From the IMG/VR virus record IMGVR_UViG_3300049027_000115, positions 1 to 54,930 of that record: a stretch of DNA of 54,930 bases. One strand, 5' to 3'. The DNA is from a virus (taxonomy: Duplodnaviria > Caudoviricetes). Below the pieces are notes generated by a model. That model had not been told where the DNA came from, searched no databases, and saw only the letters and a program-made list of their open reading frames with translations. Position numbers and translations under genes: made by a program. Shown piece after piece: positions 1 to 54,930 of this stretch (its first letter is position 1; every line of letters begins with the position of its first letter).

Positions 1-444
1 GGATATAGCGAAGATTCGGCCGGGGCCATCGGTCATGAGAACCTGAAAAAACCTGAAATACAGGAATTCATCTCTGCCAGACAGAAAGAGCTCCAGGAAG
101 CGACTGGTATCACACAGAAGAGAGTGCTCGAAGAGTATGCAAAGATTGCCTTCTTCGATATCAGAACACTCTACACCGCAGATGGCGGACTCAAGGATAT
201 CAGGCAACTGGACGACAACGCTGCAGGAGCAATTTCCAGTGTTGAATCCATGGAAGAGAAAACCGGTGAGGAAGATGTAGAGGCAATCGGAACAGTCCGC
301 AAAGTGAAGATGCATGACAAGGTAAAAGCTCTGGGTGACTTGGGCCGTCACCTTGGATTATTCACTGATAAGATTGACCTCAATGTTTCTGGCTCGGTTA
401 CCTGGAATGAGACAAAGACTTACCAAACGAAGGAACATGAATGA
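1..444 (+). CDS. terS: Terminase small subunit, C-terminal part (gene wraps from window end)
   Basis: Frame is open from base 1 (GYSEDSAGAIGHENLKKPEIQ...), a typical TerS motif; C-terminal KVKMHDKVKALGDLGRHLG; directly upstream of TerL. Confidence 0.9.
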   Translation, partial: GYSEDSAGAIGHENLKKPEIQEFISARQKELQEATGITQKRVLEEYAKIAFFDIRTLYTADGGLKDIRQLDDNAAGAISSVESMEEKTGEEDVEAIGTVRKVKMHDKVKALGDLGRHLGLFTDKIDLNVSGSVTWNETKTYQTKEHE

Positions 445-1805
445 TCCTTACAGCCAAACAGACGATAGCGCTCGATCTGCTCGAAGATGAAGAAACGGAA
501 GAGTTGCTGTATGGTGGCGCCGCAGGTGGTGCAAAATCTGTTCTGGGTTGTTACTGGCAACTGAAAAAGCGGTTTAAATATCCCGGCTCACGGGGTTTCA
601 TAGGCAGGGCCTCCTTTAAGACACTGAAGGATACAACCCTCAAAACGTTCTTTGAAGTAGCAAAAATGCAAGGGATAGTAAGAGGCAAACACTTTGATCT
701 TACAGGCCCCTGGGATAAGGAGAATCCAAATTGCTTGCTGTTCGGTAACGGCAGTATGATCTATTTGCGAGACCTGGCAACTTATCCATCCGATCCTGAC
801 TTTGATGAACTGGGGTCGTTGGAGATCACTGACGCATTCATTGATGAGTGCGGGCAGATTAGCCAGAAAGCAAAGGATACATTGAAGACCCGTATCAGGT
901 ACGGGCTCAATCAGTGGGATTTGACTCCAAAGATTCTGTATTCAACCAACCCTGTAAAGAGTTGGCCCTATACGGAGTTCTACCGTCCATCACGTGACGG
1001 TACCATACCATCCTACAGGAAGTTCGTACAGGCCTTTGTCACAGATAATCCACATGCTCCGAAGTCTTATATCCAGCTCTTGCACAGGTTGCCAGAAGGG
1101 CCACAGAAAGAGCGGTTGCTGAAAGGTAATTGGGAGTATGATGATGACCCGGCAGCGTTGATTATCTATGATCGCATCCTGGATTGCTTCACAAATGATT
1201 TCGAGAAACTGAAGGGTAAGCGATGCATCACAGCGGATGTGGCCCGATACGGTAGCGACATCACTGTGATAGGCGTTTGGGATGGATTCCGGGTAACGAT
1301 CTATTGGTACAAAGGATTATCTGTACCGGAAGTAGCTGAGAAGATACGAGGTTTTCAACAGCAGCACGGAATCCCGAATAGCCGAACAGTGGTGGATGAT
1401 GATGGAGTAGGCGGTGGAGTAGTTGATATCGTTGGTTGTATTGGATTCGTAAATAACAGCAGGCCCTGGCCAAATCCGGTTAAGCCTGATCTCGATGAAA
1501 AGGGAAATCCGAAGCCAGAGAACTACGACAACTTGAAGTCTCAATGTTCATACCGAATGGCTCAAAGAGTGAATGATGGCGGTCTATACATTGAAAACGC
1601 CACACCGGAGATGAAAGAAAAGATCACGGAGGAAATGGAGCAGGTTAAGCAAAAGGATGTTGATACAGATGGGAAACGTGGAGTGCTACCGAAAAAGACC
1701 ATCAAAGAGCTTATAGGTAGATCTACCGACTACTGGGATATGATCATGATGAGAGAATTATTGGAACTAAAACCAGTCAAACAAGCAGGCGCTATTTCAT
1801 TATAA
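441..1805 (+). CDS. terL: Terminase large subunit
   Basis: Walker A YGGAAGGAKS, Walker B AFIDEC, STNP motif, nuclease domain ADVARYGSD. Confidence 0.95.
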   Translation: MILTAKQTIALDLLEDEETEELLYGGAAGGAKSVLGCYWQLKKRFKYPGSRGFIGRASFKTLKDTTLKTFFEVAKMQGIVRGKHFDLTGPWDKENPNCLLFGNGSMIYLRDLATYPSDPDFDELGSLEITDAFIDECGQISQKAKDTLKTRIRYGLNQWDLTPKILYSTNPVKSWPYTEFYRPSRDGTIPSYRKFVQAFVTDNPHAPKSYIQLLHRLPEGPQKERLLKGNWEYDDDPAALIIYDRILDCFTNDFEKLKGKRCITADVARYGSDITVIGVWDGFRVTIYWYKGLSVPEVAEKIRGFQQQHGIPNSRTVVDDDGVGGGVVDIVGCIGFVNNSRPWPNPVKPDLDEKGNPKPENYDNLKSQCSYRMAQRVNDGGLYIENATPEMKEKITEEMEQVKQKDVDTDGKRGVLPKKTIKELIGRSTDYWDMIMMRELLELKPVKQAGAISL

Positions 1806-3284
1806 ATGAACAAAGTTACACTAACAAAGAAGAAGGATGGAACGGTCATTTACAGCACCGGTGGCGGTTTTATGAGTGGTCTGAAGAACACTTTGAGGCG
1901 AGGTTTGAGTAATATGTTCGGGCGTGGTAAGATGGCTGGCGTAACGGGCATCATCGGACGAAGTGAAGTAATTCCTGATTACAGCCAACAGGCCTCAATT
2001 GATGAAGGATTTTGTGCGAGTACCTGGATATATGCCATCATCAGCAAGAATGCTAAAAAGTTCGGATCTATCCCCAGATACCTGTATGACGAGAAGAAGC
2101 TCATGCAAGAGAAGGCAACACGGATCCGATACCAGATAAAGGCTGCAAAGCCGGATATGCTCTTTGAAAGTGATCTGAATAAACTTCTCGACCGGCCAAA
2201 TGAGAATCAGGGCGGCTCACAGTTCTTCGCATTAGCTGAAGCCTTCTACCTGACAACAGGGGAGGCGTTCATTTGGCTTAACAGAGGAAATGCTGCACAG
2301 CGGTATGATCCAGTTACAGACACGTTTGTAGATCGCACAGACAAAGAGATCGATGAATTGCCGGTGCTCGAAATGTATGTGTTACCCTCACCTTCCGTCA
2401 ATGTTCTGAAAGATCCAAACAACGTGTTTGGTATCTCAGGATATGAATTAGTGGTATTGGGCCGCAAGATTCCGATCCGCAAAGGTGATATCATCCATTG
2501 GCGTGACCTCAATCTGAAGTTCGATGCATCTACTGGTGAGCACCTGCGGGGCTTCCCCAGGATGAAGGCTGGCGATAAGACTGTTCAGGAAAGCAAAGAC
2601 ATTGCTAAGAGCAGTGTAAAGATGTTCCAAAACGACGGCGCGAAGGGCATTCTGTTTTCGGAGAATCTGAGCGCAGAAGATGTGACACCTCAACAGGAAA
2701 GCGATATCCGCCGGGTAGTCAACGCCAAGATCAATGATAATGACATCAAAGGCGCTGTAGCTCTTTTGATGGGCTCGAAATGGGAATACATCGATCTGGC
2801 TTTCACTTCCGTGGACATGAATCTTATCGAGGCCAGGGTAAAGAATGCACAAGAACTCTGCGCGTTGTTCGATACTCCACACCTGCTGTTTGTTCCTTCA
2901 GATGCCACATTGGCTAACCTGGAAAACACCAAACGTAACTGGGTAAACGATGCGATCATTCCGCTGGTGAAAGAACTGGACGAGCTGTTAACCCTGAAAC
3001 TCACGAAGGCGTTTAAACTGGTTGGTAAAGCCCGGATTGTAAGCGACTTCTCAGAGTTACCAGAAATGCAATTGGATGTCAATAAAGTGGTAGATAGCAT
3101 GAGTAAAGCATGGTGGGTTACACCCAACCAAAAGCTAATTGCCATGGGTTATGAAGCGAGTACGGAGCCGAGGATGAATGAAGTATGGGTGCCTTCTGGC
3201 ATTCAGCCTCTGAGCGAAGTGATGGTAGATGATGGTTATGAAGAGCAATTGCAAGAATTGGAAAAGCGGGGGATTAAACGATGA
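1806..3284 (+). CDS. Portal protein (HK97-like)
   Basis: Follows TerL; GEAFIW, DIIHWR and TPNQ-type motifs; 492 aa. Confidence 0.9.
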   Translation: MNKVTLTKKKDGTVIYSTGGGFMSGLKNTLRRGLSNMFGRGKMAGVTGIIGRSEVIPDYSQQASIDEGFCASTWIYAIISKNAKKFGSIPRYLYDEKKLMQEKATRIRYQIKAAKPDMLFESDLNKLLDRPNENQGGSQFFALAEAFYLTTGEAFIWLNRGNAAQRYDPVTDTFVDRTDKEIDELPVLEMYVLPSPSVNVLKDPNNVFGISGYELVVLGRKIPIRKGDIIHWRDLNLKFDASTGEHLRGFPRMKAGDKTVQESKDIAKSSVKMFQNDGAKGILFSENLSAEDVTPQQESDIRRVVNAKINDNDIKGAVALLMGSKWEYIDLAFTSVDMNLIEARVKNAQELCALFDTPHLLFVPSDATLANLENTKRNWVNDAIIPLVKELDELLTLKLTKAFKLVGKARIVSDFSELPEMQLDVNKVVDSMSKAWWVTPNQKLIAMGYEASTEPRMNEVWVPSGIQPLSEVMVDDGYEEQLQELEKRGIKR

Positions 3285-3517
3285 AGTCGGAAAATCTTCA
3301 GCAGGTAATGGAACTCACCAGGAGAATTGATGAAATCAACTTCATGGAAAAGGAGTTTGAGACATTTCGATCCAATCGATTCCGTGGCGCCATGCCGAAC
3401 CAATTGGCCAGGTACATGAATGCCAACCCTGAAAGGGCTTTGCGTTATGCACAATTAATTATGGAAGAATCCATGCAGGAAAGAGAAAAGCTACAATTAC
3501 AACTGAACGCAATATGA
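3281..3517 (+). CDS. Hypothetical protein
   Basis: 78-aa ORF overlapping both neighbours by 4 nt. Confidence 0.6.
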   Translation: MKSENLQQVMELTRRIDEINFMEKEFETFRSNRFRGAMPNQLARYMNANPERALRYAQLIMEESMQEREKLQLQLNAI

Positions 3518-3699
3518 GCATAGAAGAACGAGTGAGACAGATAGCGCAAAGCAGAATCCCAGAGCCGGTGATCATGTGCTGTGCAGCCAAAGAGAAGCTA
3601 CAGAACCAGCGGAACTATGAATTCAACCGGTTGATGATGCTGCTCAATGGACTGACAGATGACCAGGTAGAAATGAAACTGAAAGAATGGGGAGGATAG
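3514..3699 (+). CDS. Hypothetical protein
   Basis: 61-aa ORF tightly packed in the head operon. Confidence 0.55.
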   Translation: MSIEERVRQIAQSRIPEPVIMCCAAKEKLQNQRNYEFNRLMMLLNGLTDDQVEMKLKEWGG

Positions 3700-3700
3700 T

Positions 3701-4543
3701 ATGAACCAACAACAACGCAGAGAATACAGCCAGATGTTCGCCGCTCAGTCCAAACGGATCGAGCGGAAGTACCTCGGTAGAATATTCAGTGCGTTGGAAT
3801 GGCAGGTAGAACAGGCGTTGCCTATCATTAAGGACAAAGGACCGGTAATGGCCAGGGGCTTGATAGACCTGCAGGTGTTCAACAGTAAGATAGATCCGGT
3901 GCTCACTGATCTGCATGTAACTGCAGGATTGTTCTTTGCAAATAAGGGTCTCCGTGAGATCAACAAGCAGGTACGGGTCATACGGCAAAAGGCTGCGATG
4001 TTTGGTTTCAGTGATGAATGGGCTGAGGATATTATCGCCTACTTCCGAATGCATCTTCTGGAGAAATCTGTTTACCCAATTTCTCAAACCACCCGGGATC
4101 AAATTCTCGGTGTATTGGAAGAAGCACAACGTGGTGGATGGGGATATGACAAGATCGCTCATGAGCTCCAGGATCCTCAGCTTCTTCTTTGGAGGGCCAG
4201 AATGATCGCAAGGACTGAAACACTCTTCGCATCCGATTACGGCCGTAAGCTCGCTGATGATAAGAGCGAGTATGAAACCGGCAAAGAGTGGATCGCAGCC
4301 AATGACCACAGGACACGCCATGGCCATCGTGATGTTGACGGAGAAGTATTGAATCAGACAGCTTCATTTGCGGTGCCGGTGTACAAAAAGAACGTGATCA
4401 TTCGTACTGAGATGATGACTGGACCCGGAGATATTACAGCCAGTGCAGAGAATGTAATCAACTGCCGCTGTACGGCGGCCCTGGTTCCGCTCAGGGATGA
4501 AAGCGGAAGACTCATACCGAAACAAGAACTCGTAACAACATAA
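3701..4543 (+). CDS. Head morphogenesis / minor capsid protein (MuF, SPP1 gp7-like)
   Basis: RARMIARTE, KEW..DHRTRHGH and INCRC motifs. Confidence 0.9.
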   Translation: MNQQQRREYSQMFAAQSKRIERKYLGRIFSALEWQVEQALPIIKDKGPVMARGLIDLQVFNSKIDPVLTDLHVTAGLFFANKGLREINKQVRVIRQKAAMFGFSDEWAEDIIAYFRMHLLEKSVYPISQTTRDQILGVLEEAQRGGWGYDKIAHELQDPQLLLWRARMIARTETLFASDYGRKLADDKSEYETGKEWIAANDHRTRHGHRDVDGEVLNQTASFAVPVYKKNVIIRTEMMTGPGDITASAENVINCRCTAALVPLRDESGRLIPKQELVTT

Positions 4544-4553
4544 ATCGTGTAAC

Positions 4554-5480
4554 ATGCTTACAAAGGCAATGAAGATTAGCAAAGACGGCATTACTATTAA
4601 AGACCTCAGTATCGAGAAGAGGGTAGCTGTAATTGCCCATGCTTCATACAATAGCCTGGACAGAGATGGTGACAGAGCGAATAAGGGCATGTTCACAAAA
4701 TCATGGAATGAGCGATTTGATGATCTACGGTTCTTTCTCAACCATAAGAAGGAATTGGCGCCAGGAAAACCAACAAGGACATGGGAGGATAACGACCATG
4801 CTTACACGGAGGTTTACTTAGGAACGCATACCCTCGGTGAAGATGTGCTGAAACAGATGGACGAAGGAATTATTGTAGCCAGCTCGTATGGTTTTGATCC
4901 GGTAAGAGCAACCAAGATGAGCAAAGGCGGTTACGATTACAAAGAAGTAGCACATCTCGAAACATCGGTGCTCACACACTGGGGTGCTCACCAGGCATCA
5001 GGCGTTGTAAAAGTTACGAAAGCCTTCGATCCGGAAAAGTTAAAGGAATTGTCAAACGACGAAAAGAATTTCCTGCGTCAGCTGATCAATAATCGCACTC
5101 AGGGCCTGATGATGGCCATCAATTACAACAATACGGTTACTGAAGGTTCCGACATGTGGAGCTATATCAATGAGCTCATCGGATCCACATCATACGATAT
5201 TGGTTGGCTCAAACGCAGACTGGAATATGGGGTAAAAGAATGTGAGGATCTGCGCGCCGGTGTAAAAGCAATGAAAAGTTTCATCCGGAACACAAAAGCT
5301 TCGGATGCAGCCATACAACAAATAACGTTCGAGTTAGAACAAACAGAACATCTGTTATCAGAACTTGATACCGCAGCCACCTCTGCGCCGGAGCAATCCA
5401 CCCAGACGCCGACTGTCAGCAAGAGTGATAATAATGAGTTCATCAAACAACTTCATTATTTAAAACTTAAACTGGCATAG
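4554..5480 (+). CDS. HK97-family prohead protease with C-terminal extension
   Basis: DRDGD, FLNH, SSYGF and LETSVL motifs; immediately upstream of the capsid gene. Confidence 0.85.
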   Translation: MLTKAMKISKDGITIKDLSIEKRVAVIAHASYNSLDRDGDRANKGMFTKSWNERFDDLRFFLNHKKELAPGKPTRTWEDNDHAYTEVYLGTHTLGEDVLKQMDEGIIVASSYGFDPVRATKMSKGGYDYKEVAHLETSVLTHWGAHQASGVVKVTKAFDPEKLKELSNDEKNFLRQLINNRTQGLMMAINYNNTVTEGSDMWSYINELIGSTSYDIGWLKRRLEYGVKECEDLRAGVKAMKSFIRNTKASDAAIQQITFELEQTEHLLSELDTAATSAPEQSTQTPTVSKSDNNEFIKQLHYLKLKLA

Positions 5481-5482
5481 CC

Positions 5483-6757
5483 ATGAAAAGAATCTTTACT
5501 GGCTTGTTCTTCTTCGATGCTGCGGCAGGCGAAGGGGGCAAGGGCGGCTCTGAAGAGCTGGTGATCCTCAAACAAGTGGATCAGAAAGTAGACCAAATCA
5601 AAAAGGACTACGAAAAAGAAGTGCGTGAGCTCAAAGAAGCCAACACGCAAGCAGAAACAAAATACAAAGACTACGAGCAAAAGGTAACTGATCTCAATAC
5701 AGAGCTTGCCGCCAAGGGTGCTACTCTGAAAGAGATTCAGGATGAAGTGATACAGCTCAAAGCGAAGAGTGGCCAAATGTCTGTTCAGACGGAGAAACAC
5801 TCCTCCATGCGCGGGCTTATTCTGAAGGAATGGGATGCCGCAGCTGAGAAGCTGAAGAACTTCCGTTCTGACATTCACAACAAGAACAATCCTTTCCCTG
5901 TACTGGAAACTAAGGCTGTTGGTACTATGACCAACGCTAACAATATCACAGGTGTTTCCATCAACGGTGTACCAACCTGGAATCAGGAGTTTGCGGTACG
6001 CGGCCGTATGAAAGTGCATGCGCGTGATATCATCCGCACGATCAATACCGGTACCGGTATCTATTTATTCCTGCGTCAAAACATCCCTGCTGGTGAAGGC
6101 TCCGTGGGTGCCACTGCGGGCCCTGGCCAAGTAAAGCCATCCAGGGATTACGACAACACGATGATCACCGTGACCGCCAAGTATCGCGCGGGAACAGTTG
6201 ATGTCGCTGCAGAAATGGAGCAGGATATTCCTGGCCTCGGTGAATACATCACAGAAGAATTGACGGAAGACTATCTGCGCGCTGAGACTTTCGACTTTAT
6301 GCAAAGTCTGGTAAGCGCAGCCTCTGCCAACAATTCTCTTCCTCCTGGTGTGACTGTGCCAGCTGAAAAGATCCCTCACTATGTGGCGAATCTGGAACAA
6401 AACGACTATGATCCTGACACGCTCATTGTGCGTCCGCGTCAGTGGGCAAATTTGCTCAATACAAAACCATCAGACTACAGTACGCCCGGCGGATTCGTTG
6501 TATTGCCAAACGGCGAAATCCTGTTTGCTGGCCTTCGCCTCGTGAAGATGTCTACCAATGCTATCAGTGATAGCCAGATCGTGGTGGGCGACTTCCGTAA
6601 GGCTCTGATCGTGCAAAAGTCTGGTGAAGGCTTCCGTGTGGAAATGTTCAAGAGCCATGACAAACACGTCTATCAGAATATCATCACCTTCCGTGGTGAG
6701 GCTCGTGCAGAACTCGCAATCCTGCGTCCTGACGCCTTCCTGGTAGGAACCATGTAA
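5483..6757 (+). CDS. Major capsid protein, HK97 fold with N-terminal coiled-coil delta domain
   Basis: Coiled-coil N-terminus; C-terminal VGDF, FRGEAR and RPDAF motifs. Confidence 0.93.
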   Translation: MKRIFTGLFFFDAAAGEGGKGGSEELVILKQVDQKVDQIKKDYEKEVRELKEANTQAETKYKDYEQKVTDLNTELAAKGATLKEIQDEVIQLKAKSGQMSVQTEKHSSMRGLILKEWDAAAEKLKNFRSDIHNKNNPFPVLETKAVGTMTNANNITGVSINGVPTWNQEFAVRGRMKVHARDIIRTINTGTGIYLFLRQNIPAGEGSVGATAGPGQVKPSRDYDNTMITVTAKYRAGTVDVAAEMEQDIPGLGEYITEELTEDYLRAETFDFMQSLVSAASANNSLPPGVTVPAEKIPHYVANLEQNDYDPDTLIVRPRQWANLLNTKPSDYSTPGGFVVLPNGEILFAGLRLVKMSTNAISDSQIVVGDFRKALIVQKSGEGFRVEMFKSHDKHVYQNIITFRGEARAELAILRPDAFLVGTM

Positions 6758-6765
6758 TCAAATAT

Positions 6766-6794
6766 GCCGGCGGCTTCGGTCGCCGGTTTTCTTT
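6766..6794 (+). terminator. Intrinsic terminator after the capsid gene
   Basis: GCCGGCGGC-TTCG-GTCGCCGGT stem with UUCG loop, then TTTCTTT. Confidence 0.8.
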
Positions 6795-6799
6795 CTCTT

Positions 6800-7390
6800 A
6801 TGTGGGAATTCTTTGATCAAAAAGTTTGTTTGACTGCTGATGCCGGTGAATGGCAGAAAGCAGTCGATGAGTTTGCCAGGGTCGGATTATCCGTTCACAA
6901 ATTCGATGCAATGCCCGATATCGGGCCACATCAATCTTTCAATCGGTCTACCCGGCAAATACTAATACAGTTCTTTGAATCGGATGGTGATAGTCTTTTG
7001 TTTCTGGAAGATGATTGCTGGTTTCAGGATCTGTCACAGCTGCAGCATGCACTCGCTGAGCTCCCCGCTGACTGGGATATCGTTTATCTCGGTGCCAATA
7101 TCCAGGATGAGAAACCTGAAAGAGTTTCAGATTATGTGTACCGCATTCGGGCTGCATGGACAACTCACTGCATCGGCTATCGTCGTAAGGTGATACCGTT
7201 TATCCTGGAGAATCAACCGGGATTCAGTGAGCAGATGTACGATAACTGGCTTTCCAGTCAGTTACCTAACCTTCATGCCTATGTGATCAATCCTATGGTA
7301 GCATGGCAGCGCCCCAGGGTAAGTAAGATATGGAACAACATGGCGGATTACTCAGAACACTTTGAACGTTCGCAAAAACTCCTTGCATGA
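6800..7390 (+). CDS. Glycosyltransferase, GT25-like
   Basis: LFLEDD, WDIVYLG and TTHCIGY motifs; start moved to ATG 6800 because the longer start lies in the terminator. Confidence 0.8.
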   Translation: MWEFFDQKVCLTADAGEWQKAVDEFARVGLSVHKFDAMPDIGPHQSFNRSTRQILIQFFESDGDSLLFLEDDCWFQDLSQLQHALAELPADWDIVYLGANIQDEKPERVSDYVYRIRAAWTTHCIGYRRKVIPFILENQPGFSEQMYDNWLSSQLPNLHAYVINPMVAWQRPRVSKIWNNMADYSEHFERSQKLLA

Positions 7391-8163
7391 ACCACTTGGT
7401 AACATTCACGGACGATAACATGACCATCTCGGCAGAGATCTGCGCAGCGAGTGCGCGGCGCCATGATGTTGATCAAACGTGGACATGGAACAAGGCAGCG
7501 TTAATGCAAACGGAATTTTACCAGGACAACAAAGAGCTCCTGGATCAGCCGCGCGGTTGTGGCTACTGGGCATGGAAGCCATTTGTTATCCTGCGAACCA
7601 TGCAAGCGGCAGCAGATGGCGATATAATCATCTATGCTGATGCAGGTGTCGAGTTCATAGACAACGTAAATCACATCGTTCCCAAAATGAATGATATCTG
7701 GCTCTTTGCCAATTTGTGGCAACACATACATTGGTGCAAGGCCGATACTATGAAAGCACTCAACTGTTGGGATTCAGGCAGCCAGGTGCAAGCAAGCGTA
7801 ATCTTCATTCGGAACTGCAAACAGATGCGCGATTTCGTAAGTGAATGGTTGGAGTGGTGCACGGTTCCTTATCTCATCGATGATAGTCCAAGTAAATGCG
7901 CCAATCATCCAGAGTTCCAGGAACACCGACACGATCAGGCTATACTTACAACGATGGCATATCGGGAAAAGATTCTGTTGCACTGGTGGCCAGCAATGTA
8001 CAACGCAGGAGCATTCGCCTATGATAAACAAGGCTTCCGGGATAACTACCCGGTCCTCTTTCATCATCACCGGCGGAGAAATGAAGACTGGTCAAAGACC
8101 GACCCTCTGAACCGACAAATCACCGATTATTTCAAACGCCGCAATTACGGCATAAAACTATAA
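7387..8163 (+). CDS. Putative GT-A fold glycosyltransferase
   Basis: RGCGYWAWKP, IIYADAG and HRHDQAIL motifs; lies within the GT cluster. Confidence 0.7.
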   Translation: MNHLVTFTDDNMTISAEICAASARRHDVDQTWTWNKAALMQTEFYQDNKELLDQPRGCGYWAWKPFVILRTMQAAADGDIIIYADAGVEFIDNVNHIVPKMNDIWLFANLWQHIHWCKADTMKALNCWDSGSQVQASVIFIRNCKQMRDFVSEWLEWCTVPYLIDDSPSKCANHPEFQEHRHDQAILTTMAYREKILLHWWPAMYNAGAFAYDKQGFRDNYPVLFHHHRRRNEDWSKTDPLNRQITDYFKRRNYGIKL

Positions 8164-8165
8164 CC

Positions 8166-8396
8166 ATGTCAAAAGCCAAAAAAGATACAGAATTGGAACA
8201 GGATGCAGCTCAGGAGGCTACTCCCTGCGCATGCGTGGAGGTGGTAAAAGCCTTTGCTGCACTTCCCCTGGAGCAACGTCTGGCGGTTCACAAAGCCATT
8301 GATCAGGCCGTTGCTATCGACAAGGAGCGCGCTGGTCTCGGCCAGGACTCGAACACTGAATTGTACGATCAGGCTATAGCCGCACTCAACCAGTAA
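8166..8396 (+). CDS. Hypothetical helical protein in the GT cassette
   Basis: 76 aa, 2-nt gaps to both neighbours. Confidence 0.6.
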   Translation: MSKAKKDTELEQDAAQEATPCACVEVVKAFAALPLEQRLAVHKAIDQAVAIDKERAGLGQDSNTELYDQAIAALNQ

Positions 8397-8398
8397 GC

Positions 8399-9016
8399 AT
8401 GCAATCATTTGTAAACAAGTACGCCAAGGATATCACTTACTCCCAGAACGGGGAAGAGGGAATATTGATTGAATGCCTGTCCCGGATGGGAATCACCAAA
8501 GGCCATGCGGTGGAGATCGGCGCCAACGACGGGAAGTGGTGTAGCAATACAGCCCTGCTGATTGAAAAAGGATGGACCGCTAAAATGGTGGAAGCTGATT
8601 TCGATCTGTGGACGAAGTGCTGCGCAAATTGGCAAGGTAATAATCGCGTGAAGGCTCAATGCACAAGGGTGGATGCTTACAACATCAATGCATTTGTTGA
8701 TGATAAATGTGATGTGCTCAGCATCGATACTGATGGCTTGGACTTTAAACTGTTTGAGGCGTTGAAAGCGAAACCAAAGATCGTGATTGTGGAAATCGAT
8801 AGCAGCATACCTCCGGATAAGACCGGTTTCAATGCTGAAGGTGGATCCAGCTACAGGTCAATGGTAGAGCTCGGTATTTCAAAGGGATATTTCCTATTGT
8901 GCCACACCGGTAACCTGGTGTTTGTTGATGCAGAATTTCAAGAGTTGTTTCCAGAGATCGAGGGTGATCCGCTCACTGATACAAAAGAGTATTTCAAAAC
9001 TGCATGGCTCCAATGA
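8399..9016 (+). CDS. FkbM-like SAM-dependent methyltransferase (likely sugar O-methylation)
   Basis: YSQNGEEG, VEIGANDG..SNT and LSIDTDG motifs. Confidence 0.8.
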   Translation: MQSFVNKYAKDITYSQNGEEGILIECLSRMGITKGHAVEIGANDGKWCSNTALLIEKGWTAKMVEADFDLWTKCCANWQGNNRVKAQCTRVDAYNINAFVDDKCDVLSIDTDGLDFKLFEALKAKPKIVIVEIDSSIPPDKTGFNAEGGSSYRSMVELGISKGYFLLCHTGNLVFVDAEFQELFPEIEGDPLTDTKEYFKTAWLQ

Positions 9017-9804
9017 GGAAGATAGTAACCTTCAATAGCTTGGGGCGGTACGGCCGCTTCGCCAATCAGATGTTTCAGATTGCTGGGACTATCGGTATCG
9101 CTCGTAAAAACGGTTTTGATTTTGCTTTCCCTGAATGGAAGAACTATGATCATGCAGAGCGCTTCGGCAGCCATGAGGATATCGACCTGCAGAAGTATTT
9201 CGTAAATCCTCTTCCTGTCTATCAGGGCCCAGTATTGCCGGAAAGGTTTGTAGATTGGGGTTACCATGATATTCATCTAACGGAGAACTGTAGCCTTTCA
9301 GGCCACATGCAATCGGAAAAGTATTTCTCACACTGCCTCGACGAGATCCGCTGGTATTTCCGGATGAAGGATGAATACCCGACAACGGATAAGGTTGCAA
9401 TTCATATTCGGTTGGGAGACTACGACAACGCTTACCATCCCAGGATGGATATGGGATACTTCGCACCAGCAATTGACCAGTTTTCAAAAGGTACCAAATT
9501 CCTTGTGTTTAGTGACGAACCGGTAAAGGCAAAAGAAATGTTTGCCAAGCATTATAAGGAAATCAAGCGGTTTGAATTTGTAGAAGCGGATTACATCGAT
9601 TCCTTCAAACTCATGAAATCCTGCAGGCACTTCATTATTGCCAATAGTAGCTATTCGGCCATGGCGGCAATATTAGGCGAGACTCCTGATAAGAAGATAA
9701 TTGCTCCGGCACCATGGTTCGGACCTAAGTACACCAACATTACAGGGAATGATATCTATGGTGAAGGTTGGTCAGTAATTGATTACGAACAAATAAAATT
9801 GTAA
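9013..9804 (+). CDS. GT11 alpha-1,2-fucosyltransferase-like protein
   Basis: GRFANQMFQ, HIRLGDY, FSDE and IIANSSYS match the GT11 signature motifs. Confidence 0.9.
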   Translation: MRKIVTFNSLGRYGRFANQMFQIAGTIGIARKNGFDFAFPEWKNYDHAERFGSHEDIDLQKYFVNPLPVYQGPVLPERFVDWGYHDIHLTENCSLSGHMQSEKYFSHCLDEIRWYFRMKDEYPTTDKVAIHIRLGDYDNAYHPRMDMGYFAPAIDQFSKGTKFLVFSDEPVKAKEMFAKHYKEIKRFEFVEADYIDSFKLMKSCRHFIIANSSYSAMAAILGETPDKKIIAPAPWFGPKYTNITGNDIYGEGWSVIDYEQIKL

Positions 9805-9807
9805 GCA

Positions 9808-9996
9808 ATGTTTGATAAAATCATCCTGCCTGGCTACTCGCAGGCACAACGAGCATCATTCGAGAATTACTTGTTTTCATCTGAAAGAGAAAAGAATCTC
9901 ATCAACAACCCGGGGTTGATGAATGCGCAGGAGCGTGCTCAGAAGGTGCATCATGCCGATGTTGAGAACTGGAAAGTAAAGGAGGAAAAGAAATGA
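9808..9996 (+). CDS. Hypothetical protein in the GT cassette
   Basis: 62 aa; ATGA overlap with the GT4 gene. Confidence 0.55.
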   Translation: MFDKIILPGYSQAQRASFENYLFSSEREKNLINNPGLMNAQERAQKVHHADVENWKVKEEKK

Positions 9997-11078
9997 GGTT
10001 CCTCTGGATCATACACCTGTACCCACCAAAGCACAATTGTGGTAGTGAGCTTATGGCTCACCACATCAACAGGTTTTTATTGAGTAAGGGACACGAGGTG
10101 AGGGTGGTGCTGATGCAGGCTAAGTGGCACAATGTAAAAGTGCCCTATGATCATGAAGGTGTACGGGTAATGGGAGATCCAACTGACAATCTCGATGTAT
10201 ACCGCTGGGCAGACGTATTGCTCACGCACCTGGACTTTACCAGGTTCGCGATCAATATAGCCAGGCTGGTGAAGAGGCCGATTGTGAATTTCATTCACTC
10301 GCATTACACCTACAGCCCGAATCCAATACCTGATGCGAAATCCGATTGCCATGTGGTTTACAACAGTCAGTGGGTGAAAGAACACTTGAATTATGACTGG
10401 CCTTCCATGGTCATGTACCCGCCGTGTGATCCGGCATATTACAATGTGTGTGAAGATTCGTGGAAAAACAAGGCGATTACCATGATCAGCCTCAACGAAA
10501 ACAAAGGCGGCTACATTTTATATCGTGTGGCGAAGGCTATGCCTTACGCGAAGTTCATCGGCGTAACCGGCTCTTATGATGATGGTGGCCTGCAGGATGC
10601 GATAGTGAACAAAATACGGAACGAGTGCCCTAATGTAGAGATAGTTCCGAATACGCCGAATATCCTGGAAGTGTATAAGCAAACCAGAGTACTGCTGATG
10701 CCTTCACGATATGAAAGCTGGGGCCGTACCGCAACAGAGGCTATGTGCAACGGTATACCAGTAATCTGCACGGAGACGAAAGGGCTCCGAGAGAACTGTG
10801 GTGATGCTGGCCTGTACATCCCGGACCGCGGTCCCTGCAAAGCTGACCAGTTTGGGAAGATAGTAGAGCATGACGGTGATGCTTATGATATAGAACCCAT
10901 CCTTCAGCATTTACGAAACCTGGATAACGAGACTTATTACAGAAAGGTAAGCGTGAAGTGTGGGGAAAGGGCCGAAGAGCTCAACCCCACAAACCAGATG
11001 CAACAACTTGAAAACTTTTTGGCGAATGCAAAACGATATCGTGGATATAAAGAGAAGGCAGGCCACCTCCATCACTGA
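9993..11078 (+). CDS. GT4-family (GT-B) glycosyltransferase
   Basis: N-terminal YPPKHNCGSE..GHEV; C-terminal PSRYESWGRTATEAMCNGIPVI (EX7E motif). Confidence 0.9.
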   Translation: MRFLWIIHLYPPKHNCGSELMAHHINRFLLSKGHEVRVVLMQAKWHNVKVPYDHEGVRVMGDPTDNLDVYRWADVLLTHLDFTRFAINIARLVKRPIVNFIHSHYTYSPNPIPDAKSDCHVVYNSQWVKEHLNYDWPSMVMYPPCDPAYYNVCEDSWKNKAITMISLNENKGGYILYRVAKAMPYAKFIGVTGSYDDGGLQDAIVNKIRNECPNVEIVPNTPNILEVYKQTRVLLMPSRYESWGRTATEAMCNGIPVICTETKGLRENCGDAGLYIPDRGPCKADQFGKIVEHDGDAYDIEPILQHLRNLDNETYYRKVSVKCGERAEELNPTNQMQQLENFLANAKRYRGYKEKAGHLHH

Positions 11079-11622
11079 GCCGGTAACCCTGGCAATTGTG
11101 AAGGAATGGCTGATCATCGATCATAACGATGATGATGCTTTATTGACGCGCCTTATACCACAGGTTCGTGCAGCCATTGAAAATAAAACAAAACTGTCCC
11201 TGGTTGAGCGGGAAGTGGTAGTTACTGTTCGTCTTCATGGAGAATTCAAACTCCCCTACGGGCCGGTGAGGTCTATTACATCTGTGGTTTATAGCCCGGA
11301 TGCAGATCCGGAAACATTGACCACCGATGATTATAAGCTAAATGGCCAGGATCAAAAAGTTATTCGGATAAACAAGTGTGGCATGTCTCAGATCACCTAC
11401 TCCGCGGGTTATGGAGTGGTCGTTTCACCTGAATACAACAATCCAATACCCGAAGACCTGATGAATGGAATTCTTCAGGAAATCGCCTACCGATACGAAC
11501 ACAGAGGTGACGAAACAAACACGAAAAGCAGCGCCGGCAATGATACAGTGAACGCCATTGATGGAATCAGTTCAGGCGCCATGCAATATATAAAACCTTA
11601 CATCGGAATGGCATGGGTGTAA
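11026..11622 (+). CDS. Head-tail connector (gp6/gp15-like)
   Basis: EPVTLAIVKEWL..DDDALL, LPYGPV and YEHRGD motifs; probable start is ATG 11026. Confidence 0.88.
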   Translation: MQNDIVDIKRRQATSITEPVTLAIVKEWLIIDHNDDDALLTRLIPQVRAAIENKTKLSLVEREVVVTVRLHGEFKLPYGPVRSITSVVYSPDADPETLTTDDYKLNGQDQKVIRINKCGMSQITYSAGYGVVVSPEYNNPIPEDLMNGILQEIAYRYEHRGDETNTKSSAGNDTVNAIDGISSGAMQYIKPYIGMAWV

Positions 11623-11960
11623 GATTTACCATAGGCTCTTTGAAAGATAAAGTAACATTCAAAAAGAATGTTCGCGGCTCACTCGGCGCAGGGTCAAAAG
11701 ACGGGTATGTCGAATTTCTTACCACTCGGTGCAGCTTGGAGAAAAAGCGATCTGTGAGGGATAATGATCGAGGCCAGGTGGAGATCGTAACATGGTACTA
11801 TATGCGTTGTCGGTTTCAGGAGGCGCTGATTTCAAACCTGGCTTATTCAGTTATCTGCGAAATCAACGAGGAGACATACACGCTTCATGATTTCGAAGTG
11901 ATAGACCGGAAAAATCATTTGTACGAATTCATGATCAGTAAACCAAAACGGAATGGCTGA
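11613..11960 (+). CDS. Head closure / stopper protein
   Basis: Synteny; IGSLKDKVTF N-terminus; 115 aa. Confidence 0.7.
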   Translation: MGVRFTIGSLKDKVTFKKNVRGSLGAGSKDGYVEFLTTRCSLEKKRSVRDNDRGQVEIVTWYYMRCRFQEALISNLAYSVICEINEETYTLHDFEVIDRKNHLYEFMISKPKRNG

Positions 11961-12549
11961 TGCCTTTGGAAATATCAGGGTTGATGGGATCGAGGAGTTG
12001 CTCAAAGACATTGATTCGTACGATGCAAAAACGAGAGCAGTTATTCATAACGAGATCAAAGCTGCAGTACAAACCGTTGTACGCAATGCGAAGCGGCTGG
12101 CGCCAAAAGATCAGGGCGCACTGGCGGCAGGGATCAACTACCAGGAGGTAAAACAGACACTGTTCAGGTATTTCAGCCAGCAGGAGACAAGTAGTTACAA
12201 AGAATTTGGTACACGTCGGAAGAGAAAGGTTCCTCCTGAAGTATTGAAACTGGGATTTCAATTGCAGGCAACTGGGAAATCAGGTGGCACAGCAGAACAG
12301 GCATTGATATTTATAACAGCTTGGGTTAAACGTCAAGGATTCAGGTTTCAGAGTGCGGGAACGTTTAAGTCAGGGAAAAAGGCAGGACAGAATAAACCAT
12401 TGACACTAGAACAAACAGCTTACCTGGTATTTCGGAAGATTATGATGGTGGGATCGAATCCTCAACCGTATTTCTTCCCGCCATTACTGGCAGAAATACC
12501 GCTACTTGAAAATAGACTTCAAGCCATTGTAAACAACACGAAAATATGA
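11953..12549 (+). CDS. HK97 gp10-like tail completion protein
   Basis: AKRLAPKDQGAL, EFGT and PQPYFFP motifs. Confidence 0.85.
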   Translation: MADAFGNIRVDGIEELLKDIDSYDAKTRAVIHNEIKAAVQTVVRNAKRLAPKDQGALAAGINYQEVKQTLFRYFSQQETSSYKEFGTRRKRKVPPEVLKLGFQLQATGKSGGTAEQALIFITAWVKRQGFRFQSAGTFKSGKKAGQNKPLTLEQTAYLVFRKIMMVGSNPQPYFFPPLLAEIPLLENRLQAIVNNTKI

Positions 12550-12998
12550 ACCGAGAGAAGGCGATAAGGATGGGACACTATGAAGCGATCAAAGATGCGC
12601 TCACCTACGGCGGAGCTTCTGTTCATGTATATGACAGTGCCACTACTGGCGAAGTGCCAGATGAAAATATATATGTGTTGCTTACTTCACAGTCTTCTAC
12701 AAATAGCTCTGACTTTAGGCGGTTTCGCTGGAATGCAGTGCAGGCCTTTGAGATCGTGAGTAAGCAGTTAGGGTCCGTGAGTAAAGATATTGTGGATGAT
12801 ATCAGTGAACAGATTGAAGCGATTCTTATGTACGTGGACAATCAGCCCGGTAATGGCGGCATGATCACGCAGCCAGGTTGGGAGTTTCAAGATGTAATCC
12901 TTGAATCAGCGAATTACATCGATTTTGAAATAAGCCAAAACTTTTACGAGATAACCAAAGTATTGCAGATATCCTGCATAGCAACAAAAATCAGTTAA
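12546..12998 (+). CDS. Tail terminator protein (putative)
   Basis: Lies before the tail tube gene; VYD..YVLL pattern. Confidence 0.65.
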   Translation: MNREKAIRMGHYEAIKDALTYGGASVHVYDSATTGEVPDENIYVLLTSQSSTNSSDFRRFRWNAVQAFEIVSKQLGSVSKDIVDDISEQIEAILMYVDNQPGNGGMITQPGWEFQDVILESANYIDFEISQNFYEITKVLQISCIATKIS

Positions 12999-13016
12999 CA
13001 ATTAAAACGCAATAAA

Positions 13017-13451
13017 ATGCCCGGAATTACTATTAATGCGAAAGACATGCCTATTGAGCTGTCATTTGATAACGGTGTAACCTGGAAGGCACTCGTTTGC
13101 TTGAAAGATATCAGTGTCCCCTTAAACGCACCTGTTACTGCAGAGGACACTTACTGTGGTAAGAAGGTCGGTGTAGGCGATGTTGAGTTCAACCCCTCAG
13201 GAAACGCTGTATGTGAAGTGACCCCGGCAGTAAATGAAGTTTCAGCTGATGAGCTGGTGCAAAAAATGGTTGCCGGCACATCCTTCCTGTGGCGCATCCA
13301 GAATCCAACGGTTGGATCAGTTGGCGTAGGCTTGTACTATTCCGGCAGCTGTAAAGCAACCAATGTGACCATTACGGGCACCGCAAATGGATTGGTAAGC
13401 TTTTCATTTACGCTGACCGGGGAAGGCATATTGACAACCGTTAAACCGTAA
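13017..13451 (+). CDS. Tail tube (major tail) protein
   Basis: 144 aa, beta-rich, ends VSFSFTLTGEG; upstream of the chaperones. Confidence 0.8.
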   Translation: MPGITINAKDMPIELSFDNGVTWKALVCLKDISVPLNAPVTAEDTYCGKKVGVGDVEFNPSGNAVCEVTPAVNEVSADELVQKMVAGTSFLWRIQNPTVGSVGVGLYYSGSCKATNVTITGTANGLVSFSFTLTGEGILTTVKP

Positions 13452-13453
13452 GG

Positions 13454-13906
13454 ATGAACAACACAGGAAGATGCTCCATTCAGTTGAATGGAGAGCAGAT
13501 TGATTTATTGTTCGGCATGCCGGCAGTAGAATATATCGCGAAAAAGGTTGAAGAAGGCAGCATGGTACTGGATGATGATGGTAACACCATCGGCAATTCC
13601 AGCATTGCCTTCCTGATTCATGCTGGGTACTGGAACCATTGTATAGCTAACGGTTTGACACCCAAAAAAAAGATAGCTGATTTCTTTGATGCGGTTGAAG
13701 ATATGGTGGACACAGAAGAAGGCCAGCGTGATCTTGTCATTGTTGCAGAAACTTACAGGGATAGCAAAAGCACCAAAAAGCAGTTGGACCGCATTCAAAA
13801 ACAGGTAGAGGAGATAAAAAAAAAGACAGAAGAATTGAGTGGGAAGAAATCGAATCCTTCTGTTATGGAGAACTCGGACTCACCAGTGAGCAGTACTACC
13901 GATTGA
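13454..13906 (+). CDS. Tail assembly chaperone (G-like)
   Basis: Between tail tube and tape measure; contains the slippery site. Confidence 0.8.
   Translation: MNNTGRCSIQLNGEQIDLLFGMPAVEYIAKKVEEGSMVLDDDGNTIGNSSIAFLIHAGYWNHCIANGLTPKKKIADFFDAVEDMVDTEEGQRDLVIVAETYRDSKSTKKQLDRIQKQVEEIKKKTEELSGKKSNPSVMENSDSPVSSTTD
13819..13825 (+). other. -1 programmed ribosomal frameshift site A AAA AAG
   Basis: Codons ATA AAA AAA AAG; the -1 frame is open from 13825 into ORF 13903-14178. Confidence 0.85.
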
Positions 13907-14178
13907 CATACCGAGAATACCTGCTGAAAGCGGAAGGGCATAATCGGCAACAAAGCGCAATCAATAACCGCTTCCGGATGCAGGTATACTTATCGGTTAA
14001 GCCCTATTTGAAAGACCAGGATCTGACTGTATATGATTTCATGCCGTTACCGGATGATCCAACCCTGGAAGAGATCGAGAAAGCGGAGAGTGAAAGGCTT
14101 GAAGAGGCGGGAGCAGAAGCCAGGAAAGTAAGAGACCAGATTCTTTCAAAACACAAACAAAGAAATGGCGGGATTTAG
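13825..14178 (+). CDS. Tail assembly chaperone frameshift extension (T part of GT)
   Basis: -1 frame reads DRRIEWEEIESFCYGELGLTSEQYYRLTYREYLLKAEG...; the track ORF has only a TTG start. Confidence 0.8.
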   Translation, partial: DRRIEWEEIESFCYGELGLTSEQYYRLTYREYLLKAEGHNRQQSAINNRFRMQVYLSVKPYLKDQDLTVYDFMPLPDDPTLEEIEKAESERLEEAGAEARKVRDQILSKHKQRNGGI

Positions 14179-16261
14179 TGTAAATATCGGAGCAAATACT
14201 GCAATGTTCACGAAGACATTGGGAGACCTGCTTCGCCAATTAAGGTCATTTAAGAGTGGGTTAGAATCTGCAACGTCTCCTGATAGTATTGGTAGATTGA
14301 ATAGAGCAATTGAAGCCACAAAACAACGTATTGATGGACTCAGGGGATTTAGCGGATCTGGTTTACAAAATATTGCTGGCGGCGCGAATTCAGCTGCTCT
14401 TGCGCTTACAAATGTGGGTAGGGTAGCCCAGGATCTTCCCTTTGGTTTTATTGGAATTCAGAATAACCTGAATCCATTATTAGAATCGTTTCAACGATTG
14501 AAAGCAGAAACCGGCAGCAGTAAACTTGCATTGCAGGCTCTGGGAAATTCTTTGATAGGAGCCGGTGGAATTGGACTGGCGCTCTCTGTAGTATCATCTG
14601 CATTTGTGATTTGGCAAAATGGAATTGCCGGTTTCAATAAAAAAACTAAGGAAGCAAAAGAGGCAGCAGATGAACTGAAGAAAGTTATTCGTGATCTTGA
14701 TATCGTTCGCGGAGAGGCAGCTGCAAGCACACAGGGGCAAATCGCAACTGTAAATGCGCTCACTGCAGCCGTTCTCGATGAAACCCGATCACAAAAGGAA
14801 AGGAAAAGCGCACTGGACCAGTTGAAAGAAACAAACAAGAGTTATTTTGGTGATCTAACACTCGAAGCCAGTCAGCTTGCAACACTAAAAACAAGAGTTG
14901 ATGAATATACCCAGGCAATCATTAGACAGGCTGTTGTTAAAGGATTCGAGGAAGATATCGTAAATGTAAAGAAGGCGCAAGTCACTGCCGACAAAGATGT
15001 TGCAGCAGCCAGGTTAAATGTTGCCGATGCGCAAACAAAAGTAAACATAGCAAATCGTGAAGCACTTTCGTCTATTGGTGGCCGTGAAGGCGTTAGTAGA
15101 ACCAGGGAGCAGGCAAACGCTACCGACGATTTGAATGATGCTACAATCAAACTGCGGCAGGCTAATGAGAAGTCAACAAAGCTAAGGGAGCAGGAGTTGA
15201 TACTCACAACCCAAATTAACAAAGCTGTACTGGATGGACTTAATCTGAAAAGCCTTTCCGCCCCAGGTGGCAGCGGAGAGAAAGAAGATCCCGTGTTAAA
15301 GGCACTGAAGAAAGAACTGTCTGGTTACCAAAAGCAATTGGAAACAACGAACAAACTTCGCGAAGCCGGACTGTTACCACTCTTCCGTGAGAACGATGCA
15401 TTAGAACTCCAATTAAAAATACTGAACACTCTCAATGCGATTGACGCAAGAGAGGTGGTTATTAAAGCAAAACCTAAACTCGAAATTGATCCCACGCTTA
15501 ATGAACTGGAAATTACAAATGCATTTAAGGAATTTGGGGAAAGATCTAAACATCGCCCAATCTCGATTCCAATTTTCATAGCGCCCAAAGTGAAAATAGA
15601 TGTAGCAGGCGCCACCGGTAGTGAAGTGGCAGATGAGTCCGACTTCAATTCTCTCGTTAATGATGTTGTAAAGAAGGGAAATAAAAGCTTTTTTGAGATG
15701 AAAGAAAAACTAGAGAAAGCGCTAGGTGAATCAATTGCACAAATAAAATTTGACGGAAAAGTAGATGTTTTTGCAAGTATCGGCGAATCGTTTGGCGAAG
15801 CAATTGCCACAGCTGACTTTGGCGGTGGACTCAAGAAAGCCGCACAAAGCATATTCGGGATTATTGGAAGTGTCATGCAGCAAATTGGAAGGCAAATTAT
15901 TACCGCTGCGCTGGCCATCAAAGCACTGAAAAAGACAGTTGAAAGTTTTCTGATTGCCAATCCTGCTTTAGCAGTGATAGCAGGTATTGGTCTTGTAGCT
16001 GCGGGAGCTGTATTAAAAAATGTCAAATTCGATGGACCAAAGTTTGCAAACGGCGGCATTGTAACTGGTCCAGTGATTGGGCAAGTGGGAGAGATGCACC
16101 GACCTGAAGTTATTCTCCCTCTGGATCGCTTACCACAGATGCTGGCACAATATAATAATGGTGGCGGAGGCGGTGGAATCCAGCTTATTCCAATAGTGAA
16201 CAATGATGGGCTTTACCTGGCAGTGAAAAAAGGCGAGAGGAGCGTCGGAAGAAAATTCTAA
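14165..16261 (+). CDS. Tape measure protein
   Basis: 698 aa, Ala/Lys-rich and helical; QDLPFGFIGIQNNL; C-terminal FANGGIVTGP..GE..PEVILPL. Confidence 0.9.
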   Translation: MAGFSVNIGANTAMFTKTLGDLLRQLRSFKSGLESATSPDSIGRLNRAIEATKQRIDGLRGFSGSGLQNIAGGANSAALALTNVGRVAQDLPFGFIGIQNNLNPLLESFQRLKAETGSSKLALQALGNSLIGAGGIGLALSVVSSAFVIWQNGIAGFNKKTKEAKEAADELKKVIRDLDIVRGEAAASTQGQIATVNALTAAVLDETRSQKERKSALDQLKETNKSYFGDLTLEASQLATLKTRVDEYTQAIIRQAVVKGFEEDIVNVKKAQVTADKDVAAARLNVADAQTKVNIANREALSSIGGREGVSRTREQANATDDLNDATIKLRQANEKSTKLREQELILTTQINKAVLDGLNLKSLSAPGGSGEKEDPVLKALKKELSGYQKQLETTNKLREAGLLPLFRENDALELQLKILNTLNAIDAREVVIKAKPKLEIDPTLNELEITNAFKEFGERSKHRPISIPIFIAPKVKIDVAGATGSEVADESDFNSLVNDVVKKGNKSFFEMKEKLEKALGESIAQIKFDGKVDVFASIGESFGEAIATADFGGGLKKAAQSIFGIIGSVMQQIGRQIITAALAIKALKKTVESFLIANPALAVIAGIGLVAAGAVLKNVKFDGPKFANGGIVTGPVIGQVGEMHRPEVILPLDRLPQMLAQYNNGGGGGGIQLIPIVNNDGLYLAVKKGERSVGRKF

Positions 16262-18288
16262 TGGCGTATTTCCTTCACCATATCGTCGGATTCAAAAATC
16301 CTTTGAATGAAGATCTTTATATTGAGTTATACAAAAAGGACGTAGAGCCAGAAGCAGTGACTCCATTGTTAGCTATCAATTTCAAAATGTCCTATCCGAA
16401 TGGGGGCAAGTTTGATGGTAGTATCTGGGCCAGCGAAATCCAGCTGACTATCATGCTAGATACAACTGATGAGAAAACCTTCGATGACTTCATTGTTACC
16501 TTTGATGATGAATGGAAAGTAATCGCAAAAGATGATGACCAGGCAATCTTTACTGGATTTTTAACTCCCGGTCTTGGTCGCGCCGAGTTCCAGGATAAAC
16601 CATACGATATTACACTTCTGGCGGTTGATGGAATAGGATTGCTGAAAGGGGTTCCGTTGACAAAGCCTGATGGAAGTGTTTTTACCGGCATTAATCTGAT
16701 AAAAGATTATGTATCGGCCATTCTCGCCAAAACAGGGTTAGATCTCGATTGGCGGTTATACAGCAACGTTGTAGAATCATCAATGCAAGATCGTACACAA
16801 GACCCGCTAAAAGATACATTCAATCAGACAGGAATACATTGCCGGACGTTTCTGAAAGATCCTACAGAGTTCTATGATTGTTACACATGCCTTCAGCGAA
16901 TCTTTGGAGAATATTTTACGCTTTATCAGTGGAACGGAAAATGGGTTATACTCAGGATCGGGGAAGTGCAGGACAGCATAGGTATGAAGATATGGTATAC
17001 TGAATACAATAGTGCCGGAACCGTATTGTCTTCAAATCAACAATTGGATAACCCTGGGGCAATAGGCAGAGACAGGCTGATTCATCCGGTCGAAGTAGGG
17101 CAGTTTATCAGCTCGGATTTTGCCATAAAGTCCTGCCGTTATCAATACAACTACAGCCCATGGCCTGAAATCCCTGGTAACAGCACATTCGATCAGGGAA
17201 CAGAATTTAGAAGCGGTACCAACCCCGATGGCACAACGTATAAAGATTTTACCACTCCTAGTTGGACATACGGTGCAAAGTTCACCAGTAACTTACCAAA
17301 TCTAAATCCCACGTCTGATATAGCTTATCGCCGTTCTATATATGATGCCTATAACGTGGAAAAAGAGCGAAGAATTGTATTGGAACATTTGACAAGCGGT
17401 GAAAAAATTCTTCAAGCAGAACCATTCTTTATTAATATCGGAGACAAAATAAATATTGACTTTGATATAATGTATTTGAATGGTGGATCAGGTACTCGTA
17501 ATGCCGTGTATGCCTACATCGTCCAGGACGGAACAGGAACAAAATGGTTTTTGAGGCAGGCATACAGCGGCAGCATTCAGTTAAAACCTTATTGGGAGGC
17601 AAACATTGGAAATTCCATTCAACAGCAAAGTGACAACTTCGCTGAATGGAGCTCGGGGAGATGTGAAGCTCCTCCTTCTCCAGTTGACGGAACCATTTAC
17701 GTTGCAATGGCTTCAAATATATCCGGTAATACGCCTGTTTTTAGGAATTTCCGTATTGAATTTCTGCCTTTTATTGCTGGAGGTTACAAGCAATTGAAAG
17801 GGGACTACGCAGAGACAGCGCAGAATATCAATTTCAAAGATATTATTGAGGCTGAGGTGTTCATTTCCGATAGTCCGAGAAAAGTTTTTCAAGGATCACT
17901 ATACCGTTCCAACCTGCAGGACCTCACAACGCCTACCTGGCACCGCTATGGGAAAGCGGAATTAAGGCATTTTAAGGAGATCGGAGAGATTGCCAGGTAC
18001 AACTTTACATACAGAAGAATGTTTAGCGTGGAGGGTCCATTTGATGGTCTGAAATATACTCCTGTTGATAACGGTCTCGTAATTGAGCCTCTTAGTTTTC
18101 ACCGACACTACACTTTCCCTGATCACCCATTATTAAATGGTAGATACTTCGCGCTTGTTCCGCCATTGAACATTGATTACTCTGAAGGGCGGGCAGAAAT
18201 GAACATTGTAGAAGTTATCCTGGAAGGCGCCGGTGATGGAGATCAGTTGGGCGATACGCATATACCACTTAAATACTTATTCGTGTGA
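16261..18288 (+). CDS. Tail tip / baseplate hub protein (putative)
   Basis: Follows the tape measure gene; AVDGIGLLK motif; beta-rich. Confidence 0.65.
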   Translation: MAYFLHHIVGFKNPLNEDLYIELYKKDVEPEAVTPLLAINFKMSYPNGGKFDGSIWASEIQLTIMLDTTDEKTFDDFIVTFDDEWKVIAKDDDQAIFTGFLTPGLGRAEFQDKPYDITLLAVDGIGLLKGVPLTKPDGSVFTGINLIKDYVSAILAKTGLDLDWRLYSNVVESSMQDRTQDPLKDTFNQTGIHCRTFLKDPTEFYDCYTCLQRIFGEYFTLYQWNGKWVILRIGEVQDSIGMKIWYTEYNSAGTVLSSNQQLDNPGAIGRDRLIHPVEVGQFISSDFAIKSCRYQYNYSPWPEIPGNSTFDQGTEFRSGTNPDGTTYKDFTTPSWTYGAKFTSNLPNLNPTSDIAYRRSIYDAYNVEKERRIVLEHLTSGEKILQAEPFFINIGDKINIDFDIMYLNGGSGTRNAVYAYIVQDGTGTKWFLRQAYSGSIQLKPYWEANIGNSIQQQSDNFAEWSSGRCEAPPSPVDGTIYVAMASNISGNTPVFRNFRIEFLPFIAGGYKQLKGDYAETAQNINFKDIIEAEVFISDSPRKVFQGSLYRSNLQDLTTPTWHRYGKAELRHFKEIGEIARYNFTYRRMFSVEGPFDGLKYTPVDNGLVIEPLSFHRHYTFPDHPLLNGRYFALVPPLNIDYSEGRAEMNIVEVILEGAGDGDQLGDTHIPLKYLFV

Positions 18289-19670
18289 GCAGCGCAAACG
18301 ACATACAAGGACGCAACTGTATCTTTCAGATGAAAGTGGGTGATGAATATTTAGATGTTATGTGTGCGAAAACATGGAGCATCAATTTCACCACTGACAT
18401 GAAAGAGACAACCACAACACAAAGTGGATTTTGGAAGGAGTATCGTCCTCGAAAAATGTCATACACCGCTTCGTTCAACGGAGTGGTGATGATTATTGCT
18501 CCACAGGATAAACCCACGATCAAAAGTCTATTCCAGAATCAGCTGAATTTTTTGCCGGTCAATTACCGGATCATATTTAAAGACAACAGCGATGAATTAA
18601 TGATCATCACTGGACAACTCTTTGTGACAAGTACTGCTTTTGATGCGAACCCTATTAATCTTCTGAATGGCACTATCCAATTTCAAGGCAACGGCCCTGT
18701 CGAAATTACTGATGAAATTCCTGAATTCATTGATCTGACGGTTTCAATAACAACTCTCGATACAGCGACAGGTAAATTCCGGTTTGTGCTGGTGGATGAA
18801 AACAGTGCTATCATTTTCGACACTGCCACGCTGCCGGAAACTGCTGGTTCGGAAGGATGGATGGTGCCTGATCAAGTTATTACAAAACAAGTACTTTCCG
18901 GAAATTACTATTTCGGTTTCACCACGAACAGTATCAATAGTGATGAGAACGTATTCGACCTGAATACCCCAAGCCCGGGCCCTGTACACATGGAATTTGA
19001 TCACGAGAACCAGGAGTATAATAGTAGTCCGGTATTGCACGACTTTACGGCTGCAAGAACCGCGTCACTGAACATAGGAACTGAATTGCCGCCACCGCCT
19101 TGTGTTCCTGTATTCATCATCGGCATTCCAAGCCTACCTGATGGCCAGGTGAATGTTCCATACAATTATACTTTCGAGATAGATGGAACGGCGCCTATTG
19201 GTCTTACAATTAATGAAAGACCAGCATGGATGAATATTGCAATAATCGGTGATGATGTAGTGTTCTCTGGGACGCCTGATACCGATGGCGTAGGAATAGG
19301 TATTTCAATTACACTATCAAATTGTTCCGGTGCAACGACTGATTTTTCGGATTCCATTGATGTAAGTGCAGCCCCAATTGGCCAGCCCACAATTTTCTGG
19401 GAAATGTACAGATCAGGTAGGTTGATAATTAACAGAAATGGCGTGCGAGTTGTTGACGCAACAACTTTTCCTTCACTCGGAAATTTCGCAGCGCTTGCCG
19501 GTGACGTGATTCAACCTTTGCTGCAGGCACCTGGTCGTGATACGTCAGGTTTGACAATAACTGATAGTGTTGATGGGGTGATATATGTTGATACGGGCAT
19601 GACCCCTTTGGGAACCGCTTTCGTTGCAGCATTAGGACACAACTACACCATTGTAGCTTATGATGTTTAA
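18285..19670 (+). CDS. Tail protein: tail-tube-like N-terminal domain plus Ig-like domains
   Basis: N-terminus CAKTWSINFTTDMKETTT..WKEY..GTIQFQGNG resembles tube proteins; LPDGQVNVPY..PAWM..FSGTP is Ig-like. Confidence 0.6.
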   Translation: MSSANDIQGRNCIFQMKVGDEYLDVMCAKTWSINFTTDMKETTTTQSGFWKEYRPRKMSYTASFNGVVMIIAPQDKPTIKSLFQNQLNFLPVNYRIIFKDNSDELMIITGQLFVTSTAFDANPINLLNGTIQFQGNGPVEITDEIPEFIDLTVSITTLDTATGKFRFVLVDENSAIIFDTATLPETAGSEGWMVPDQVITKQVLSGNYYFGFTTNSINSDENVFDLNTPSPGPVHMEFDHENQEYNSSPVLHDFTAARTASLNIGTELPPPPCVPVFIIGIPSLPDGQVNVPYNYTFEIDGTAPIGLTINERPAWMNIAIIGDDVVFSGTPDTDGVGIGISITLSNCSGATTDFSDSIDVSAAPIGQPTIFWEMYRSGRLIINRNGVRVVDATTFPSLGNFAALAGDVIQPLLQAPGRDTSGLTITDSVDGVIYVDTGMTPLGTAFVAALGHNYTIVAYDV

Positions 19671-19681
19671 AAGGTAAAAAG

Positions 19682-22600
19682 ATGAAAATAAGCACTCAAG
19701 AGAGAGTAGCTTTCCGGGGTAAGTCCTGGCAGCTCCTTCTCTTCTTACTGATCCTTTACGGATCTTCCTTCGCACAGGGTTTCCCTGGCACAGACAGCTT
19801 GCGTAATTACAATACGCGCTACATTACCAACAATCCCAACACTGCCTTTACAAACTTGCGGCTGCACACTTTGTTGCGGGGCGTGATTGACTGGATTGAT
19901 ACTGCCAGGATAAGCGGCGGTGGAGGTGGCGGCTCTTTGGGCATTGATACAATCTACGCGATCAATGATTCCACTATCCGTTACAGGAAGAGTGGAGTAT
20001 TCCGGAATGTTGTCATAAAAGGGGTATATGATAATCGTCGTAAGGTCGATTCCATGTACCAGATAAATGATAGTACGATCGGGTATAAAATCAATGGGGT
20101 TCAGCGAACATTTATTGTAAGAGGATCTCCGGGATGGCAATTAACAGGCAATGCTGACACCGATCCTTCCAACTTTCTCGGCACCACAGATGAGAAGCCG
20201 CTCCGCATTGCTACCAACGGCGTGCAGCGGATCCTGGTGGACAGTGTTACCGGTAAAATAGCGTTCATCCAGGATAGCGATACACTATACCTCATTCCAG
20301 GTAGTGAGAACCTGATATCGGCTTCGCCCGGAACGGATCTTTCTTTAAAAACAGATAATGCATTACTGCGAATTGGAGGTGCGAAGAAGTTCGTAATAGG
20401 AGGCATTGATAACGGCGGCAATCCTGCAACAGATTCCTTCCTTGTTCGTAATCCTGTTGACAGTTTGGTGAAGGCTATGAGTACAGCCTTATTTGCCACA
20501 CAAGCAGCTCTCAATGATAGTGCGACTGCTTTACGAAATGCAATAGCTACAATGCTGGATAGTACGCTAGGAGTAATTTACCAGGCCGTGGGCTTCTCAA
20601 ATCTCAGCGATTTCACTAACAGGGGCGCCACAGCTTCAGTAGTAGGTGCTGACATAAGTTTTTCCGGTGGTGCAAATAACTTCAACCAAACACTGGAATA
20701 TAATATAGGTACGTTACTCGAACAGTGGCACCAATCCGCAGTATTTATCCCGACTGAAAAAACTTCCACATCATACGGATTTGGACTGGGCATACGAAGC
20801 ACCAATTCCAGTGCTGTGAATGTTACAGCAAAATTCGATGCCACTACCGGAAGCAATTCCGGCAAATTACTAATCTATGCAGGTTCCAATATATTGGTAA
20901 AGACAGGTGAAACAGCAATTGCCTTCAGTGCGAATGATTCGCTGGAGCTGCACGTGGAGCGCGCGACAGATTCGATTTACACATGGATATTCAATCGCAC
21001 ACAGAAGGTGAGCAGTCCTAAATTGTCCTACGGATACTCTTTTGCTTCTGATGCAACCGTATTCACACCCAATACTGGCCGGTTCGCTATTTCCAGCTTC
21101 GGTGGCACATTCAAAGTATCAGAGTTGACCATTACATCCAACACGCCAAAGCGTCCAGATGTCCTGATAATTGGAGACAGCAAGACTGCGGGATACTTTG
21201 CCAATTCTCCTTTCGACCGGTGGGCAGTCATGTTCAGGAAATCCTTTCCGAATACTGTAATTCAGGCGGGCAGTGCTGATAAGATCACTGACGCAATGGC
21301 GCGGTTGGATGAGACACTGAGCATTCTTCCCCGGCAGGTACTCTTATCTATTGGCGTGAATGACATCAGAGTGGGCGTAGACAGCAATACAATAAAAAGC
21401 AATTATACCACCTACGTAGCCTCTTTGCAGGCAGGTGGCGCAATGGTGTATCATCTATTGTCTATGAAGGAAGTTTCGCTGAACGCAGATTGGTTCAACA
21501 ACTTTATCATCCGCACCTGGCCGAATGAATACATCGATTCTAAAATTCAGTTCTGTAATGACTGTCTTGCTTTCGACAATATACATCTGAATAATAAAGG
21601 TAACACTGTAGTTGCTGGTGCTGTCATTAGCAGCGGCAAGTTGCAGGGGCAAACGAGTGTTGAAGATAATTCTTTGAACTCGGTATTGGCAAAAGGAAGT
21701 GTCTCAAATATAACGCCTATAATTGGATCCATCTCTCGTTTAGGTGGGACTGCGGCGGGCTCTTTTTCTGATCCAAAATTAATACTGACCAGCTCTACAT
21801 ATCCATCAATTGTTATGGAAACTGGTACGACTAATTTTGGCGGCGGCTCCATTGCATGGAAAACGAACAGAGGCGGTCCGAAAGTTAATCCTTCTCTATT
21901 CGGCGATAGCGTTGCTATGGCAATGGTTGTTCATGCCTACGATAATACCGCACGTACATGGGCGCTTTTTACAGCAACCAATTCGAGTAACCAGGTAACA
22001 GGATTCGCAATCAGACAACCAGATAGTGATTTCATCGGAACGAGATCGAGAGTGACAGCTCAGGCCGGACAGAACTTATATGCAGGATTTGAATTAGCAG
22101 GAACAGTGAATTTCAATGCTACACAAGCTGTCTTTGCTGTCAATGCAGCCACGCAGCCTGTAGACTTCTATAATCTCCCTTCTGTCAGCATTGATACTAC
22201 TACGTATAAGCCATTGGTTCGGCGTTCTGATGGCCGTACTTATACATCATACTGGCCTGTATATGGCGGCGGCGGGGCTGGCACGGTTACAGACTTTACA
22301 TTCACAGATGGAAATGGCTTCGATGGAACCGTATCTACATCAACTTCAACGCCAACATTATCAATTACTACATCTTTGACAACTGGCAGTGTTCCGTTCA
22401 TCGGTGCAGGCGGCGCGTTGTCGGAAGATAATGCAAATCACTTTTGGGATAATTCAAACAAACGTCAATCTATAGGAGCAGGCACGAGCCCATCTGCTCG
22501 ATTGCATATAAACAGCGATGCTCTTGGCGGTACCACTACAGGAACGTCGTTAAACTCCTCCGGTATTTTTTTATCGAGCACCACGGCTGCTACGAATGGT

Positions 22601-23533
22601 GCACAACAAATGAGCCCCGCGATAGTGATGCGAGGAAATGGGTATGGTACCACGGGATCTGCAAGCCAGACAGTGGATTGGAAAATGCAGGTATTACCCA
22701 TCCAGGGAACTACTCCTTCTGCTCAGCTAGTTTTTTCACCGAGCATTAATGGAGCAACTTATACTTCGCCTATTAATTTTACTTCGGGTGGCATGATCAA
22801 TGCTGGTACTCTGGTGACCACTGGCGCTATCGTTACCGGATCAGCATCCTTCCTTGGATGGCAGGGAAGATCGACCATGTATTCACCTGCTAATGGCAAT
22901 ATTCGTCTTACTAACCAGGCCGGTACTGATTTCGGCTTATTGATTTTTGGAGATGCTACTTCTTCTTTTCCAGCGCTTCAACGTAGTGGTTCGGGGTTGA
23001 TTTTACGTCTCGGTGATAATAGCGCCGATGCGCCACTTACCGCTTCAGGCCTTACACTTTCCGGCCTAACGGGAACTGGTACGCGCCTTTCTACCACTTC
23101 CTCGACCGGCGTGTCCGGTGCCATTACCAACGGATCTGATGGACAAGTGATGACAATGGTAAGCGGATCCCCGGCATGGACCAATAAAGATTTCGAAAGC
23201 GGGACGTATACACCGACCGTGTCCGGATTAACCAACGTTACTTCAAACACTCCTCAAAATGCTACCTGGATGCGTGTCGGAAATACTGTAACAGTTGCCG
23301 GCGCTATAGATATTGGTACGGCATCCATTGGTACCGTTTTCAGTTTATTTCTATCCCTTCCAATCGCTTCGAATTTTACTGGTTACGATGGCGGCGGAAC
23401 TGGGGGTTATGCGTTAGGGACGAATTGCTATACCCTGACCACGAATGTCGCCAACGATGTAATGCAATTGCAAGGTACATCCGAAAACACCGGGATGACT
23501 ATCACGTATCATTTCACATACACCATCAAATAA
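19682..23533 (+). CDS. Tail-fibre-like protein with Sec signal peptide and central SGNH/GDSL esterase domain
   Basis: Signal ...WQLLLFLLILYGSSFA|Q; SGNH blocks IIGDSKT, GVNDI, DNIH; G/T/S-rich fibre segments; C-terminal GTYTP..WMRVGNTVTV..LP fibre-tip pattern. Confidence 0.75.
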   Translation: MKISTQERVAFRGKSWQLLLFLLILYGSSFAQGFPGTDSLRNYNTRYITNNPNTAFTNLRLHTLLRGVIDWIDTARISGGGGGGSLGIDTIYAINDSTIRYRKSGVFRNVVIKGVYDNRRKVDSMYQINDSTIGYKINGVQRTFIVRGSPGWQLTGNADTDPSNFLGTTDEKPLRIATNGVQRILVDSVTGKIAFIQDSDTLYLIPGSENLISASPGTDLSLKTDNALLRIGGAKKFVIGGIDNGGNPATDSFLVRNPVDSLVKAMSTALFATQAALNDSATALRNAIATMLDSTLGVIYQAVGFSNLSDFTNRGATASVVGADISFSGGANNFNQTLEYNIGTLLEQWHQSAVFIPTEKTSTSYGFGLGIRSTNSSAVNVTAKFDATTGSNSGKLLIYAGSNILVKTGETAIAFSANDSLELHVERATDSIYTWIFNRTQKVSSPKLSYGYSFASDATVFTPNTGRFAISSFGGTFKVSELTITSNTPKRPDVLIIGDSKTAGYFANSPFDRWAVMFRKSFPNTVIQAGSADKITDAMARLDETLSILPRQVLLSIGVNDIRVGVDSNTIKSNYTTYVASLQAGGAMVYHLLSMKEVSLNADWFNNFIIRTWPNEYIDSKIQFCNDCLAFDNIHLNNKGNTVVAGAVISSGKLQGQTSVEDNSLNSVLAKGSVSNITPIIGSISRLGGTAAGSFSDPKLILTSSTYPSIVMETGTTNFGGGSIAWKTNRGGPKVNPSLFGDSVAMAMVVHAYDNTARTWALFTATNSSNQVTGFAIRQPDSDFIGTRSRVTAQAGQNLYAGFELAGTVNFNATQAVFAVNAATQPVDFYNLPSVSIDTTTYKPLVRRSDGRTYTSYWPVYGGGGAGTVTDFTFTDGNGFDGTVSTSTSTPTLSITTSLTTGSVPFIGAGGALSEDNANHFWDNSNKRQSIGAGTSPSARLHINSDALGGTTTGTSLNSSGIFLSSTTAATNGAQQMSPAIVMRGNGYGTTGSASQTVDWKMQVLPIQGTTPSAQLVFSPSINGATYTSPINFTSGGMINAGTLVTTGAIVTGSASFLGWQGRSTMYSPANGNIRLTNQAGTDFGLLIFGDATSSFPALQRSGSGLILRLGDNSADAPLTASGLTLSGLTGTGTRLSTTSSTGVSGAITNGSDGQVMTMVSGSPAWTNKDFESGTYTPTVSGLTNVTSNTPQNATWMRVGNTVTVAGAIDIGTASIGTVFSLFLSLPIASNFTGYDGGGTGGYALGTNCYTLTTNVANDVMQLQGTSENTGMTITYHFTYTIK

Positions 23534-23541
23534 TTACAAAC

Positions 23542-24375
23542 ATGACTACCACGACACGTCTCGATATACCATTTAGCTCCGGCAGAGCTGTTCCAACGGT
23601 TTTTCATAAATCATCCAACGCGCCGGCAGATGCACCACTCATCATCTTCGGCCCTGGTAGCGGTGAAAACCTAAGCAGAGGCCCAGTGACTGCTACTACT
23701 CTCACGGAACGATACAATAACCTCGTGAGTTATGGCCATCATAAAACTCTTGCCGCGAATGCAGACAAGATGGGTTTCCATGTGCTGATACCGTTGTTTG
23801 TACAGGAGTGGAACAACTGGGTTCCTGCGTGGACCGGTGGTACTTACATCGAAAATATTATTGATTGGGCTGTTAAAAATCTTCCCATCGATCCAACACG
23901 CATCATCCTGATGGGATATTCCGAAGGTGGCTGCATGGTGCTGGATGCGTTGACCAGGAACGAGAGATTAACTGCAAAGATCGCTGGCGGAGTAGTTCTT
24001 TCGGGTGGAGGTGTAAGTAATCCTACATGGAAATTGATCGCAGACTTTCATATTCCAGTTTGGTTTTACCACGCGAAAGATGATACTAGTCCGGCACCAT
24101 ACTCCATGAGTGTATCGAATGTTGAATCCATCCGAAAGACCAGCGCTGATCCGGCTCCTGTTTTTCACCAGATCCCCAGTGGTGGACATAATGCTGGACC
24201 TACGGTTGGCCTCACGGACTTGGCCATGTACAATGCGGCGTTAACGTGGAAGGCCGGAAGTGTACCAGGCACCGGTAACCCAGAAGAACCGGAAGAGCCT
24301 GCAAAAACGATTGTCGCCAAGTTGGAGATCACACTGTTCAGCGACGGTACAACCGAGACAAAGAAACTTCAATAA
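23542..24375 (+). CDS. Alpha/beta-hydrolase (esterase/peptidase-like)
   Basis: IDPTRIILMGYSEGG nucleophile elbow, HAKDD, GGH; start ATG 23542 after an AT-rich leader. Confidence 0.8.
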   Translation: MTTTTRLDIPFSSGRAVPTVFHKSSNAPADAPLIIFGPGSGENLSRGPVTATTLTERYNNLVSYGHHKTLAANADKMGFHVLIPLFVQEWNNWVPAWTGGTYIENIIDWAVKNLPIDPTRIILMGYSEGGCMVLDALTRNERLTAKIAGGVVLSGGGVSNPTWKLIADFHIPVWFYHAKDDTSPAPYSMSVSNVESIRKTSADPAPVFHQIPSGGHNAGPTVGLTDLAMYNAALTWKAGSVPGTGNPEEPEEPAKTIVAKLEITLFSDGTTETKKLQ

Positions 24376-24395
24376 CCCATTTCGTATATCCGCCC

Positions 24396-24659
24396 ATGGT
24401 ACAGAAAAATGATACAGTCAACAAAGTAAAAGCAACTGCTTTCAACTGGGTTTCGATGACCCTTATTAGCATCGTCGGTTGGCTTGTAATGGACATGCAT
24501 GCAGATTTAAAAAGTGTCCTACAGGTGATCCCAGTAATGCGATTGGAAATAGACTATTTGAAAGACAACAGGCTTGTTGACCGGCTGAAGATGCACCAGC
24601 TTCTACCAAAGGGCAAGCATGAGGATGAAATAAACTACGATTCATTAACACAAAAATAA
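24396..24659 (+). CDS. Single-TM lysis-region protein
   Basis: One hydrophobic helix followed by a short coiled coil. Confidence 0.55.
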   Translation: MVQKNDTVNKVKATAFNWVSMTLISIVGWLVMDMHADLKSVLQVIPVMRLEIDYLKDNRLVDRLKMHQLLPKGKHEDEINYDSLTQK

Positions 24660-24662
24660 AAA

Positions 24663-24962
24663 GTGATGGAAACAACTACGACCTCGAAACAGTACACCCT
24701 CAATGTCAAGGATGCCCTCAGGGGCCTTCTCATGGCTGTTCTTGGTGCAGTCCTTACAGCCTTATATCCGGTTGTATCTGATGGTTCATTCGATTTCAAC
24801 TGGAAATCAATTGCTGCAGGCGCAGTAACTACCGCCATTGCCTACCTGCTCAAAAACTTTTTCACTCCAACAGAAGTAGTGGTGACCAAAGTGCCAGAAG
24901 AGAAAGTGAAGCAGGTTCAGAAAGGGACCGCTGATGTGGTGATTCAATCGAACAGGAAATAA
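24663..24962 (+). CDS. Holin (putative, 2 TM)
   Basis: Two TM segments, AYLLKN motif, charged C-terminus; in the lysis cassette. Confidence 0.7.
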   Translation: MMETTTTSKQYTLNVKDALRGLLMAVLGAVLTALYPVVSDGSFDFNWKSIAAGAVTTAIAYLLKNFFTPTEVVVTKVPEEKVKQVQKGTADVVIQSNRK

Positions 24963-24989
24963 CATTCATAACCTACAAATACAACAACC

Positions 24990-25451
24990 ATGAGTTTAGG
25001 AAAATTCTTACGCAAGCTGTGGCTTGGTATAGCAAACCTCTTTAAGAAGATTGACAAAGAGGTGAAGGAAATTGTTCCGATCGCTATCGGCATTATCGAG
25101 AACATTAAAAAAATCACTGACACACATATAGGAGATGTGATCACTGCTATCATCCCCGGCAACCTGGATGATAAGATCCATGACCAGTTGAAAGAGTTTC
25201 TGCCGAAAGCAATATTGAATCTTACGCTGATCGGTGATATCGCGGCTATCGAGGATCCGAATGAAAAGCTGAAAGCGATCCTTGCGAAAATTAATGTGAG
25301 CCCGGATGATACCAAGAAAGTTTTCTACCACGGGCTTGCATCACTTGTACTGGAACGCCTGGCCGACGGCAAATTTGACTGGTCCGATGCCACGGCCGTC
25401 GCAGAGTACTATTACCAGCACATCCTTAATGAGGAAGAAAAGGAGGATTGA
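24990..25451 (+). CDS. Hypothetical lysis-cassette protein with cationic amphipathic N-terminus
   Basis: MSLGKFLRKLWLGIANLFKKI; between holin and endolysin. Confidence 0.6.
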   Translation: MSLGKFLRKLWLGIANLFKKIDKEVKEIVPIAIGIIENIKKITDTHIGDVITAIIPGNLDDKIHDQLKEFLPKAILNLTLIGDIAAIEDPNEKLKAILAKINVSPDDTKKVFYHGLASLVLERLADGKFDWSDATAVAEYYYQHILNEEEKED

Positions 25452-25454
25452 TCT

Positions 25455-26090
25455 ATGCTGATTACAGAAGAACAACTCAAAAATATTGCGACCCGCATGC
25501 CGGATCCGTTGGTAACAGAGATCACCGGGCTCATCAATTTGATTTGCCCTGACTTCGGCATGAACAGAGATGTGCTTCAGGAATTCTTACCAAACGTCCT
25601 GCACGAATCGGATGAATTCACCAGGCTGGAAGAGAACCTGAACTACTCTGCCAAACGGCTTACAGAGGTGTGGCCCAGTCGGTTCCCGAATATCGCAGCC
25701 GCCCAGCCCTACGCCAACAACCCGCGCGGTCTGGCTAATAAAGTGTATGGCGGCCGAATGGGCAACGAGCAGCGCAATGATGGCTGGGACTTCCGTGGAG
25801 GGGGTGCCATTCAACTTACTGGCCGCGGCATGTACTCTGCGTTCGCAAGATTCATGCTGGATCGCTTCGGGATGAAGAGGACAGCGCAGGAGTGGGCAGA
25901 GCTGATCCGGACAAACCAGAAGTGGAGCATGTATGCCGCATGCTGGTTCTTCTCTGTCGCCAAAGACCTGAATGGCCTGGCAGTGAACGATGAGATGAAA
26001 GTGATAGTAAAGAGGATCAATGGGGGCTTTAACGGGCTCGATGATCGCATGAAGTACTATGTACTGTGCAAGAAACATCTTCCTGAATAA
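25455..26090 (+). CDS. Endolysin, glycoside hydrolase family 19
   Basis: HES..EENLNYS, DGWDFRGGGAIQLTGR and INGGFNGLDDR motifs. Confidence 0.93.
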   Translation: MLITEEQLKNIATRMPDPLVTEITGLINLICPDFGMNRDVLQEFLPNVLHESDEFTRLEENLNYSAKRLTEVWPSRFPNIAAAQPYANNPRGLANKVYGGRMGNEQRNDGWDFRGGGAIQLTGRGMYSAFARFMLDRFGMKRTAQEWAELIRTNQKWSMYAACWFFSVAKDLNGLAVNDEMKVIVKRINGGFNGLDDRMKYYVLCKKHLPE

Positions 26091-26216
26091 CTATACTTAC
26101 GGTTGCGCCGAAAGCGCATCTATCAGCTCTGGTTTCTACCGGGGCTTTTCGTTTACGGTTTCCCGTAAAATACTCCTGCAGGAATCAACGACCTTTACAT
26201 CTCAGATGTATCATTT

Positions 26217-26247
26217 AGGCCCCGGGTGTTTACCTGGGGCCTTTTTT
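26217..26247 (+). terminator. Terminator at the end of the late region
   Basis: AGGCCCCGGGT-GTTT-ACCTGGGGCCT stem plus T run; a smaller hairpin lies at 26125-26149. Confidence 0.75.
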
Positions 26248-26611
26248 ATACGTTGCTTTCAATCTGTGGTAAATCGAAGAAGTTTGCCGCGAACAATCTA
26301 TACTCTTCAATGGTGTAGACGAATTCACCTGTTTTTTTCTCACTTGTCTTAACATTGCGAATCCATTTACGACCGGATAATGTGTCGTCCACCTCATCAT
26401 GTATAAGTGAATACCCATCAATTTGCAATCCATAATCAGCCAGGTAGCAGACGATACTGTAGATGTGCTTCGCTGGGATGAGTCTACCTGTTGCCAGCGC
26501 CTGGCGAATGGTACCGTTTGGAAGTCCCAGTTCTTTTTCCACAATAGTGGGCGCAACGGCTGGATGAGATCGAAAATATTCACGAATAATATTGGTATAT
26601 TTTTCTTGCAT
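26246..26611 (-). CDS. HTH-like DNA-binding protein
   Basis: PTIVEKELGLPNGTIRQAL helix-turn-helix pattern; probable start MQEKY at 26611. Confidence 0.65.
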   Translation of the reverse strand: MQEKYTNIIREYFRSHPAVAPTIVEKELGLPNGTIRQALATGRLIPAKHIYSIVCYLADYGLQIDGYSLIHDEVDDTLSGRKWIRNVKTSEKKTGEFVYTIEEYRLFAANFFDLPQIESNV

Positions 26612-26647
26612 ATCTTTGGAGTTATTCCGGGTTCGTAAGTGTTCCGG

Positions 26648-26686
26648 AAAAGCCCCCAAGGTTGCAGCCGGATTGGGGGCTTTTTT
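26648..26686. terminator. Bidirectional terminator-like hairpin
   Basis: AAAAGCCCCCAA...TTGGGGGCTTTT. Confidence 0.7.
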
Positions 26687-26688
26687 AA

Positions 26689-27054
26689 CTATGACACGGC
26701 TTCCGCTTCTTTTGTGAGATTAGCAATTAGCTCTTCTGCTTTTTTTAATAACTCAGGCAGTTGCTTGGCCCATTCAATCAGTTCCTTCCCTGTAACGTAA
26801 TCATACCAGTAGTTGAAATCATTTGCCCAGTATGTCCCTTTCCCCAAATCTTCCGTGCAAGTAGGGATAAGTTTATTGCTAATCCGTAAACAACTTCCTT
26901 CGTTTTGCCCGCGACCGCAACGCCCAATGTCAAAGTTTTTCCAGAACTCAAACGGTACATTCTTTTTAACGTATTCCTCAAACTCTTCAGTCTTGTCAAT
27001 TAACGACTGTGTAGCAAGTTTGTAGCTGGCGATTTTTTCAATTAATGTTTGCAT
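26689..27054 (-). CDS. Hypothetical protein
   Basis: Probable start MQTLIEK; TATCTTTG promoter upstream. Confidence 0.65.
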   Translation of the reverse strand: MQTLIEKIASYKLATQSLIDKTEEFEEYVKKNVPFEFWKNFDIGRCGRGQNEGSCLRISNKLIPTCTEDLGKGTYWANDFNYWYDYVTGKELIEWAKQLPELLKKAEELIANLTKEAEAVS

Positions 27055-27117
27055 TTTGTAAGTGTTTAAGAAAGTTACCGGTTTGCAGCCCGGACCGTTA
27101 CAATCATAACGACAAAA

Positions 27118-27160
27118 CAAAGATAAGGAGATTATCTAAAAATGTAACACATGTGTTACA
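27118..27160 (-). promoter_or_regulatory. Bacteroidota -7 promoter and perfect 18-bp palindromic operator
   Basis: TATCTTTG on the minus strand (27125-27118); TGTAACACATGTGTTACA at 27143-27160. Confidence 0.7.
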
Positions 27161-27372
27161 AAATATTCTTGCAGCGTTGTTGCAAATGTAGTTGTGAAAT
27201 GAAAAAGCCCGCGTCGCTCGGCGGGCCTATGATGAGTTTGTATGCGGAAAGCGGAACTGAAGATAGGTAAAATTTAAATCCGGTAATATACTGCAAATCA
27301 GCTAAATTTTCATAAAAAGGAATAATTCACCACTTTTGTTGTATTAAGTTGTAAACTTCGTAACTTTGCAAA

Positions 27373-27432
27373 GGATTGGGGTGTCCCCGGTCGCTAAGAA
27401 AGACAGTTCCATTTGAGGACTGGCTTTTTAGT
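27373..27432 (+). ncRNA. Candidate DUF3800-associated small RNA
   Basis: TTG-N19-TAACTTTG promoter (27339-27368); hairpin GATTGGGG/CCCCGGTC; second hairpin with T tail; abuts the DUF3800 stop codon. Confidence 0.6.
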
Positions 27433-28164
27433 TTACGGGAAGATCTTCAAACCATATCTGCAACCATTCTTATTGTAGAATTTGTCACAAAAAACATCAA
27501 AAGCAGGATTTGCACGTTCGGGATCGATAATGTGACGCGCAGTAGGATAAGCGACCAAATCTGCAATTTGCAACCCAATAATATCTTCCTTCTTGTCATA
27601 AAATTTGAATCCCTTAATTAATGCGCGGAGCCTCTCAGGTTTAACATAGTAAGTGCCACGCGACAAGACCCGTTGAAGATGTTCTGAAAGTATTCGGTCT
27701 TCTTTCTCTCCTCGCTTTTCAATATATATAAATACTCCCTTTTCTCCTGGTATGTCGTCCATTTTAAAAACCAGTCGCTCTATAATGTACGATAGTGAGA
27801 CCTGATATACATCTTCCCCGATTTTTCCATACTTCATAAGGTACTCCGACTTATTTACCCCAGCTGTAATGATAGTATAGTCGCCATCACGCATAATTGC
27901 ATTTAAGCAAGTATAAAATTTCTGTTTTTTCTCAGGATCAAATAAGAGCGAGAATTCCTTCTCGCATCGCCGAATATCACTAGAATGAAGAATAACCTTT
28001 TTGTTACCCCAGATTTCTTCTTTGAGATCAATTATTTGTTGTCCCATCAAACAATATGCGTCACGGGATGCAAGAATTCCTGTAAGGACAAAAACAGGAA
28101 ATGTAGAGTCAATCTTTGTAAGTCCGTGGTCACCGCTTTAATCAATAAAAAAGTAATAATTCAT
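27433..28164 (-). pseudogene. DUF3800-family gene with a nonsense codon at position 9
   Basis: Reads MNYYFFID*SGDHGL...; TAA (28140-28138) replaces the E of the DESG motif; C-terminal LQIADLVAYP is intact. Confidence 0.85.
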
Positions 28165-28291
28165 GATGGTTAGTTTCTGCCTTAAAAGGCAATTAAGGTT
28201 TCACCCCCAATAGGGGTAGCCTTAGTAACCAGACCATGAAAGGAAAGGGAAACTCTTGGAAAGAATGGTTGGAAGTGGTAAATTTGCCACT

Positions 28292-28364
28292 GGGAATAAC
28301 TTTAACCTTCTATGTTAAGAGTTTCCAATGCCTTCCAGTTGACCGCTGGGAGGCATTGTTATTT
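28292..28364 (+). ncRNA. Candidate small RNA
   Basis: TTG-N20-TAAATTTG promoter (28256-28286), 5' hairpin, then CAATGCCTTCCAG/CTGGGAGGCATTG terminator-like hairpin. Confidence 0.45.
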
Positions 28365-28439
28365 CAGATTCAGACAACTTACACAAGAGTTTAATTCCTC
28401 TATTTTTATGCTTCGGAAATTACGGTCAAAATAGTAAAA

Positions 28440-28597
28440 TTACTGTATGCTTTTAGGGTGTTTATACCCATACTTTCCGAGCTCTTCCTCGAACTTGTCC
28501 AGGTACTTCGCAGGTATCGCCCGAGCCCCGAAATAGATAGGAGTGGGTGATCTTTCAGCCAGGCGAGGATCCGTTCGCCGCGTTCTTTGTTTGCCAT
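28440..28597 (-). pseudogene. Internally deleted paralogue of the 26246-26611 HTH gene
   Basis: ILAWLKDHPLLSISGL continues in another frame as RAIPAKYLDKFEEELGKYGY, matching RLIPAKHIYSIVCYLADYG. Confidence 0.65.
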
Positions 28598-28678
28598 TCC
28601 GCAAAATTCAGGAAAAACCCTATGCGATTCAGGTTTTTTCCTTCAACCCGCTTGTATACTTTCGGCTAAAACAACACC

Positions 28679-28846
28679 ATGGCAACAATCGCAGATCGAC
28701 TGGCATCTACTCTGGCCTTATGCCTTTGGAGCTATTGTATCAAATTCGGCTTTGAAGATTCAAAAATTCCTGATTTTATATGGGAAGGTTTTGCATTGCT
28801 TGAGGAGTACAAGAGCGAAAAAGACGCTACTCAAACCCTTTCTTAA
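28679..28846 (+). CDS. Small hypothetical protein (55 aa; not in the ORF track)
   Basis: MATIADRLASTLALCLWSYCIKFGF...; TACTTTCG promoter-like site and AAAACAACACC leader. Confidence 0.5.
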   Translation: MATIADRLASTLALCLWSYCIKFGFEDSKIPDFIWEGFALLEEYKSEKDATQTLS

Positions 28847-29063
28847 AGAACTCTGCCGGCGTCACGCCGAGGGCGTCCAGAATCTTCAGCAGGGTGGTAT
28901 ATTGGAGGTCCGCTTCGCCGCGTTCATAGCGCCCCCATTGTGAGCGATCGATGCCTTTCTCGTAAGCAAATATATCCGCATTACCATATCCAGCCTGCTT
29001 TCTCATTTCCCGCAAGCGGGCTCCGAGAACTTTCAAAGGATCATCTGTTTTTCTGCCTTTCAT
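28827..29063 (-). CDS. XRE-family HTH regulator
   Basis: LGARLREMRK..GIDRSQWGRYERGE..TLLKILDALGV. Confidence 0.9.
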   Translation of the reverse strand: MKGRKTDDPLKVLGARLREMRKQAGYGNADIFAYEKGIDRSQWGRYERGEADLQYTTLLKILDALGVTPAEFFKKGFE

Positions 29064-29100
29064 TTCCGCAAGTTCCTGAAAGACAGCGTAAAAGCATACT

Positions 29101-29127
29101 GCTAATAAGCACGCGGCTAATTAGCCG
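29101..29127. promoter_or_regulatory. Tandem operator GCTAAT(A/T)AGC upstream of the XRE gene
   Basis: GCTAATAAGC (29101-29110) and perfect palindrome CGGCTAATTAGCCG (29114-29127). Confidence 0.55.
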
Positions 29128-29310
29128 TTTTTCCGTACCTTACAATTGGATATGGGCGAGGTACCCTCGATTAGTAGCACCAGATTTACTCTGCCCCACA
29201 TAAAACTTTTTTTGCTATAGGTGCCTATTGGGTGCCTCCTCGCCGGTAGTCCTGCCGGTGAGCTTCCTAAAACACCTTTCCGCATGATTGAGCTTTTGGT
29301 ATTGTGGGTC

Positions 29311-29454
29311 ATGTTCCGGTTTATCCTGGCGATAGTAGTAGGGCTCGCTGCCTTTTCCTACCTGGTGGCGGAGCGAAACTGGCCGGAGCCGCCGGCAGTT
29401 GTGGTGTGGTTACTCATTTCCCTTCTTCTTCTTTGGCTCTTCTTTTTTGTATAG
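29311..29454 (+). CDS. Small two-TM membrane protein
   Basis: MFRFILAIVVGLAAFSYLV..VVWLLISLLLLWLFFFV. Confidence 0.5.
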   Translation: MFRFILAIVVGLAAFSYLVAERNWPEPPAVVVWLLISLLLLWLFFFV

Positions 29455-29712
29455 TGGGTCGTTTTCGATAAGAGCTCGCATTTGCTTCACTGTAATACCG
29501 AAGTGCACAGCCATATTCGTGATTTCCTCCGCTGAGAAGTTGAGCCCGGTCTTCCGGATAGTTGCCATTCGAACAGGAGATATACCTGCAGATGCAGCAA
29601 CGGCAGAGACGCCGGCTAACCGGGGCTGCAGGATCTGTGTGAAGGTAGTAATGTCGCCTGCATTCACCAGGACGCGAACAGCAGACTGGTAATCGATTCG
29701 CTTATTGGGCAT
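29410..29712 (-). CDS. Cro/C1-type HTH protein divergent from the integrase
   Basis: VSAVAASAGISPVRM..FSAEEITNMAVHFGI. Confidence 0.7.
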   Translation of the reverse strand: MPNKRIDYQSAVRVLVNAGDITTFTQILQPRLAGVSAVAASAGISPVRMATIRKTGLNFSAEEITNMAVHFGITVKQMRALIENDPLYKKEEPKKKKGNE

Positions 29713-29753
29713 GCAGCAAAGGTAGCAATCGGATAATTTATTAACTTAGAAAA

Positions 29754-31313
29754 ATGACAACAGCGTTTGGGTATATGCGCCTTTCAGGCGAGGACCAATC
29801 CTTCTATTCCACCGAGTTTCAGGAGGCGGGCATTCGTGAGTATTGTAAGCGACATGGTATTGAGCTGAAACAAATCTTGCTGGATAATGGAGAGAGCTCC
29901 TATACTTTTGAACGCAAAGCCTTCAAAGACATGGAGGCGCTTTTTAAAAAGCACAAGGCAGATTATCTTATAGTCTACCACCTGGATCGATTTGGCCGAA
30001 ACATGGCCGAGGCAATGCTGAAGGTAAAGTACTTCCTTGATAAAGGGATCAAGGTCCGCGATATAAGTGAGCCTTTGGATATGGATGATACGGACATGAA
30101 CACGTTCATGATGCGTACCATGAAGTTCATGGCTGCTGAAACAGAATTGCACCGGATCCGGGCAAGAACTCAATCCGGTTTGCGCCAGGCAAAATTGAAC
30201 GGCAGGTTTGCGGGCGCCGCTCCTTATGGCTACCGCAATGGCAGAGACGAAGAAAGCAAAAGTGTGCTGATAGTTGAAGAGGAAGAAGCAACCATCGTAA
30301 GAAAAATTTTTCAACTATACATTGCTGGCGCTACAGTTGAAACGATCAGGAAGATCGTTAAGGAAAAAGGGTTCAAGAAAACTGGAACCTCCACCATACA
30401 ACGTATGCTGGCCAATCCTGTATATGCCGGCCTCGTTCATGTGCCAGGAATAAAAAATAGTCCAGCGCAGACAGTAAAAGGAATTCACACCGCGCTGGTG
30501 ACAGAATACGATTATTATCATGTGCAGGAAAAATTAAATCGAAAGACTGTCATCACCCAAAACCGGGAAGAGGTTCCTTTGCGGGGTGTATTAAGATGCA
30601 CATGCGGAGCATTGATGACAGCCGGCAATTCCAGAAATAAGGTGGGCAATTATTTTTGGTATTATGTATGCCGGAAAGGGCACAAGGTGAATCTTTCTGC
30701 TATTAAAATATACAAACAGTTTATTGAACTACTGCAGGCGCTTTCGCTTAAAGAGCGCGAGGTCCAACAAATTCGCATTAAGCTGACAGAAAAAATGCAG
30801 GGCTTTTTGAGCAACCATGAATCCAAAGAGAAAGAGATCCGCAAACGTCTTTCTATAGTCGAAAACAAAATACAGACAGCGGAAGAGCGATATCTCACTG
30901 GGATTGGCAGCGAGAAAGCTTATCACAAAGTGATGACTGAGATGAAAACAGAGCGTGCGAGAATATATAACGAACTCGCCCAGGCAACTACTAACGCCAG
31001 TGTATATTGGGAGCGGCTGGAAGTTGTTTTAAACACATTGGAAAATGTCGCTGAGGTATTCGAAAAATTCTCGTTAGAAAAAAAACATCAGTTCATAAAC
31101 CAGGTGTTCAACCACTCTCTTAACCACGATGGTGCTATCTATCGAACACAAAAATTGCACGAAGTTTTTCGGCATAAGACAAACGAACTCAAAGAAAAAG
31201 GGCTGCTCCATGTGGACAGCCCTGTAGTTGATTTGAGAAGTACTCTCGTGAGTACCGGGGACGAGAGCCCAATCGAACTCATAGACAGACTTTATAAGGT
31301 GCTGGCAGGGTAA
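29754..31313 (+). CDS. int: Large serine recombinase (integrase)
   Basis: GYMRLS catalytic Ser, DRFGRN, APYGY, NPVYAG, Zn ribbon CTCG..YYVC, coiled coil. Confidence 0.95.
   Translation: MTTAFGYMRLSGEDQSFYSTEFQEAGIREYCKRHGIELKQILLDNGESSYTFERKAFKDMEALFKKHKADYLIVYHLDRFGRNMAEAMLKVKYFLDKGIKVRDISEPLDMDDTDMNTFMMRTMKFMAAETELHRIRARTQSGLRQAKLNGRFAGAAPYGYRNGRDEESKSVLIVEEEEATIVRKIFQLYIAGATVETIRKIVKEKGFKKTGTSTIQRMLANPVYAGLVHVPGIKNSPAQTVKGIHTALVTEYDYYHVQEKLNRKTVITQNREEVPLRGVLRCTCGALMTAGNSRNKVGNYFWYYVCRKGHKVNLSAIKIYKQFIELLQALSLKEREVQQIRIKLTEKMQGFLSNHESKEKEIRKRLSIVENKIQTAEERYLTGIGSEKAYHKVMTEMKTERARIYNELAQATTNASVYWERLEVVLNTLENVAEVFEKFSLEKKHQFINQVFNHSLNHDGAIYRTQKLHEVFRHKTNELKEKGLLHVDSPVVDLRSTLVSTGDESPIELIDRLYKVLAG
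31228..31280. other. Candidate attP inside the 3' end of the integrase gene
   Basis: Inverted repeat CTCTCGT-N11-ACGAGAG with imperfect outer arms GTTGATTTG/CCAATCGAAC. Confidence 0.4.
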
Positions 31314-31374
31314 AAAAAGAAAAAAGGACCTGATTTCTCAATTCCTTTTCAAGATTTTTTCGGCCTTCTGGATC

Positions 31375-31578
31375 TCACTTCATCCCGATGTCCTTCTTAA
31401 CGCCCGCCAGGTCTTCCGGAGGAACACCATTCTTTTCACACAACTTCAACAGCAGGAAAATGATGGTCTGCTGGTTCCGGATCTTCTTGTCCGATTTCGT
31501 GGCATAGTTGATGATCAGGTACCAGATGAGGATGCCGGCAGCGCCCAGCATGATGTAGGTTAAGATTTGTTCGTTCAT
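31375..31578 (-). CDS. Small membrane protein (moron)
   Basis: N-terminal TM helix; same strand as the repressor. Confidence 0.7.
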   Translation of the reverse strand: MNEQILTYIMLGAAGILIWYLIINYATKSDKKIRNQQTIIFLLLKLCEKNGVPPEDLAGVKKDIGMK

Positions 31579-31644
31579 ATTGTCAAAGGTTTAATAAATA
31601 GTAAATACTAGCTTCTGCCGATGTCAACCGGAGCTCATAGTTTC

Positions 31645-32109
31645 TTATTCCTTTTTTGCGAAGAGGCGATCTAACATTTTTCGTGTGAGTCCGAAATTTG
31701 CTCCATTCCGCAGCATGACGAAATTAATGCCGGTAAACCCGGCATGCTTCCTGGTGACAACCTCAATATTCTCTTCCCCAAGTTTGAAGGATATCTTACT
31801 CATTTTCTCTGCATCAATGGCGGATTTCAGCAATGAATAAAGTGTATCTAATATGCCGAACTCCGCTTTGAATTCTATACTTTGAATGTCATTAATATGC
31901 TGGTATTGCAGATTCTTGAATTGTAATAGGTAAAGCGTGTCCCCATTATGAATTGAATATTCCAGTTTAGCAACAAAAGCACCTCCACTTTTTGCCTCAC
32001 CGATGAGCTTCCAATCTGTGCTTGGATCGCTTTTCTGCAATTGACAGTTAGCGGTTATTGAAACAAACAAAAGAATGAGAAGAGAAATTAATTTCATGTG
32101 AATATTCAT
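31645..32109 (-). CDS. Exported protein (moron)
   Basis: Signal MKLISLLILLFVSITANC|Q; two DTL sequons. Confidence 0.75.
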   Translation of the reverse strand: MNIHMKLISLLILLFVSITANCQLQKSDPSTDWKLIGEAKSGGAFVAKLEYSIHNGDTLYLLQFKNLQYQHINDIQSIEFKAEFGILDTLYSLLKSAIDAEKMSKISFKLGEENIEVVTRKHAGFTGINFVMLRNGANFGLTRKMLDRLFAKKE

Positions 32110-32543
32110 TTACGATTTGCTCTTACGAAATCAATGAACTTTTTAAGATATCGGCGGGTATCTCCATTCGCTTCCCAATTAGTGATGATAGGAATGCCGT
32201 ACTCAGGATTGTTACCTGACTTTGTATAAACAATTACGTTGTATTTGTCGCCATATGCTTGTCTGTCCATAGTAACATTTATAGAAGTTAGGCCAGCAGT
32301 CCATTCCATTGAATAAAATTTATTGTACTTCACCTTCTCCATACGAACAGCAATACCTTCCAAGAAGGTTATAATGGAATCTACCTTTAGTGCATCCATT
32401 GGAATGAAACCTTTTTCGAGATGGGAAATTCCTACAGTGTCTGCGTATAGAATGGGAGCTTTCAGCTCCGGGTCAACTATTGCATATTTTTGTGCAATAC
32501 AAACAGCAGGCAAAAAGGAGAGTATTATTAGGAGTATTTTCAT
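32106..32543 (-). CDS. Exported protein (moron)
   Basis: Signal MKILLIILSFLPAVCIA|Q; DTV and DSI sequons. Confidence 0.75.
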   Translation of the reverse strand: MKILLIILSFLPAVCIAQKYAIVDPELKAPILYADTVGISHLEKGFIPMDALKVDSIITFLEGIAVRMEKVKYNKFYSMEWTAGLTSINVTMDRQAYGDKYNVIVYTKSGNNPEYGIPIITNWEANGDTRRYLKKFIDFVRANRK

Positions 32544-32551
32544 GTTATCGT

Positions 32552-32989
32552 TTATTTTGAAAAAGTAATAGGGCCGAATTCTTTCGCAATATCAACAAGT
32601 TCGTCCCACGACTTCCTGAGAGGGCTGTTTTTTGATCCACCATAGTATGTTGGATCAAATGTTCGAGCCGTTGTAACTCCATAAAGGCTTAGATGGATAT
32701 CTAAGGCATGTGTTCCTGTAAAGACCATACAGGTATCTTTTATAGAAATTCTTAATTTTGTTGAAACACTCTGTTTTGGATGCGACTTTTCCCCAGTAGA
32801 AATCAATTTTAAAGAATCGTTTTTGTGTTCAATTGTATATCCTTTTTCAAATAAAATAACAGCAAGTTTATTCATCATGGTGTTAGCTGAATCAGTTATG
32901 TGAACTATTACTTTGGTGGCTTTCTTTGGTGGAGTTTGTGATAAAGAAAACAATGGTAGTAAGAGAAAGAATACAGTTATCAGTTTCAT
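32552..32989 (-). CDS. Exported protein (moron)
   Basis: Signal MKLITVFFLLLPLFSLS|Q; DSA and DSL sequons. Confidence 0.75.
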   Translation of the reverse strand: MKLITVFFLLLPLFSLSQTPPKKATKVIVHITDSANTMMNKLAVILFEKGYTIEHKNDSLKLISTGEKSHPKQSVSTKLRISIKDTCMVFTGTHALDIHLSLYGVTTARTFDPTYYGGSKNSPLRKSWDELVDIAKEFGPITFSK

Positions 32990-33116
32990 GCTGAAGGTTT
33001 AATTATTAATCTTGATTGAGGTCAAGATGAGAGAATATATTTTTATAGTGAAATTTGCACGTAATATTTTCGCTACAGAAAACTACTTATCACGTTAGAA
33101 ATGTTTTTGTTCAGTT

Positions 33117-33132
33117 CTACGGATATCCGTAG
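33117..33132. promoter_or_regulatory. Perfect palindrome CTACGGATATCCGTAG
   Basis: Same TACGG-N4-CCGTA core occurs at 26154-26167. Confidence 0.5.
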
Positions 33133-33304
33133 TTTTAGTTTCTGATCACTTGAATACGAATTCCCTTTCGAGTTACGGCTCCTAGTTGAACTTCTGCTCC
33201 ATATCCTGCACCAGCCTACACTACCGGCTTGAACCCATCGTGACAACTGTCAACATTTATTGTAAAAACCGTAAACCTGTGTCTAATGCAGAACGATTGC
33301 TCTT

Positions 33305-33907
33305 TTACTTGCGAAAACTGTCCACTTCCTCATTGTCTTTATTCTGCTCTTCCAAAAGCTTCGAAATTTCACGAGTGCCCGCTTCTACGATTAAGTCGTT
33401 TTCTGAGGGGCGTTTCTCTATCCGGGCCAGTGACATTAAAATGGTCTCATGATATGCTCGGTCATGCCTTGATAACGAAGATAACAACTGTTGCATTGCC
33501 ACTAAATTGAGATCAATTACTTTTTGCAGTTGCTTCTTATCATCTTCCAGCTTTTTTTTATCGGATTTCAGAGCATCGACATATTCCTGGGCGGTTAATT
33601 TAATTGGACCGCTCAGGAATATGTCATCCTTATGAGTGTTATCATTCCCTTTGTTGTCATTAAGTTGAATGGGTGTTTCATGTGGAACTTTGTCCAAATT
33701 CTCTTTGGCAGTTCCTTCTTGTTTTCTTAGCCATTCAACAATAGTCGCATGATCCTCAGATTTGGGATTCGTTCCAACCGACCGCCATTTGTAGACGCGA
33801 TCCCGCGGGATCTTAGTCTCTTCTTCAAACTTCAGGACCGATATGTTTTTCGATTCTAAAACCTGGAAGAGCTTTACAACTAATTTGTTCTGCCTTTTTG
33901 CAGCCAT
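33305..33907 (-). CDS. CI-like immunity repressor (N-terminal HTH, coiled-coil C-terminus)
   Basis: ISVLKFEEETKIPRDRVYKW HTH; divergent from a Cro-like gene across tandem operators. Confidence 0.75.
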   Translation of the reverse strand: MAAKRQNKLVVKLFQVLESKNISVLKFEEETKIPRDRVYKWRSVGTNPKSEDHATIVEWLRKQEGTAKENLDKVPHETPIQLNDNKGNDNTHKDDIFLSGPIKLTAQEYVDALKSDKKKLEDDKKQLQKVIDLNLVAMQQLLSSLSRHDRAYHETILMSLARIEKRPSENDLIVEAGTREISKLLEEQNKDNEEVDSFRK

Positions 33908-33921
33908 GTTGCAATATTAAT

Positions 33922-33980
33922 TTGGAAAATAGTCCGAATAAATTTGGAAATAAGTACAAACGAATTGTATATTTGTCCAA
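33922..33980. promoter_or_regulatory. Three tandem 16-bp operators (TTGGA-N6-TCCAA consensus) overlapping the early promoter
   Basis: TTGGAAAATAGTCCGA 33922, TTGGAAATAAGTACAA 33944, TTGTATATTTGTCCAA 33965; TATATTTG -7 box at 33968. Confidence 0.8.
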
Positions 33981-34002
33981 CAATCGTCATAACGAATATA
34001 CA

Positions 34003-34236
34003 ATGAAAGTTTCAAAAGCGGCAATAACGGCAATTACAGAGGATAGGAAGATTCTATTTGCGGTTGCTCTTGCTCTGGAATTCACAGAACAATGGACTCG
34101 GAGGTTATTGGAAAAGAATAAGAATAATGGGCCATTAACTACAGCAAAAGCTCTTGAGGCCATCAGGAAGGAGACAGGGCTAAACGATGATCAGATACTG
34201 GAGCGTGAAGAGGTGGGAACTGAGGAGCAAAGCTAA
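34003..34236 (+). CDS. Cro-like regulator
   Basis: First rightward early gene; VALALEFTEQWTRRLL..LTTAKALEAIRKETGL; ATG at 34003. Confidence 0.75.
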   Translation: MKVSKAAITAITEDRKILFAVALALEFTEQWTRRLLEKNKNNGPLTTAKALEAIRKETGLNDDQILEREEVGTEEQS

Positions 34237-34305
34237 TTGCGAAAAGTCAATTGTGCAATACCGCAACTGTTAAAAAGTAAACCGACCATTTAAATAGTAC
34301 TTGTT

Positions 34306-34512
34306 ATGAAAAGTATCACCCGCATTGCTGTATTGAATTTCTGGACTCGCGAACTTAATTCAGGCCGAGAGACCTATAAAGATGAATGCGGGGAAAAGGA
34401 TTATACCTTGATGGGTGAGCACGCCGCAGAGCATTTTAGCGTAGAGAGTGAGCAGGGCAATTCTGAAATCGAACAGGACATTTTTCAGTGGACCACCGAG
34501 CTGATTTTTTAA
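34306..34512 (+). CDS. Hypothetical acidic protein
   Basis: 68-aa ORF in the early operon. Confidence 0.6.
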   Translation: MKSITRIAVLNFWTRELNSGRETYKDECGEKDYTLMGEHAAEHFSVESEQGNSEIEQDIFQWTTELIF

Positions 34513-34552
34513 CCGCCGCTAATCTGATTAACTAACTATTCAACCGCTACAA

Positions 34553-34765
34553 ATGCCCGCATACATGGAAAAATATATTGTCTATCACGGTGTAACTGTT
34601 TATAGAAGCGCTAACACACATCCCGGCGCTAAGACTAGATCTTTTGTTGTTCTATCTGCGGACGATAGAGTGGCAGGGAGATTCCGCTATATAGTTAACG
34701 ACATAAAATCTCTGGATGAAGCATTATGCAATGCATATAGAGCAATCCGAAACCTTAACCATTAA
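34553..34765 (+). CDS. Hypothetical protein flanked by 18-bp direct repeats
   Basis: ATTAACTAACTATTCAAC at 34527 and 34761. Confidence 0.65.
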   Translation: MPAYMEKYIVYHGVTVYRSANTHPGAKTRSFVVLSADDRVAGRFRYIVNDIKSLDEALCNAYRAIRNLNH

Positions 34766-34788
34766 CTAACTATTCAACTTAACCAATC

Positions 34789-34884
34789 ATGAAACAAATC
34801 AATTTCACACCAGCAAGAACTGTCGCCATCATCGTTGCTTTTCTTGCCCTGGTATTTTCGATCACAGCTATTCCTTTTATCTAA
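34789..34884 (+). CDS. 31-aa single-TM peptide (not in the track)
   Basis: MKQINFTPARTVAIIVAFLALVFSITAIPFI; typical leader; abuts the next ATG. Confidence 0.55.
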   Translation: MKQINFTPARTVAIIVAFLALVFSITAIPFI

Positions 34885-35010
34885 ATGCAAAGCTTTTCCA
34901 ACATACCACCTGAAGAACAACTGATCGACCTTATAGTCGATGCGTTGTTTGACCAGATAATGAATATGGAGGAAAAGACTATTCCTGAGCTCGTAAAGCA
35001 AACAGCATGA
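34885..35010 (+). CDS. 41-aa acidic peptide (not in the track)
   Basis: MQSFSNIPPEEQLIDLIVDALFDQ...; TAAATG junction upstream and ATGA overlap downstream. Confidence 0.55.
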   Translation: MQSFSNIPPEEQLIDLIVDALFDQIMNMEEKTIPELVKQTA

Positions 35011-35252
35011 AACTGATCACCTTCACCACACCGCTCGATGCTTCGCTGTACAGCTTCCTGTTACCAGGCTGCCAGGAGGTGAAGGTTACCTACAGTGTGT
35101 TGGAGGTCGAGGGGAAAGTTTCCTTCCATGACGTGGAAGAGATAGGAGCGAGACCGAAGCTGATGCTGCTGATCAACAACTGGCCGGCTGTCTACGACCA
35201 CGCACACAAAGCCGCGCTAAACAATTACCATTCACTTTTCGTAAACCCGTAA
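35007..35252 (+). CDS. Hypothetical protein
   Basis: 81 aa; ATGA overlap with the preceding peptide. Confidence 0.65.
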   Translation: MKLITFTTPLDASLYSFLLPGCQEVKVTYSVLEVEGKVSFHDVEEIGARPKLMLLINNWPAVYDHAHKAALNNYHSLFVNP

Positions 35253-35255
35253 CCC

Positions 35256-35477
35256 ATGGAACTGGCAATCTTATTCGCCTTATCGTACATCGTCTGTTTT
35301 TTAATTATCGGTTATACATTACTGTTATTGCACCAGTCACAAAATGAATATCCCAGTCATGTTACTCATCATCCTTGGCGCTTTCGCTTTCATCATGTTG
35401 ATGGCTGCGCTGATCCGCCGAAACAGAAGGAGCCGCTATACCGTGAGTTACAAAGGGAAGCTCTTGTACGACGGTAA
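35256..35477 (+). CDS. Hypothetical membrane protein (extent uncertain)
   Basis: N-terminal TM segment; the 3' part overlaps the 35344 ORF. Confidence 0.4.
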   Translation: MELAILFALSYIVCFLIIGYTLLLLHQSQNEYPSHVTHHPWRFRFHHVDGCADPPKQKEPLYRELQREALVRR

Positions 35478-35520
35478 ACCAGTGAAGCTGGACGATCACG
35501 AATTGATGATCAGCGAATGA
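35344..35520 (+). CDS. 58-aa membrane-anchored protein (not in the track)
   Basis: MNIPVMLLIILGAFAFIMLMAALIRRNRRSR: TM helix followed by a positive-inside cluster. Confidence 0.6.
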   Translation: MNIPVMLLIILGAFAFIMLMAALIRRNRRSRYTVSYKGKLLYDGKPVKLDDHELMISE

Positions 35521-36000
35521 TCTGGTACATACTCGCGTTCCTCTGGTTTCTGATGATGTTGGACCGTGGAGATAGAGGGATGCGCAACTTATAATTTCCG
35601 AAAAAAGCGTCAGCGGCCTGCTGACAATGTAGGGTTTAGGGTTGCCGGGTGCGGGTTTCGGGTTAAGTCCCGCCCCGGTTTTTAAAAAGATTTCATAGGG
35701 CACGCAATCGTATACCGGTGTGGTTCTTTCCAGGCGTGACCGGTTTTTAAGACATTCTTCCGAAAAAGCAACATCGTTTTGAATAGAGGATAAGGTAAAG
35801 GTTGAGGCTTTGGTAGCATTTTCATGGGTTAATGATTATTGGTTAATGGCCGGGAGAGATCCTGCTCCCGGTTTTTTCAGACTAAACGACTTCGGGGTAT
35901 TCCCGGGGATCATCATAGGACACTCCGCACCATTTGGTTGCGTGTGTGGTTCACAGTTAGTAAACCCCCGGCGTTGTTTCTACTCTGCTGGTTTCTTTGA
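35521..36000 (+). ncRNA. Candidate array of small RNAs, each ending in a GC hairpin with T tail
   Basis: Hairpins at 35645-35683, 35714-35748, 35848-35877 and 35963-35998, separated by G/T-rich segments; no credible CDS. Confidence 0.5.
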
Positions 36001-36029
36001 GCATTATTAAATCAAAATAAACTAAGTAC

Positions 36030-36158
36030 ATGAAAACAATGAATCCCGGCGCTCAGGCAGCGCAAACAAACGACGGCGCAGAACAGGCGAGTGAAGTAAA
36101 CGGTACTGAAGAAACTGCAACCGAAAACCAGGAAGGCGCAGGCTCACTGGTGGATTAA
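36030..36158 (+). CDS. 42-aa acidic low-complexity peptide (not in the track)
   Basis: MKTMNPGAQAAQTNDGAEQASEVNGTEETATENQEGAGSLVD; A-rich leader; terminator-like hairpin at 36168-36206. Confidence 0.6.
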   Translation: MKTMNPGAQAAQTNDGAEQASEVNGTEETATENQEGAGSLVD

Positions 36159-36219
36159 CAATTCATCGCCCCGGACGCTGTGAAGAGGTGGGCCGGGGCT
36201 TCTTTTAAAATTATTCAAA

Positions 36220-36456
36220 ATGCAGATCAATAAAGTTTTCAAATCAGGTGAATGCGAAATGGATGTGTGGGTCGAGTACAATGCCGGAACGAACACGGTG
36301 GATAGTATTCTCTCTGTAGGATTCACCTGGTGCGGCCTTACTGTGGACGCCTCGGATATGATGATGAAATATTTTGAGCCCTGCCTGAATAAATTGATCG
36401 ATGAGACTGATTGGAGGGAAGTGGCGTGTGATGAAGTTATAAACGAAGTATTCTAA
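36220..36456 (+). CDS. Hypothetical acidic protein
   Basis: 78 aa; upstream of the recombination genes. Confidence 0.65.
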   Translation: MQINKVFKSGECEMDVWVEYNAGTNTVDSILSVGFTWCGLTVDASDMMMKYFEPCLNKLIDETDWREVACDEVINEVF

Positions 36457-36471
36457 AATCAATTATAGAAA

Positions 36472-37251
36472 ATGGAAAATAAACAATTGGAGGTTATCAA
36501 AAAGCTGAATGAAAGTGTGGGCTCTGTTTTATCTAAGGACGGACTGCTTGGCTTTGAGAAAGCCTATAAGATCGCTGATGCTGTTCAGCAATTGAAAGAT
36601 TTGTTGACAACTGAATACATGAAGCCGATCATGGCACTTCAGGGGAATAAGCTTGGGTTCAAAACCGACAGGGACAAGGATGGAGGATATTCCCAGGATG
36701 TGGTGAAGAATTGTCTGATTGAAGCAGTGCTTACTGGTGTACAGCCGTTCGGAAATCAATTCAACATCATTGCTGGCAACTGTTACATCACAAAAGAAGG
36801 CTTCGGTTACCTGCTGGCAAATTTCCCGGGCCTTTCCTATGATATCGTTCCACAGCTACCTCGCATCAAAGATGGTTCTGCAGCTATTGTGATGGAAACA
36901 GAATGGACCTTGAATGGCATTACCAAGAAGAAGTCTTTGGACATTCCTGTGAAAGTAAACCAGCACATGGGGACAGATGCAGTGATCGGAAAGGCAACCC
37001 GGAAATCCCGCGCATGGTTGTACAATTCTATCTCAGGAACTGAAATCGCTGACGGCGATATCCAGGATGTAGATGCAACTGTGGTAGGGTCCAAAATAAA
37101 CGAGCAGTTTAACCTTGAAGATTTGCAGTTCCTCTATGAAGCAAAAAAAGCAGCACTCACGCCGGAAGAACAAAAGGATGCAGAACGCATTCTGAACAAC
37201 AAGGAAGAAAAATCTTACTCCAAACTCCACAAACTGCTTCAATCCAAATGA
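36472..37251 (+). CDS. Putative single-strand annealing protein (RecT/Red-beta-like)
   Basis: Coupled to the exonuclease gene; GVQPFGNQFNII..YITKEG segment; assignment rests mainly on context. Confidence 0.55.
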   Translation: MENKQLEVIKKLNESVGSVLSKDGLLGFEKAYKIADAVQQLKDLLTTEYMKPIMALQGNKLGFKTDRDKDGGYSQDVVKNCLIEAVLTGVQPFGNQFNIIAGNCYITKEGFGYLLANFPGLSYDIVPQLPRIKDGSAAIVMETEWTLNGITKKKSLDIPVKVNQHMGTDAVIGKATRKSRAWLYNSISGTEIADGDIQDVDATVVGSKINEQFNLEDLQFLYEAKKAALTPEEQKDAERILNNKEEKSYSKLHKLLQSK

Positions 37252-37991
37252 TCAATAACGCCCAACGAATCGGAAACTTCACCAGCAGCAATATAGCTGC
37301 TCTTTTGACTACTGATAAGTCAGGAAAAAGTTTTGGCAAACCAGCATTAACCTACATCGAGGAAAAGAATATGGAACGCAGGTTAGGTTTGTCGCTGAAT
37401 GCTGAATCAAATGCCAGAGCGCTTTCATGGGGGAAGTTTTTGGAAGGTGCCGTCTTCGATTTGTTGGGCATGGCATATACTCTTTCCAGCACTGATACTA
37501 TCGTTCATCCCACAATTCCATTTTGGTCCGGATCGCCAGATCTCACAAAAGCTGAAACTGTCGGTGATATCAAATGCCCGCTTACCAGGAAATCATTTTG
37601 TCAACTGGTGCATCCGCTGTATGATGGCCTACAGGGGGTTGAAGCGATGAACAAAGTGCGGGAGACCCACAAAGATGGAGAGGATTTCTACTGGCAACTC
37701 GTTTCAAATGCGATCCTCACAAATAGACGCTTCGCTGAACTGATCGTATACATGCCATATCAATCTGAATTAGCAGCTATACAATCTATGGCTGAAGGAA
37801 ACAAAAACTTGTACTGGTTGTGGTCTTCGAGTGAAGATGAACTCCCGTTCCTCAAAGATGATGGTTACTACAGAAACATCAATATCATCCATTTTGAAGT
37901 GCCAGAGGAAGACAAAGAATTGCTGACTGAAAAAGTAAAAGCTGCAGGTGAGAAACTGATAACAATCAAAACCGAAAAAGTGAAGTTATGA
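37248..37991 (+). CDS. YqaJ / lambda-exonuclease-like nuclease
   Basis: RIGNFTSS, WGKFLE, SGSPD, DIKCP and YWQL motifs. Confidence 0.85.
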   Translation: MINNAQRIGNFTSSNIAALLTTDKSGKSFGKPALTYIEEKNMERRLGLSLNAESNARALSWGKFLEGAVFDLLGMAYTLSSTDTIVHPTIPFWSGSPDLTKAETVGDIKCPLTRKSFCQLVHPLYDGLQGVEAMNKVRETHKDGEDFYWQLVSNAILTNRRFAELIVYMPYQSELAAIQSMAEGNKNLYWLWSSSEDELPFLKDDGYYRNINIIHFEVPEEDKELLTEKVKAAGEKLITIKTEKVKL

Positions 37992-38395
37992 CATGTGAAT
38001 TCCCCGGCTGTAAAAGCCATCCACAAAAAAACGGTTACTGCATCGGTCACAGAATCTATGCTAGTACGCAAGTAGAGAAAGAGAAGCCGAAGCAGATCGC
38101 TAAACGCTCAGAGAAAATGAAAGAGACCATGAAGTCTTTGAAGAAAGAGTATGCTCTTTACCTGGCGCAGCCCGAGAATAAGTACTGCCAACTGAAGATG
38201 CATGGCTGCACAAAGGTTGCAACTGCTGTTCACCACACGAAAGGCAGAGAAGGAGCAAATCTTACCGATCAAAACACCTGGATGCCCAGTTGCTCTCACT
38301 GCAATTTGATGACAGAAGAGAAAGACGCCGAAGCCAGGGAGAAAGGTGTGAAGAAATCCAAGCATACACCGAACTACAAAAGGAGCAAGGTATAA
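37988..38395 (+). CDS. Zn-binding HNH-like protein
   Basis: CEFPGC..C..H; CQLKMHGC..HHTKGR..CSHCN. Confidence 0.65.
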   Translation: MTCEFPGCKSHPQKNGYCIGHRIYASTQVEKEKPKQIAKRSEKMKETMKSLKKEYALYLAQPENKYCQLKMHGCTKVATAVHHTKGREGANLTDQNTWMPSCSHCNLMTEEKDAEAREKGVKKSKHTPNYKRSKV

Positions 38396-38437
38396 GCGAA
38401 AAACCATCCGGCCCTATTTCTTTCAAATTTGACAACA

Positions 38438-38833
38438 ATGAAATATACTCCTGAAAAAATTGATACATTGGAGAACACAGATGTCTTCGTGTTCGGTACA
38501 AACCAATTCGGCACACACGCAGGTGGTGCTGCAGCTTATGCTCAACAGAATTTTGGTGCTATCGATGCTGTTCCATTAGGACTGGCTGGAAAGACTTATG
38601 GCATCATTACAACCTCTTATACTAAGGAGGTTATCTCACTCGACTTCATCGAGAACCAGGTAAAAGTATTATACCAGTTTGCAAGGTTCCGTGAAGAGCT
38701 CACTTTCTACGTTACAAAGATCGGAACCGGTATTGCCGGGTTCATGATCGAGGATATCGCTAACATCTTCTTCAAACTTGAAACACTCCGTCCCTCAAAC
38801 ATCATTCTCCCAATCGAATTCACTCAACAATGA
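38438..38833 (+). CDS. Macro-domain-like phage protein
   Basis: VFVFGTN..G.HAGGAA and FYVTKIGTGIAG motifs. Confidence 0.65.
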   Translation: MKYTPEKIDTLENTDVFVFGTNQFGTHAGGAAAYAQQNFGAIDAVPLGLAGKTYGIITTSYTKEVISLDFIENQVKVLYQFARFREELTFYVTKIGTGIAGFMIEDIANIFFKLETLRPSNIILPIEFTQQ

Positions 38834-39786
38834 CAAAGAAAAAGGCTGCTGTATCGGTAGCAGAACAACCGGTAGAAAAGATTACCAAAGGTTATAAAGT
38901 GACTGATCCTGACATGCAATGCAGAGGTTTTCAGTACGAGCTCGCAAAAGTGTATGAGCACAAAGGAAGCATTTCTCCTTGCCAATCAGGCTTTCATTTT
39001 TGCCCCAAAGTAGCAGATTGTTTCAGTTATTATCAATTCGATAAACGTAATCGTGTTTTTGAAGTTGAAGCTCTGGGTGAAGTGATTGAGCATGAAGATA
39101 AAATTGTAGCCGGCAGGATCCGGTTTGTTAGGGAGATACCCTGGGAGGAAATGCTGAAGCTGGCGAATGAGGGAAATGATAATGTTGGTTTGAGTAACAC
39201 CGGCGACAGTAACACCGGCCACAGTAACACCGGCGACAGGAACACCGGCCACAGTAACACCGGCGACAGGAACACCGGCCACAGTAACACCGGCGACAGG
39301 AACACCGGCCACAGGAACACCGGCCACAGTAACACCGGCGACTGGAACACCGGCGACAGGAACACCGGCCACAGTAACACCGGCGACTGGAACACCGGCG
39401 ACAGGAACACCGGCCACAGTAACACCGGCGACAGGAACACCGGAGCTTTCTGTACGGAGACTCCACCTTTCACCCTCTTCGATAAACCGACTACCTGGAC
39501 GCTGCAGGATTTTGAAAGCAGTAATGCGTTCCGTCTCATGTCCACTCATGTAAATACGAAAATGTGGGTTCCGGATTACGCCATGACAGAAGCCGAAAAA
39601 GAAGCAAACAAAGGATGGAAAACTGCGGGAGGCTATTACAAGGATATTCCTTTCAAAGAGGCCTTTACCAATGCCTGGCACAATTGGGACGAAGACAATC
39701 GCACCTCCTTCACAAATCTGCCAAATTTTGATGCAGATAAGTTCGAGCAGATCACGGGTGTGATAGTTGAACAAAAGAAAAAGTAA
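38830..39786 (+). CDS. Pentapeptide-repeat protein with phage N-terminal domain
   Basis: GYK..CRGFQYE..CQSGFHFC domain followed by NTG(D/H)(S/R/W) repeats. Confidence 0.85.
   Translation: MTKKKAAVSVAEQPVEKITKGYKVTDPDMQCRGFQYELAKVYEHKGSISPCQSGFHFCPKVADCFSYYQFDKRNRVFEVEALGEVIEHEDKIVAGRIRFVREIPWEEMLKLANEGNDNVGLSNTGDSNTGHSNTGDRNTGHSNTGDRNTGHSNTGDRNTGHRNTGHSNTGDWNTGDRNTGHSNTGDWNTGDRNTGHSNTGDRNTGAFCTETPPFTLFDKPTTWTLQDFESSNAFRLMSTHVNTKMWVPDYAMTEAEKEANKGWKTAGGYYKDIPFKEAFTNAWHNWDEDNRTSFTNLPNFDADKFEQITGVIVEQKKK
39196..39444 (+). repeat. 15-bp tandem repeat, 16 full units plus a partial
   Basis: AACACCGGC(G/C)AC(AGT/AGG/TGG). Confidence 0.97.
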
Positions 39787-39824
39787 ATACATCCAATCCG
39801 TACCCGCCTTTTAAATCTTCAGCA

Positions 39825-40043
39825 ATGAAATCACCTCTTTCATTCAAGCCTACTGAACTGCTGGAATATCACCAGCACCAATTAAAGTTCATGAAACAGG
39901 ATCTCCGCAACAAGGTCGCCCGCGGTCAGATGAAGGACACCTATGCCACTAAGCTGATCGCAATGCAGGAGTACACCGTGAAGATGGTAAAAGAGAATCA
40001 GCCAGTCCGTCAATTGAATTTAGGAGAACAAACTAAACCGTGA
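39825..40043 (+). CDS. Hypothetical protein
   Basis: 72-aa ORF in the operon. Confidence 0.6.
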   Translation: MKSPLSFKPTELLEYHQHQLKFMKQDLRNKVARGQMKDTYATKLIAMQEYTVKMVKENQPVRQLNLGEQTKP

Positions 40044-40046
40044 AAA

Positions 40047-40412
40047 ATGATTTGGGTAAAAAAGACTACTCCTGATCGGGAGTTTGATGAAGGCATCATT
40101 CAACAGGTGTGTAAACGTTTCGAGGTAACCGTCAAACAGATGGAATCCAAAAACCGAAAAAGGGAAATTGTTGAGCCCCGCCAAATTGTATTCTATCTGT
40201 TGTGGAGGTATTCATATTCATCGCTGAAGACCATAGGCAGGTATTTCAACAGAGATCATACAACGGTCATCCATGGGCGAGATACTGTACAAAATTTAAT
40301 TGATACTGATGACGTCTACCGGCAAGAGATCCAACGCTTCGAAGAAACCTTGACTGGTCTCAGGCCTGTTAGAGAAAGGGTATCTGGCCCACAAGGGAAC
40401 TGGGTCAGTTAA
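40047..40412 (+). CDS. DnaA C-terminal-like HTH protein
   Basis: RKREIVEPRQI..SLKTIGRYFNRDHTTVIHG. Confidence 0.88.
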   Translation: MIWVKKTTPDREFDEGIIQQVCKRFEVTVKQMESKNRKREIVEPRQIVFYLLWRYSYSSLKTIGRYFNRDHTTVIHGRDTVQNLIDTDDVYRQEIQRFEETLTGLRPVRERVSGPQGNWVS

Positions 40413-40504
40413 ACAACTGCATCGGAGTTCATCTGACAGATCCAAATCATCACCTGTTTACTGCGAGTACAGGTGCTTTATAAACTCAAGCCTAGAAGTA
40501 ACCG

Positions 40505-41365
40505 ATGAAACGATTCAGGAATACCAAAATTAGCCGGGAAAAGTGGTATAGGAAACTGAAGCCTGTCCACAAAGCTGTATGGAATTTTCTCTGTGATGAA
40601 TGCGATGAAGCTGGGGTGTGGGAAATAGACACTGACACATTGAATTTTCATATTAACGATGGCGAAGAGATCAATCTCGAACAGGCGCTCGCCTGTATCA
40701 ACGAAGAAAAAATACGCGTCGAAAGTTTCGGAGAGAATCGAATTTTCATTCCTGGCTTTGTTGCTTTTCAATACGGAGAACTAAGTTATAACTGTAAACC
40801 CCACATTAAAATTATCAATCTTCTTAAAAAATATGATTTATACGATAGGGTATACATACCCTATACAAAGGGTTTGCAAACCCTACAGGAAAAGGATAAG
40901 GAAGAAGATAAGGAAAAGGATAAGGAAGAAGGGGGTTCAAGGGGGAAACAGAAAAAACCAAACATCAAACCAGAGCATGATATGCAGTTCGATGAAAAGC
41001 AGATTTACCGTGATGAAGTTTTACCCGCAGTGGAAAGAGCTGTTGATATGGGCGAACGAAAAAGATTGATTGCCGATTTCATCGTTCAGCACCAGCCTTT
41101 GTGGATCCACCCCTTTGGGGATTTATGGAACCTTGCTGCGCAAGGGACGAAGCTGGCACAAATTGCTGAATTCCCGGAGAGCAGGTTAAGAAAATTCAAC
41201 ACCAGAGTACGAGAACCTGCTTTTGATTTCCTGAAGATTCTGGAAGGTATACGACAGAGCACATTCTTGCGGGGTCAAAACCAGGAGAACTGGAAAGCTG
41301 ATTGGGACTGGATTATGGCCAACGATACAAACTACTTAAAAATCATCGAAGGAAAATACAAGTGA
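40505..41365 (+). CDS. Replication initiator protein
   Basis: N-terminal wHTH-like region, charged EKDKEEDK linker, C-terminal WKADWDWI..KIIEGKY; upstream of the helicase. Confidence 0.8.
   Translation: MKRFRNTKISREKWYRKLKPVHKAVWNFLCDECDEAGVWEIDTDTLNFHINDGEEINLEQALACINEEKIRVESFGENRIFIPGFVAFQYGELSYNCKPHIKIINLLKKYDLYDRVYIPYTKGLQTLQEKDKEEDKEKDKEEGGSRGKQKKPNIKPEHDMQFDEKQIYRDEVLPAVERAVDMGERKRLIADFIVQHQPLWIHPFGDLWNLAAQGTKLAQIAEFPESRLRKFNTRVREPAFDFLKILEGIRQSTFLRGQNQENWKADWDWIMANDTNYLKIIEGKYK
40847..40931. other. Probable replication origin (iterons within the initiator gene)
   Basis: AGGGT-N6-ACCCT palindromes at 40847 and 40869; 21-bp direct repeat at 40887 and 40911. Confidence 0.6.
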
Positions 41366-42849
41366 TGGATTTAACGAATCGAAATACCAGCCGTAAGAGC
41401 CGAAAATCAGAGACAAATGATCTGAGCACGATGGTGTATGGCAAGGTCCCGCCACAGGCGAAGGACTTGGAGGTGGCCGTACTCGGTGCGATCATGTTGG
41501 AGAAACAGGCATTCGATATCGTAATCGAAATTCTGAAGCCGCAATGTTTCTACCAAGATGCTCACCAACGGATCTTTCATGCAATGTTGAGCCTGCAACA
41601 GAAGAACCAGCCCATCGATGTGCTCACTATGGTGGAAGAACTCCGGCTGCGCGGAGAACTCGAAATGGTGGGTGGCCCTTTTGCTGTGACCTCACTTACC
41701 AACTCGGTAGTTTCTGCAGCCAACATCGAAGCACACTCCCGGATTATTCTGCAGAAGTTCATCCAGCGTGAGCTCATCCGGATCAGCGGCGAGATACTGA
41801 GCGAAAGCTATGATGAGACTTCTGATGCGTTCGACCAACTCGATGCGGCCGAAAACAAATTATTCGAGATCACCAACAACCACCTGCGGAAAGACTTCAG
41901 TAAAATTGATGCTGTCCTGGTGAAAACAATCCAGCGCATCGAGCACATGAGGCACAGTGATGAGATATTGACCGGTGTGCCTTCCGGCTTCCCATCGCTG
42001 GACAAAGTAACCAACGGATGGCAGCCTACCGATCTGATTATCCTGGCTGCGCGGCCGGCCGTCGGCAAAACCGCTTTTGCGCTTAATCTAGCCCGTAATG
42101 CAGCAAAGAGTTATAAGAATGTACCGGTTGCTTTCTTCAGCCTTGAAATGAGCTCCCAGCAGCTTGTACAACGCATCCTGTCCGCAGAGTCGGATGTGTG
42201 GTTAGAAAAAATATCTCGCGGCAAGATGGATGATCACGAATACGCTACGCTTTATGCGAAGGGAATCCAGCGCCTCGCAGATGCGCCGATCTATATCGAT
42301 GATACTGCCGCCTTGAATATTTTCGAATTACGCGCCAAAGCTCGTCGTCTGAAGAACAAGCACAACATTGGCCTAATCATCATCGACTACCTGCAGCTGA
42401 TGAGTGGCGCTGGACAGAAAGGACAAAACAGAGAACAGGAGATCAGCACCATCTCCCGGAATTTGAAAACCCTGGCGAAAGAATTGGAAGTTCCCATCCT
42501 CGCCCTTTCACAACTTAGTCGCGCAGTAGAGAACCGCCAGGAGAAACAGCCACAATTATCTGACCTCAGGGAATCCGGCGCCATCGAGCAGGATGCAGAT
42601 ATGGTGATGTTCATCTACCGGCCGGAGTATTACGAGATCAACCAGAATGAAATGGGAGAAAGCACCAAAGGATTGACAGAAGTGAAGATCGCAAAGCATC
42701 GCAATGGTTCGCTTGAAACTATCCGCTTCAAAGCAAAGCTCCATATTCAAAAGTTTGTGGAATGGGAAGATGAGATACCGCAAGCTGCGCCAGGAGACAG
42801 ATGGCGACCCGTGAATGTAGGTGCAAGTCAGGGAGGATATGAGATATGA
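41365..42849 (+). CDS. dnaB: Replicative DNA helicase
   Basis: PPQAKDLE, AARPAVGKT, IIIDYLQL, LSQLSR, SDLRESGAIEQDAD, KHRNG; probable start ATG 41365. Confidence 0.97.
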   Translation: MDLTNRNTSRKSRKSETNDLSTMVYGKVPPQAKDLEVAVLGAIMLEKQAFDIVIEILKPQCFYQDAHQRIFHAMLSLQQKNQPIDVLTMVEELRLRGELEMVGGPFAVTSLTNSVVSAANIEAHSRIILQKFIQRELIRISGEILSESYDETSDAFDQLDAAENKLFEITNNHLRKDFSKIDAVLVKTIQRIEHMRHSDEILTGVPSGFPSLDKVTNGWQPTDLIILAARPAVGKTAFALNLARNAAKSYKNVPVAFFSLEMSSQQLVQRILSAESDVWLEKISRGKMDDHEYATLYAKGIQRLADAPIYIDDTAALNIFELRAKARRLKNKHNIGLIIIDYLQLMSGAGQKGQNREQEISTISRNLKTLAKELEVPILALSQLSRAVENRQEKQPQLSDLRESGAIEQDADMVMFIYRPEYYEINQNEMGESTKGLTEVKIAKHRNGSLETIRFKAKLHIQKFVEWEDEIPQAAPGDRWRPVNVGASQGGYEI

Positions 42850-43151
42850 CGGAGATTCTCAATATCGAGTATCACACCCTTCGGCTGATGGTGAAAGCGC
42901 TGAATATTCACAAGACGCATGCAAAAGCTGCAGCGGCATTAGGAATGGATGAGCGAACCATATACGCAAAGAAGCGCCAGCATAACATCAAGCGCATCGA
43001 TGGGAAATACCGGATGCCAAAAGTAAAATTCATTGTATCACCAGTAATTGAAGGAAATGCAATCACCCAGGAGAATACAACGCAAGAGAACAGCAGGCTG
43101 GCGAATGCCCGAAAATACGATTTACGTCGGAAGGCCCAGCAAGTGGGGTAA
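42846..43151 (+). CDS. Fis-like HTH protein
   Basis: KAAAALGMDERTIYAK. Confidence 0.65.
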   Translation: MTEILNIEYHTLRLMVKALNIHKTHAKAAAALGMDERTIYAKKRQHNIKRIDGKYRMPKVKFIVSPVIEGNAITQENTTQENSRLANARKYDLRRKAQQVG

Positions 43152-43356
43152 TCCTTTTCCATGTGGCGGCAACAACAGTTTGGCAGTAGAAAGTTATAAG
43201 GAATGGATATACGGAGTAAAGAGAAAGCACACGGACAGTCCGCCGCCATCTTTGGAACAAATTCAGAAAGAGTTAGGAGGAAAGAATCTCGCCTGCTGGT
43301 GCAAGGAAGGTGAGCCCTGCCACGCAGATGTATTACTCGAACTAGCAAACAAATAA
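43057..43356 (+). CDS. DUF4326-family protein
   Basis: YVGRPSKWGNPF..LGGKNLACWC..CHADVL. Confidence 0.85.
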   Translation: MQSPRRIQRKRTAGWRMPENTIYVGRPSKWGNPFPCGGNNSLAVESYKEWIYGVKRKHTDSPPPSLEQIQKELGGKNLACWCKEGEPCHADVLLELANK

Positions 43357-43478
43357 TTGTGACAACAAAACAAATGCAGCGTGTCTCAAACCTCCTCCAC
43401 TTCTCAGCGATAAGCGCAGTGGTGGCGGTGTATGGGCCCCTGATTAAAGAACTGTTTTAGATTGAAACCAATTCAAGC

Positions 43479-45260
43479 ATGCAGACGACAAAAGACCTAG
43501 TAATAGACATTTTTGATCCATTATTCATTGCAGTAGATCTTTTCTGCGGCGCTGGTGGAACAACCACTGGATTTGATACAGCAGTTCTCTCTCGAAGGGT
43601 GTTGTCTGAATATGGTGTAGGTAAGGATTTTATGGAGAATGGATTCAGTAAAATTGTGAAGGTGATCGCCTGTGTGAATCATGATCCGATTGCTATCAAA
43701 AGTCATTGGCGCAATCATCCGGAGGTAAAGCACTTTGAAGAGGATATCCGGACGTTGGATCTTACCGAACTGAAGAAGCAGGTAGCCTTCTACAGAAATA
43801 AGTACCCCAATGCATTGTTGATCCTTTGGGCTTCTTTGGAATGCACCAACTTCAGTAAAGCGAAAGGCGGACAGCCGCGCGACGCAGACAGTCGTACTCT
43901 CGCTGATCATCTCGAAAGGTATGTAGTAGCTCTCAATCCGGACCTGATTCAAATTGAAAACGTGGTAGAGTTTATGAGCTGGGGGCCGCTGGACGAAAAC
44001 GGAACACCTATCTCAAAAAGGAATGGAGAAGATTACATGAGGTGGCGCGAAATGATCAAAGTGCATGGCTATCGGGATGATTGGAGGGAACTTAACAGCG
44101 CAAACTTCGGAGCTTACACTTCTCGCAACAGGCTGTTCGGAATATTCGCCAAACCAGGTATCCCCATAGTCTGGCCGGAAGCTACACATGAGAAAGTGAG
44201 GGAAAAGCAGAAGGGTGCCGTGGATCTCTTTTCATCTTCTCAGCAACCGTGGAAGGCCGTTAAAGAAGTTCTCGATTTTGAAGATGAAGGTCAAAGCATT
44301 TTCAATCGGAAGAAACCCCTATCTGACAAAACACTGGAGAGGATACTGGCCGGCCTGATCAAATATGTGGCAAAGGGTGACAAGGCTTTTATCAGTAAGT
44401 ACTTCAGTGGTAAGCCTAAAGGGAAAGTGAACAGTGTACAGGCGCCGGCGTCAACAGTAACAACCTTCGGAAACCAATCTCTGGTGCAGACAAAGAGTTT
44501 TTCCGATCTATCAGTTGATCAGCCTGCAGGAGCGCTTACGACTATCGACCATCATGCGCTGGTTCAAACGGCAGCATTCATTCAACAACGCCATGGCGGG
44601 AAACCTGAATCAAAGATTGTCGATGTGAATGGACCAGCTAGGACAATAACTTCAACTGGCGGTAATCAGGACCTGGTTCAGGCCACCTTCCTTACAATCT
44701 ATAATGGGAAAAGTTTATGCCGGAGCACTGACCAGCCTGCGCCAGTAATTGCATGTAATGATCGACTCTCTTTGATCCAGCCCTTCCTCATGCCTACCAA
44801 CTTTGATAACCCTCCTAAAAGCATAGAAGATCCAGCCCCGGTGATCACAGCCAACAGAAAACACACATACCTGGTGAATCCATCTCACGGCGGATGGAAT
44901 ACCTCTACAGAGCAACCATGCCCAGTTATTATAGCCCGTCAAGACAAGGCGCCGCTCTACTTGGTGCAGGCGAAGGAAGGCCCTTTCATGGTGCCCATCT
45001 ATCCAGACGACTCTGAAGTAATGATCGAGATAAAAAAGTTCATGGCAATGTTCAATATAGTCGATATCAAAATGCGGATGCTGCGCGTGTTGGAACTTTT
45101 GAAGATCCAGGGATTCCCGGCAGACTATAAACTGGAAGGCAACCAGGCAGATCAAAAGAAGTTCATCGGCAATAGTGTGGTCCCTCTGGTTGTGAAGGCA
45201 TGGCTGGAGGCTTTAGGTACCGAAGTTCTTCCTATTCTTTACCAAAAGAAAGTTGCATAA
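43479..45260 (+). CDS. DNA cytosine-5 methyltransferase with internal repeats
   Basis: DLFCGAGG, SLECTNFS, ENVVEF, RNRLF, QGFP..GNSV; repeated QPAxTIT units. Confidence 0.92.
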   Translation: MQTTKDLVIDIFDPLFIAVDLFCGAGGTTTGFDTAVLSRRVLSEYGVGKDFMENGFSKIVKVIACVNHDPIAIKSHWRNHPEVKHFEEDIRTLDLTELKKQVAFYRNKYPNALLILWASLECTNFSKAKGGQPRDADSRTLADHLERYVVALNPDLIQIENVVEFMSWGPLDENGTPISKRNGEDYMRWREMIKVHGYRDDWRELNSANFGAYTSRNRLFGIFAKPGIPIVWPEATHEKVREKQKGAVDLFSSSQQPWKAVKEVLDFEDEGQSIFNRKKPLSDKTLERILAGLIKYVAKGDKAFISKYFSGKPKGKVNSVQAPASTVTTFGNQSLVQTKSFSDLSVDQPAGALTTIDHHALVQTAAFIQQRHGGKPESKIVDVNGPARTITSTGGNQDLVQATFLTIYNGKSLCRSTDQPAPVIACNDRLSLIQPFLMPTNFDNPPKSIEDPAPVITANRKHTYLVNPSHGGWNTSTEQPCPVIIARQDKAPLYLVQAKEGPFMVPIYPDDSEVMIEIKKFMAMFNIVDIKMRMLRVLELLKIQGFPADYKLEGNQADQKKFIGNSVVPLVVKAWLEALGTEVLPILYQKKVA

Positions 45261-45262
45261 CC

Positions 45263-45490
45263 ATGGCCTCCGCCCTCTGCAATACCTGTGGTTCTCTTGT
45301 ACACTGGCTTCACCAACCAGGTAAGCACCAGAAGCGGGTATGTGAATGCGGATCAGCAGATCTCACGAGGGTATACTCGAAGATGAGTGCAGACGGAACG
45401 AAGTGGATCTTCAGAGATGCCAGCGGGATGGTGAGGGCGGAAAGGGAGATGGGAAGGAAAACAAATTATTCAACACAGAAAATAAAGTAA
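45263..45490 (+). CDS. Small Zn-ribbon protein
   Basis: CNTC..CECG; start ATG 45263. Confidence 0.6.
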   Translation: MASALCNTCGSLVHWLHQPGKHQKRVCECGSADLTRVYSKMSADGTKWIFRDASGMVRAEREMGRKTNYSTQKIK

Positions 45491-45493
45491 CAA

Positions 45494-47701
45494 ATGTGCA
45501 GAGAAAATGAACTCTACAAAGTAGAGATAAAAGCTCCGGGGATCAATTACACCAGTTATCCTGTAGATGAAGATGATATTAAGATCATCGAGCATATTGT
45601 TGATAAAATAAAAAGAGATGCAAGCAAGTCTGCTGAGAAAGACGAATCAGGATGGAAGCTCATCCAAAAGGAACCACCGAGATGGCCTTTAGTGATTCCA
45701 GTTTTGGAGTTCTGGGATTCGGTACAAGGTAGAACCTTTTCATTACGAGAGAATGAACTTAGCCCTGAAGAATGGCCGAAGGAGTTAACGCATTGGAGAT
45801 TCATGATCGGACCTCCGCTCGATTTTTAGAACCGAATTTAATCATCAACTTATATTGACACATGGCAGAATTAACGACAGTACCAATGTTTGTCTTTTAC
45901 CAGGGCGACCCATGGGCAGAGGAAACGCCAAGCGAATACCCAATTGAAGTGAAGTATTATAATGGAACCATTTCACTGGAACAAGACGGCAATACAATCA
46001 ATATCAATACGGATTTTTTTGAAAAGTTATTTAAAGAGATCAGGAAGCATAAACCAGCAGCAGAAGCAGAACTGAATAAATAGCATCCAAACTATCACAA
46101 AATCATTCAAAATCGGTGTATGTCAAAAACGAAACTTACTTACCGGCAGTTAGCTGAAGCAATTGCTAACATGCCTGAAGAACTGAAAGAAAGGCAAGTT
46201 ATTACATGGCCATCGGACGATTCTGAAAAGGGCCACAGCGTCACAGAAGCTGAAGTTCTAAAAGAAAACTATCGCTTTGATGGTGATGAAGGGTGCATTG
46301 AAGAGAGCATACTGAAGGAGACTTATGATGATTGGAACGACGAAGACAATTATATCATTCATCCGAAAGGCATGCTTATTCTCATCACTGAATAACAATC
46401 TCCCCGAACGCTATAGCACAGGTAGCGATGTGCCGGGGTCAAAACTGAATACATGAGCTTACTCGCACAGACAATACTAAACGACCATCTCCGCCGCGCC
46501 GGTGATCAGGAGCAACTTCCTTTCATCATTGCCGCAATGGTTGAATACGAAGCAAAGAGGAACAGAACTATCGTGAACTACCTGCGGGCAGTGGATAAGA
46601 TCGCCATCCCGCCAACGCAAGAAGGCAAGGAGGAACTGCTGCAAACATTCAAGGAGAAGGCAGCGGAGCTGTTAACCAATTACCAGGAAGAAGCAGATCC
46701 TGCACAACCTCTGGTAGATGCACTGAAGGAGGCAAAGAATTATATCGAATGGTTGGAGGCAAATTCTATTCATGAAGTTCATGTTGATTTAAAAGTGGCG
46801 GCAAGTAGAAGTGTAGATATCTCCCGTTCATTAACATCCATTATCACTTCCTATCCATCTATAGAAGGAGACACAAATAAATCAGAACTATGACTAACGA
46901 GGAGGCATACGAGTTATTTGTAAAATATAATACTGAAGATTCGATTCAAACGACAATGAGAATGATACATACAGTAGGGGTTGACGGAACACTAAAACAA
47001 TTGGAGCATGTGTTCAAAGAAATGGAGCGCAAAGATATGCCTGAAGATTACCGGGAATGGCTCACTCAGTCACTTACTTATCTGGCTAATAAAATATCCA
47101 ACCCACTTAATTAGGAACTATGAAGCAGGCTGTATTAACATTCGAGAAAAAGCGCGTTTTGCTGGTGGAACTTCCGGAAGGAGCATACGGAGTTTGTCAA
47201 ACTCACATCTACCACGGAGTAGATCCGATTACTTTTCATATCGAAGGGGAGGGGGACAAGTGCTATCATTTTAAGGTTGACGGATTCGTGGATGTGATCG
47301 GCAAGCTATCTGAACTCACAGAAGAGCAGGCCCGGGATATCGTAGAGAATTGGGAGCGTCATTTCCCGGAACAGCATACCGTATACAGGAACTACGAAAA
47401 GCCTGTAGAGTACGACGCGATCAAGCGAAGCTCCGAACAGAAGTGGGATGAACCGTTCGGGAAGGCTGTAGAATCCTTTCTATCCAAGATCAAAGCAGAA
47501 GGATTATTCTTAATCAACCCCTTCAAGAAAACAAAGGTAACAGTTAAAGGAAGCCTGAAAGACAAAGAACAGTTTAGCTCGATGTGGAAGGCAAGAAGGG
47601 AGCAAGCCGAAGCCCGAACTTTCTCACCCTCCCGTACCTGGGTATTCACTATTAAACCTACTCCTACAGAAGGAGAACAGGAGAAAAACACTGAAGCATG
47701 A
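45494..47701 (+). other. Run of hypothetical genes (45494-45829, 45862-46083, 46120-46395, 46453-46893, 46890-47114, 47120-47701)
   Basis: Co-oriented, closely packed ORFs with AT-rich leaders; no recognised family. Confidence 0.65.
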
Positions 47702-48075
47702 CAGAGCCTAAGAAGTTAATACAAACACGAGTGCACACAGATACCCAAAAAGGGAACTGCTTTCCAGCAGTGATCGCCTGTATAATGGGATTGGATAGTG
47801 CTGAGGATGCGATTCAAATCCAAGAGTATTACGAATCAGGAAACTGGGCGTGGCCGTTAATGCAATGGTTGGAAGAACGCGGTTGGGAATGGGGTAATTT
47901 GAATGATCACCAGTACGACGATTCTTTCTATCTGTGTAGTGGAAAGTCTGTGCGTGGTGTTGATCATGTTTGTATTTATCAGAATGGCAAGCTCTGGCAT
48001 GATCCGCATCCATCTGGCGCAGGACTGGTTGACGAAAGTTATTTTGAATATTTAATACCCATCAAAGCCATCTAA
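47698..48075 (+). CDS. Small papain-like (C39-like) Cys-His-Asp protein, putative
   Basis: GNCFPAVIA..HVCIY..HDPHP. Confidence 0.5.
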   Translation: MTEPKKLIQTRVHTDTQKGNCFPAVIACIMGLDSAEDAIQIQEYYESGNWAWPLMQWLEERGWEWGNLNDHQYDDSFYLCSGKSVRGVDHVCIYQNGKLWHDPHPSGAGLVDESYFEYLIPIKAI

Positions 48076-48093
48076 GCAAAAGGAGTAAGTATT

Positions 48094-48462
48094 ATGACAA
48101 TACAAGAAAGCAATAAGCTTATAGCAGAGTTTGAAGGACGATTATTTTACGGCCATCCCATATCAGGCTTTGGTGGTAATACCGGAAATGCTCTCCCTCA
48201 AATGAAGTATCACACTTCATGGGATTGGCTAATGCCGGTTATCGAGAAAATTAGTCAACATAAGTGGGAGCCAGATGAAGACTATTCTACCTACGTGTAT
48301 CCAGTGACATTTGGAATGAGGCGAGAAAGTGATGGGCAGTATATGTTCCGGTTCGTGTGCTCTGGGTTATTTATAGAGCCGAAGCTAATAGACGCAGCTT
48401 ACAAAGCAGTTGTTGATTGGATTCAATGGCACAATGAAACAAAGGCAATCCATACTAAGTAA
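48094..48462 (+). CDS. Conserved-looking phage hypothetical protein
   Basis: NKLIAEF..YHTSWDWLMPVIEKI pattern. Confidence 0.7.
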   Translation: MTIQESNKLIAEFEGRLFYGHPISGFGGNTGNALPQMKYHTSWDWLMPVIEKISQHKWEPDEDYSTYVYPVTFGMRRESDGQYMFRFVCSGLFIEPKLIDAAYKAVVDWIQWHNETKAIHTK

Positions 48463-48475
48463 ACCACCAGTAACC

Positions 48476-48607
48476 ATGAGTGAGATTGAGATTGTAGTTT
48501 TCATCGGGGTGGTCTTCGTTGCTATACTCGCATTTTGGTTAGGTTATATGGCAGGAAATGAGGCAGCACATTACGATCGAGACAAAGAAGATCAATTATT
48601 CAAGTAA
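48476..48607 (+). CDS. Small single-TM protein
   Basis: MSEIEIVVFIGVVFVAILAFWLGY. Confidence 0.55.
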   Translation: MSEIEIVVFIGVVFVAILAFWLGYMAGNEAAHYDRDKEDQLFK

Positions 48608-48614
48608 ACCTATT

Positions 48615-49007
48615 ATGAGCAACGAAATCATTTTATTGTTTGTGCTTCTTTTTACCTGCCACTGGTTAGCAGATTACACACCTCTATCTACTCCAAAGAT
48701 GCTGAAGGCAAAATCAACAGGAGGGCCGCTGTATTGGATATTTCTGCATGGGGCTGTTCACGGCGTTTTAATGTCATCGGTTGTTGCACTCTTTGTATCT
48801 GATCCGTGGATGATAGGCGCTGTGTTCGCCACGCAGACACTTCTTCATTATTTCATTGATCTTGGTAAGGCAATGTTTGGAATGGTATTCCCTTCCGTGA
48901 AGGATTCAACAAAATACTTCCACTGGATAATATTTGGATTTGACCAACTGCTTCATAATCTCGTAATACTCGCTATTGTTAAACTCGTTTCAAAAAGTAT
49001 CATATGA
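48615..49007 (+). CDS. DUF3307-like membrane protein
   Basis: HWLADY, LHGAVHG, HYFID and GFDQLLH motifs. Confidence 0.8.
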   Translation: MSNEIILLFVLLFTCHWLADYTPLSTPKMLKAKSTGGPLYWIFLHGAVHGVLMSSVVALFVSDPWMIGAVFATQTLLHYFIDLGKAMFGMVFPSVKDSTKYFHWIIFGFDQLLHNLVILAIVKLVSKSII

Positions 49008-49484
49008 CCTTACAAGAAATAAAAGACCAGTACGCCAGAGAGAAGGGGTACGATAACTGGGATTCTTTAATTAGAAACACTTTTGATAGAAACTATCCGG
49101 GTCCAGATACTCGATTGATAGATCAGTATTATACTGAAGCCAATGCTCGCTACACCACCGCCTGCTGCAAGGCTACACTGGAAAAAGCGGCACAGAACAT
49201 TGATCACTTCCCGGAAATAGACATGGAAATAATTTTCAAAGAAAGCATAGTAATTTTCTAAGCTAATTAATACTAAAGACTATATGCCAAATATTGAAAC
49301 ACCTGATGAGCTGGCTGATGAAATCCTTAACTGGGTCGGCTGCTTTGGTTGTTGTCCAGCAGAAGAAAACGGACAAGATACATGCGAGAATAAAAACCCT
49401 TTCTGCTGTCGTGTTGGTGCTATGACATGGCTACCGGATAGGATCAGGGCGTCCGTTGAAAATGAAAAGAAATTAAATCAATAA
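49004..49484 (+). other. Two hypothetical genes (49004-49261; Cys-rich 49284-49484)
   Basis: ORF track; co-oriented. Confidence 0.6.
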
Positions 49485-49505
49485 CCCCCTACTCAAGTAC
49501 ATACT

Positions 49506-51134
49506 ATGCAACAATACAGAAAGAAACCGGGAGTTGTTCATGCTCATCAATGGGATGGCTTCACAAATAAGTTGCCATCATGGGGGATAGACGCATTGAA
49601 TAATAACCAGATTTGGCAAATTGGTCAGTGCCTTGATATTCAAACGATCTATGGCACCTTTTCTATCTATCCCGGAGATTACATCTTGCTGAATGAAAAA
49701 AATGAATTAGGTGCTTATAGACAAGAAAAATTTAATGATGACTATGAGCCTGTATCTGCTCCATCTGTGCCATCAACCGTACAGGAACTTGCTATTGAAT
49801 ACGCCGAGTGTTACAAGAATGAACATCAGCAATTGATTGCTAAGAATGCTTACGTTGATGGCTTCACTTCAGCGCAACATTTATCGGCAGCATCTTCTCA
49901 GCTATCAGTACAGCAGGACAATCCCGTTGATCTTATGTGCATGGTATGTGGGAAGAATTTCAAAGGAGAACTGCCGAAGGTGTGTTGTAGTGGTCAGGAC
50001 TGCGGATGTATGGGCCAGCCGGTCGATCCCGTAGTATGCTCAAGGGAATGTTACGACAATCTTCCACATAACCGCTGCAAAGCTGAATCAGTACAGCAGG
50101 AGAACTACAAGCCGGAAGAGTTCCGGGAAGCATTATCTGAAGCACAAAAACATTTCCAGAGCGAAGGAGGGTCAGTACAGCAGGAGCCAGAAAATAAGGC
50201 ATTCAAAAAAGGAGATAGCGTTCTTTCCAGGTCAGCACATAATTCCGAGAAAGTGGGTGAGGTGTGGAAGGTTTCGGATTACGGCGTACACGTTCGTTAT
50301 GGTAAAGGGGATAATGCTTCATTTGAGGTGTTTCACTTCAACCCCCACCATCATACACAAACCCCAATCACGCTCTTAGAGAATATTGAAGCACAGGATA
50401 CGGATGTACAGCAGGAGAGCGACAAGGACAGAAAATTATTAAAAGAGTGGGCCACTATTTTCGAACCAATTTTCAAGTACGCGAATAAGCATCCAGACTG
50501 CCGACTTGGTAGCAGTGTAACAGAATTTGTAGTAGAGCAGGCGAAGAAGTATGACCAACTGAAGGCGGTGCAGAGCGAAGGAGGGTTACAGTGGGTGAAG
50601 GGCGGATACGATAAGTTATACCGGCAGGTGAAGTCAGGCATTGAAACTCCGTGCATGGTAGATTATCATCCACGAAAGGAGGAAACAGTATACAGAGATA
50701 TATGCAGTATCAAGTATCCATGGTTAGAACTCAGGTGTAGAGGTACAGGATATGGCGAGGTAAAAGATTTTCTCTTTTGGGACAAAGATCTGACAGAAGA
50801 GCAGGCGTTTATTAAACTGTGTGAGCATCGAAATGTAGAGTGGATTTGTTTCGCCTCTCCCTCTACAGCAAATACAGAGGAAGGAGCAGAACAGATAGCA
50901 CGAGATCCAGATCAGCAATACACATACTATCAGTTGGATTTTAATCTGTGCCCTTCAATAAATGCAGACTACACTATCTGCGAAACATACGAAGAGGTTA
51001 TTGTTGAACTGCGTGCTGTTGATATTGATTTGGATGATCCAACCAGTAATGCATCTGTCACCATTACTGGAATCGGTATGACGCCGAATGAATTCAAAGA
51101 ATGGCAGATTGATAACGGTATTATTCCTCACTGA
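49506..51134 (+). CDS. Mosaic multi-module hypothetical protein with repeated SVQQE/QSEGG linkers
   Basis: YRKKP N-terminal module and Cys-rich CCSGQDCGCMG module separated by repeated DNA linkers. Confidence 0.75.
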   Translation: MQQYRKKPGVVHAHQWDGFTNKLPSWGIDALNNNQIWQIGQCLDIQTIYGTFSIYPGDYILLNEKNELGAYRQEKFNDDYEPVSAPSVPSTVQELAIEYAECYKNEHQQLIAKNAYVDGFTSAQHLSAASSQLSVQQDNPVDLMCMVCGKNFKGELPKVCCSGQDCGCMGQPVDPVVCSRECYDNLPHNRCKAESVQQENYKPEEFREALSEAQKHFQSEGGSVQQEPENKAFKKGDSVLSRSAHNSEKVGEVWKVSDYGVHVRYGKGDNASFEVFHFNPHHHTQTPITLLENIEAQDTDVQQESDKDRKLLKEWATIFEPIFKYANKHPDCRLGSSVTEFVVEQAKKYDQLKAVQSEGGLQWVKGGYDKLYRQVKSGIETPCMVDYHPRKEETVYRDICSIKYPWLELRCRGTGYGEVKDFLFWDKDLTEEQAFIKLCEHRNVEWICFASPSTANTEEGAEQIARDPDQQYTYYQLDFNLCPSINADYTICETYEEVIVELRAVDIDLDDPTSNASVTITGIGMTPNEFKEWQIDNGIIPH

Positions 51135-51153
51135 ATACAACAAACAATAAAGA

Positions 51154-51483
51154 ATGTCACGCGCTTCTGATCAGTTGGCTTACGAATACATGCTTTGGAG
51201 AGCAGGAGCATTTGATAAGGTTAAAAACAAAACAATGAAAAAGAAAGTAATCCAAGTTTGCAATTCAGGATGTGAGCAGAAACACTTCACCGCTAAAGTT
51301 GGGAATAAATCTACAACCTTCTGCTGTCAAAAAGGGTTTGAATTATCCTTGAAAGAGTTTTCTAAATCAGTTAAGCAGTTATCTTCAAGACCGCCGAACT
51401 CTACGAACTATTCGACCCCAAATATAATAAACAACAATAACCATGACAAAGAAGCTGAGGGAGGAAGTAAGGCAGAAGTATAA
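51154..51483 (+). CDS. Hypothetical protein
   Basis: ORF track; 3' end overlaps the HNH gene. Confidence 0.45.
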   Translation: MSRASDQLAYEYMLWRAGAFDKVKNKTMKKKVIQVCNSGCEQKHFTAKVGNKSTTFCCQKGFELSLKEFSKSVKQLSSRPPNSTNYSTPNIINNNNHDKEAEGGSKAEV

Positions 51484-51838
51484 CGGTCTGTGCGGGTACA
51501 CTGGTAAACCTTTGGATGAAAAGTGGCAGGTCGATCATATTATTCCTAAAAGCCATCACATGTGGTATCAGCCAACAACAACCAAGCCTGATGATTTGAT
51601 GAACCTTCTTCCTGCGCTTCGGATTGTCAATCATTACAAGCGATGCCGTGATCTGGAAGCATGGAGGGAATTCTTGCTAACGCTTCACGAAAGATTAAAA
51701 CGTCTTCCGAAGAATCCGACTGTTCAGAAATCAATCCGGCATAAAGAATACCTGCTGGAAGTCGCCGATGCTTTTGGGATTACTATCACAACTCCTTTCA
51801 CCGGCAAGTTCTATTTTGAAACAACAATAACTAAGTAG
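51443..51838 (+). CDS. HNH endonuclease-like protein
   Basis: CGYTG..WQVDHIIP..NLLPA..NHYK. Confidence 0.8.
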   Translation: MTKKLREEVRQKYNGLCGYTGKPLDEKWQVDHIIPKSHHMWYQPTTTKPDDLMNLLPALRIVNHYKRCRDLEAWREFLLTLHERLKRLPKNPTVQKSIRHKEYLLEVADAFGITITTPFTGKFYFETTITK

Positions 51839-51840
51839 CT

Positions 51841-52740
51841 ATGGAGGACCGCCAACAGAAGTACTGGGAAATTTCAGGGATATTGGATATGTGGGACTGG
51901 AATCGAAAAGAAAAGCCTGAACTCACAAAGCACGAATTCATTAACAAATATCTGGATAATAAGCAAGCTGAGGAAGATTGCTACCGGGGATTGATCGAGT
52001 ATGAGAATGAATGCGCCAGAAAGAACCAACGAGTCCTGAGAGCTATTAAGTCGGTAAAAGGTATAGCGTTCTACAAGCATATTCTCGCCATCATTAAAGA
52101 AAGCGAAGGTATCCGGGATGTTGCGGAAATAGTCCGGGAGCCAATCGGCACTTTTCAGAAAGAACAATACGGCAGATCAATAAAAGGTATTTGGGTGAAT
52201 CAAACAACTGATGGTGGTTATTTGGGAGACTCTTATGCTGGCACCATCTGCATTGAGTTAAAGCCGGGGCGATACCTGAAGTTTCACTACGCAATGTAAT
52301 TCCCCTCACATAACTAAAAACAAACAGTAACAATGCTAACAATCGAACAACTCCTGCGCCCCAGGTACAAGATAATAGCGGACTATCCGGGGAACCCTTA
52401 TGAGATCGGTAGAATCATTTCATTCGACCGGCAACGAATGATTATTATGGAAACAGAAAGCTGCGTTCTCCTGGCACCAGTAGAAGGGTTCGATAGTTAC
52501 CCTCACCTCTTCGAGCTGGCTCACTGGTCCGAAGGCCGCACGAAAGAAGAGTTTCCTGAGTACGTCGCCTTTGCTCCGAAATTCAAAGCAGAAGAGATTT
52601 ATAAGGTCGAACAACTCCACACAACAGAGAAAGGCTTCGTTCAATCTATTCTCTGCGAGGGAGAGATCGTTCCTTACTCGCCAGGCATCTACCACCGCCC
52701 CGCTACTCAGGAAGAGTACGAAGCATACAAAAAAAGGTGA
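51841..52740 (+). other. Two hypothetical genes (51841-52299, 52333-52740)
   Basis: ORF track; PRYKIIADYP motif in the second. Confidence 0.65.
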
Positions 52741-52771
52741 AACAATACGTTCCACGGGAAATGAAAACGAC

Positions 52772-53206
52772 ATGACCTACATCGAAGAATACATTCTGAA
52801 ACACTGGAAGAGCAACACTGTAGCCATGATGGCGGACCAGTTGAACCTCACGCCGGCAATCGTTCGCAATGCAGCGAAGAAAATGGGCATCGATCCCATC
52901 AGCCCGAAAGATTTGAAAGTAGCTTTCATCCTGGATAACTACGAACGTTTATCGCAAGAGGAAATGGCCGAGTGTCTGGAATGCACAAAATCTACAGTAG
53001 GAGATCTTCTAGACGAATACGGGCTGAGGGCAAAGTCCAGGATGAAAGGAGAAACCCCTTTGCCCGCCATCAAGGTGAGCCCGGCACTGACCGAGTATCT
53101 GCAGGAGATCAGCCCGAAACCAACAAACAAAAAAAGACCACCAGCAATTTACAATCAATCTGGCAGTCCTTACGGGATAGCCGATGAAATCAAACAACAA
53201 TCATGA
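52772..53206 (+). CDS. Tandem-HTH protein
   Basis: TVAMMADQLNLTPAIV and SQEEMAECLECTKSTV; start ATG 52772. Confidence 0.7.
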   Translation: MTYIEEYILKHWKSNTVAMMADQLNLTPAIVRNAAKKMGIDPISPKDLKVAFILDNYERLSQEEMAECLECTKSTVGDLLDEYGLRAKSRMKGETPLPAIKVSPALTEYLQEISPKPTNKKRPPAIYNQSGSPYGIADEIKQQS

Positions 53207-53586
53207 AATATATCATCTGCTTCTTAATCGCCTTCGGTGCTGCCTGTGTCTCCACAAAGAAGTACCACAGGACCGCGCAAACGATCGTGGACTTCGCGCA
53301 GGCAACCATCGATAGTGCCCAAACACCGGCTACAAACGCATCTGTGGTTATTGCGCGAGCAGATACAATGCTTCCAGCAGTTGCTTCCTGCCGGCACATC
53401 TGGGTAGCAGTAGAGAAGGACACTGTCGTTTACGGATTGACCACCAGTTGCGAGATGCCTCGAAAGAATCTTATCTGCCTTAGATGTTTCAAACAGAAAG
53501 AGCAGGTGGTAGCCATCGGCCAGGCAACCTGGTTACATTACCCAAATGCTCTCGTTCCAAGAACCTCACCAAAAAAGAAGCCATGA
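53203..53586 (+). CDS. Putative lipoprotein
   Basis: MKYIICFLIAFGAA|C lipobox; DSA, DTM and DTV sequons. Confidence 0.6.
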   Translation: MKYIICFLIAFGAACVSTKKYHRTAQTIVDFAQATIDSAQTPATNASVVIARADTMLPAVASCRHIWVAVEKDTVVYGLTTSCEMPRKNLICLRCFKQKEQVVAIGQATWLHYPNALVPRTSPKKKP

Positions 53587-53770
53587 AGTACATCCTGCTC
53601 CTTACCTGGTTCTTCTTCTCATAAACTTTCAATCCGGTTTGAACGAAAAGTGATTTTTGGATTTATCCTTTTTCATATCTTTGTATCCCACCTCTTCACA
53701 GGTTTCCAGCAGCCTCACTCATTGGCGTGCTGGTTTTCCTTTTCTCACTCTCATTCTAAATCCTACAAAG

Positions 53771-53980
53771 ATGACCAAAGAAGAGTCCAACCTTTTAATT
53801 ATCAAACTACTTGCTGAAGGGAAAGTACAAAAAGAAATTGCTGAAGAACTGGGCCTGACTTACGATACAGTAGTTGACAGGATATACAAAATGAAAAAGG
53901 AAAAGAAGTGTGCCACTCAAACCCAGCTTGTCGTAACAGTAATCAGAGAAAATATTTTGTCATTTCGGGGATTGCCGTAG
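53771..53980 (+). CDS. LuxR/GerE-type HTH protein
   Basis: LLAEGKVQKEIAEELGLTYDTV; TATCTTTG promoter at 53676. Confidence 0.85.
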   Translation: MTKEESNLLIIKLLAEGKVQKEIAEELGLTYDTVVDRIYKMKKEKKCATQTQLVVTVIRENILSFRGLP

Positions 53981-53989
53981 CTTCGGCAG

Positions 53990-54229
53990 ATGCCAAAACA
54001 GATATTACTTTCCGGAGGTCCAAAAGATGGCCTGATCGTGGAAGTTGCTGATGAAAAATTGCGCTACTATATCATACGGGCATTGAAACCCGGCGCCATG
54101 ATTTTGATCGGCATGGAGATCGGCACATATCTGACCACTGGAGAATTTACAAACAATCATGAGCTCTTCACGTGGAAAGGATGGGAGAGCGAAAATAATA
54201 AAAACCCAGAGGACGAGAATGCGCCTTAA
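53990..54229 (+). CDS. Hypothetical protein
   Basis: GGPKDG N-terminal motif. Confidence 0.6.
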   Translation: MPKQILLSGGPKDGLIVEVADEKLRYYIIRALKPGAMILIGMEIGTYLTTGEFTNNHELFTWKGWESENNKNPEDENAP

Positions 54230-54326
54230 TGTAAAAGTCTGAAAGTCAGAAATGGCAAAGGTCACGGCATGGCGCTGATGCCGGAGGAGGCCGTATCGCG
54301 GAGTTAGAATCCCGCCTGGGTTTTTT
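54200..54326 (+). ncRNA. Candidate tRNA-like structured RNA
   Basis: Closing stem AAAAACCCAG/CTGGGTTTTT directly adjacent to T-arm-like GCGGAG-TTAGAAT-CCCGC; internal hairpins. Confidence 0.35.
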
Positions 54327-54345
54327 AAATACACGTAATAGACGC

Positions 54346-54771
54346 ATGTATCGCTACGAAGAAAACAAAGAGTACTATGATTCCCTCCGTCGCCAAACGG
54401 ACGAGTTTCGCCGATCCCTCAAAATAGATATCAATCGGCAGCTAAAGGCCGATGCTGAATCCAATGACCAAGTAGTTCGCGACAAGGCAAACACTCTCCT
54501 CCAGGCAATCGAAACGAATACTCCCTGCATATTGTATCAAGATCACGAGCGTGGCGCTGTCATTTTGCCAAAGCTCCGGTTGATCGTGAAAATGTTTCCA
54601 GGAAAAAGATTCACTACTCATCTTTGTACTCCACAAGAATTCCAAAACCACGTGAAGGCGCTGTATGTGATTTATCCCTCCATTGACTATGCGCCAAATC
54701 AGCTTGTGCGTTCTGCACTCACGATCGCGCTTTCAAAGCTTTCTATACTCCCATCTGTTGAAAATAAATAG
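54346..54771 (+). CDS. Hypothetical protein
   Basis: 141-aa ORF upstream of terS. Confidence 0.65.
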   Translation: MYRYEENKEYYDSLRRQTDEFRRSLKIDINRQLKADAESNDQVVRDKANTLLQAIETNTPCILYQDHERGAVILPKLRLIVKMFPGKRFTTHLCTPQEFQNHVKALYVIYPSIDYAPNQLVRSALTIALSKLSILPSVENK

Positions 54772-54838
54772 ACTCCCAAGTAACGGTTCCGAACAAATGG
54801 GACCGTCCATTAACAAATAATCTTCTCAATTTTATTTC

Positions 54839-54875
54839 CCGAAAGCACTGAGTGAAAAAAGTGTTTTCGGTTTTT
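54839..54875 (+). terminator. Terminator-like hairpin immediately before terS
   Basis: CCGAAAGCACT/AGTGTTTTCGG stem plus TTTTT. Confidence 0.6.
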
Positions 54876-54880
54876 CATTT

Positions 54881-54930
54881 ATGGCCGAACTGACCGGAAA
54901 GCAGCAAAGATTCTGTGAAGAGTACCTGAT
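54881..54930 (+). CDS. terS: Terminase small subunit, N-terminal part
   Basis: MAELTGKQQRFCEEYL, the canonical TerS start. Confidence 0.9.
   Translation, partial: MAELTGKQQRFCEEYL

Follow-up and report, generated by a model that had tools for sequence, protein, structure and literature searches.

Why should a protein encoded in the tail-fibre position of a tailed phage begin with what looks like a secretion signal of the bacterial host? No component of a tailed phage is known to be produced or assembled anywhere but in the cytoplasm. The question is raised by ORF 19682..23533 (plus strand, 1283 aa) of IMG/VR record IMGVR_UViG_3300049027_000115, a temperate siphophage with a serine integrase at 29754-31313; the whole stretch of DNA analysed, 54,930 nucleotides, is referred to here as the window. 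A first-pass annotation, made from the letters of the sequence alone, had read this ORF as an exported and heavily O-glycosylated tail fibre.

The position of the gene is indeed that of a tail fibre, as had been proposed. It follows the genes for the tape measure (14165-16261), a 675-aa tail-tip protein (16261-18288) and a 461-aa tail-tip protein with a tube-like N-domain (18285-19670), and its ATG at 19682 lies 11 bases past the stop of the last of these. Downstream are an alpha/beta-hydrolase (23542-24375), three small proteins with hydrophobic segments (24396-25451) and an endolysin (25455-26090), all genes being on the plus strand; the tape measure, both tail-tip proteins, the hydrolase and the endolysin are leaderless. 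The order of tape measure, two tail-tip genes and fibre recurs in all eight related viral loci, and the structural module is uninterrupted from the terminase through the lysis genes, which come after the fibre. This is the only fibre-like gene of the record, whose remaining large ORFs encode a helicase, a DNA methyltransferase and a protein of unknown function, and a search of the structural module from terminase to lysis found no second fibre or receptor-binding candidate.

Database comparisons of the ORF returned only the SGNH domain from Pfam and, from PHROGs, only phrog_14008 (unknown function, E 0.002), no tail-fibre family being matched. The link to tail-fibre families is indirect because it runs through the tip, which shares 39% identity (E 2e-15) with the C-terminal end of P0195, a leaderless protein that matches PHROG tail-fibre families at 5e-45; this homology bears out the earlier impression of a fibre-tip-like C-terminus. 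Among relatives the N-domain is kept, while the C-terminal enzyme modules are exchanged (SGNH, pectate lyase, BNR, SASA). Taken with its position, the ORF very probably encodes a receptor-binding tail fibre with a module of the carbohydrate O-acetyl-esterase type. Only one relative is named, from a Pseudobacter sp. MAG, and the sole cultured relative infects Cellulophaga. Together with the Q-rule type of the leaders described below, these relatives are indirect pointers to a host in the Bacteroidota; two passes over reference genomes turned up no prophage copy.

The protein can be divided into seven parts, all on the plus strand. A signal peptide (residues 1-31, 19682..19774), defined by residue pattern and family-wide leader statistics, is followed by a mature N-terminal domain (residues 32-150, 19775..20131) that is conserved in the family and is a putative tail-attachment module. 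It contains a tandem repeat of about 27-35 aa in two copies, residues 88-114 and 122-148 (19943..20125), whose alignment score of 76 compares with 20.4 +/- 4.2 for shuffles (maximum 36), so that the repeat of about 35 aa noticed at first reading is real. The variable proximal shaft (residues 151-296, 20132..20569) includes most of a long predicted helix at residues 258-299; the monomer model of residues 1-300, from which a beta-hairpin is also predicted in each repeat copy (strands 97-112 and 131-146), is of low confidence. Next comes a lectin-like beta-sandwich, or jelly roll (about residues 297-487, 20570..21142), modelled with confidence (pLDDT 83.9, pTM 0.82) and matching legume-lectin folds at a target-normalised TM of about 0.6. 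The SGNH/GDSL esterase domain (about residues 494-650, 21161..21631) is followed by a G/T/S-rich distal shaft (residues 651-1130, 21632..23071), which has no family match, and by the tip domain (residues 1131-1283, with the stop codon 23072..23533), delimited by its homology.

The mid-protein esterase had been overlooked in the first-pass annotation. It matches Pfam PF13472 over residues 497-600 with 39.4 bits, above the curated threshold of 32.9, has an alpha/beta/alpha fold in a confident model, and retains the motifs GDS at 498, GVND at 558 and DNIH at 632, of the forms GDS, GxND and DxxH that we take to be SGNH catalytic blocks I, III and V. Its fold matches are SGNH esterases of two kinds. 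The top PDB matches (2WAA, 2WAO and 7TOH, E 6e-10 to 1e-8) are CE2 and acetyl-xylan esterases, in which, as in the fibre, a beta-sandwich precedes the SGNH domain; however, these are free secreted enzymes rather than tail proteins, their superposition over the whole chain is poor (TM 0.32-0.40, rmsd > 11 A, identity 10-14%), and no PDB match was found for the fibre at the sequence level. The other kind, matched at E 1e-16 to 1e-17, comprises the SGNH tail proteins of Pseudomonas phages KPP21 and LIT1 and gp25 of crAss001, where the esterase likewise lies within a receptor-binding protein. The E. coli phage G7C protein gp63.1, an O-antigen deacetylase, is also an SGNH esterase in a tail protein. 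By analogy, the fibre likely binds and deacetylates a surface polysaccharide. The phage SGNH tail proteins are, however, taken to be assembled in the cytoplasm, and crAss001 gp25 has, unlike the fibre, no leader.

The leader itself has every element of the classical signal peptide ending in SSFA|Q that had been described. The n-region is positive (K2, R8, R12, K14) and, at 16 residues, unusually long; the hydrophobic core spans about residues 17-26, and the predicted cut SFA|Q32 has S29 at -3, A31 at -1 and Gln at +1. The leader is of the Sec/signal-peptidase-I type, and its predicted cleavage fits the Bacteroidota Q-rule as given in PMC10653852. A profile of the mature N-domain collected 261 proteins at E <= 1e-3. 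By a residue-pattern heuristic combined with family conservation, a complete leader was called in 141 of 149 other representatives, 138 passing the heuristic directly and three having an insert of 25-35 aa after the leader. The other eight have short or partial N-termini, five of which still end in A|Q, and no clear leaderless member was found among the 149. Gln stands at the leader boundary in 130 of the 138 direct passers (a few residues upstream in the other eight), preceded in these 130 by Ala (89), Ser (21) or Gly (16). Pairwise comparison of 94 proteins gave an average identity of 24% for the 17 residues preceding this Gln as against 74% for the 41 residues that follow it; an equivalent leader is read through in all eight related viral loci, and relatives with unrelated N-domains have leaders too. 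It is therefore as a feature, not as a sequence, that the leader is conserved.

The second unusual property is the abundance of D-(S/T)-(A/I/L/V/M/T), scored here as the sequon and described as the Bacteroidota O-glycosylation motif in PMC8550257. According to PMC12871550, the glycan is assembled at the cytoplasmic side of the membrane, flipped across it and attached to proteins in the periplasm, glycosylation being restricted to non-cytoplasmic proteins. A recount gave exactly the triplets and numbers of the first-pass annotation: 15 sequons in the fibre, where shuffling leads one to expect 6.07 (P = 0.0006), with 11 of them in residues 38-295, where shuffled sequences have 1.52 +/- 1.15 and none of 5000 reached 11. 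Six of the 11 lie in the N-domain, at residues 38, 73, 89, 96, 123 and 130 (two in each repeat copy), and five in the variable proximal shaft. Residues 296-1283 show no excess (4 against 4.4 expected), nor does the distal shaft within them. The capsid and tape measure proteins each contain a single sequon, and two small proteins, one leader-bearing (32552-32989, minus strand) and one transmembrane (24396-24659), have two each.

Relatives show the same pattern, although it should be noted that they are kin and not statistically independent. Depending on the site, the six N-domain sequons are retained by 53 to 60 of the 60 relatives compared, and substitutions at their second and third positions are nearly always compatible with the motif. 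In the variable remainder of the 60 proteins there are 626 sequons against 266 expected and 249 for the reversed motif, and 84 further representatives replicated this excess (663 against 304 expected; reversed motif 324). Over 130 proteins (113,845 aa), Asp alone is enriched at position 1 (2.30-fold; the other 19 residues 0.64-1.28, Glu 0.68), while at position 3 Leu, Val, Ile, Thr, Ala and Met are enriched 1.57- to 2.97-fold, Cys 2.12-fold on nine counts, and Phe, Trp and Tyr reach 0.41-0.86. Thus, besides being kept in homologues, the sequon is in excess in non-homologous variable parts, with the published residue specificity plus a rare Cys. The excess falls from base to distal end (10.2-, 4.4-, 3.5-, 2.6-, 2.0-, 1.2- and 0.94-fold) and stands at 0.76-fold in the last 150 aa.

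Proteins without a leader are at chance level. The 19 other structural proteins of the window that lack a leader have 16 sequons against 17.8 expected, 82 upstream leaderless ORFs of the eight related loci 78 against 76.3, and eight leaderless proteins sharing the tip (two of them possibly 5'-truncated calls) 35 against 35.2. The leaderless gp22-26 of crAss001 have 16 against 13.1, gp25 showing no sequon excess, unlike the fibre. Since the fibres of crAss001, the best-studied Bacteroides phage, are leaderless, export is not a requirement for phages of this phylum.

Because the fibre combines a host-type secretion signal with an excess of the presumed sugar-attachment motif of the host, it probably matures outside the cytoplasm. 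In the route that we propose, the pre-protein would be exported unfolded through the host Sec translocon and cut after Ala31 by signal peptidase I, and the new N-terminal Gln32 would be cyclized to pyroglutamate, as the Q-rule predicts. The fibre would then fold and oligomerize in the periplasm, where the general O-glycosylation system of the host would decorate sequons mainly in residues 38-295, the proximal quarter, while the distal tip that binds the receptor would stay free of glycans. Particles still lacking the fibre would meanwhile be assembled in the cytoplasm. Their first contact with it would come when the inner membrane is opened by the holin, or afterwards in the lysate, and docking of the conserved N-domain on the tail tip would follow. 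The leader, the conserved sequons and the start codon were the computational grounds on which the first-pass annotation could have failed, and all three support its interpretation of an exported, glycosylated fibre. Judged from its sequence features, the fibre is in all probability exported and processed, and fairly likely to be glycosylated; its presence on virions appears likely by analogy. The whole chain, ending with a glycosylated fibre that joins the tail at lysis, is a proposition on which we are evenly divided. Six sequons lie inside the putative docking domain, so that heavy glycosylation could hinder docking. Since they lie in highly conserved sequence, they could be structural, as helix caps or strand starts. 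Late, diffusion-limited docking also looks inefficient. A literature search found no description of an exported, glycosylated tail fibre.

Among the closest precedents is Cellulophaga phage phi10:1 (KC821618), a siphophage that infects a member of the Bacteroidota. The tail-tip protein of this phage, gp088, annotated as structural from MS/MS, is distant kin of the 675-aa protein of the window (22% identity, E 6e-7), and the genes past its tail tip, gp091-094 among them, have leaders ending in Ala, Gly or Ser before Gln, as in the fibre. In the phi10:1 record gp091-094 are annotated as structural or virion proteins from MS/MS, and the record is silent on leaders and cleavage; the published MS/MS data of this cultured relative are a place where cleavage would be checkable. 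We favour the virion route on the strength of this annotation, since the proteins concerned bear leaders and their genes occupy the position that corresponds to that of the fibre. There are, however, differences: phi10:1 has five consecutive leader-bearing genes and the fibre locus one, no sequence similarity between the fibre and phi10:1 proteins was detectable, and the phi10:1 leader-bearing proteins have sequons below chance (5 against 13.2) where the fibre is above it. Glycosylation is therefore no general companion of the leader. Known Q-rule and O-glycosylation substrates of Bacteroidota share with the fibre the build of the leader, Gln at +1 and the sequon, but they are cellular envelope proteins, and the fibre is a tailed-phage virion-type protein.

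The protein might instead, as the first-pass annotation also envisaged, be exported without becoming part of the virion and act as a receptor-destroying esterase that is free in the periplasm, bound to the surface or released, with the particle binding its host through another protein. Leader and sequons are equally compatible with such a role, the enzyme module is similar to carbohydrate esterases that bacteria secrete, and, the phage being temperate, the enzyme might serve superinfection exclusion in lysogens, or deacetylate surface glycans so that progeny escape. In Porphyromonas gingivalis phages, five genes of unknown function likewise have products predicted to be cut before Gln, and the accessible text of PMC10367356 reads them as modifiers of the host envelope, without identifying them as tail fibres or analysing their sequons. 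Nevertheless, we consider this explanation unlikely, given that the contiguous structural module offers no alternative receptor-binding candidate, that the tip shares homology with those of genuine fibres, and that a conserved N-domain joined to exchangeable distal modules, and encoded immediately behind the tail-tip genes in eight of eight loci, is how a receptor-binding protein attached to the particle is built. The virion annotation of the phi10:1 proteins points the same way. Moreover, no T9SS C-terminal sorting domain that could carry the protein beyond the periplasm was detected: a search with NCBIfam (E <= 0.01) returned only a weak esterase match.

Alternatively, the leader may not serve export at all, the fibre folding and joining the tail in the cytoplasm, or the pool may be exported only in part (dual localization). 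To our knowledge, tailed-phage assembly is cytoplasmic in every studied case. The hydrophobic helix might, for instance, be buried in the tail tip, tether the protein briefly to the membrane or insert into a membrane during infection. The N-domain starts exactly where the leader ends, so the helix could belong to an attachment element, and the 16-residue n-region might slow targeting. A structural helix, however, needs neither small residues at -3 and -1 nor Gln at +1, which are kept in 126 of 130 proteins despite 24% identity, and the same type of leader stands on unrelated N-domains. Nor would a cytoplasmic protein have a reason for a periplasmic sequon with the published specificity and a base-to-tip gradient, when leaderless proteins of the same phages are at chance. 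On balance, this alternative appears improbable.

It is hardly conceivable that the leader is an untranslated annotation artefact. The stored gene call P0002 (1244 aa) does begin at the TTG of residue 40, but four residues that precede this codon (Q32, T37, D38 and S39) never vary among the 42 relatives aligned. Between the ATG at 19682, which lies so close behind the preceding stop, and the TTG there is no further ATG, GTG or TTG codon, and the leader is read through in all eight related loci. A downstream true start, which the earlier note had named as a possible refutation, is thereby excluded.

Returning to the exported, glycosylated fibre, three leaderless genes inside the structural module, all on the plus strand, are possibly linked to its glycosylation: an FkbM methyltransferase (8399-9016), a GT11 (9004-9804) and a GT4 glycosyltransferase (9993-11078). 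The GT4 gene is present in seven of the eight related loci, and the flank of the eighth (L005) begins downstream of the gene. The cassette enzymes might remodel the outer part of a host lipid-linked O-glycan on the cytoplasmic face, and the host machinery would then transfer the remodelled glycan in the periplasm to the sequon-dense fibre base. If true, the fibre shaft would be sheathed in a phage-specified glycan and the tip left bare. That the phage dictates the sugar coat of its fibre, and that a large, unrecognised class of Bacteroidota phages finishes assembly across the inner membrane at lysis, is a combined reading to which we give little credence at present.

Should the proposed route prove true, virion assembly would gain a new compartment and a late docking step. 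The family statistics assign it concrete sites: pyroglutamate at residue 32, the eleven sequons of residues 38-295, and a tip without glycans. Host glycosylation genes would become determinants of phage infectivity, which would bear on host-range prediction and on the production of Bacteroidota phages, since E. coli would yield fibres that are not modified in this way.

The record, an entire IMG/VR viral entry of 54,930 bases classed as linear with an estimated completeness of 72% (CheckV), contains a contiguous structural module within which the ORF under study (19682-23533, plus strand, 1283 residues) is located. The module opens with the terminase (441-1805), followed in order by the portal, a Mu-F-like protein, the prohead protease and the capsid protein (5483-6757), and continues with the head-tail connector (10960-11622), the tube protein (13017-13451), the tape measure (14165-16261), a 675-aa protein and, directly upstream of the ORF, a 461-aa protein (18285-19670, plus strand). 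The N-domain of this last protein resembles a tail tube protein (phrog_1407, E 1.5e-15; Pfam Phage_tail_2 below its cut-off), and its four copies of the Bacteroidota O-glycosylation sequon D-(S/T)-(A/I/L/V/M/T), i.e. 0.87 per 100 residues, make it the most sequon-dense of the leaderless structural proteins. Downstream of the ORF are an alpha/beta-hydrolase, three small proteins with hydrophobic segments and the endolysin (25455-26090), with which the module ends; a serine integrase (29754-31313) lies 3' of it. A 145-aa protein encoded on the minus strand (32552-32989), with a short leader ending S|Q, two sequons and no PHROG match, probably belongs to the lysogeny region as an accessory protein that is exported. 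The remaining large ORFs of the record encode a DnaB-like helicase, a DNA methyltransferase and one protein of unknown function, and the ORF is therefore the sole fibre-like gene present.

The encoded protein is composed of a leader (residues 1-31), a conserved domain (residues 32-150, 46-82% identity in related phages), a variable shaft in which a low-confidence model predicts a long helix (residues 151-296), a lectin-like beta-sandwich followed by an SGNH domain (residues 296-700, confident model, pLDDT 83.9, pTM 0.82), a G/T/S-rich shaft (residues 651-1130) and a tip (residues 1131-1283). From the AlphaFold model of residues 1-300, which scored poorly (pLDDT 61.6, pTM 0.22), secondary structure alone was used. 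The SGNH/GDSL esterase domain, missed by the first-pass annotation, was recognized by Pfam at residues 497-600 (39.4 bits, cut-off 32.9), and its GDS, GxND and DxxH motifs are intact. In a fold search with residues 296-700, the best solved look-alikes were CE2 and acetyl-xylan esterases, with legume lectins for the sandwich, while the best viral ones were SGNH-bearing tail proteins, including gp25 of the Bacteroides phage crAss001. The tip is 39% identical (E 2e-15) to the C-terminus of P0195, a leaderless protein of 1202 aa for which PHROG tail-fibre families are recovered at 5e-45. When the PDB was searched by sequence with the whole fibre and with the 675-aa protein alignment, no match was returned; tblastn with residues 301-1283 gave one short match, in an uncultured virus. 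Taken together, tip homology, esterase fold and gene position make it very probable that the product is a tail fibre equipped with an esterase that modifies the receptor; proteins of this kind are already known. The alpha/beta-hydrolase that adjoins the fibre gene 3' (23542-24375, plus strand, about 277 aa, without leader; Abhydrolase_2, E 1e-6) is a second esterase-type gene, and its counterpart in one related viral locus (L002), a 390-aa ORF, shares a 31-residue match at the N-terminus.

The fibre is the only leader-bearing protein among the structural proteins of the window. The signal peptide originally proposed for it is indeed recognizable, with four K/R within the first 14 residues, a hydrophobic core and a predicted signal peptidase I site that has S in position -3, A in -1 and Q in +1. 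The stored database call of the same protein (P0002, 1244 aa) starts instead at a TTG at residue 40, cutting off the leader. This start was rejected because Q32, T37, D38 and S39 are shared without exception by all 42 aligned relatives, the leader is read through in all eight related viral loci, the ATG at 19682 lies 11 bases past the upstream stop, and no further ATG, GTG or TTG occurs between it and the TTG. Several relatives have calls shortened like that of the window (19682-19801), keeping just the end of the leader, and automated annotation may conceal this feature.

A first search retrieved 70 proteins, most of which share only the first ~130 residues (60-76% identity) and differ in their C-terminal parts, where SGNH, pectate-lyase, BNR and SASA domains are among those found. 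When a profile of the mature N-domain alone (residues 32-150) was run against 1.84 billion representative proteins, 261 were matched at E ≤ 1e-3 and 137 at E ≤ 1e-10, and in nearly all of the best 150 of the 261 the domain begins at residue 19-25. Leaders were counted on the 149 proteins left when the window's own entry was removed from these 150. In 138, the N-domain is preceded by 14 or more residues that include K/R and a hydrophobic core, and in three more an insert of 25-35 residues separates such a leader from the N-domain; the last eight have short or partial N-termini, five of them still ending A|Q. Four representatives seemed leaderless at first sight, three of which proved to have a leader plus insert and one of which is apparently truncated; no clear leaderless member with the N-domain was found among these 149 best matches. 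Q occupies the boundary in 130 proteins, and in these position -1 is mostly A (89), S (21) or G (16). Mean identity is 24% over the 17 residues before Q as against 74% over the 41 after it (94 exactly anchorable proteins), and conserved features on a drifting sequence are the pattern typical of a working signal peptide. The same leader type is borne by proteins that are related through the esterase or the tip but have quite different N-domains. A search of the fibre for a type IX secretion sorting domain detected none.

The tandem repeat described in the N-terminal part of the fibre is real, and the sequon count of the first-pass annotation was reproduced exactly: 15 in the fibre, of which the 11 in residues 38-295 correspond one by one to those listed there. 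Shuffling predicts 1.5 in residues 38-295, and none of 5000 shuffles attained 11; the other 988 residues hold four, against 4.4 expected. The six sequons of the N-domain are retained in 60, 59, 59, 60, 53 and 53 of 60 relatives, and substitutions at their second and third positions are almost all compatible with the motif, site 123 being DTA, DTI, DTM, DTL, DTV, DSI or DSM. Since the N-domain is highly conserved, more weight was given to the variable remainder, where 626 sequons were observed in the 60 relatives (266 expected; 249 of the reversed motif) and 663 in 84 further representatives (304 expected; 324 reversed). Ten leader-bearing relatives with other N-domains have 87 (50.0 expected; 51 reversed). 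The leaderless controls gave 16 in 19 window structural proteins (17.8 expected; 23 reversed), 35 in eight tip-sharing proteins, two of which may be truncated calls (35.2 expected; 30 reversed), and 16 in the crAss001 fibres gp22-26 (13.1 expected; 15 reversed); 82 upstream ORFs from the eight loci hold 78 (76.3 expected; 95 reversed).

Each of the 20 residues was also tried at each motif position in 130 proteins (113,845 residues). At position 1, D alone is enriched (2.30x), the other 19 residues ranging from 0.64 to 1.28 (E 0.68). Position 3 favours L (2.97), V (2.48), I (2.47), T (2.07), A (1.93) and M (1.57), the six residues that the published motif allows there. Cys also reaches 2.12, on just 9 counts, and S stands at 1.26; F, W and Y range from 0.41 to 0.86, and the rest from 0.22 to 0.59. 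A generic strand-start pattern of Asp, hydroxyl and hydrophobic residue would not leave out the aromatic residues, which are depleted at position 3. From the base to the distal end of the fibre, the excess declines through 10.2x, 4.4x, 3.5x, 2.6x, 2.0x, 1.2x and 0.94x, with 0.76x in the last 150 residues. One conceivable source of it, the capture of secreted host enzymes in the form of distal modules, was rejected because the excess peaks in the fibre-specific base and is absent distally, where captured enzymes sit. General compositional bias was rejected on account of the reversed-motif control, the 20-residue panels and the leaderless controls.

The three-residue motif is given in PMC8550257. 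According to PMC12871550, it is enriched phylum-wide, and the glycan, carried by undecaprenyl phosphate, is assembled at the cytoplasmic face before being flipped and then transferred in the periplasm. Only non-cytoplasmic proteins receive it, and its outer part differs between species and often bears methyl or acetyl groups. The Q-rule, i.e. the Bacteroidota tendency for Gln after the signal peptidase I cut, and its cyclase are described in PMC10653852. A protein selected for the sequon must therefore meet the periplasmic machinery, and such selection, as read from residue statistics, is independent support for the leader being in use.

The genes for the capsid protein and the head-tail connector flank a glycan-type cassette (6764-11078, plus strand). 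It comprises two ORFs without family match (6764-7390 and 7387-8163), an FkbM methyltransferase (8399-9016), a GT11 fucosyltransferase-family protein (9004-9804) and a GT4 glycosyltransferase (9993-11078), none with a leader. The GT4 gene was found again in seven of the eight related loci, and a GT11 fragment occurs at the edge of one (L009). The cassette could remodel the host O-glycan, alter the host surface or directly glycosylate virions.

Reference-genome scans with the N-domain and 675-aa protein alignments yielded no relative, host or prophage context, and a tblastn search of cultured phages with fibre residues 1-333 gave no match. The closest cultured relative is Cellulophaga phage phi10:1 (KC821618), whose gp088 is 22% identical to the 675-aa protein (E 6e-7). 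Past its tail tip, five consecutive genes, gp091-gp095 (11646-18677), encode leaders ending in Q; gp095 is a pectate lyase, and gp091-094 are labelled in the record as structural proteins 'based on experimental MS/MS proteomics analysis'. Distal tail proteins that bear a leader as encoded thus reach the virions of a Bacteroidota siphophage. Sequons are depleted in gp091-gp095 (5, against 13.2 expected and 18 of the reversed motif), and leader and sequon richness are therefore separable. The fibres and spikes gp22-gp26 of crAss001 (14369-25008) have neither leader nor sequon excess, which shows that export, as predicted from leaders, is not obligatory for phages of this phylum.

We propose that the fibre would leave the cytoplasm by Sec export, with cleavage before Gln32, fold in the periplasm and be O-glycosylated mainly on its proximal quarter. 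The conserved N-domain would dock on the tail tip when the holin opens the inner membrane, or later in the lysate, and at adsorption the jelly roll and SGNH module would bind and deacetylate surface polysaccharide. The endolysin has no leader, which would fit holin-dependent lysis. The main weak points of this route are the presence of six sequons inside the supposed docking domain and the late docking step, which looks inefficient. A complex prediction for the 461-aa tail-tip protein with fibre residues 32-150, run without controls, scored 0.00 and was read as 'no answer'.

An SGNH esterase in a tail fibre is not new. In a literature search that covered few subscription journals, we found no description of exported or glycosylated tail fibres, nor any paper on a tailed-phage fibre that combines a Sec leader with the Q-rule and an excess of sequons; the nearest published case, as described in PMC10367356, is that of five Q-rule proteins of unknown function in P. 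gingivalis phages. The fibre of the window belongs to a temperate siphophage lineage whose fibre family is well populated. The crAss001 fibres being leaderless, Bacteroidota phages appear to have two different ways of making fibres.

Follow-up and report, generated by a model that had tools for sequence, protein, structure and literature searches.

Knowledge of small-RNA control in the Bacteroidota is recent and comes almost wholly from gut Bacteroides. In Bacteroides thetaiotaomicron, the 'family of paralogous sRNAs' (FopS; Rfam RF04319) was described as RNAs of about 70 nt, each with an unpaired 5' stretch from UUUUCAU (the seed) and, after it, a Rho-independent terminator (PMC11697453). The same source states that FopS pairs near the start codon of susC-type mRNAs so that translation is blocked, that the RRM protein RbpB, which binds RNAs of this type, counteracts this action, and that a FopS sequence was noted in one Caudovirales phage (PMC11697453). 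GibS (Rfam RF04182), from the same bacterium, is 145 nt long and has a second seed, R2, in addition to its 5' UUUUCAUAG seed region R1; it acts at translation initiation regions (PMC11697453). FopS and GibS are listed likewise in a 2026 review.

The locus described here lies in a stretch of 54,930 nt (the window), which is the whole virus record of a soil bacteriophage. We consider it probable that a noncoding gap in its early operon is a tandem set of phage-borne FopS/GibS-type sRNA genes that lie on the plus strand, codirectional with the operon. This reading is based on sequence comparison, namely on homology, on the architecture and strand of the units, and on their recurrence in phage contigs both related and unrelated. 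The phage units would then be a tandem, diversified phage-borne variant of FopS-type sRNAs and not a new kind of system.

Phage-encoded regulatory RNAs are also established in enterobacteria, where DicF is a prophage-encoded trans-acting sRNA. Two further trans-acting sRNAs of enterobacterial prophages are svsR (PMC12803456) and StxS (PMC7547250). The three resemble the present units as short base-pairing RNAs of phages or prophages directed at host mRNAs, and some of them reportedly alter susceptibility to other phages. However, they have no sequence relation to the units, come from another phylum and are Hfq-dependent, and none is known to be a tandem copy of a core host sRNA.

The noncoding gap and its candidate units

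The window contains a large serine recombinase (serine integrase) gene at 29754–31313. A minus-strand gene block ends at 33907, and the plus-strand early operon begins near 33898. The gap is flanked on its 5' side by small hydrophobic ORFs, a plus-strand ORF of 58 aa at 35344–35520 and perhaps a plus-strand micro-ORF of 25 aa at 35517–35594, whose ATG overlaps the stop of the preceding ORF (ATGA) and which may be a genuine gene. An acidic plus-strand ORF of 42 aa (36030–36158), a 78-aa ORF and two genes at 36472–37991 are located 3' of the gap. The two genes recur together in related phages, and neither has a match in Pfam; we read the first as a recombination gene from its position beside an exonuclease-like partner. 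The 42-aa ORF lies outside the sRNA-like set and is followed by a plus-strand terminator-like hairpin, H7 (36168–36199, −20.2 kcal/mol, tail CUUCUUUU); the segment 36030–36207 formed by the ORF and H7 is not an sRNA-like unit.

A tRNA/tmRNA scan of the whole window gave no match, an Rfam search over 34000–37500 gave only four irrelevant ones, and blastn of 34300–38400 against 50,697 phage records gave none. Contigs from four DNA sequencing runs were identical to the window wherever they covered 35000–36500; therefore, they offered no variation to analyse there.

Between the 58-aa ORF and the ATG at 36030 (35521–36029), neither strand contains an ORF longer than 66 aa. The noncoding stretch was taken as approximately 35595–36029 because the 25-aa ORF is possibly real. 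Across 35500–35999, the GC skew is positive (+0.13 to +0.24) and the AT skew negative (−0.03 to −0.32), and the plus strand is therefore G/T-rich. The first-pass annotation of this region had been made from the letters alone, and its descriptive part stands. The absence of a credible CDS holds for 35595–36029 on both strands, the G/T-rich character of the plus strand agrees with the two skews, and the five reverse-complement strings that it quoted are all found in the window. TTCCGAAAAA has exactly two copies in the whole window, at 35596 and 35758, as had been stated; at least two copies also occurred in 8 of 100 shuffles. The four CCGG hairpins with T tails that it placed on the plus strand are H2, H3, H4 and H6, all of which have CCGG in the stem, with H2 and H4 being strong and H3 and H6 weak. 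Its choice of the plus strand as the meaningful one is supported as well, and the G/U-rich segments with terminators after them look like trans-acting RNAs.

H2 and H4 are strong intrinsic terminators of the plus strand. The stem of H2 spans 35644–35679 with a T5 run at 35679–35683 (−21.5 kcal/mol; 3 of 200 shuffles were as good), and that of H4 spans 35848–35873 with a T6 run at 35872–35877 (−15.6 kcal/mol; 1 of 200). A G+C-rich stem-loop followed by a U-run, the hallmark of an intrinsic terminator, is thus present in strong form in these two and in weak form in H3 and H6. H3 (35714–35744 plus T5, to 35748; −9.9 kcal/mol) folds no better than shuffled sequence (56 of 200), and H6 (35968–35991, −8.6 kcal/mol, tail TTTCTTT) was equalled by 23 of 200 shuffles. 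Two further hairpins are H5 on the plus strand (35888–35911, −11.2 kcal/mol, 20 of 200 shuffles), which has no T tail, and the terminator-like H1 on the minus strand (35608–35626, −9.6 kcal/mol), with a T6 run on that strand. Two terminator scans recovered H4. An energy-based scan gave 15 plus-strand matches genome-wide, and two of these, H2 and H4, are in the gap. A simple consensus scan listed only the minus-strand H1 in the gap; it missed H2 and H4, perhaps because of a bulge in H2 and because the H4 stem extends through G-U pairs into the T-run. Folding of the region as a whole is unremarkable (z = −0.6 for the plus and −1.6 for the minus strand).

The gap appears to hold two to four sRNA genes. 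The best supported is 35782–35877, followed by 35689–35748, while 35627–35683 and 35913–35998 are candidates. In the best supported unit, two segments precede H4. Module A (AAUAGAGGAUAAGGUAAAGGUUGAGGCUUUGGUAGC, 35782–35817, plus strand) keeps the core GGAUAAGGU of the host RNA described below and matches a chromosomal intergenic module. Module B (AUUUUCAUGGGUUAAUGAUUAUUGGUUAAUG, 35818–35847, plus strand) has the character of a FopS-like single-stranded 5' region. It starts with AUUUUCAUGGG and is largely unpaired in the predicted fold of 35783–35880, and it thereby presents the unpaired 5' UUUUCAU-type seed that marks FopS and GibS; H4 provides the Rho-independent terminator directly 3' of this seed. 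Upstream of module A are the second copy of TTCCGAAAAA (35758–35767, plus strand) and the octamer TCGTTTTG (35774–35781, plus strand). The latter takes the position of the TAnnTTTG site of the host copies, which it matches incompletely, and it might serve as a promoter for module A. From the match of the host-derived model R1 at module B, the position of module A directly upstream and the presence of TCGTTTTG at the promoter-equivalent place, we infer that modules A and B form a single RNA of about 95 nt (approximately 35782–35877), with two seed modules and one terminator, H4. The seed part of this RNA is weakly paired in the predicted fold.

Unit 2 (35689–35748, plus strand) begins with the 5' segment GAUUUCAUAGGGCACGCAAUCGUAU (35689–35713), in which the host-RNA box UUCAUAGG is followed by a different 16-nt segment, and it ends in the weak terminator H3; its box TCATAGGNCAC is found again at 35913. 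Unit 1 lies about 26 nt downstream of the first copy of TTCCGAAAAA (35596–35605, plus strand). Its G/U-rich single-stranded segment, AUGUAGGGUUUAGGGUU (35627–35643, plus strand), resembles the host-RNA core AAGGUUUAAUGGUU by eye only. The similarity between unit 1 and module B was equalled by 1 of 300 shuffles, with a score that derives in part from the hairpin and the T-run common to both. Unit 4 (35913–35998, plus strand), the weakest, combines a UCAUAGGACAC box and G/U-rich sequence with the weak hairpin H6 and its tail UUUCUUU. Units 1 and 4 show short repeats and a pairwise similarity that few shuffles matched, although the hairpin and T-run in common account for part of it; similarity and hairpins of this kind are weak grounds, and we treat the two as candidate sRNAs only.

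Short repeats mark the borders of the units, with TTCCGAAAAA, TCATAGGNCAC and CCGGTTTTTAA each present twice. The box TTCATRGG occurs five times in 110 kb (both strands), and two of these occurrences are at 35692 and 35821. The arrangement of a TTCATRGG-like box, a short spacer, a hairpin and a T-run is found on the plus strand solely at 35693–35748 and 35822–35877, for a motif that was picked post hoc, after inspection of the data.

A small-RNA gene of Chitinophagaceae related to the phage units

The sequence 35256–36471 was compared with 401 Chitinophagaceae genomes, a set centred on the genome that holds the related prophage L011. The three best matches all fell on 35760–35821. Two genomes (G008 and G342) share one chromosomal intergenic locus that is 28/29 identical to module A. 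A third (G157) has the module A motif twice in that locus, beside a core-type copy; no start codon precedes either motif, and the locus is therefore not a protein gene. A conserved small protein in G008 and G342 had been considered and was rejected, as neither its frame nor its start is kept in G157. An nhmmer profile built from the three loci matched 35760–35821 of the window (E 1.7e-6), and it matched nothing in 29 related phage loci. An attP site was rejected as an explanation of the shared sequence: 4.5 kb separate it from the serine integrase gene, it is in the interior of the early operon, and its chromosomal partner is an RNA-like module that exists in several forms.

A near-invariant 32-nt sequence adjoins the module A motif in G157 and recurs at different positions in additional genomes. 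The 32-nt pattern had matches in 145 of the 401 Chitinophagaceae genomes, and the reversed control had none. On the G/T-rich strand, this host gene consists of a 5' part, UUUUCAUAGGAUAAGGUUUAAUGGUUAAUGG..GAUUAG, a G+C-rich hairpin and a U-run. The 5' part, of about 42 nt, is near-invariant, whereas the hairpin is variable: 30 distinct copies show 35 invariant columns in the 5' part, and the copies have 27 distinct hairpins as against eight distinct 5' parts. The hairpin nevertheless folds at −14.4 kcal/mol or lower in all 30 copies and is followed by a T-run of at least 4 in 27 of them. The housekeeping promoter element of Bacteroidota is TAnnTTTG (TTTG). Among 40 distinct regions upstream of the host copies, 12 have it in strict form at a constant distance, and 22 have near-matches. 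Flavoprotein genes adjoin 24 of 32 host loci, often with a thioredoxin-like gene in between. A genome usually has one to three copies, at a syntenic site, and one genome has at least three paralogues. In a phylum-wide set of 301 genomes, the 25-nt core (up to three mismatches) was found in five, all of which were already in the family sample.

The MAFFT alignment of the host copies misaligns the variable hairpins. The stem of eight pairs that RNAalifold reported from it, with no covariation, is therefore spurious, and the model R1, built from 30 distinct host copies, is in effect a sequence model. When the 54.9-kb window was searched with R1 on both strands, the sole match with E below 1 was 35817–35877 on the plus strand (20.9 bits; E 0.005, a rough value owing to shortened tool calibration). 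The match extends from model position 1 to the U-run. The phage unit differs from the host 5' part UUUUCAUAGGAUAAGGUUUAAUGGUUAAUGG...GAUUAG at several positions and is without the GAUUAG part. It is also away from the host synteny of flavoprotein and thioredoxin-like genes; its place is in the early operon, with small ORFs on one side and recombination genes on the other.

The host RNA looks like a FopS-like sRNA outside the Bacteroidaceae. FopS is its best relevant Rfam match and covers the full length (1–71) in the same layout, scoring 24.3 bits where the gathering score is 56. With GibS, the host RNA has the seed region R1 in common, and the match reaches 24.9 bits against a threshold of 115. 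No family reaches threshold on the host loci, and Rfam applied to 35590–35900 gave no FopS or GibS match at E up to 10. Module B is about three quarters identical to the FopS Rfam consensus over 28 positions by hand count. Unlike FopS itself, both the phage unit and the host RNA are below the Rfam threshold. FopS is found in Bacteroidaceae in 12–15 copies, whereas the host RNA is found in Chitinophagaceae, usually in one to three. The phage RNA differs further in bearing two seed modules on one terminator, within a tandem set. We found no earlier description of FopS-type sRNAs in Chitinophagaceae in the literature searched. A FopS-like sRNA would thus be present in about a third of the sampled Chitinophagaceae genomes, at a fixed chromosomal site and below every Rfam gathering score.

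Recurrence in other phages and alternative explanations

Through the recombination protein, we collected 29 related loci, in which this protein is at most 72% identical to that of the window. The 29 loci contain none of the 12 small ORFs at 34306–36456 of the window, a 47-aa minus-strand ORF among them, and 14 related loci showed no DNA similarity upstream of the recombination gene. Two loci contain a unit, on the same strand as those of the window and with recombination proteins 71–72% identical to that of the window. In L001 (17–68), UUUUAUAGGAUAAGGUUUAAGGUUAA precedes a different hairpin with U6, and the unit lies 830 nt upstream of the homologue of the recombination gene. In L010 (5568–5625), CUUUCAUCGGAUAGGGUUUAAGGGUAG is followed by a hairpin and U6, 380 nt upstream of that gene. 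The hairpins of both differ from those of the window yet fold. Of the 27 related loci whose upstream sequence is 150 nt or longer, the other 25 showed no unit. Conserved hairpins with variable spacers had been proposed as a feature to look for in related prophages: a unit in the equivalent place was found in 2 of 27 loci, with differing hairpins.

There are 54 exact occurrences of a 16-nt core, spread over 53 viral contigs, against a rough chance expectation of 20–30. In 26 of the 54, a same-strand terminator lies no more than 75 nt away, and TTC precedes most of these. Units stand in tandem pairs in three viral loci (L209, L179 and L113). Such phage-borne, shortened and diversified copies, some of them tandem and in early operons, would go beyond the single published phage copy.

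Lambdoid early operons have strong intrinsic terminators between gene blocks, which are read through by antitermination. It is conceivable, although we regard it as unlikely, that the gap likewise holds plain intrinsic terminators or attenuators that stage the early operon, with the G/U segments and CAU boxes functionless and any short RNAs mere by-products; the finding would then be an ordinary one. H2 and H4 are strong and point in the operon direction, as does H7 after the next small ORF, and no unit has a full promoter match. The L010 unit coincides in part with the 3' end of a 49-aa ORF and could therefore be simply a gene end with its terminator. Terminated phage leader transcripts can moreover be regulatory RNAs, as reported for StxS (PMC7547250). 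However, the segments before the hairpins are homologous to a host sRNA with a near-invariant 5' part, and the lambdoid terminators, which likewise point in the direction of transcription, are not known to have conserved host-derived seeds upstream. The build of seed plus terminator is also shared, with unrelated hairpins, by L001, by L010 and by some 26 further viral contigs. This reading is, besides, compatible with the sRNA reading, since one terminator can both gate an operon and end an sRNA.

We assign a still lower probability to functionless captured host DNA, that is, to a decaying fragment of a host sRNA locus that entered by illegitimate recombination and is carried as a passenger. 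Such an origin would agree with the near identity (28/29) of module A to chromosomal loci, the divergence of module B from the host consensus at several positions and the retention of a unit in only 2 of 27 related loci. It is harder to reconcile with strong terminators that remain intact and a 5' part left unpaired, or with units in the equivalent place in three phages whose recombination proteins are about 70% identical and whose differing hairpins still fold. Short phage-type forms also recur in many viral contigs.

The reading put forward in the first-pass annotation, namely one long plus-strand transcript cut at the hairpins into guide RNAs, as a new multi-guide array against host genes, possibly defence genes, seems to us improbable. 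The presence of several tandem units within 400 nt of one operon and the short repeats TTCCGAAAAA, TCATAGGNCAC and CCGGTTTTTAA at the unit borders speak for it. However, each unit has its own terminator, and the U-runs after the hairpins are terminator-like and not conserved processing sites. Repeat-spacer (CRISPR-like) regularity was sought in the gap and is absent: the repeats are of 10–14 nt, in two or three copies at irregular spacing, and the hairpin sequences differ. The homologous host genes are single and free-standing, with promoter-like motifs, and no match to any defence gene was seen. The evidence accordingly supports neither the processed array nor defence targets. The view that no system of this form had been described is not supported either, given FopS and GibS and the copy of one Caudovirales phage mentioned in that paper (PMC11697453).

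Minus-strand micro-ORFs are hardly credible: an ATG-started ORF (35825 down to 35682) exists that would encode 47 aa behind a C/A-rich leader, and the T6 terminator-like H1 lies 56 nt after its stop, but it has no homologue among proteins of 25–83 residues, the chromosomal homologous copies keep neither frame nor start, the L010 minus strand reads M-K-D-stop, and the T-run and promoter-like motif of the host gene are on the G/T-rich strand.

Proposed action and pairing targets

If the gap is a set of FopS/GibS-type sRNA genes, the transcribed RNAs, with ends near the unit borders given above, would expose free 5' segments that pair, in certain host mRNAs, with the start codon and the leader immediately before it. 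Pairing of this kind would block ribosome loading, by analogy with FopS on susC-type mRNAs. Since the host core GGAUAAGGU is kept in module A, the phage RNA may share part of the target set of the host RNA and act on it during early infection or induction. Bacteroidota mRNAs lack Shine-Dalgarno sequences. In mRNAs of this kind, a masked start codon and a few masked upstream bases suffice to block translation, which would provide a simple model for phage reprogramming of host translation.

We tentatively extend this to a broader proposal, possible but doubtful at present, that temperate phages of Chitinophagaceae, and perhaps of Bacteroidota, carry tandem, diversified copies of host sRNAs that are expressed early and hijack a FopS-like translational control of envelope and secreted proteins. 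The copies would keep the anti-start-codon box and the terminator, with diversified seeds. The phage could benefit by shutting off, for example, its own receptor, which would exclude other phages, or components of gliding and type IX secretion. Targets among receptors or motility and secretion proteins would amount to a new route to phage exclusion or host takeover.

In silico, the host RNA behaves as an anti-start RNA. Among its best 25 non-self short matches in five genomes, 6 were antisense at a start codon, compared with 0 of 25 in the sense control, a start being taken as the first ATG in an ORF that encodes at least 60 aa. Four of the six target-like ORFs begin, in our own reading, like signal peptides; their Pfam names are mixed. 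The phage units gave a different outcome. The gap had been read as antisense to translation-start regions of host genes. The plus strand and the UUUCAU anti-start boxes, as in FopS and GibS, agree with this reading, and homology to FopS/GibS-type sRNAs supports it. The predicted enrichment at host start codons was not seen for the phage units, with 7 of 30 antisense matches against 6 of 30 sense matches in five genomes, none of which is known as a host. One of the seven antisense matches at starts belongs to a false ORF inside a 16S rRNA.

Matches of the gap region to ten genomes were all at chance level. None of the five seeds paired better with start regions of the phage itself, from 81 genes, than with internal windows, and 67 host start regions from 30 loci likewise gave pairing no better than internal windows. 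The supposed leader motif CCATTAACC was present in 0 of these 67 regions. Owing to this lack of enrichment and of the motif, we no longer regard the seeds as generic anti-leader sequences.

In antisense, module A shows 88% identity to a stretch of about 40 nt within a GldN-like coding region in one of the genomes (G011), a match that we take as one lead for the proposed hijacking of host translational control.

FopS-like genes in hosts, viral contigs and a related prophage

A small-RNA gene resembling FopS, a small-RNA family of Bacteroides (Rfam RF04319), is present in 145 of the 401 Chitinophagaceae genomes, and its 5' part is near-invariant. Its usual neighbours are genes for a flavoprotein (PF02441) and a thioredoxin-like protein; among the host loci L083–L119, one example copy is located on the minus strand of L088 (1459–1534). 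The host RNA scored under the threshold for every Rfam family. Canonical host-type copies were also observed in two viral contigs (L113, 915–985; L114, 13480–13570), where they directly adjoin a divergently oriented ORF. These copies may reflect an element integrated beside the small-RNA gene, or the host flank may have been taken into the viral call. The related prophage L010, which has one unit, contains a 49-aa membrane-like ORF (5439–5588) whose last codons are overlapped by a FopS-like segment; in this prophage, a 3' untranslated region could be the source of the RNA.

Chromosomal sequences resembling module A

Module A (window 35782–35817, plus strand) is one of two G/U-rich segments of the best-supported putative small-RNA unit of the phage. 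It shares 88% identity over ~40 nt with coding sequence, read in the sense direction, in L038 (G011:C61:23083–23125), a match of a level found in only one of the 401 genomes. From its translation, we take the candidate identity of this region to be GldN-like. An RNA with the plus-strand sequence of the phage would be antisense to this region. In other genomes with weaker matches, the PLPYP peptide is likewise encoded, but in an unrelated ORF of ~260 aa. In three further genomes (G008, G342, and G157; loci L039, L040, and L046), a TonB-receptor-like gene and a small gene flank a conserved noncoding block of ~180 nt. Within this block are inverted repeats as well as sequences resembling module A, and it may represent a longer member of the family to which the small RNA belongs.

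Hairpins and variation in the early operon

Over 14 nt (35660–35673), the loop and 3' arm of H2, the strong terminator hairpin at window 35644–35679 (plus strand), match a conserved part of 16S rRNA exactly and in the sense direction. By a rough count, such an identity is expected by chance ~0.004 times per query. Multiple copies of the sequence were matched in several genomes, and the 16S context is visible in L169. The minus strand, opposite to the operon, carries a terminator-like hairpin (T6 tail) at 35608–35626, which hints at a transcript from that strand with its end near 35600; no gene accounting for this putative transcript was found. Further along the early operon, Pfam recognizes a DUF7666 domain together with pentapeptide repeats in the protein encoded at window 38830–39786.

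Comparison of the read contigs with the window revealed 39 additional letters at 35339, immediately 5' of the ATG at 35344, in the contigs of sequencing runs X4 and X5; in X6 the same difference appears as a loose end. The phage varies naturally at this point by an insertion or deletion.
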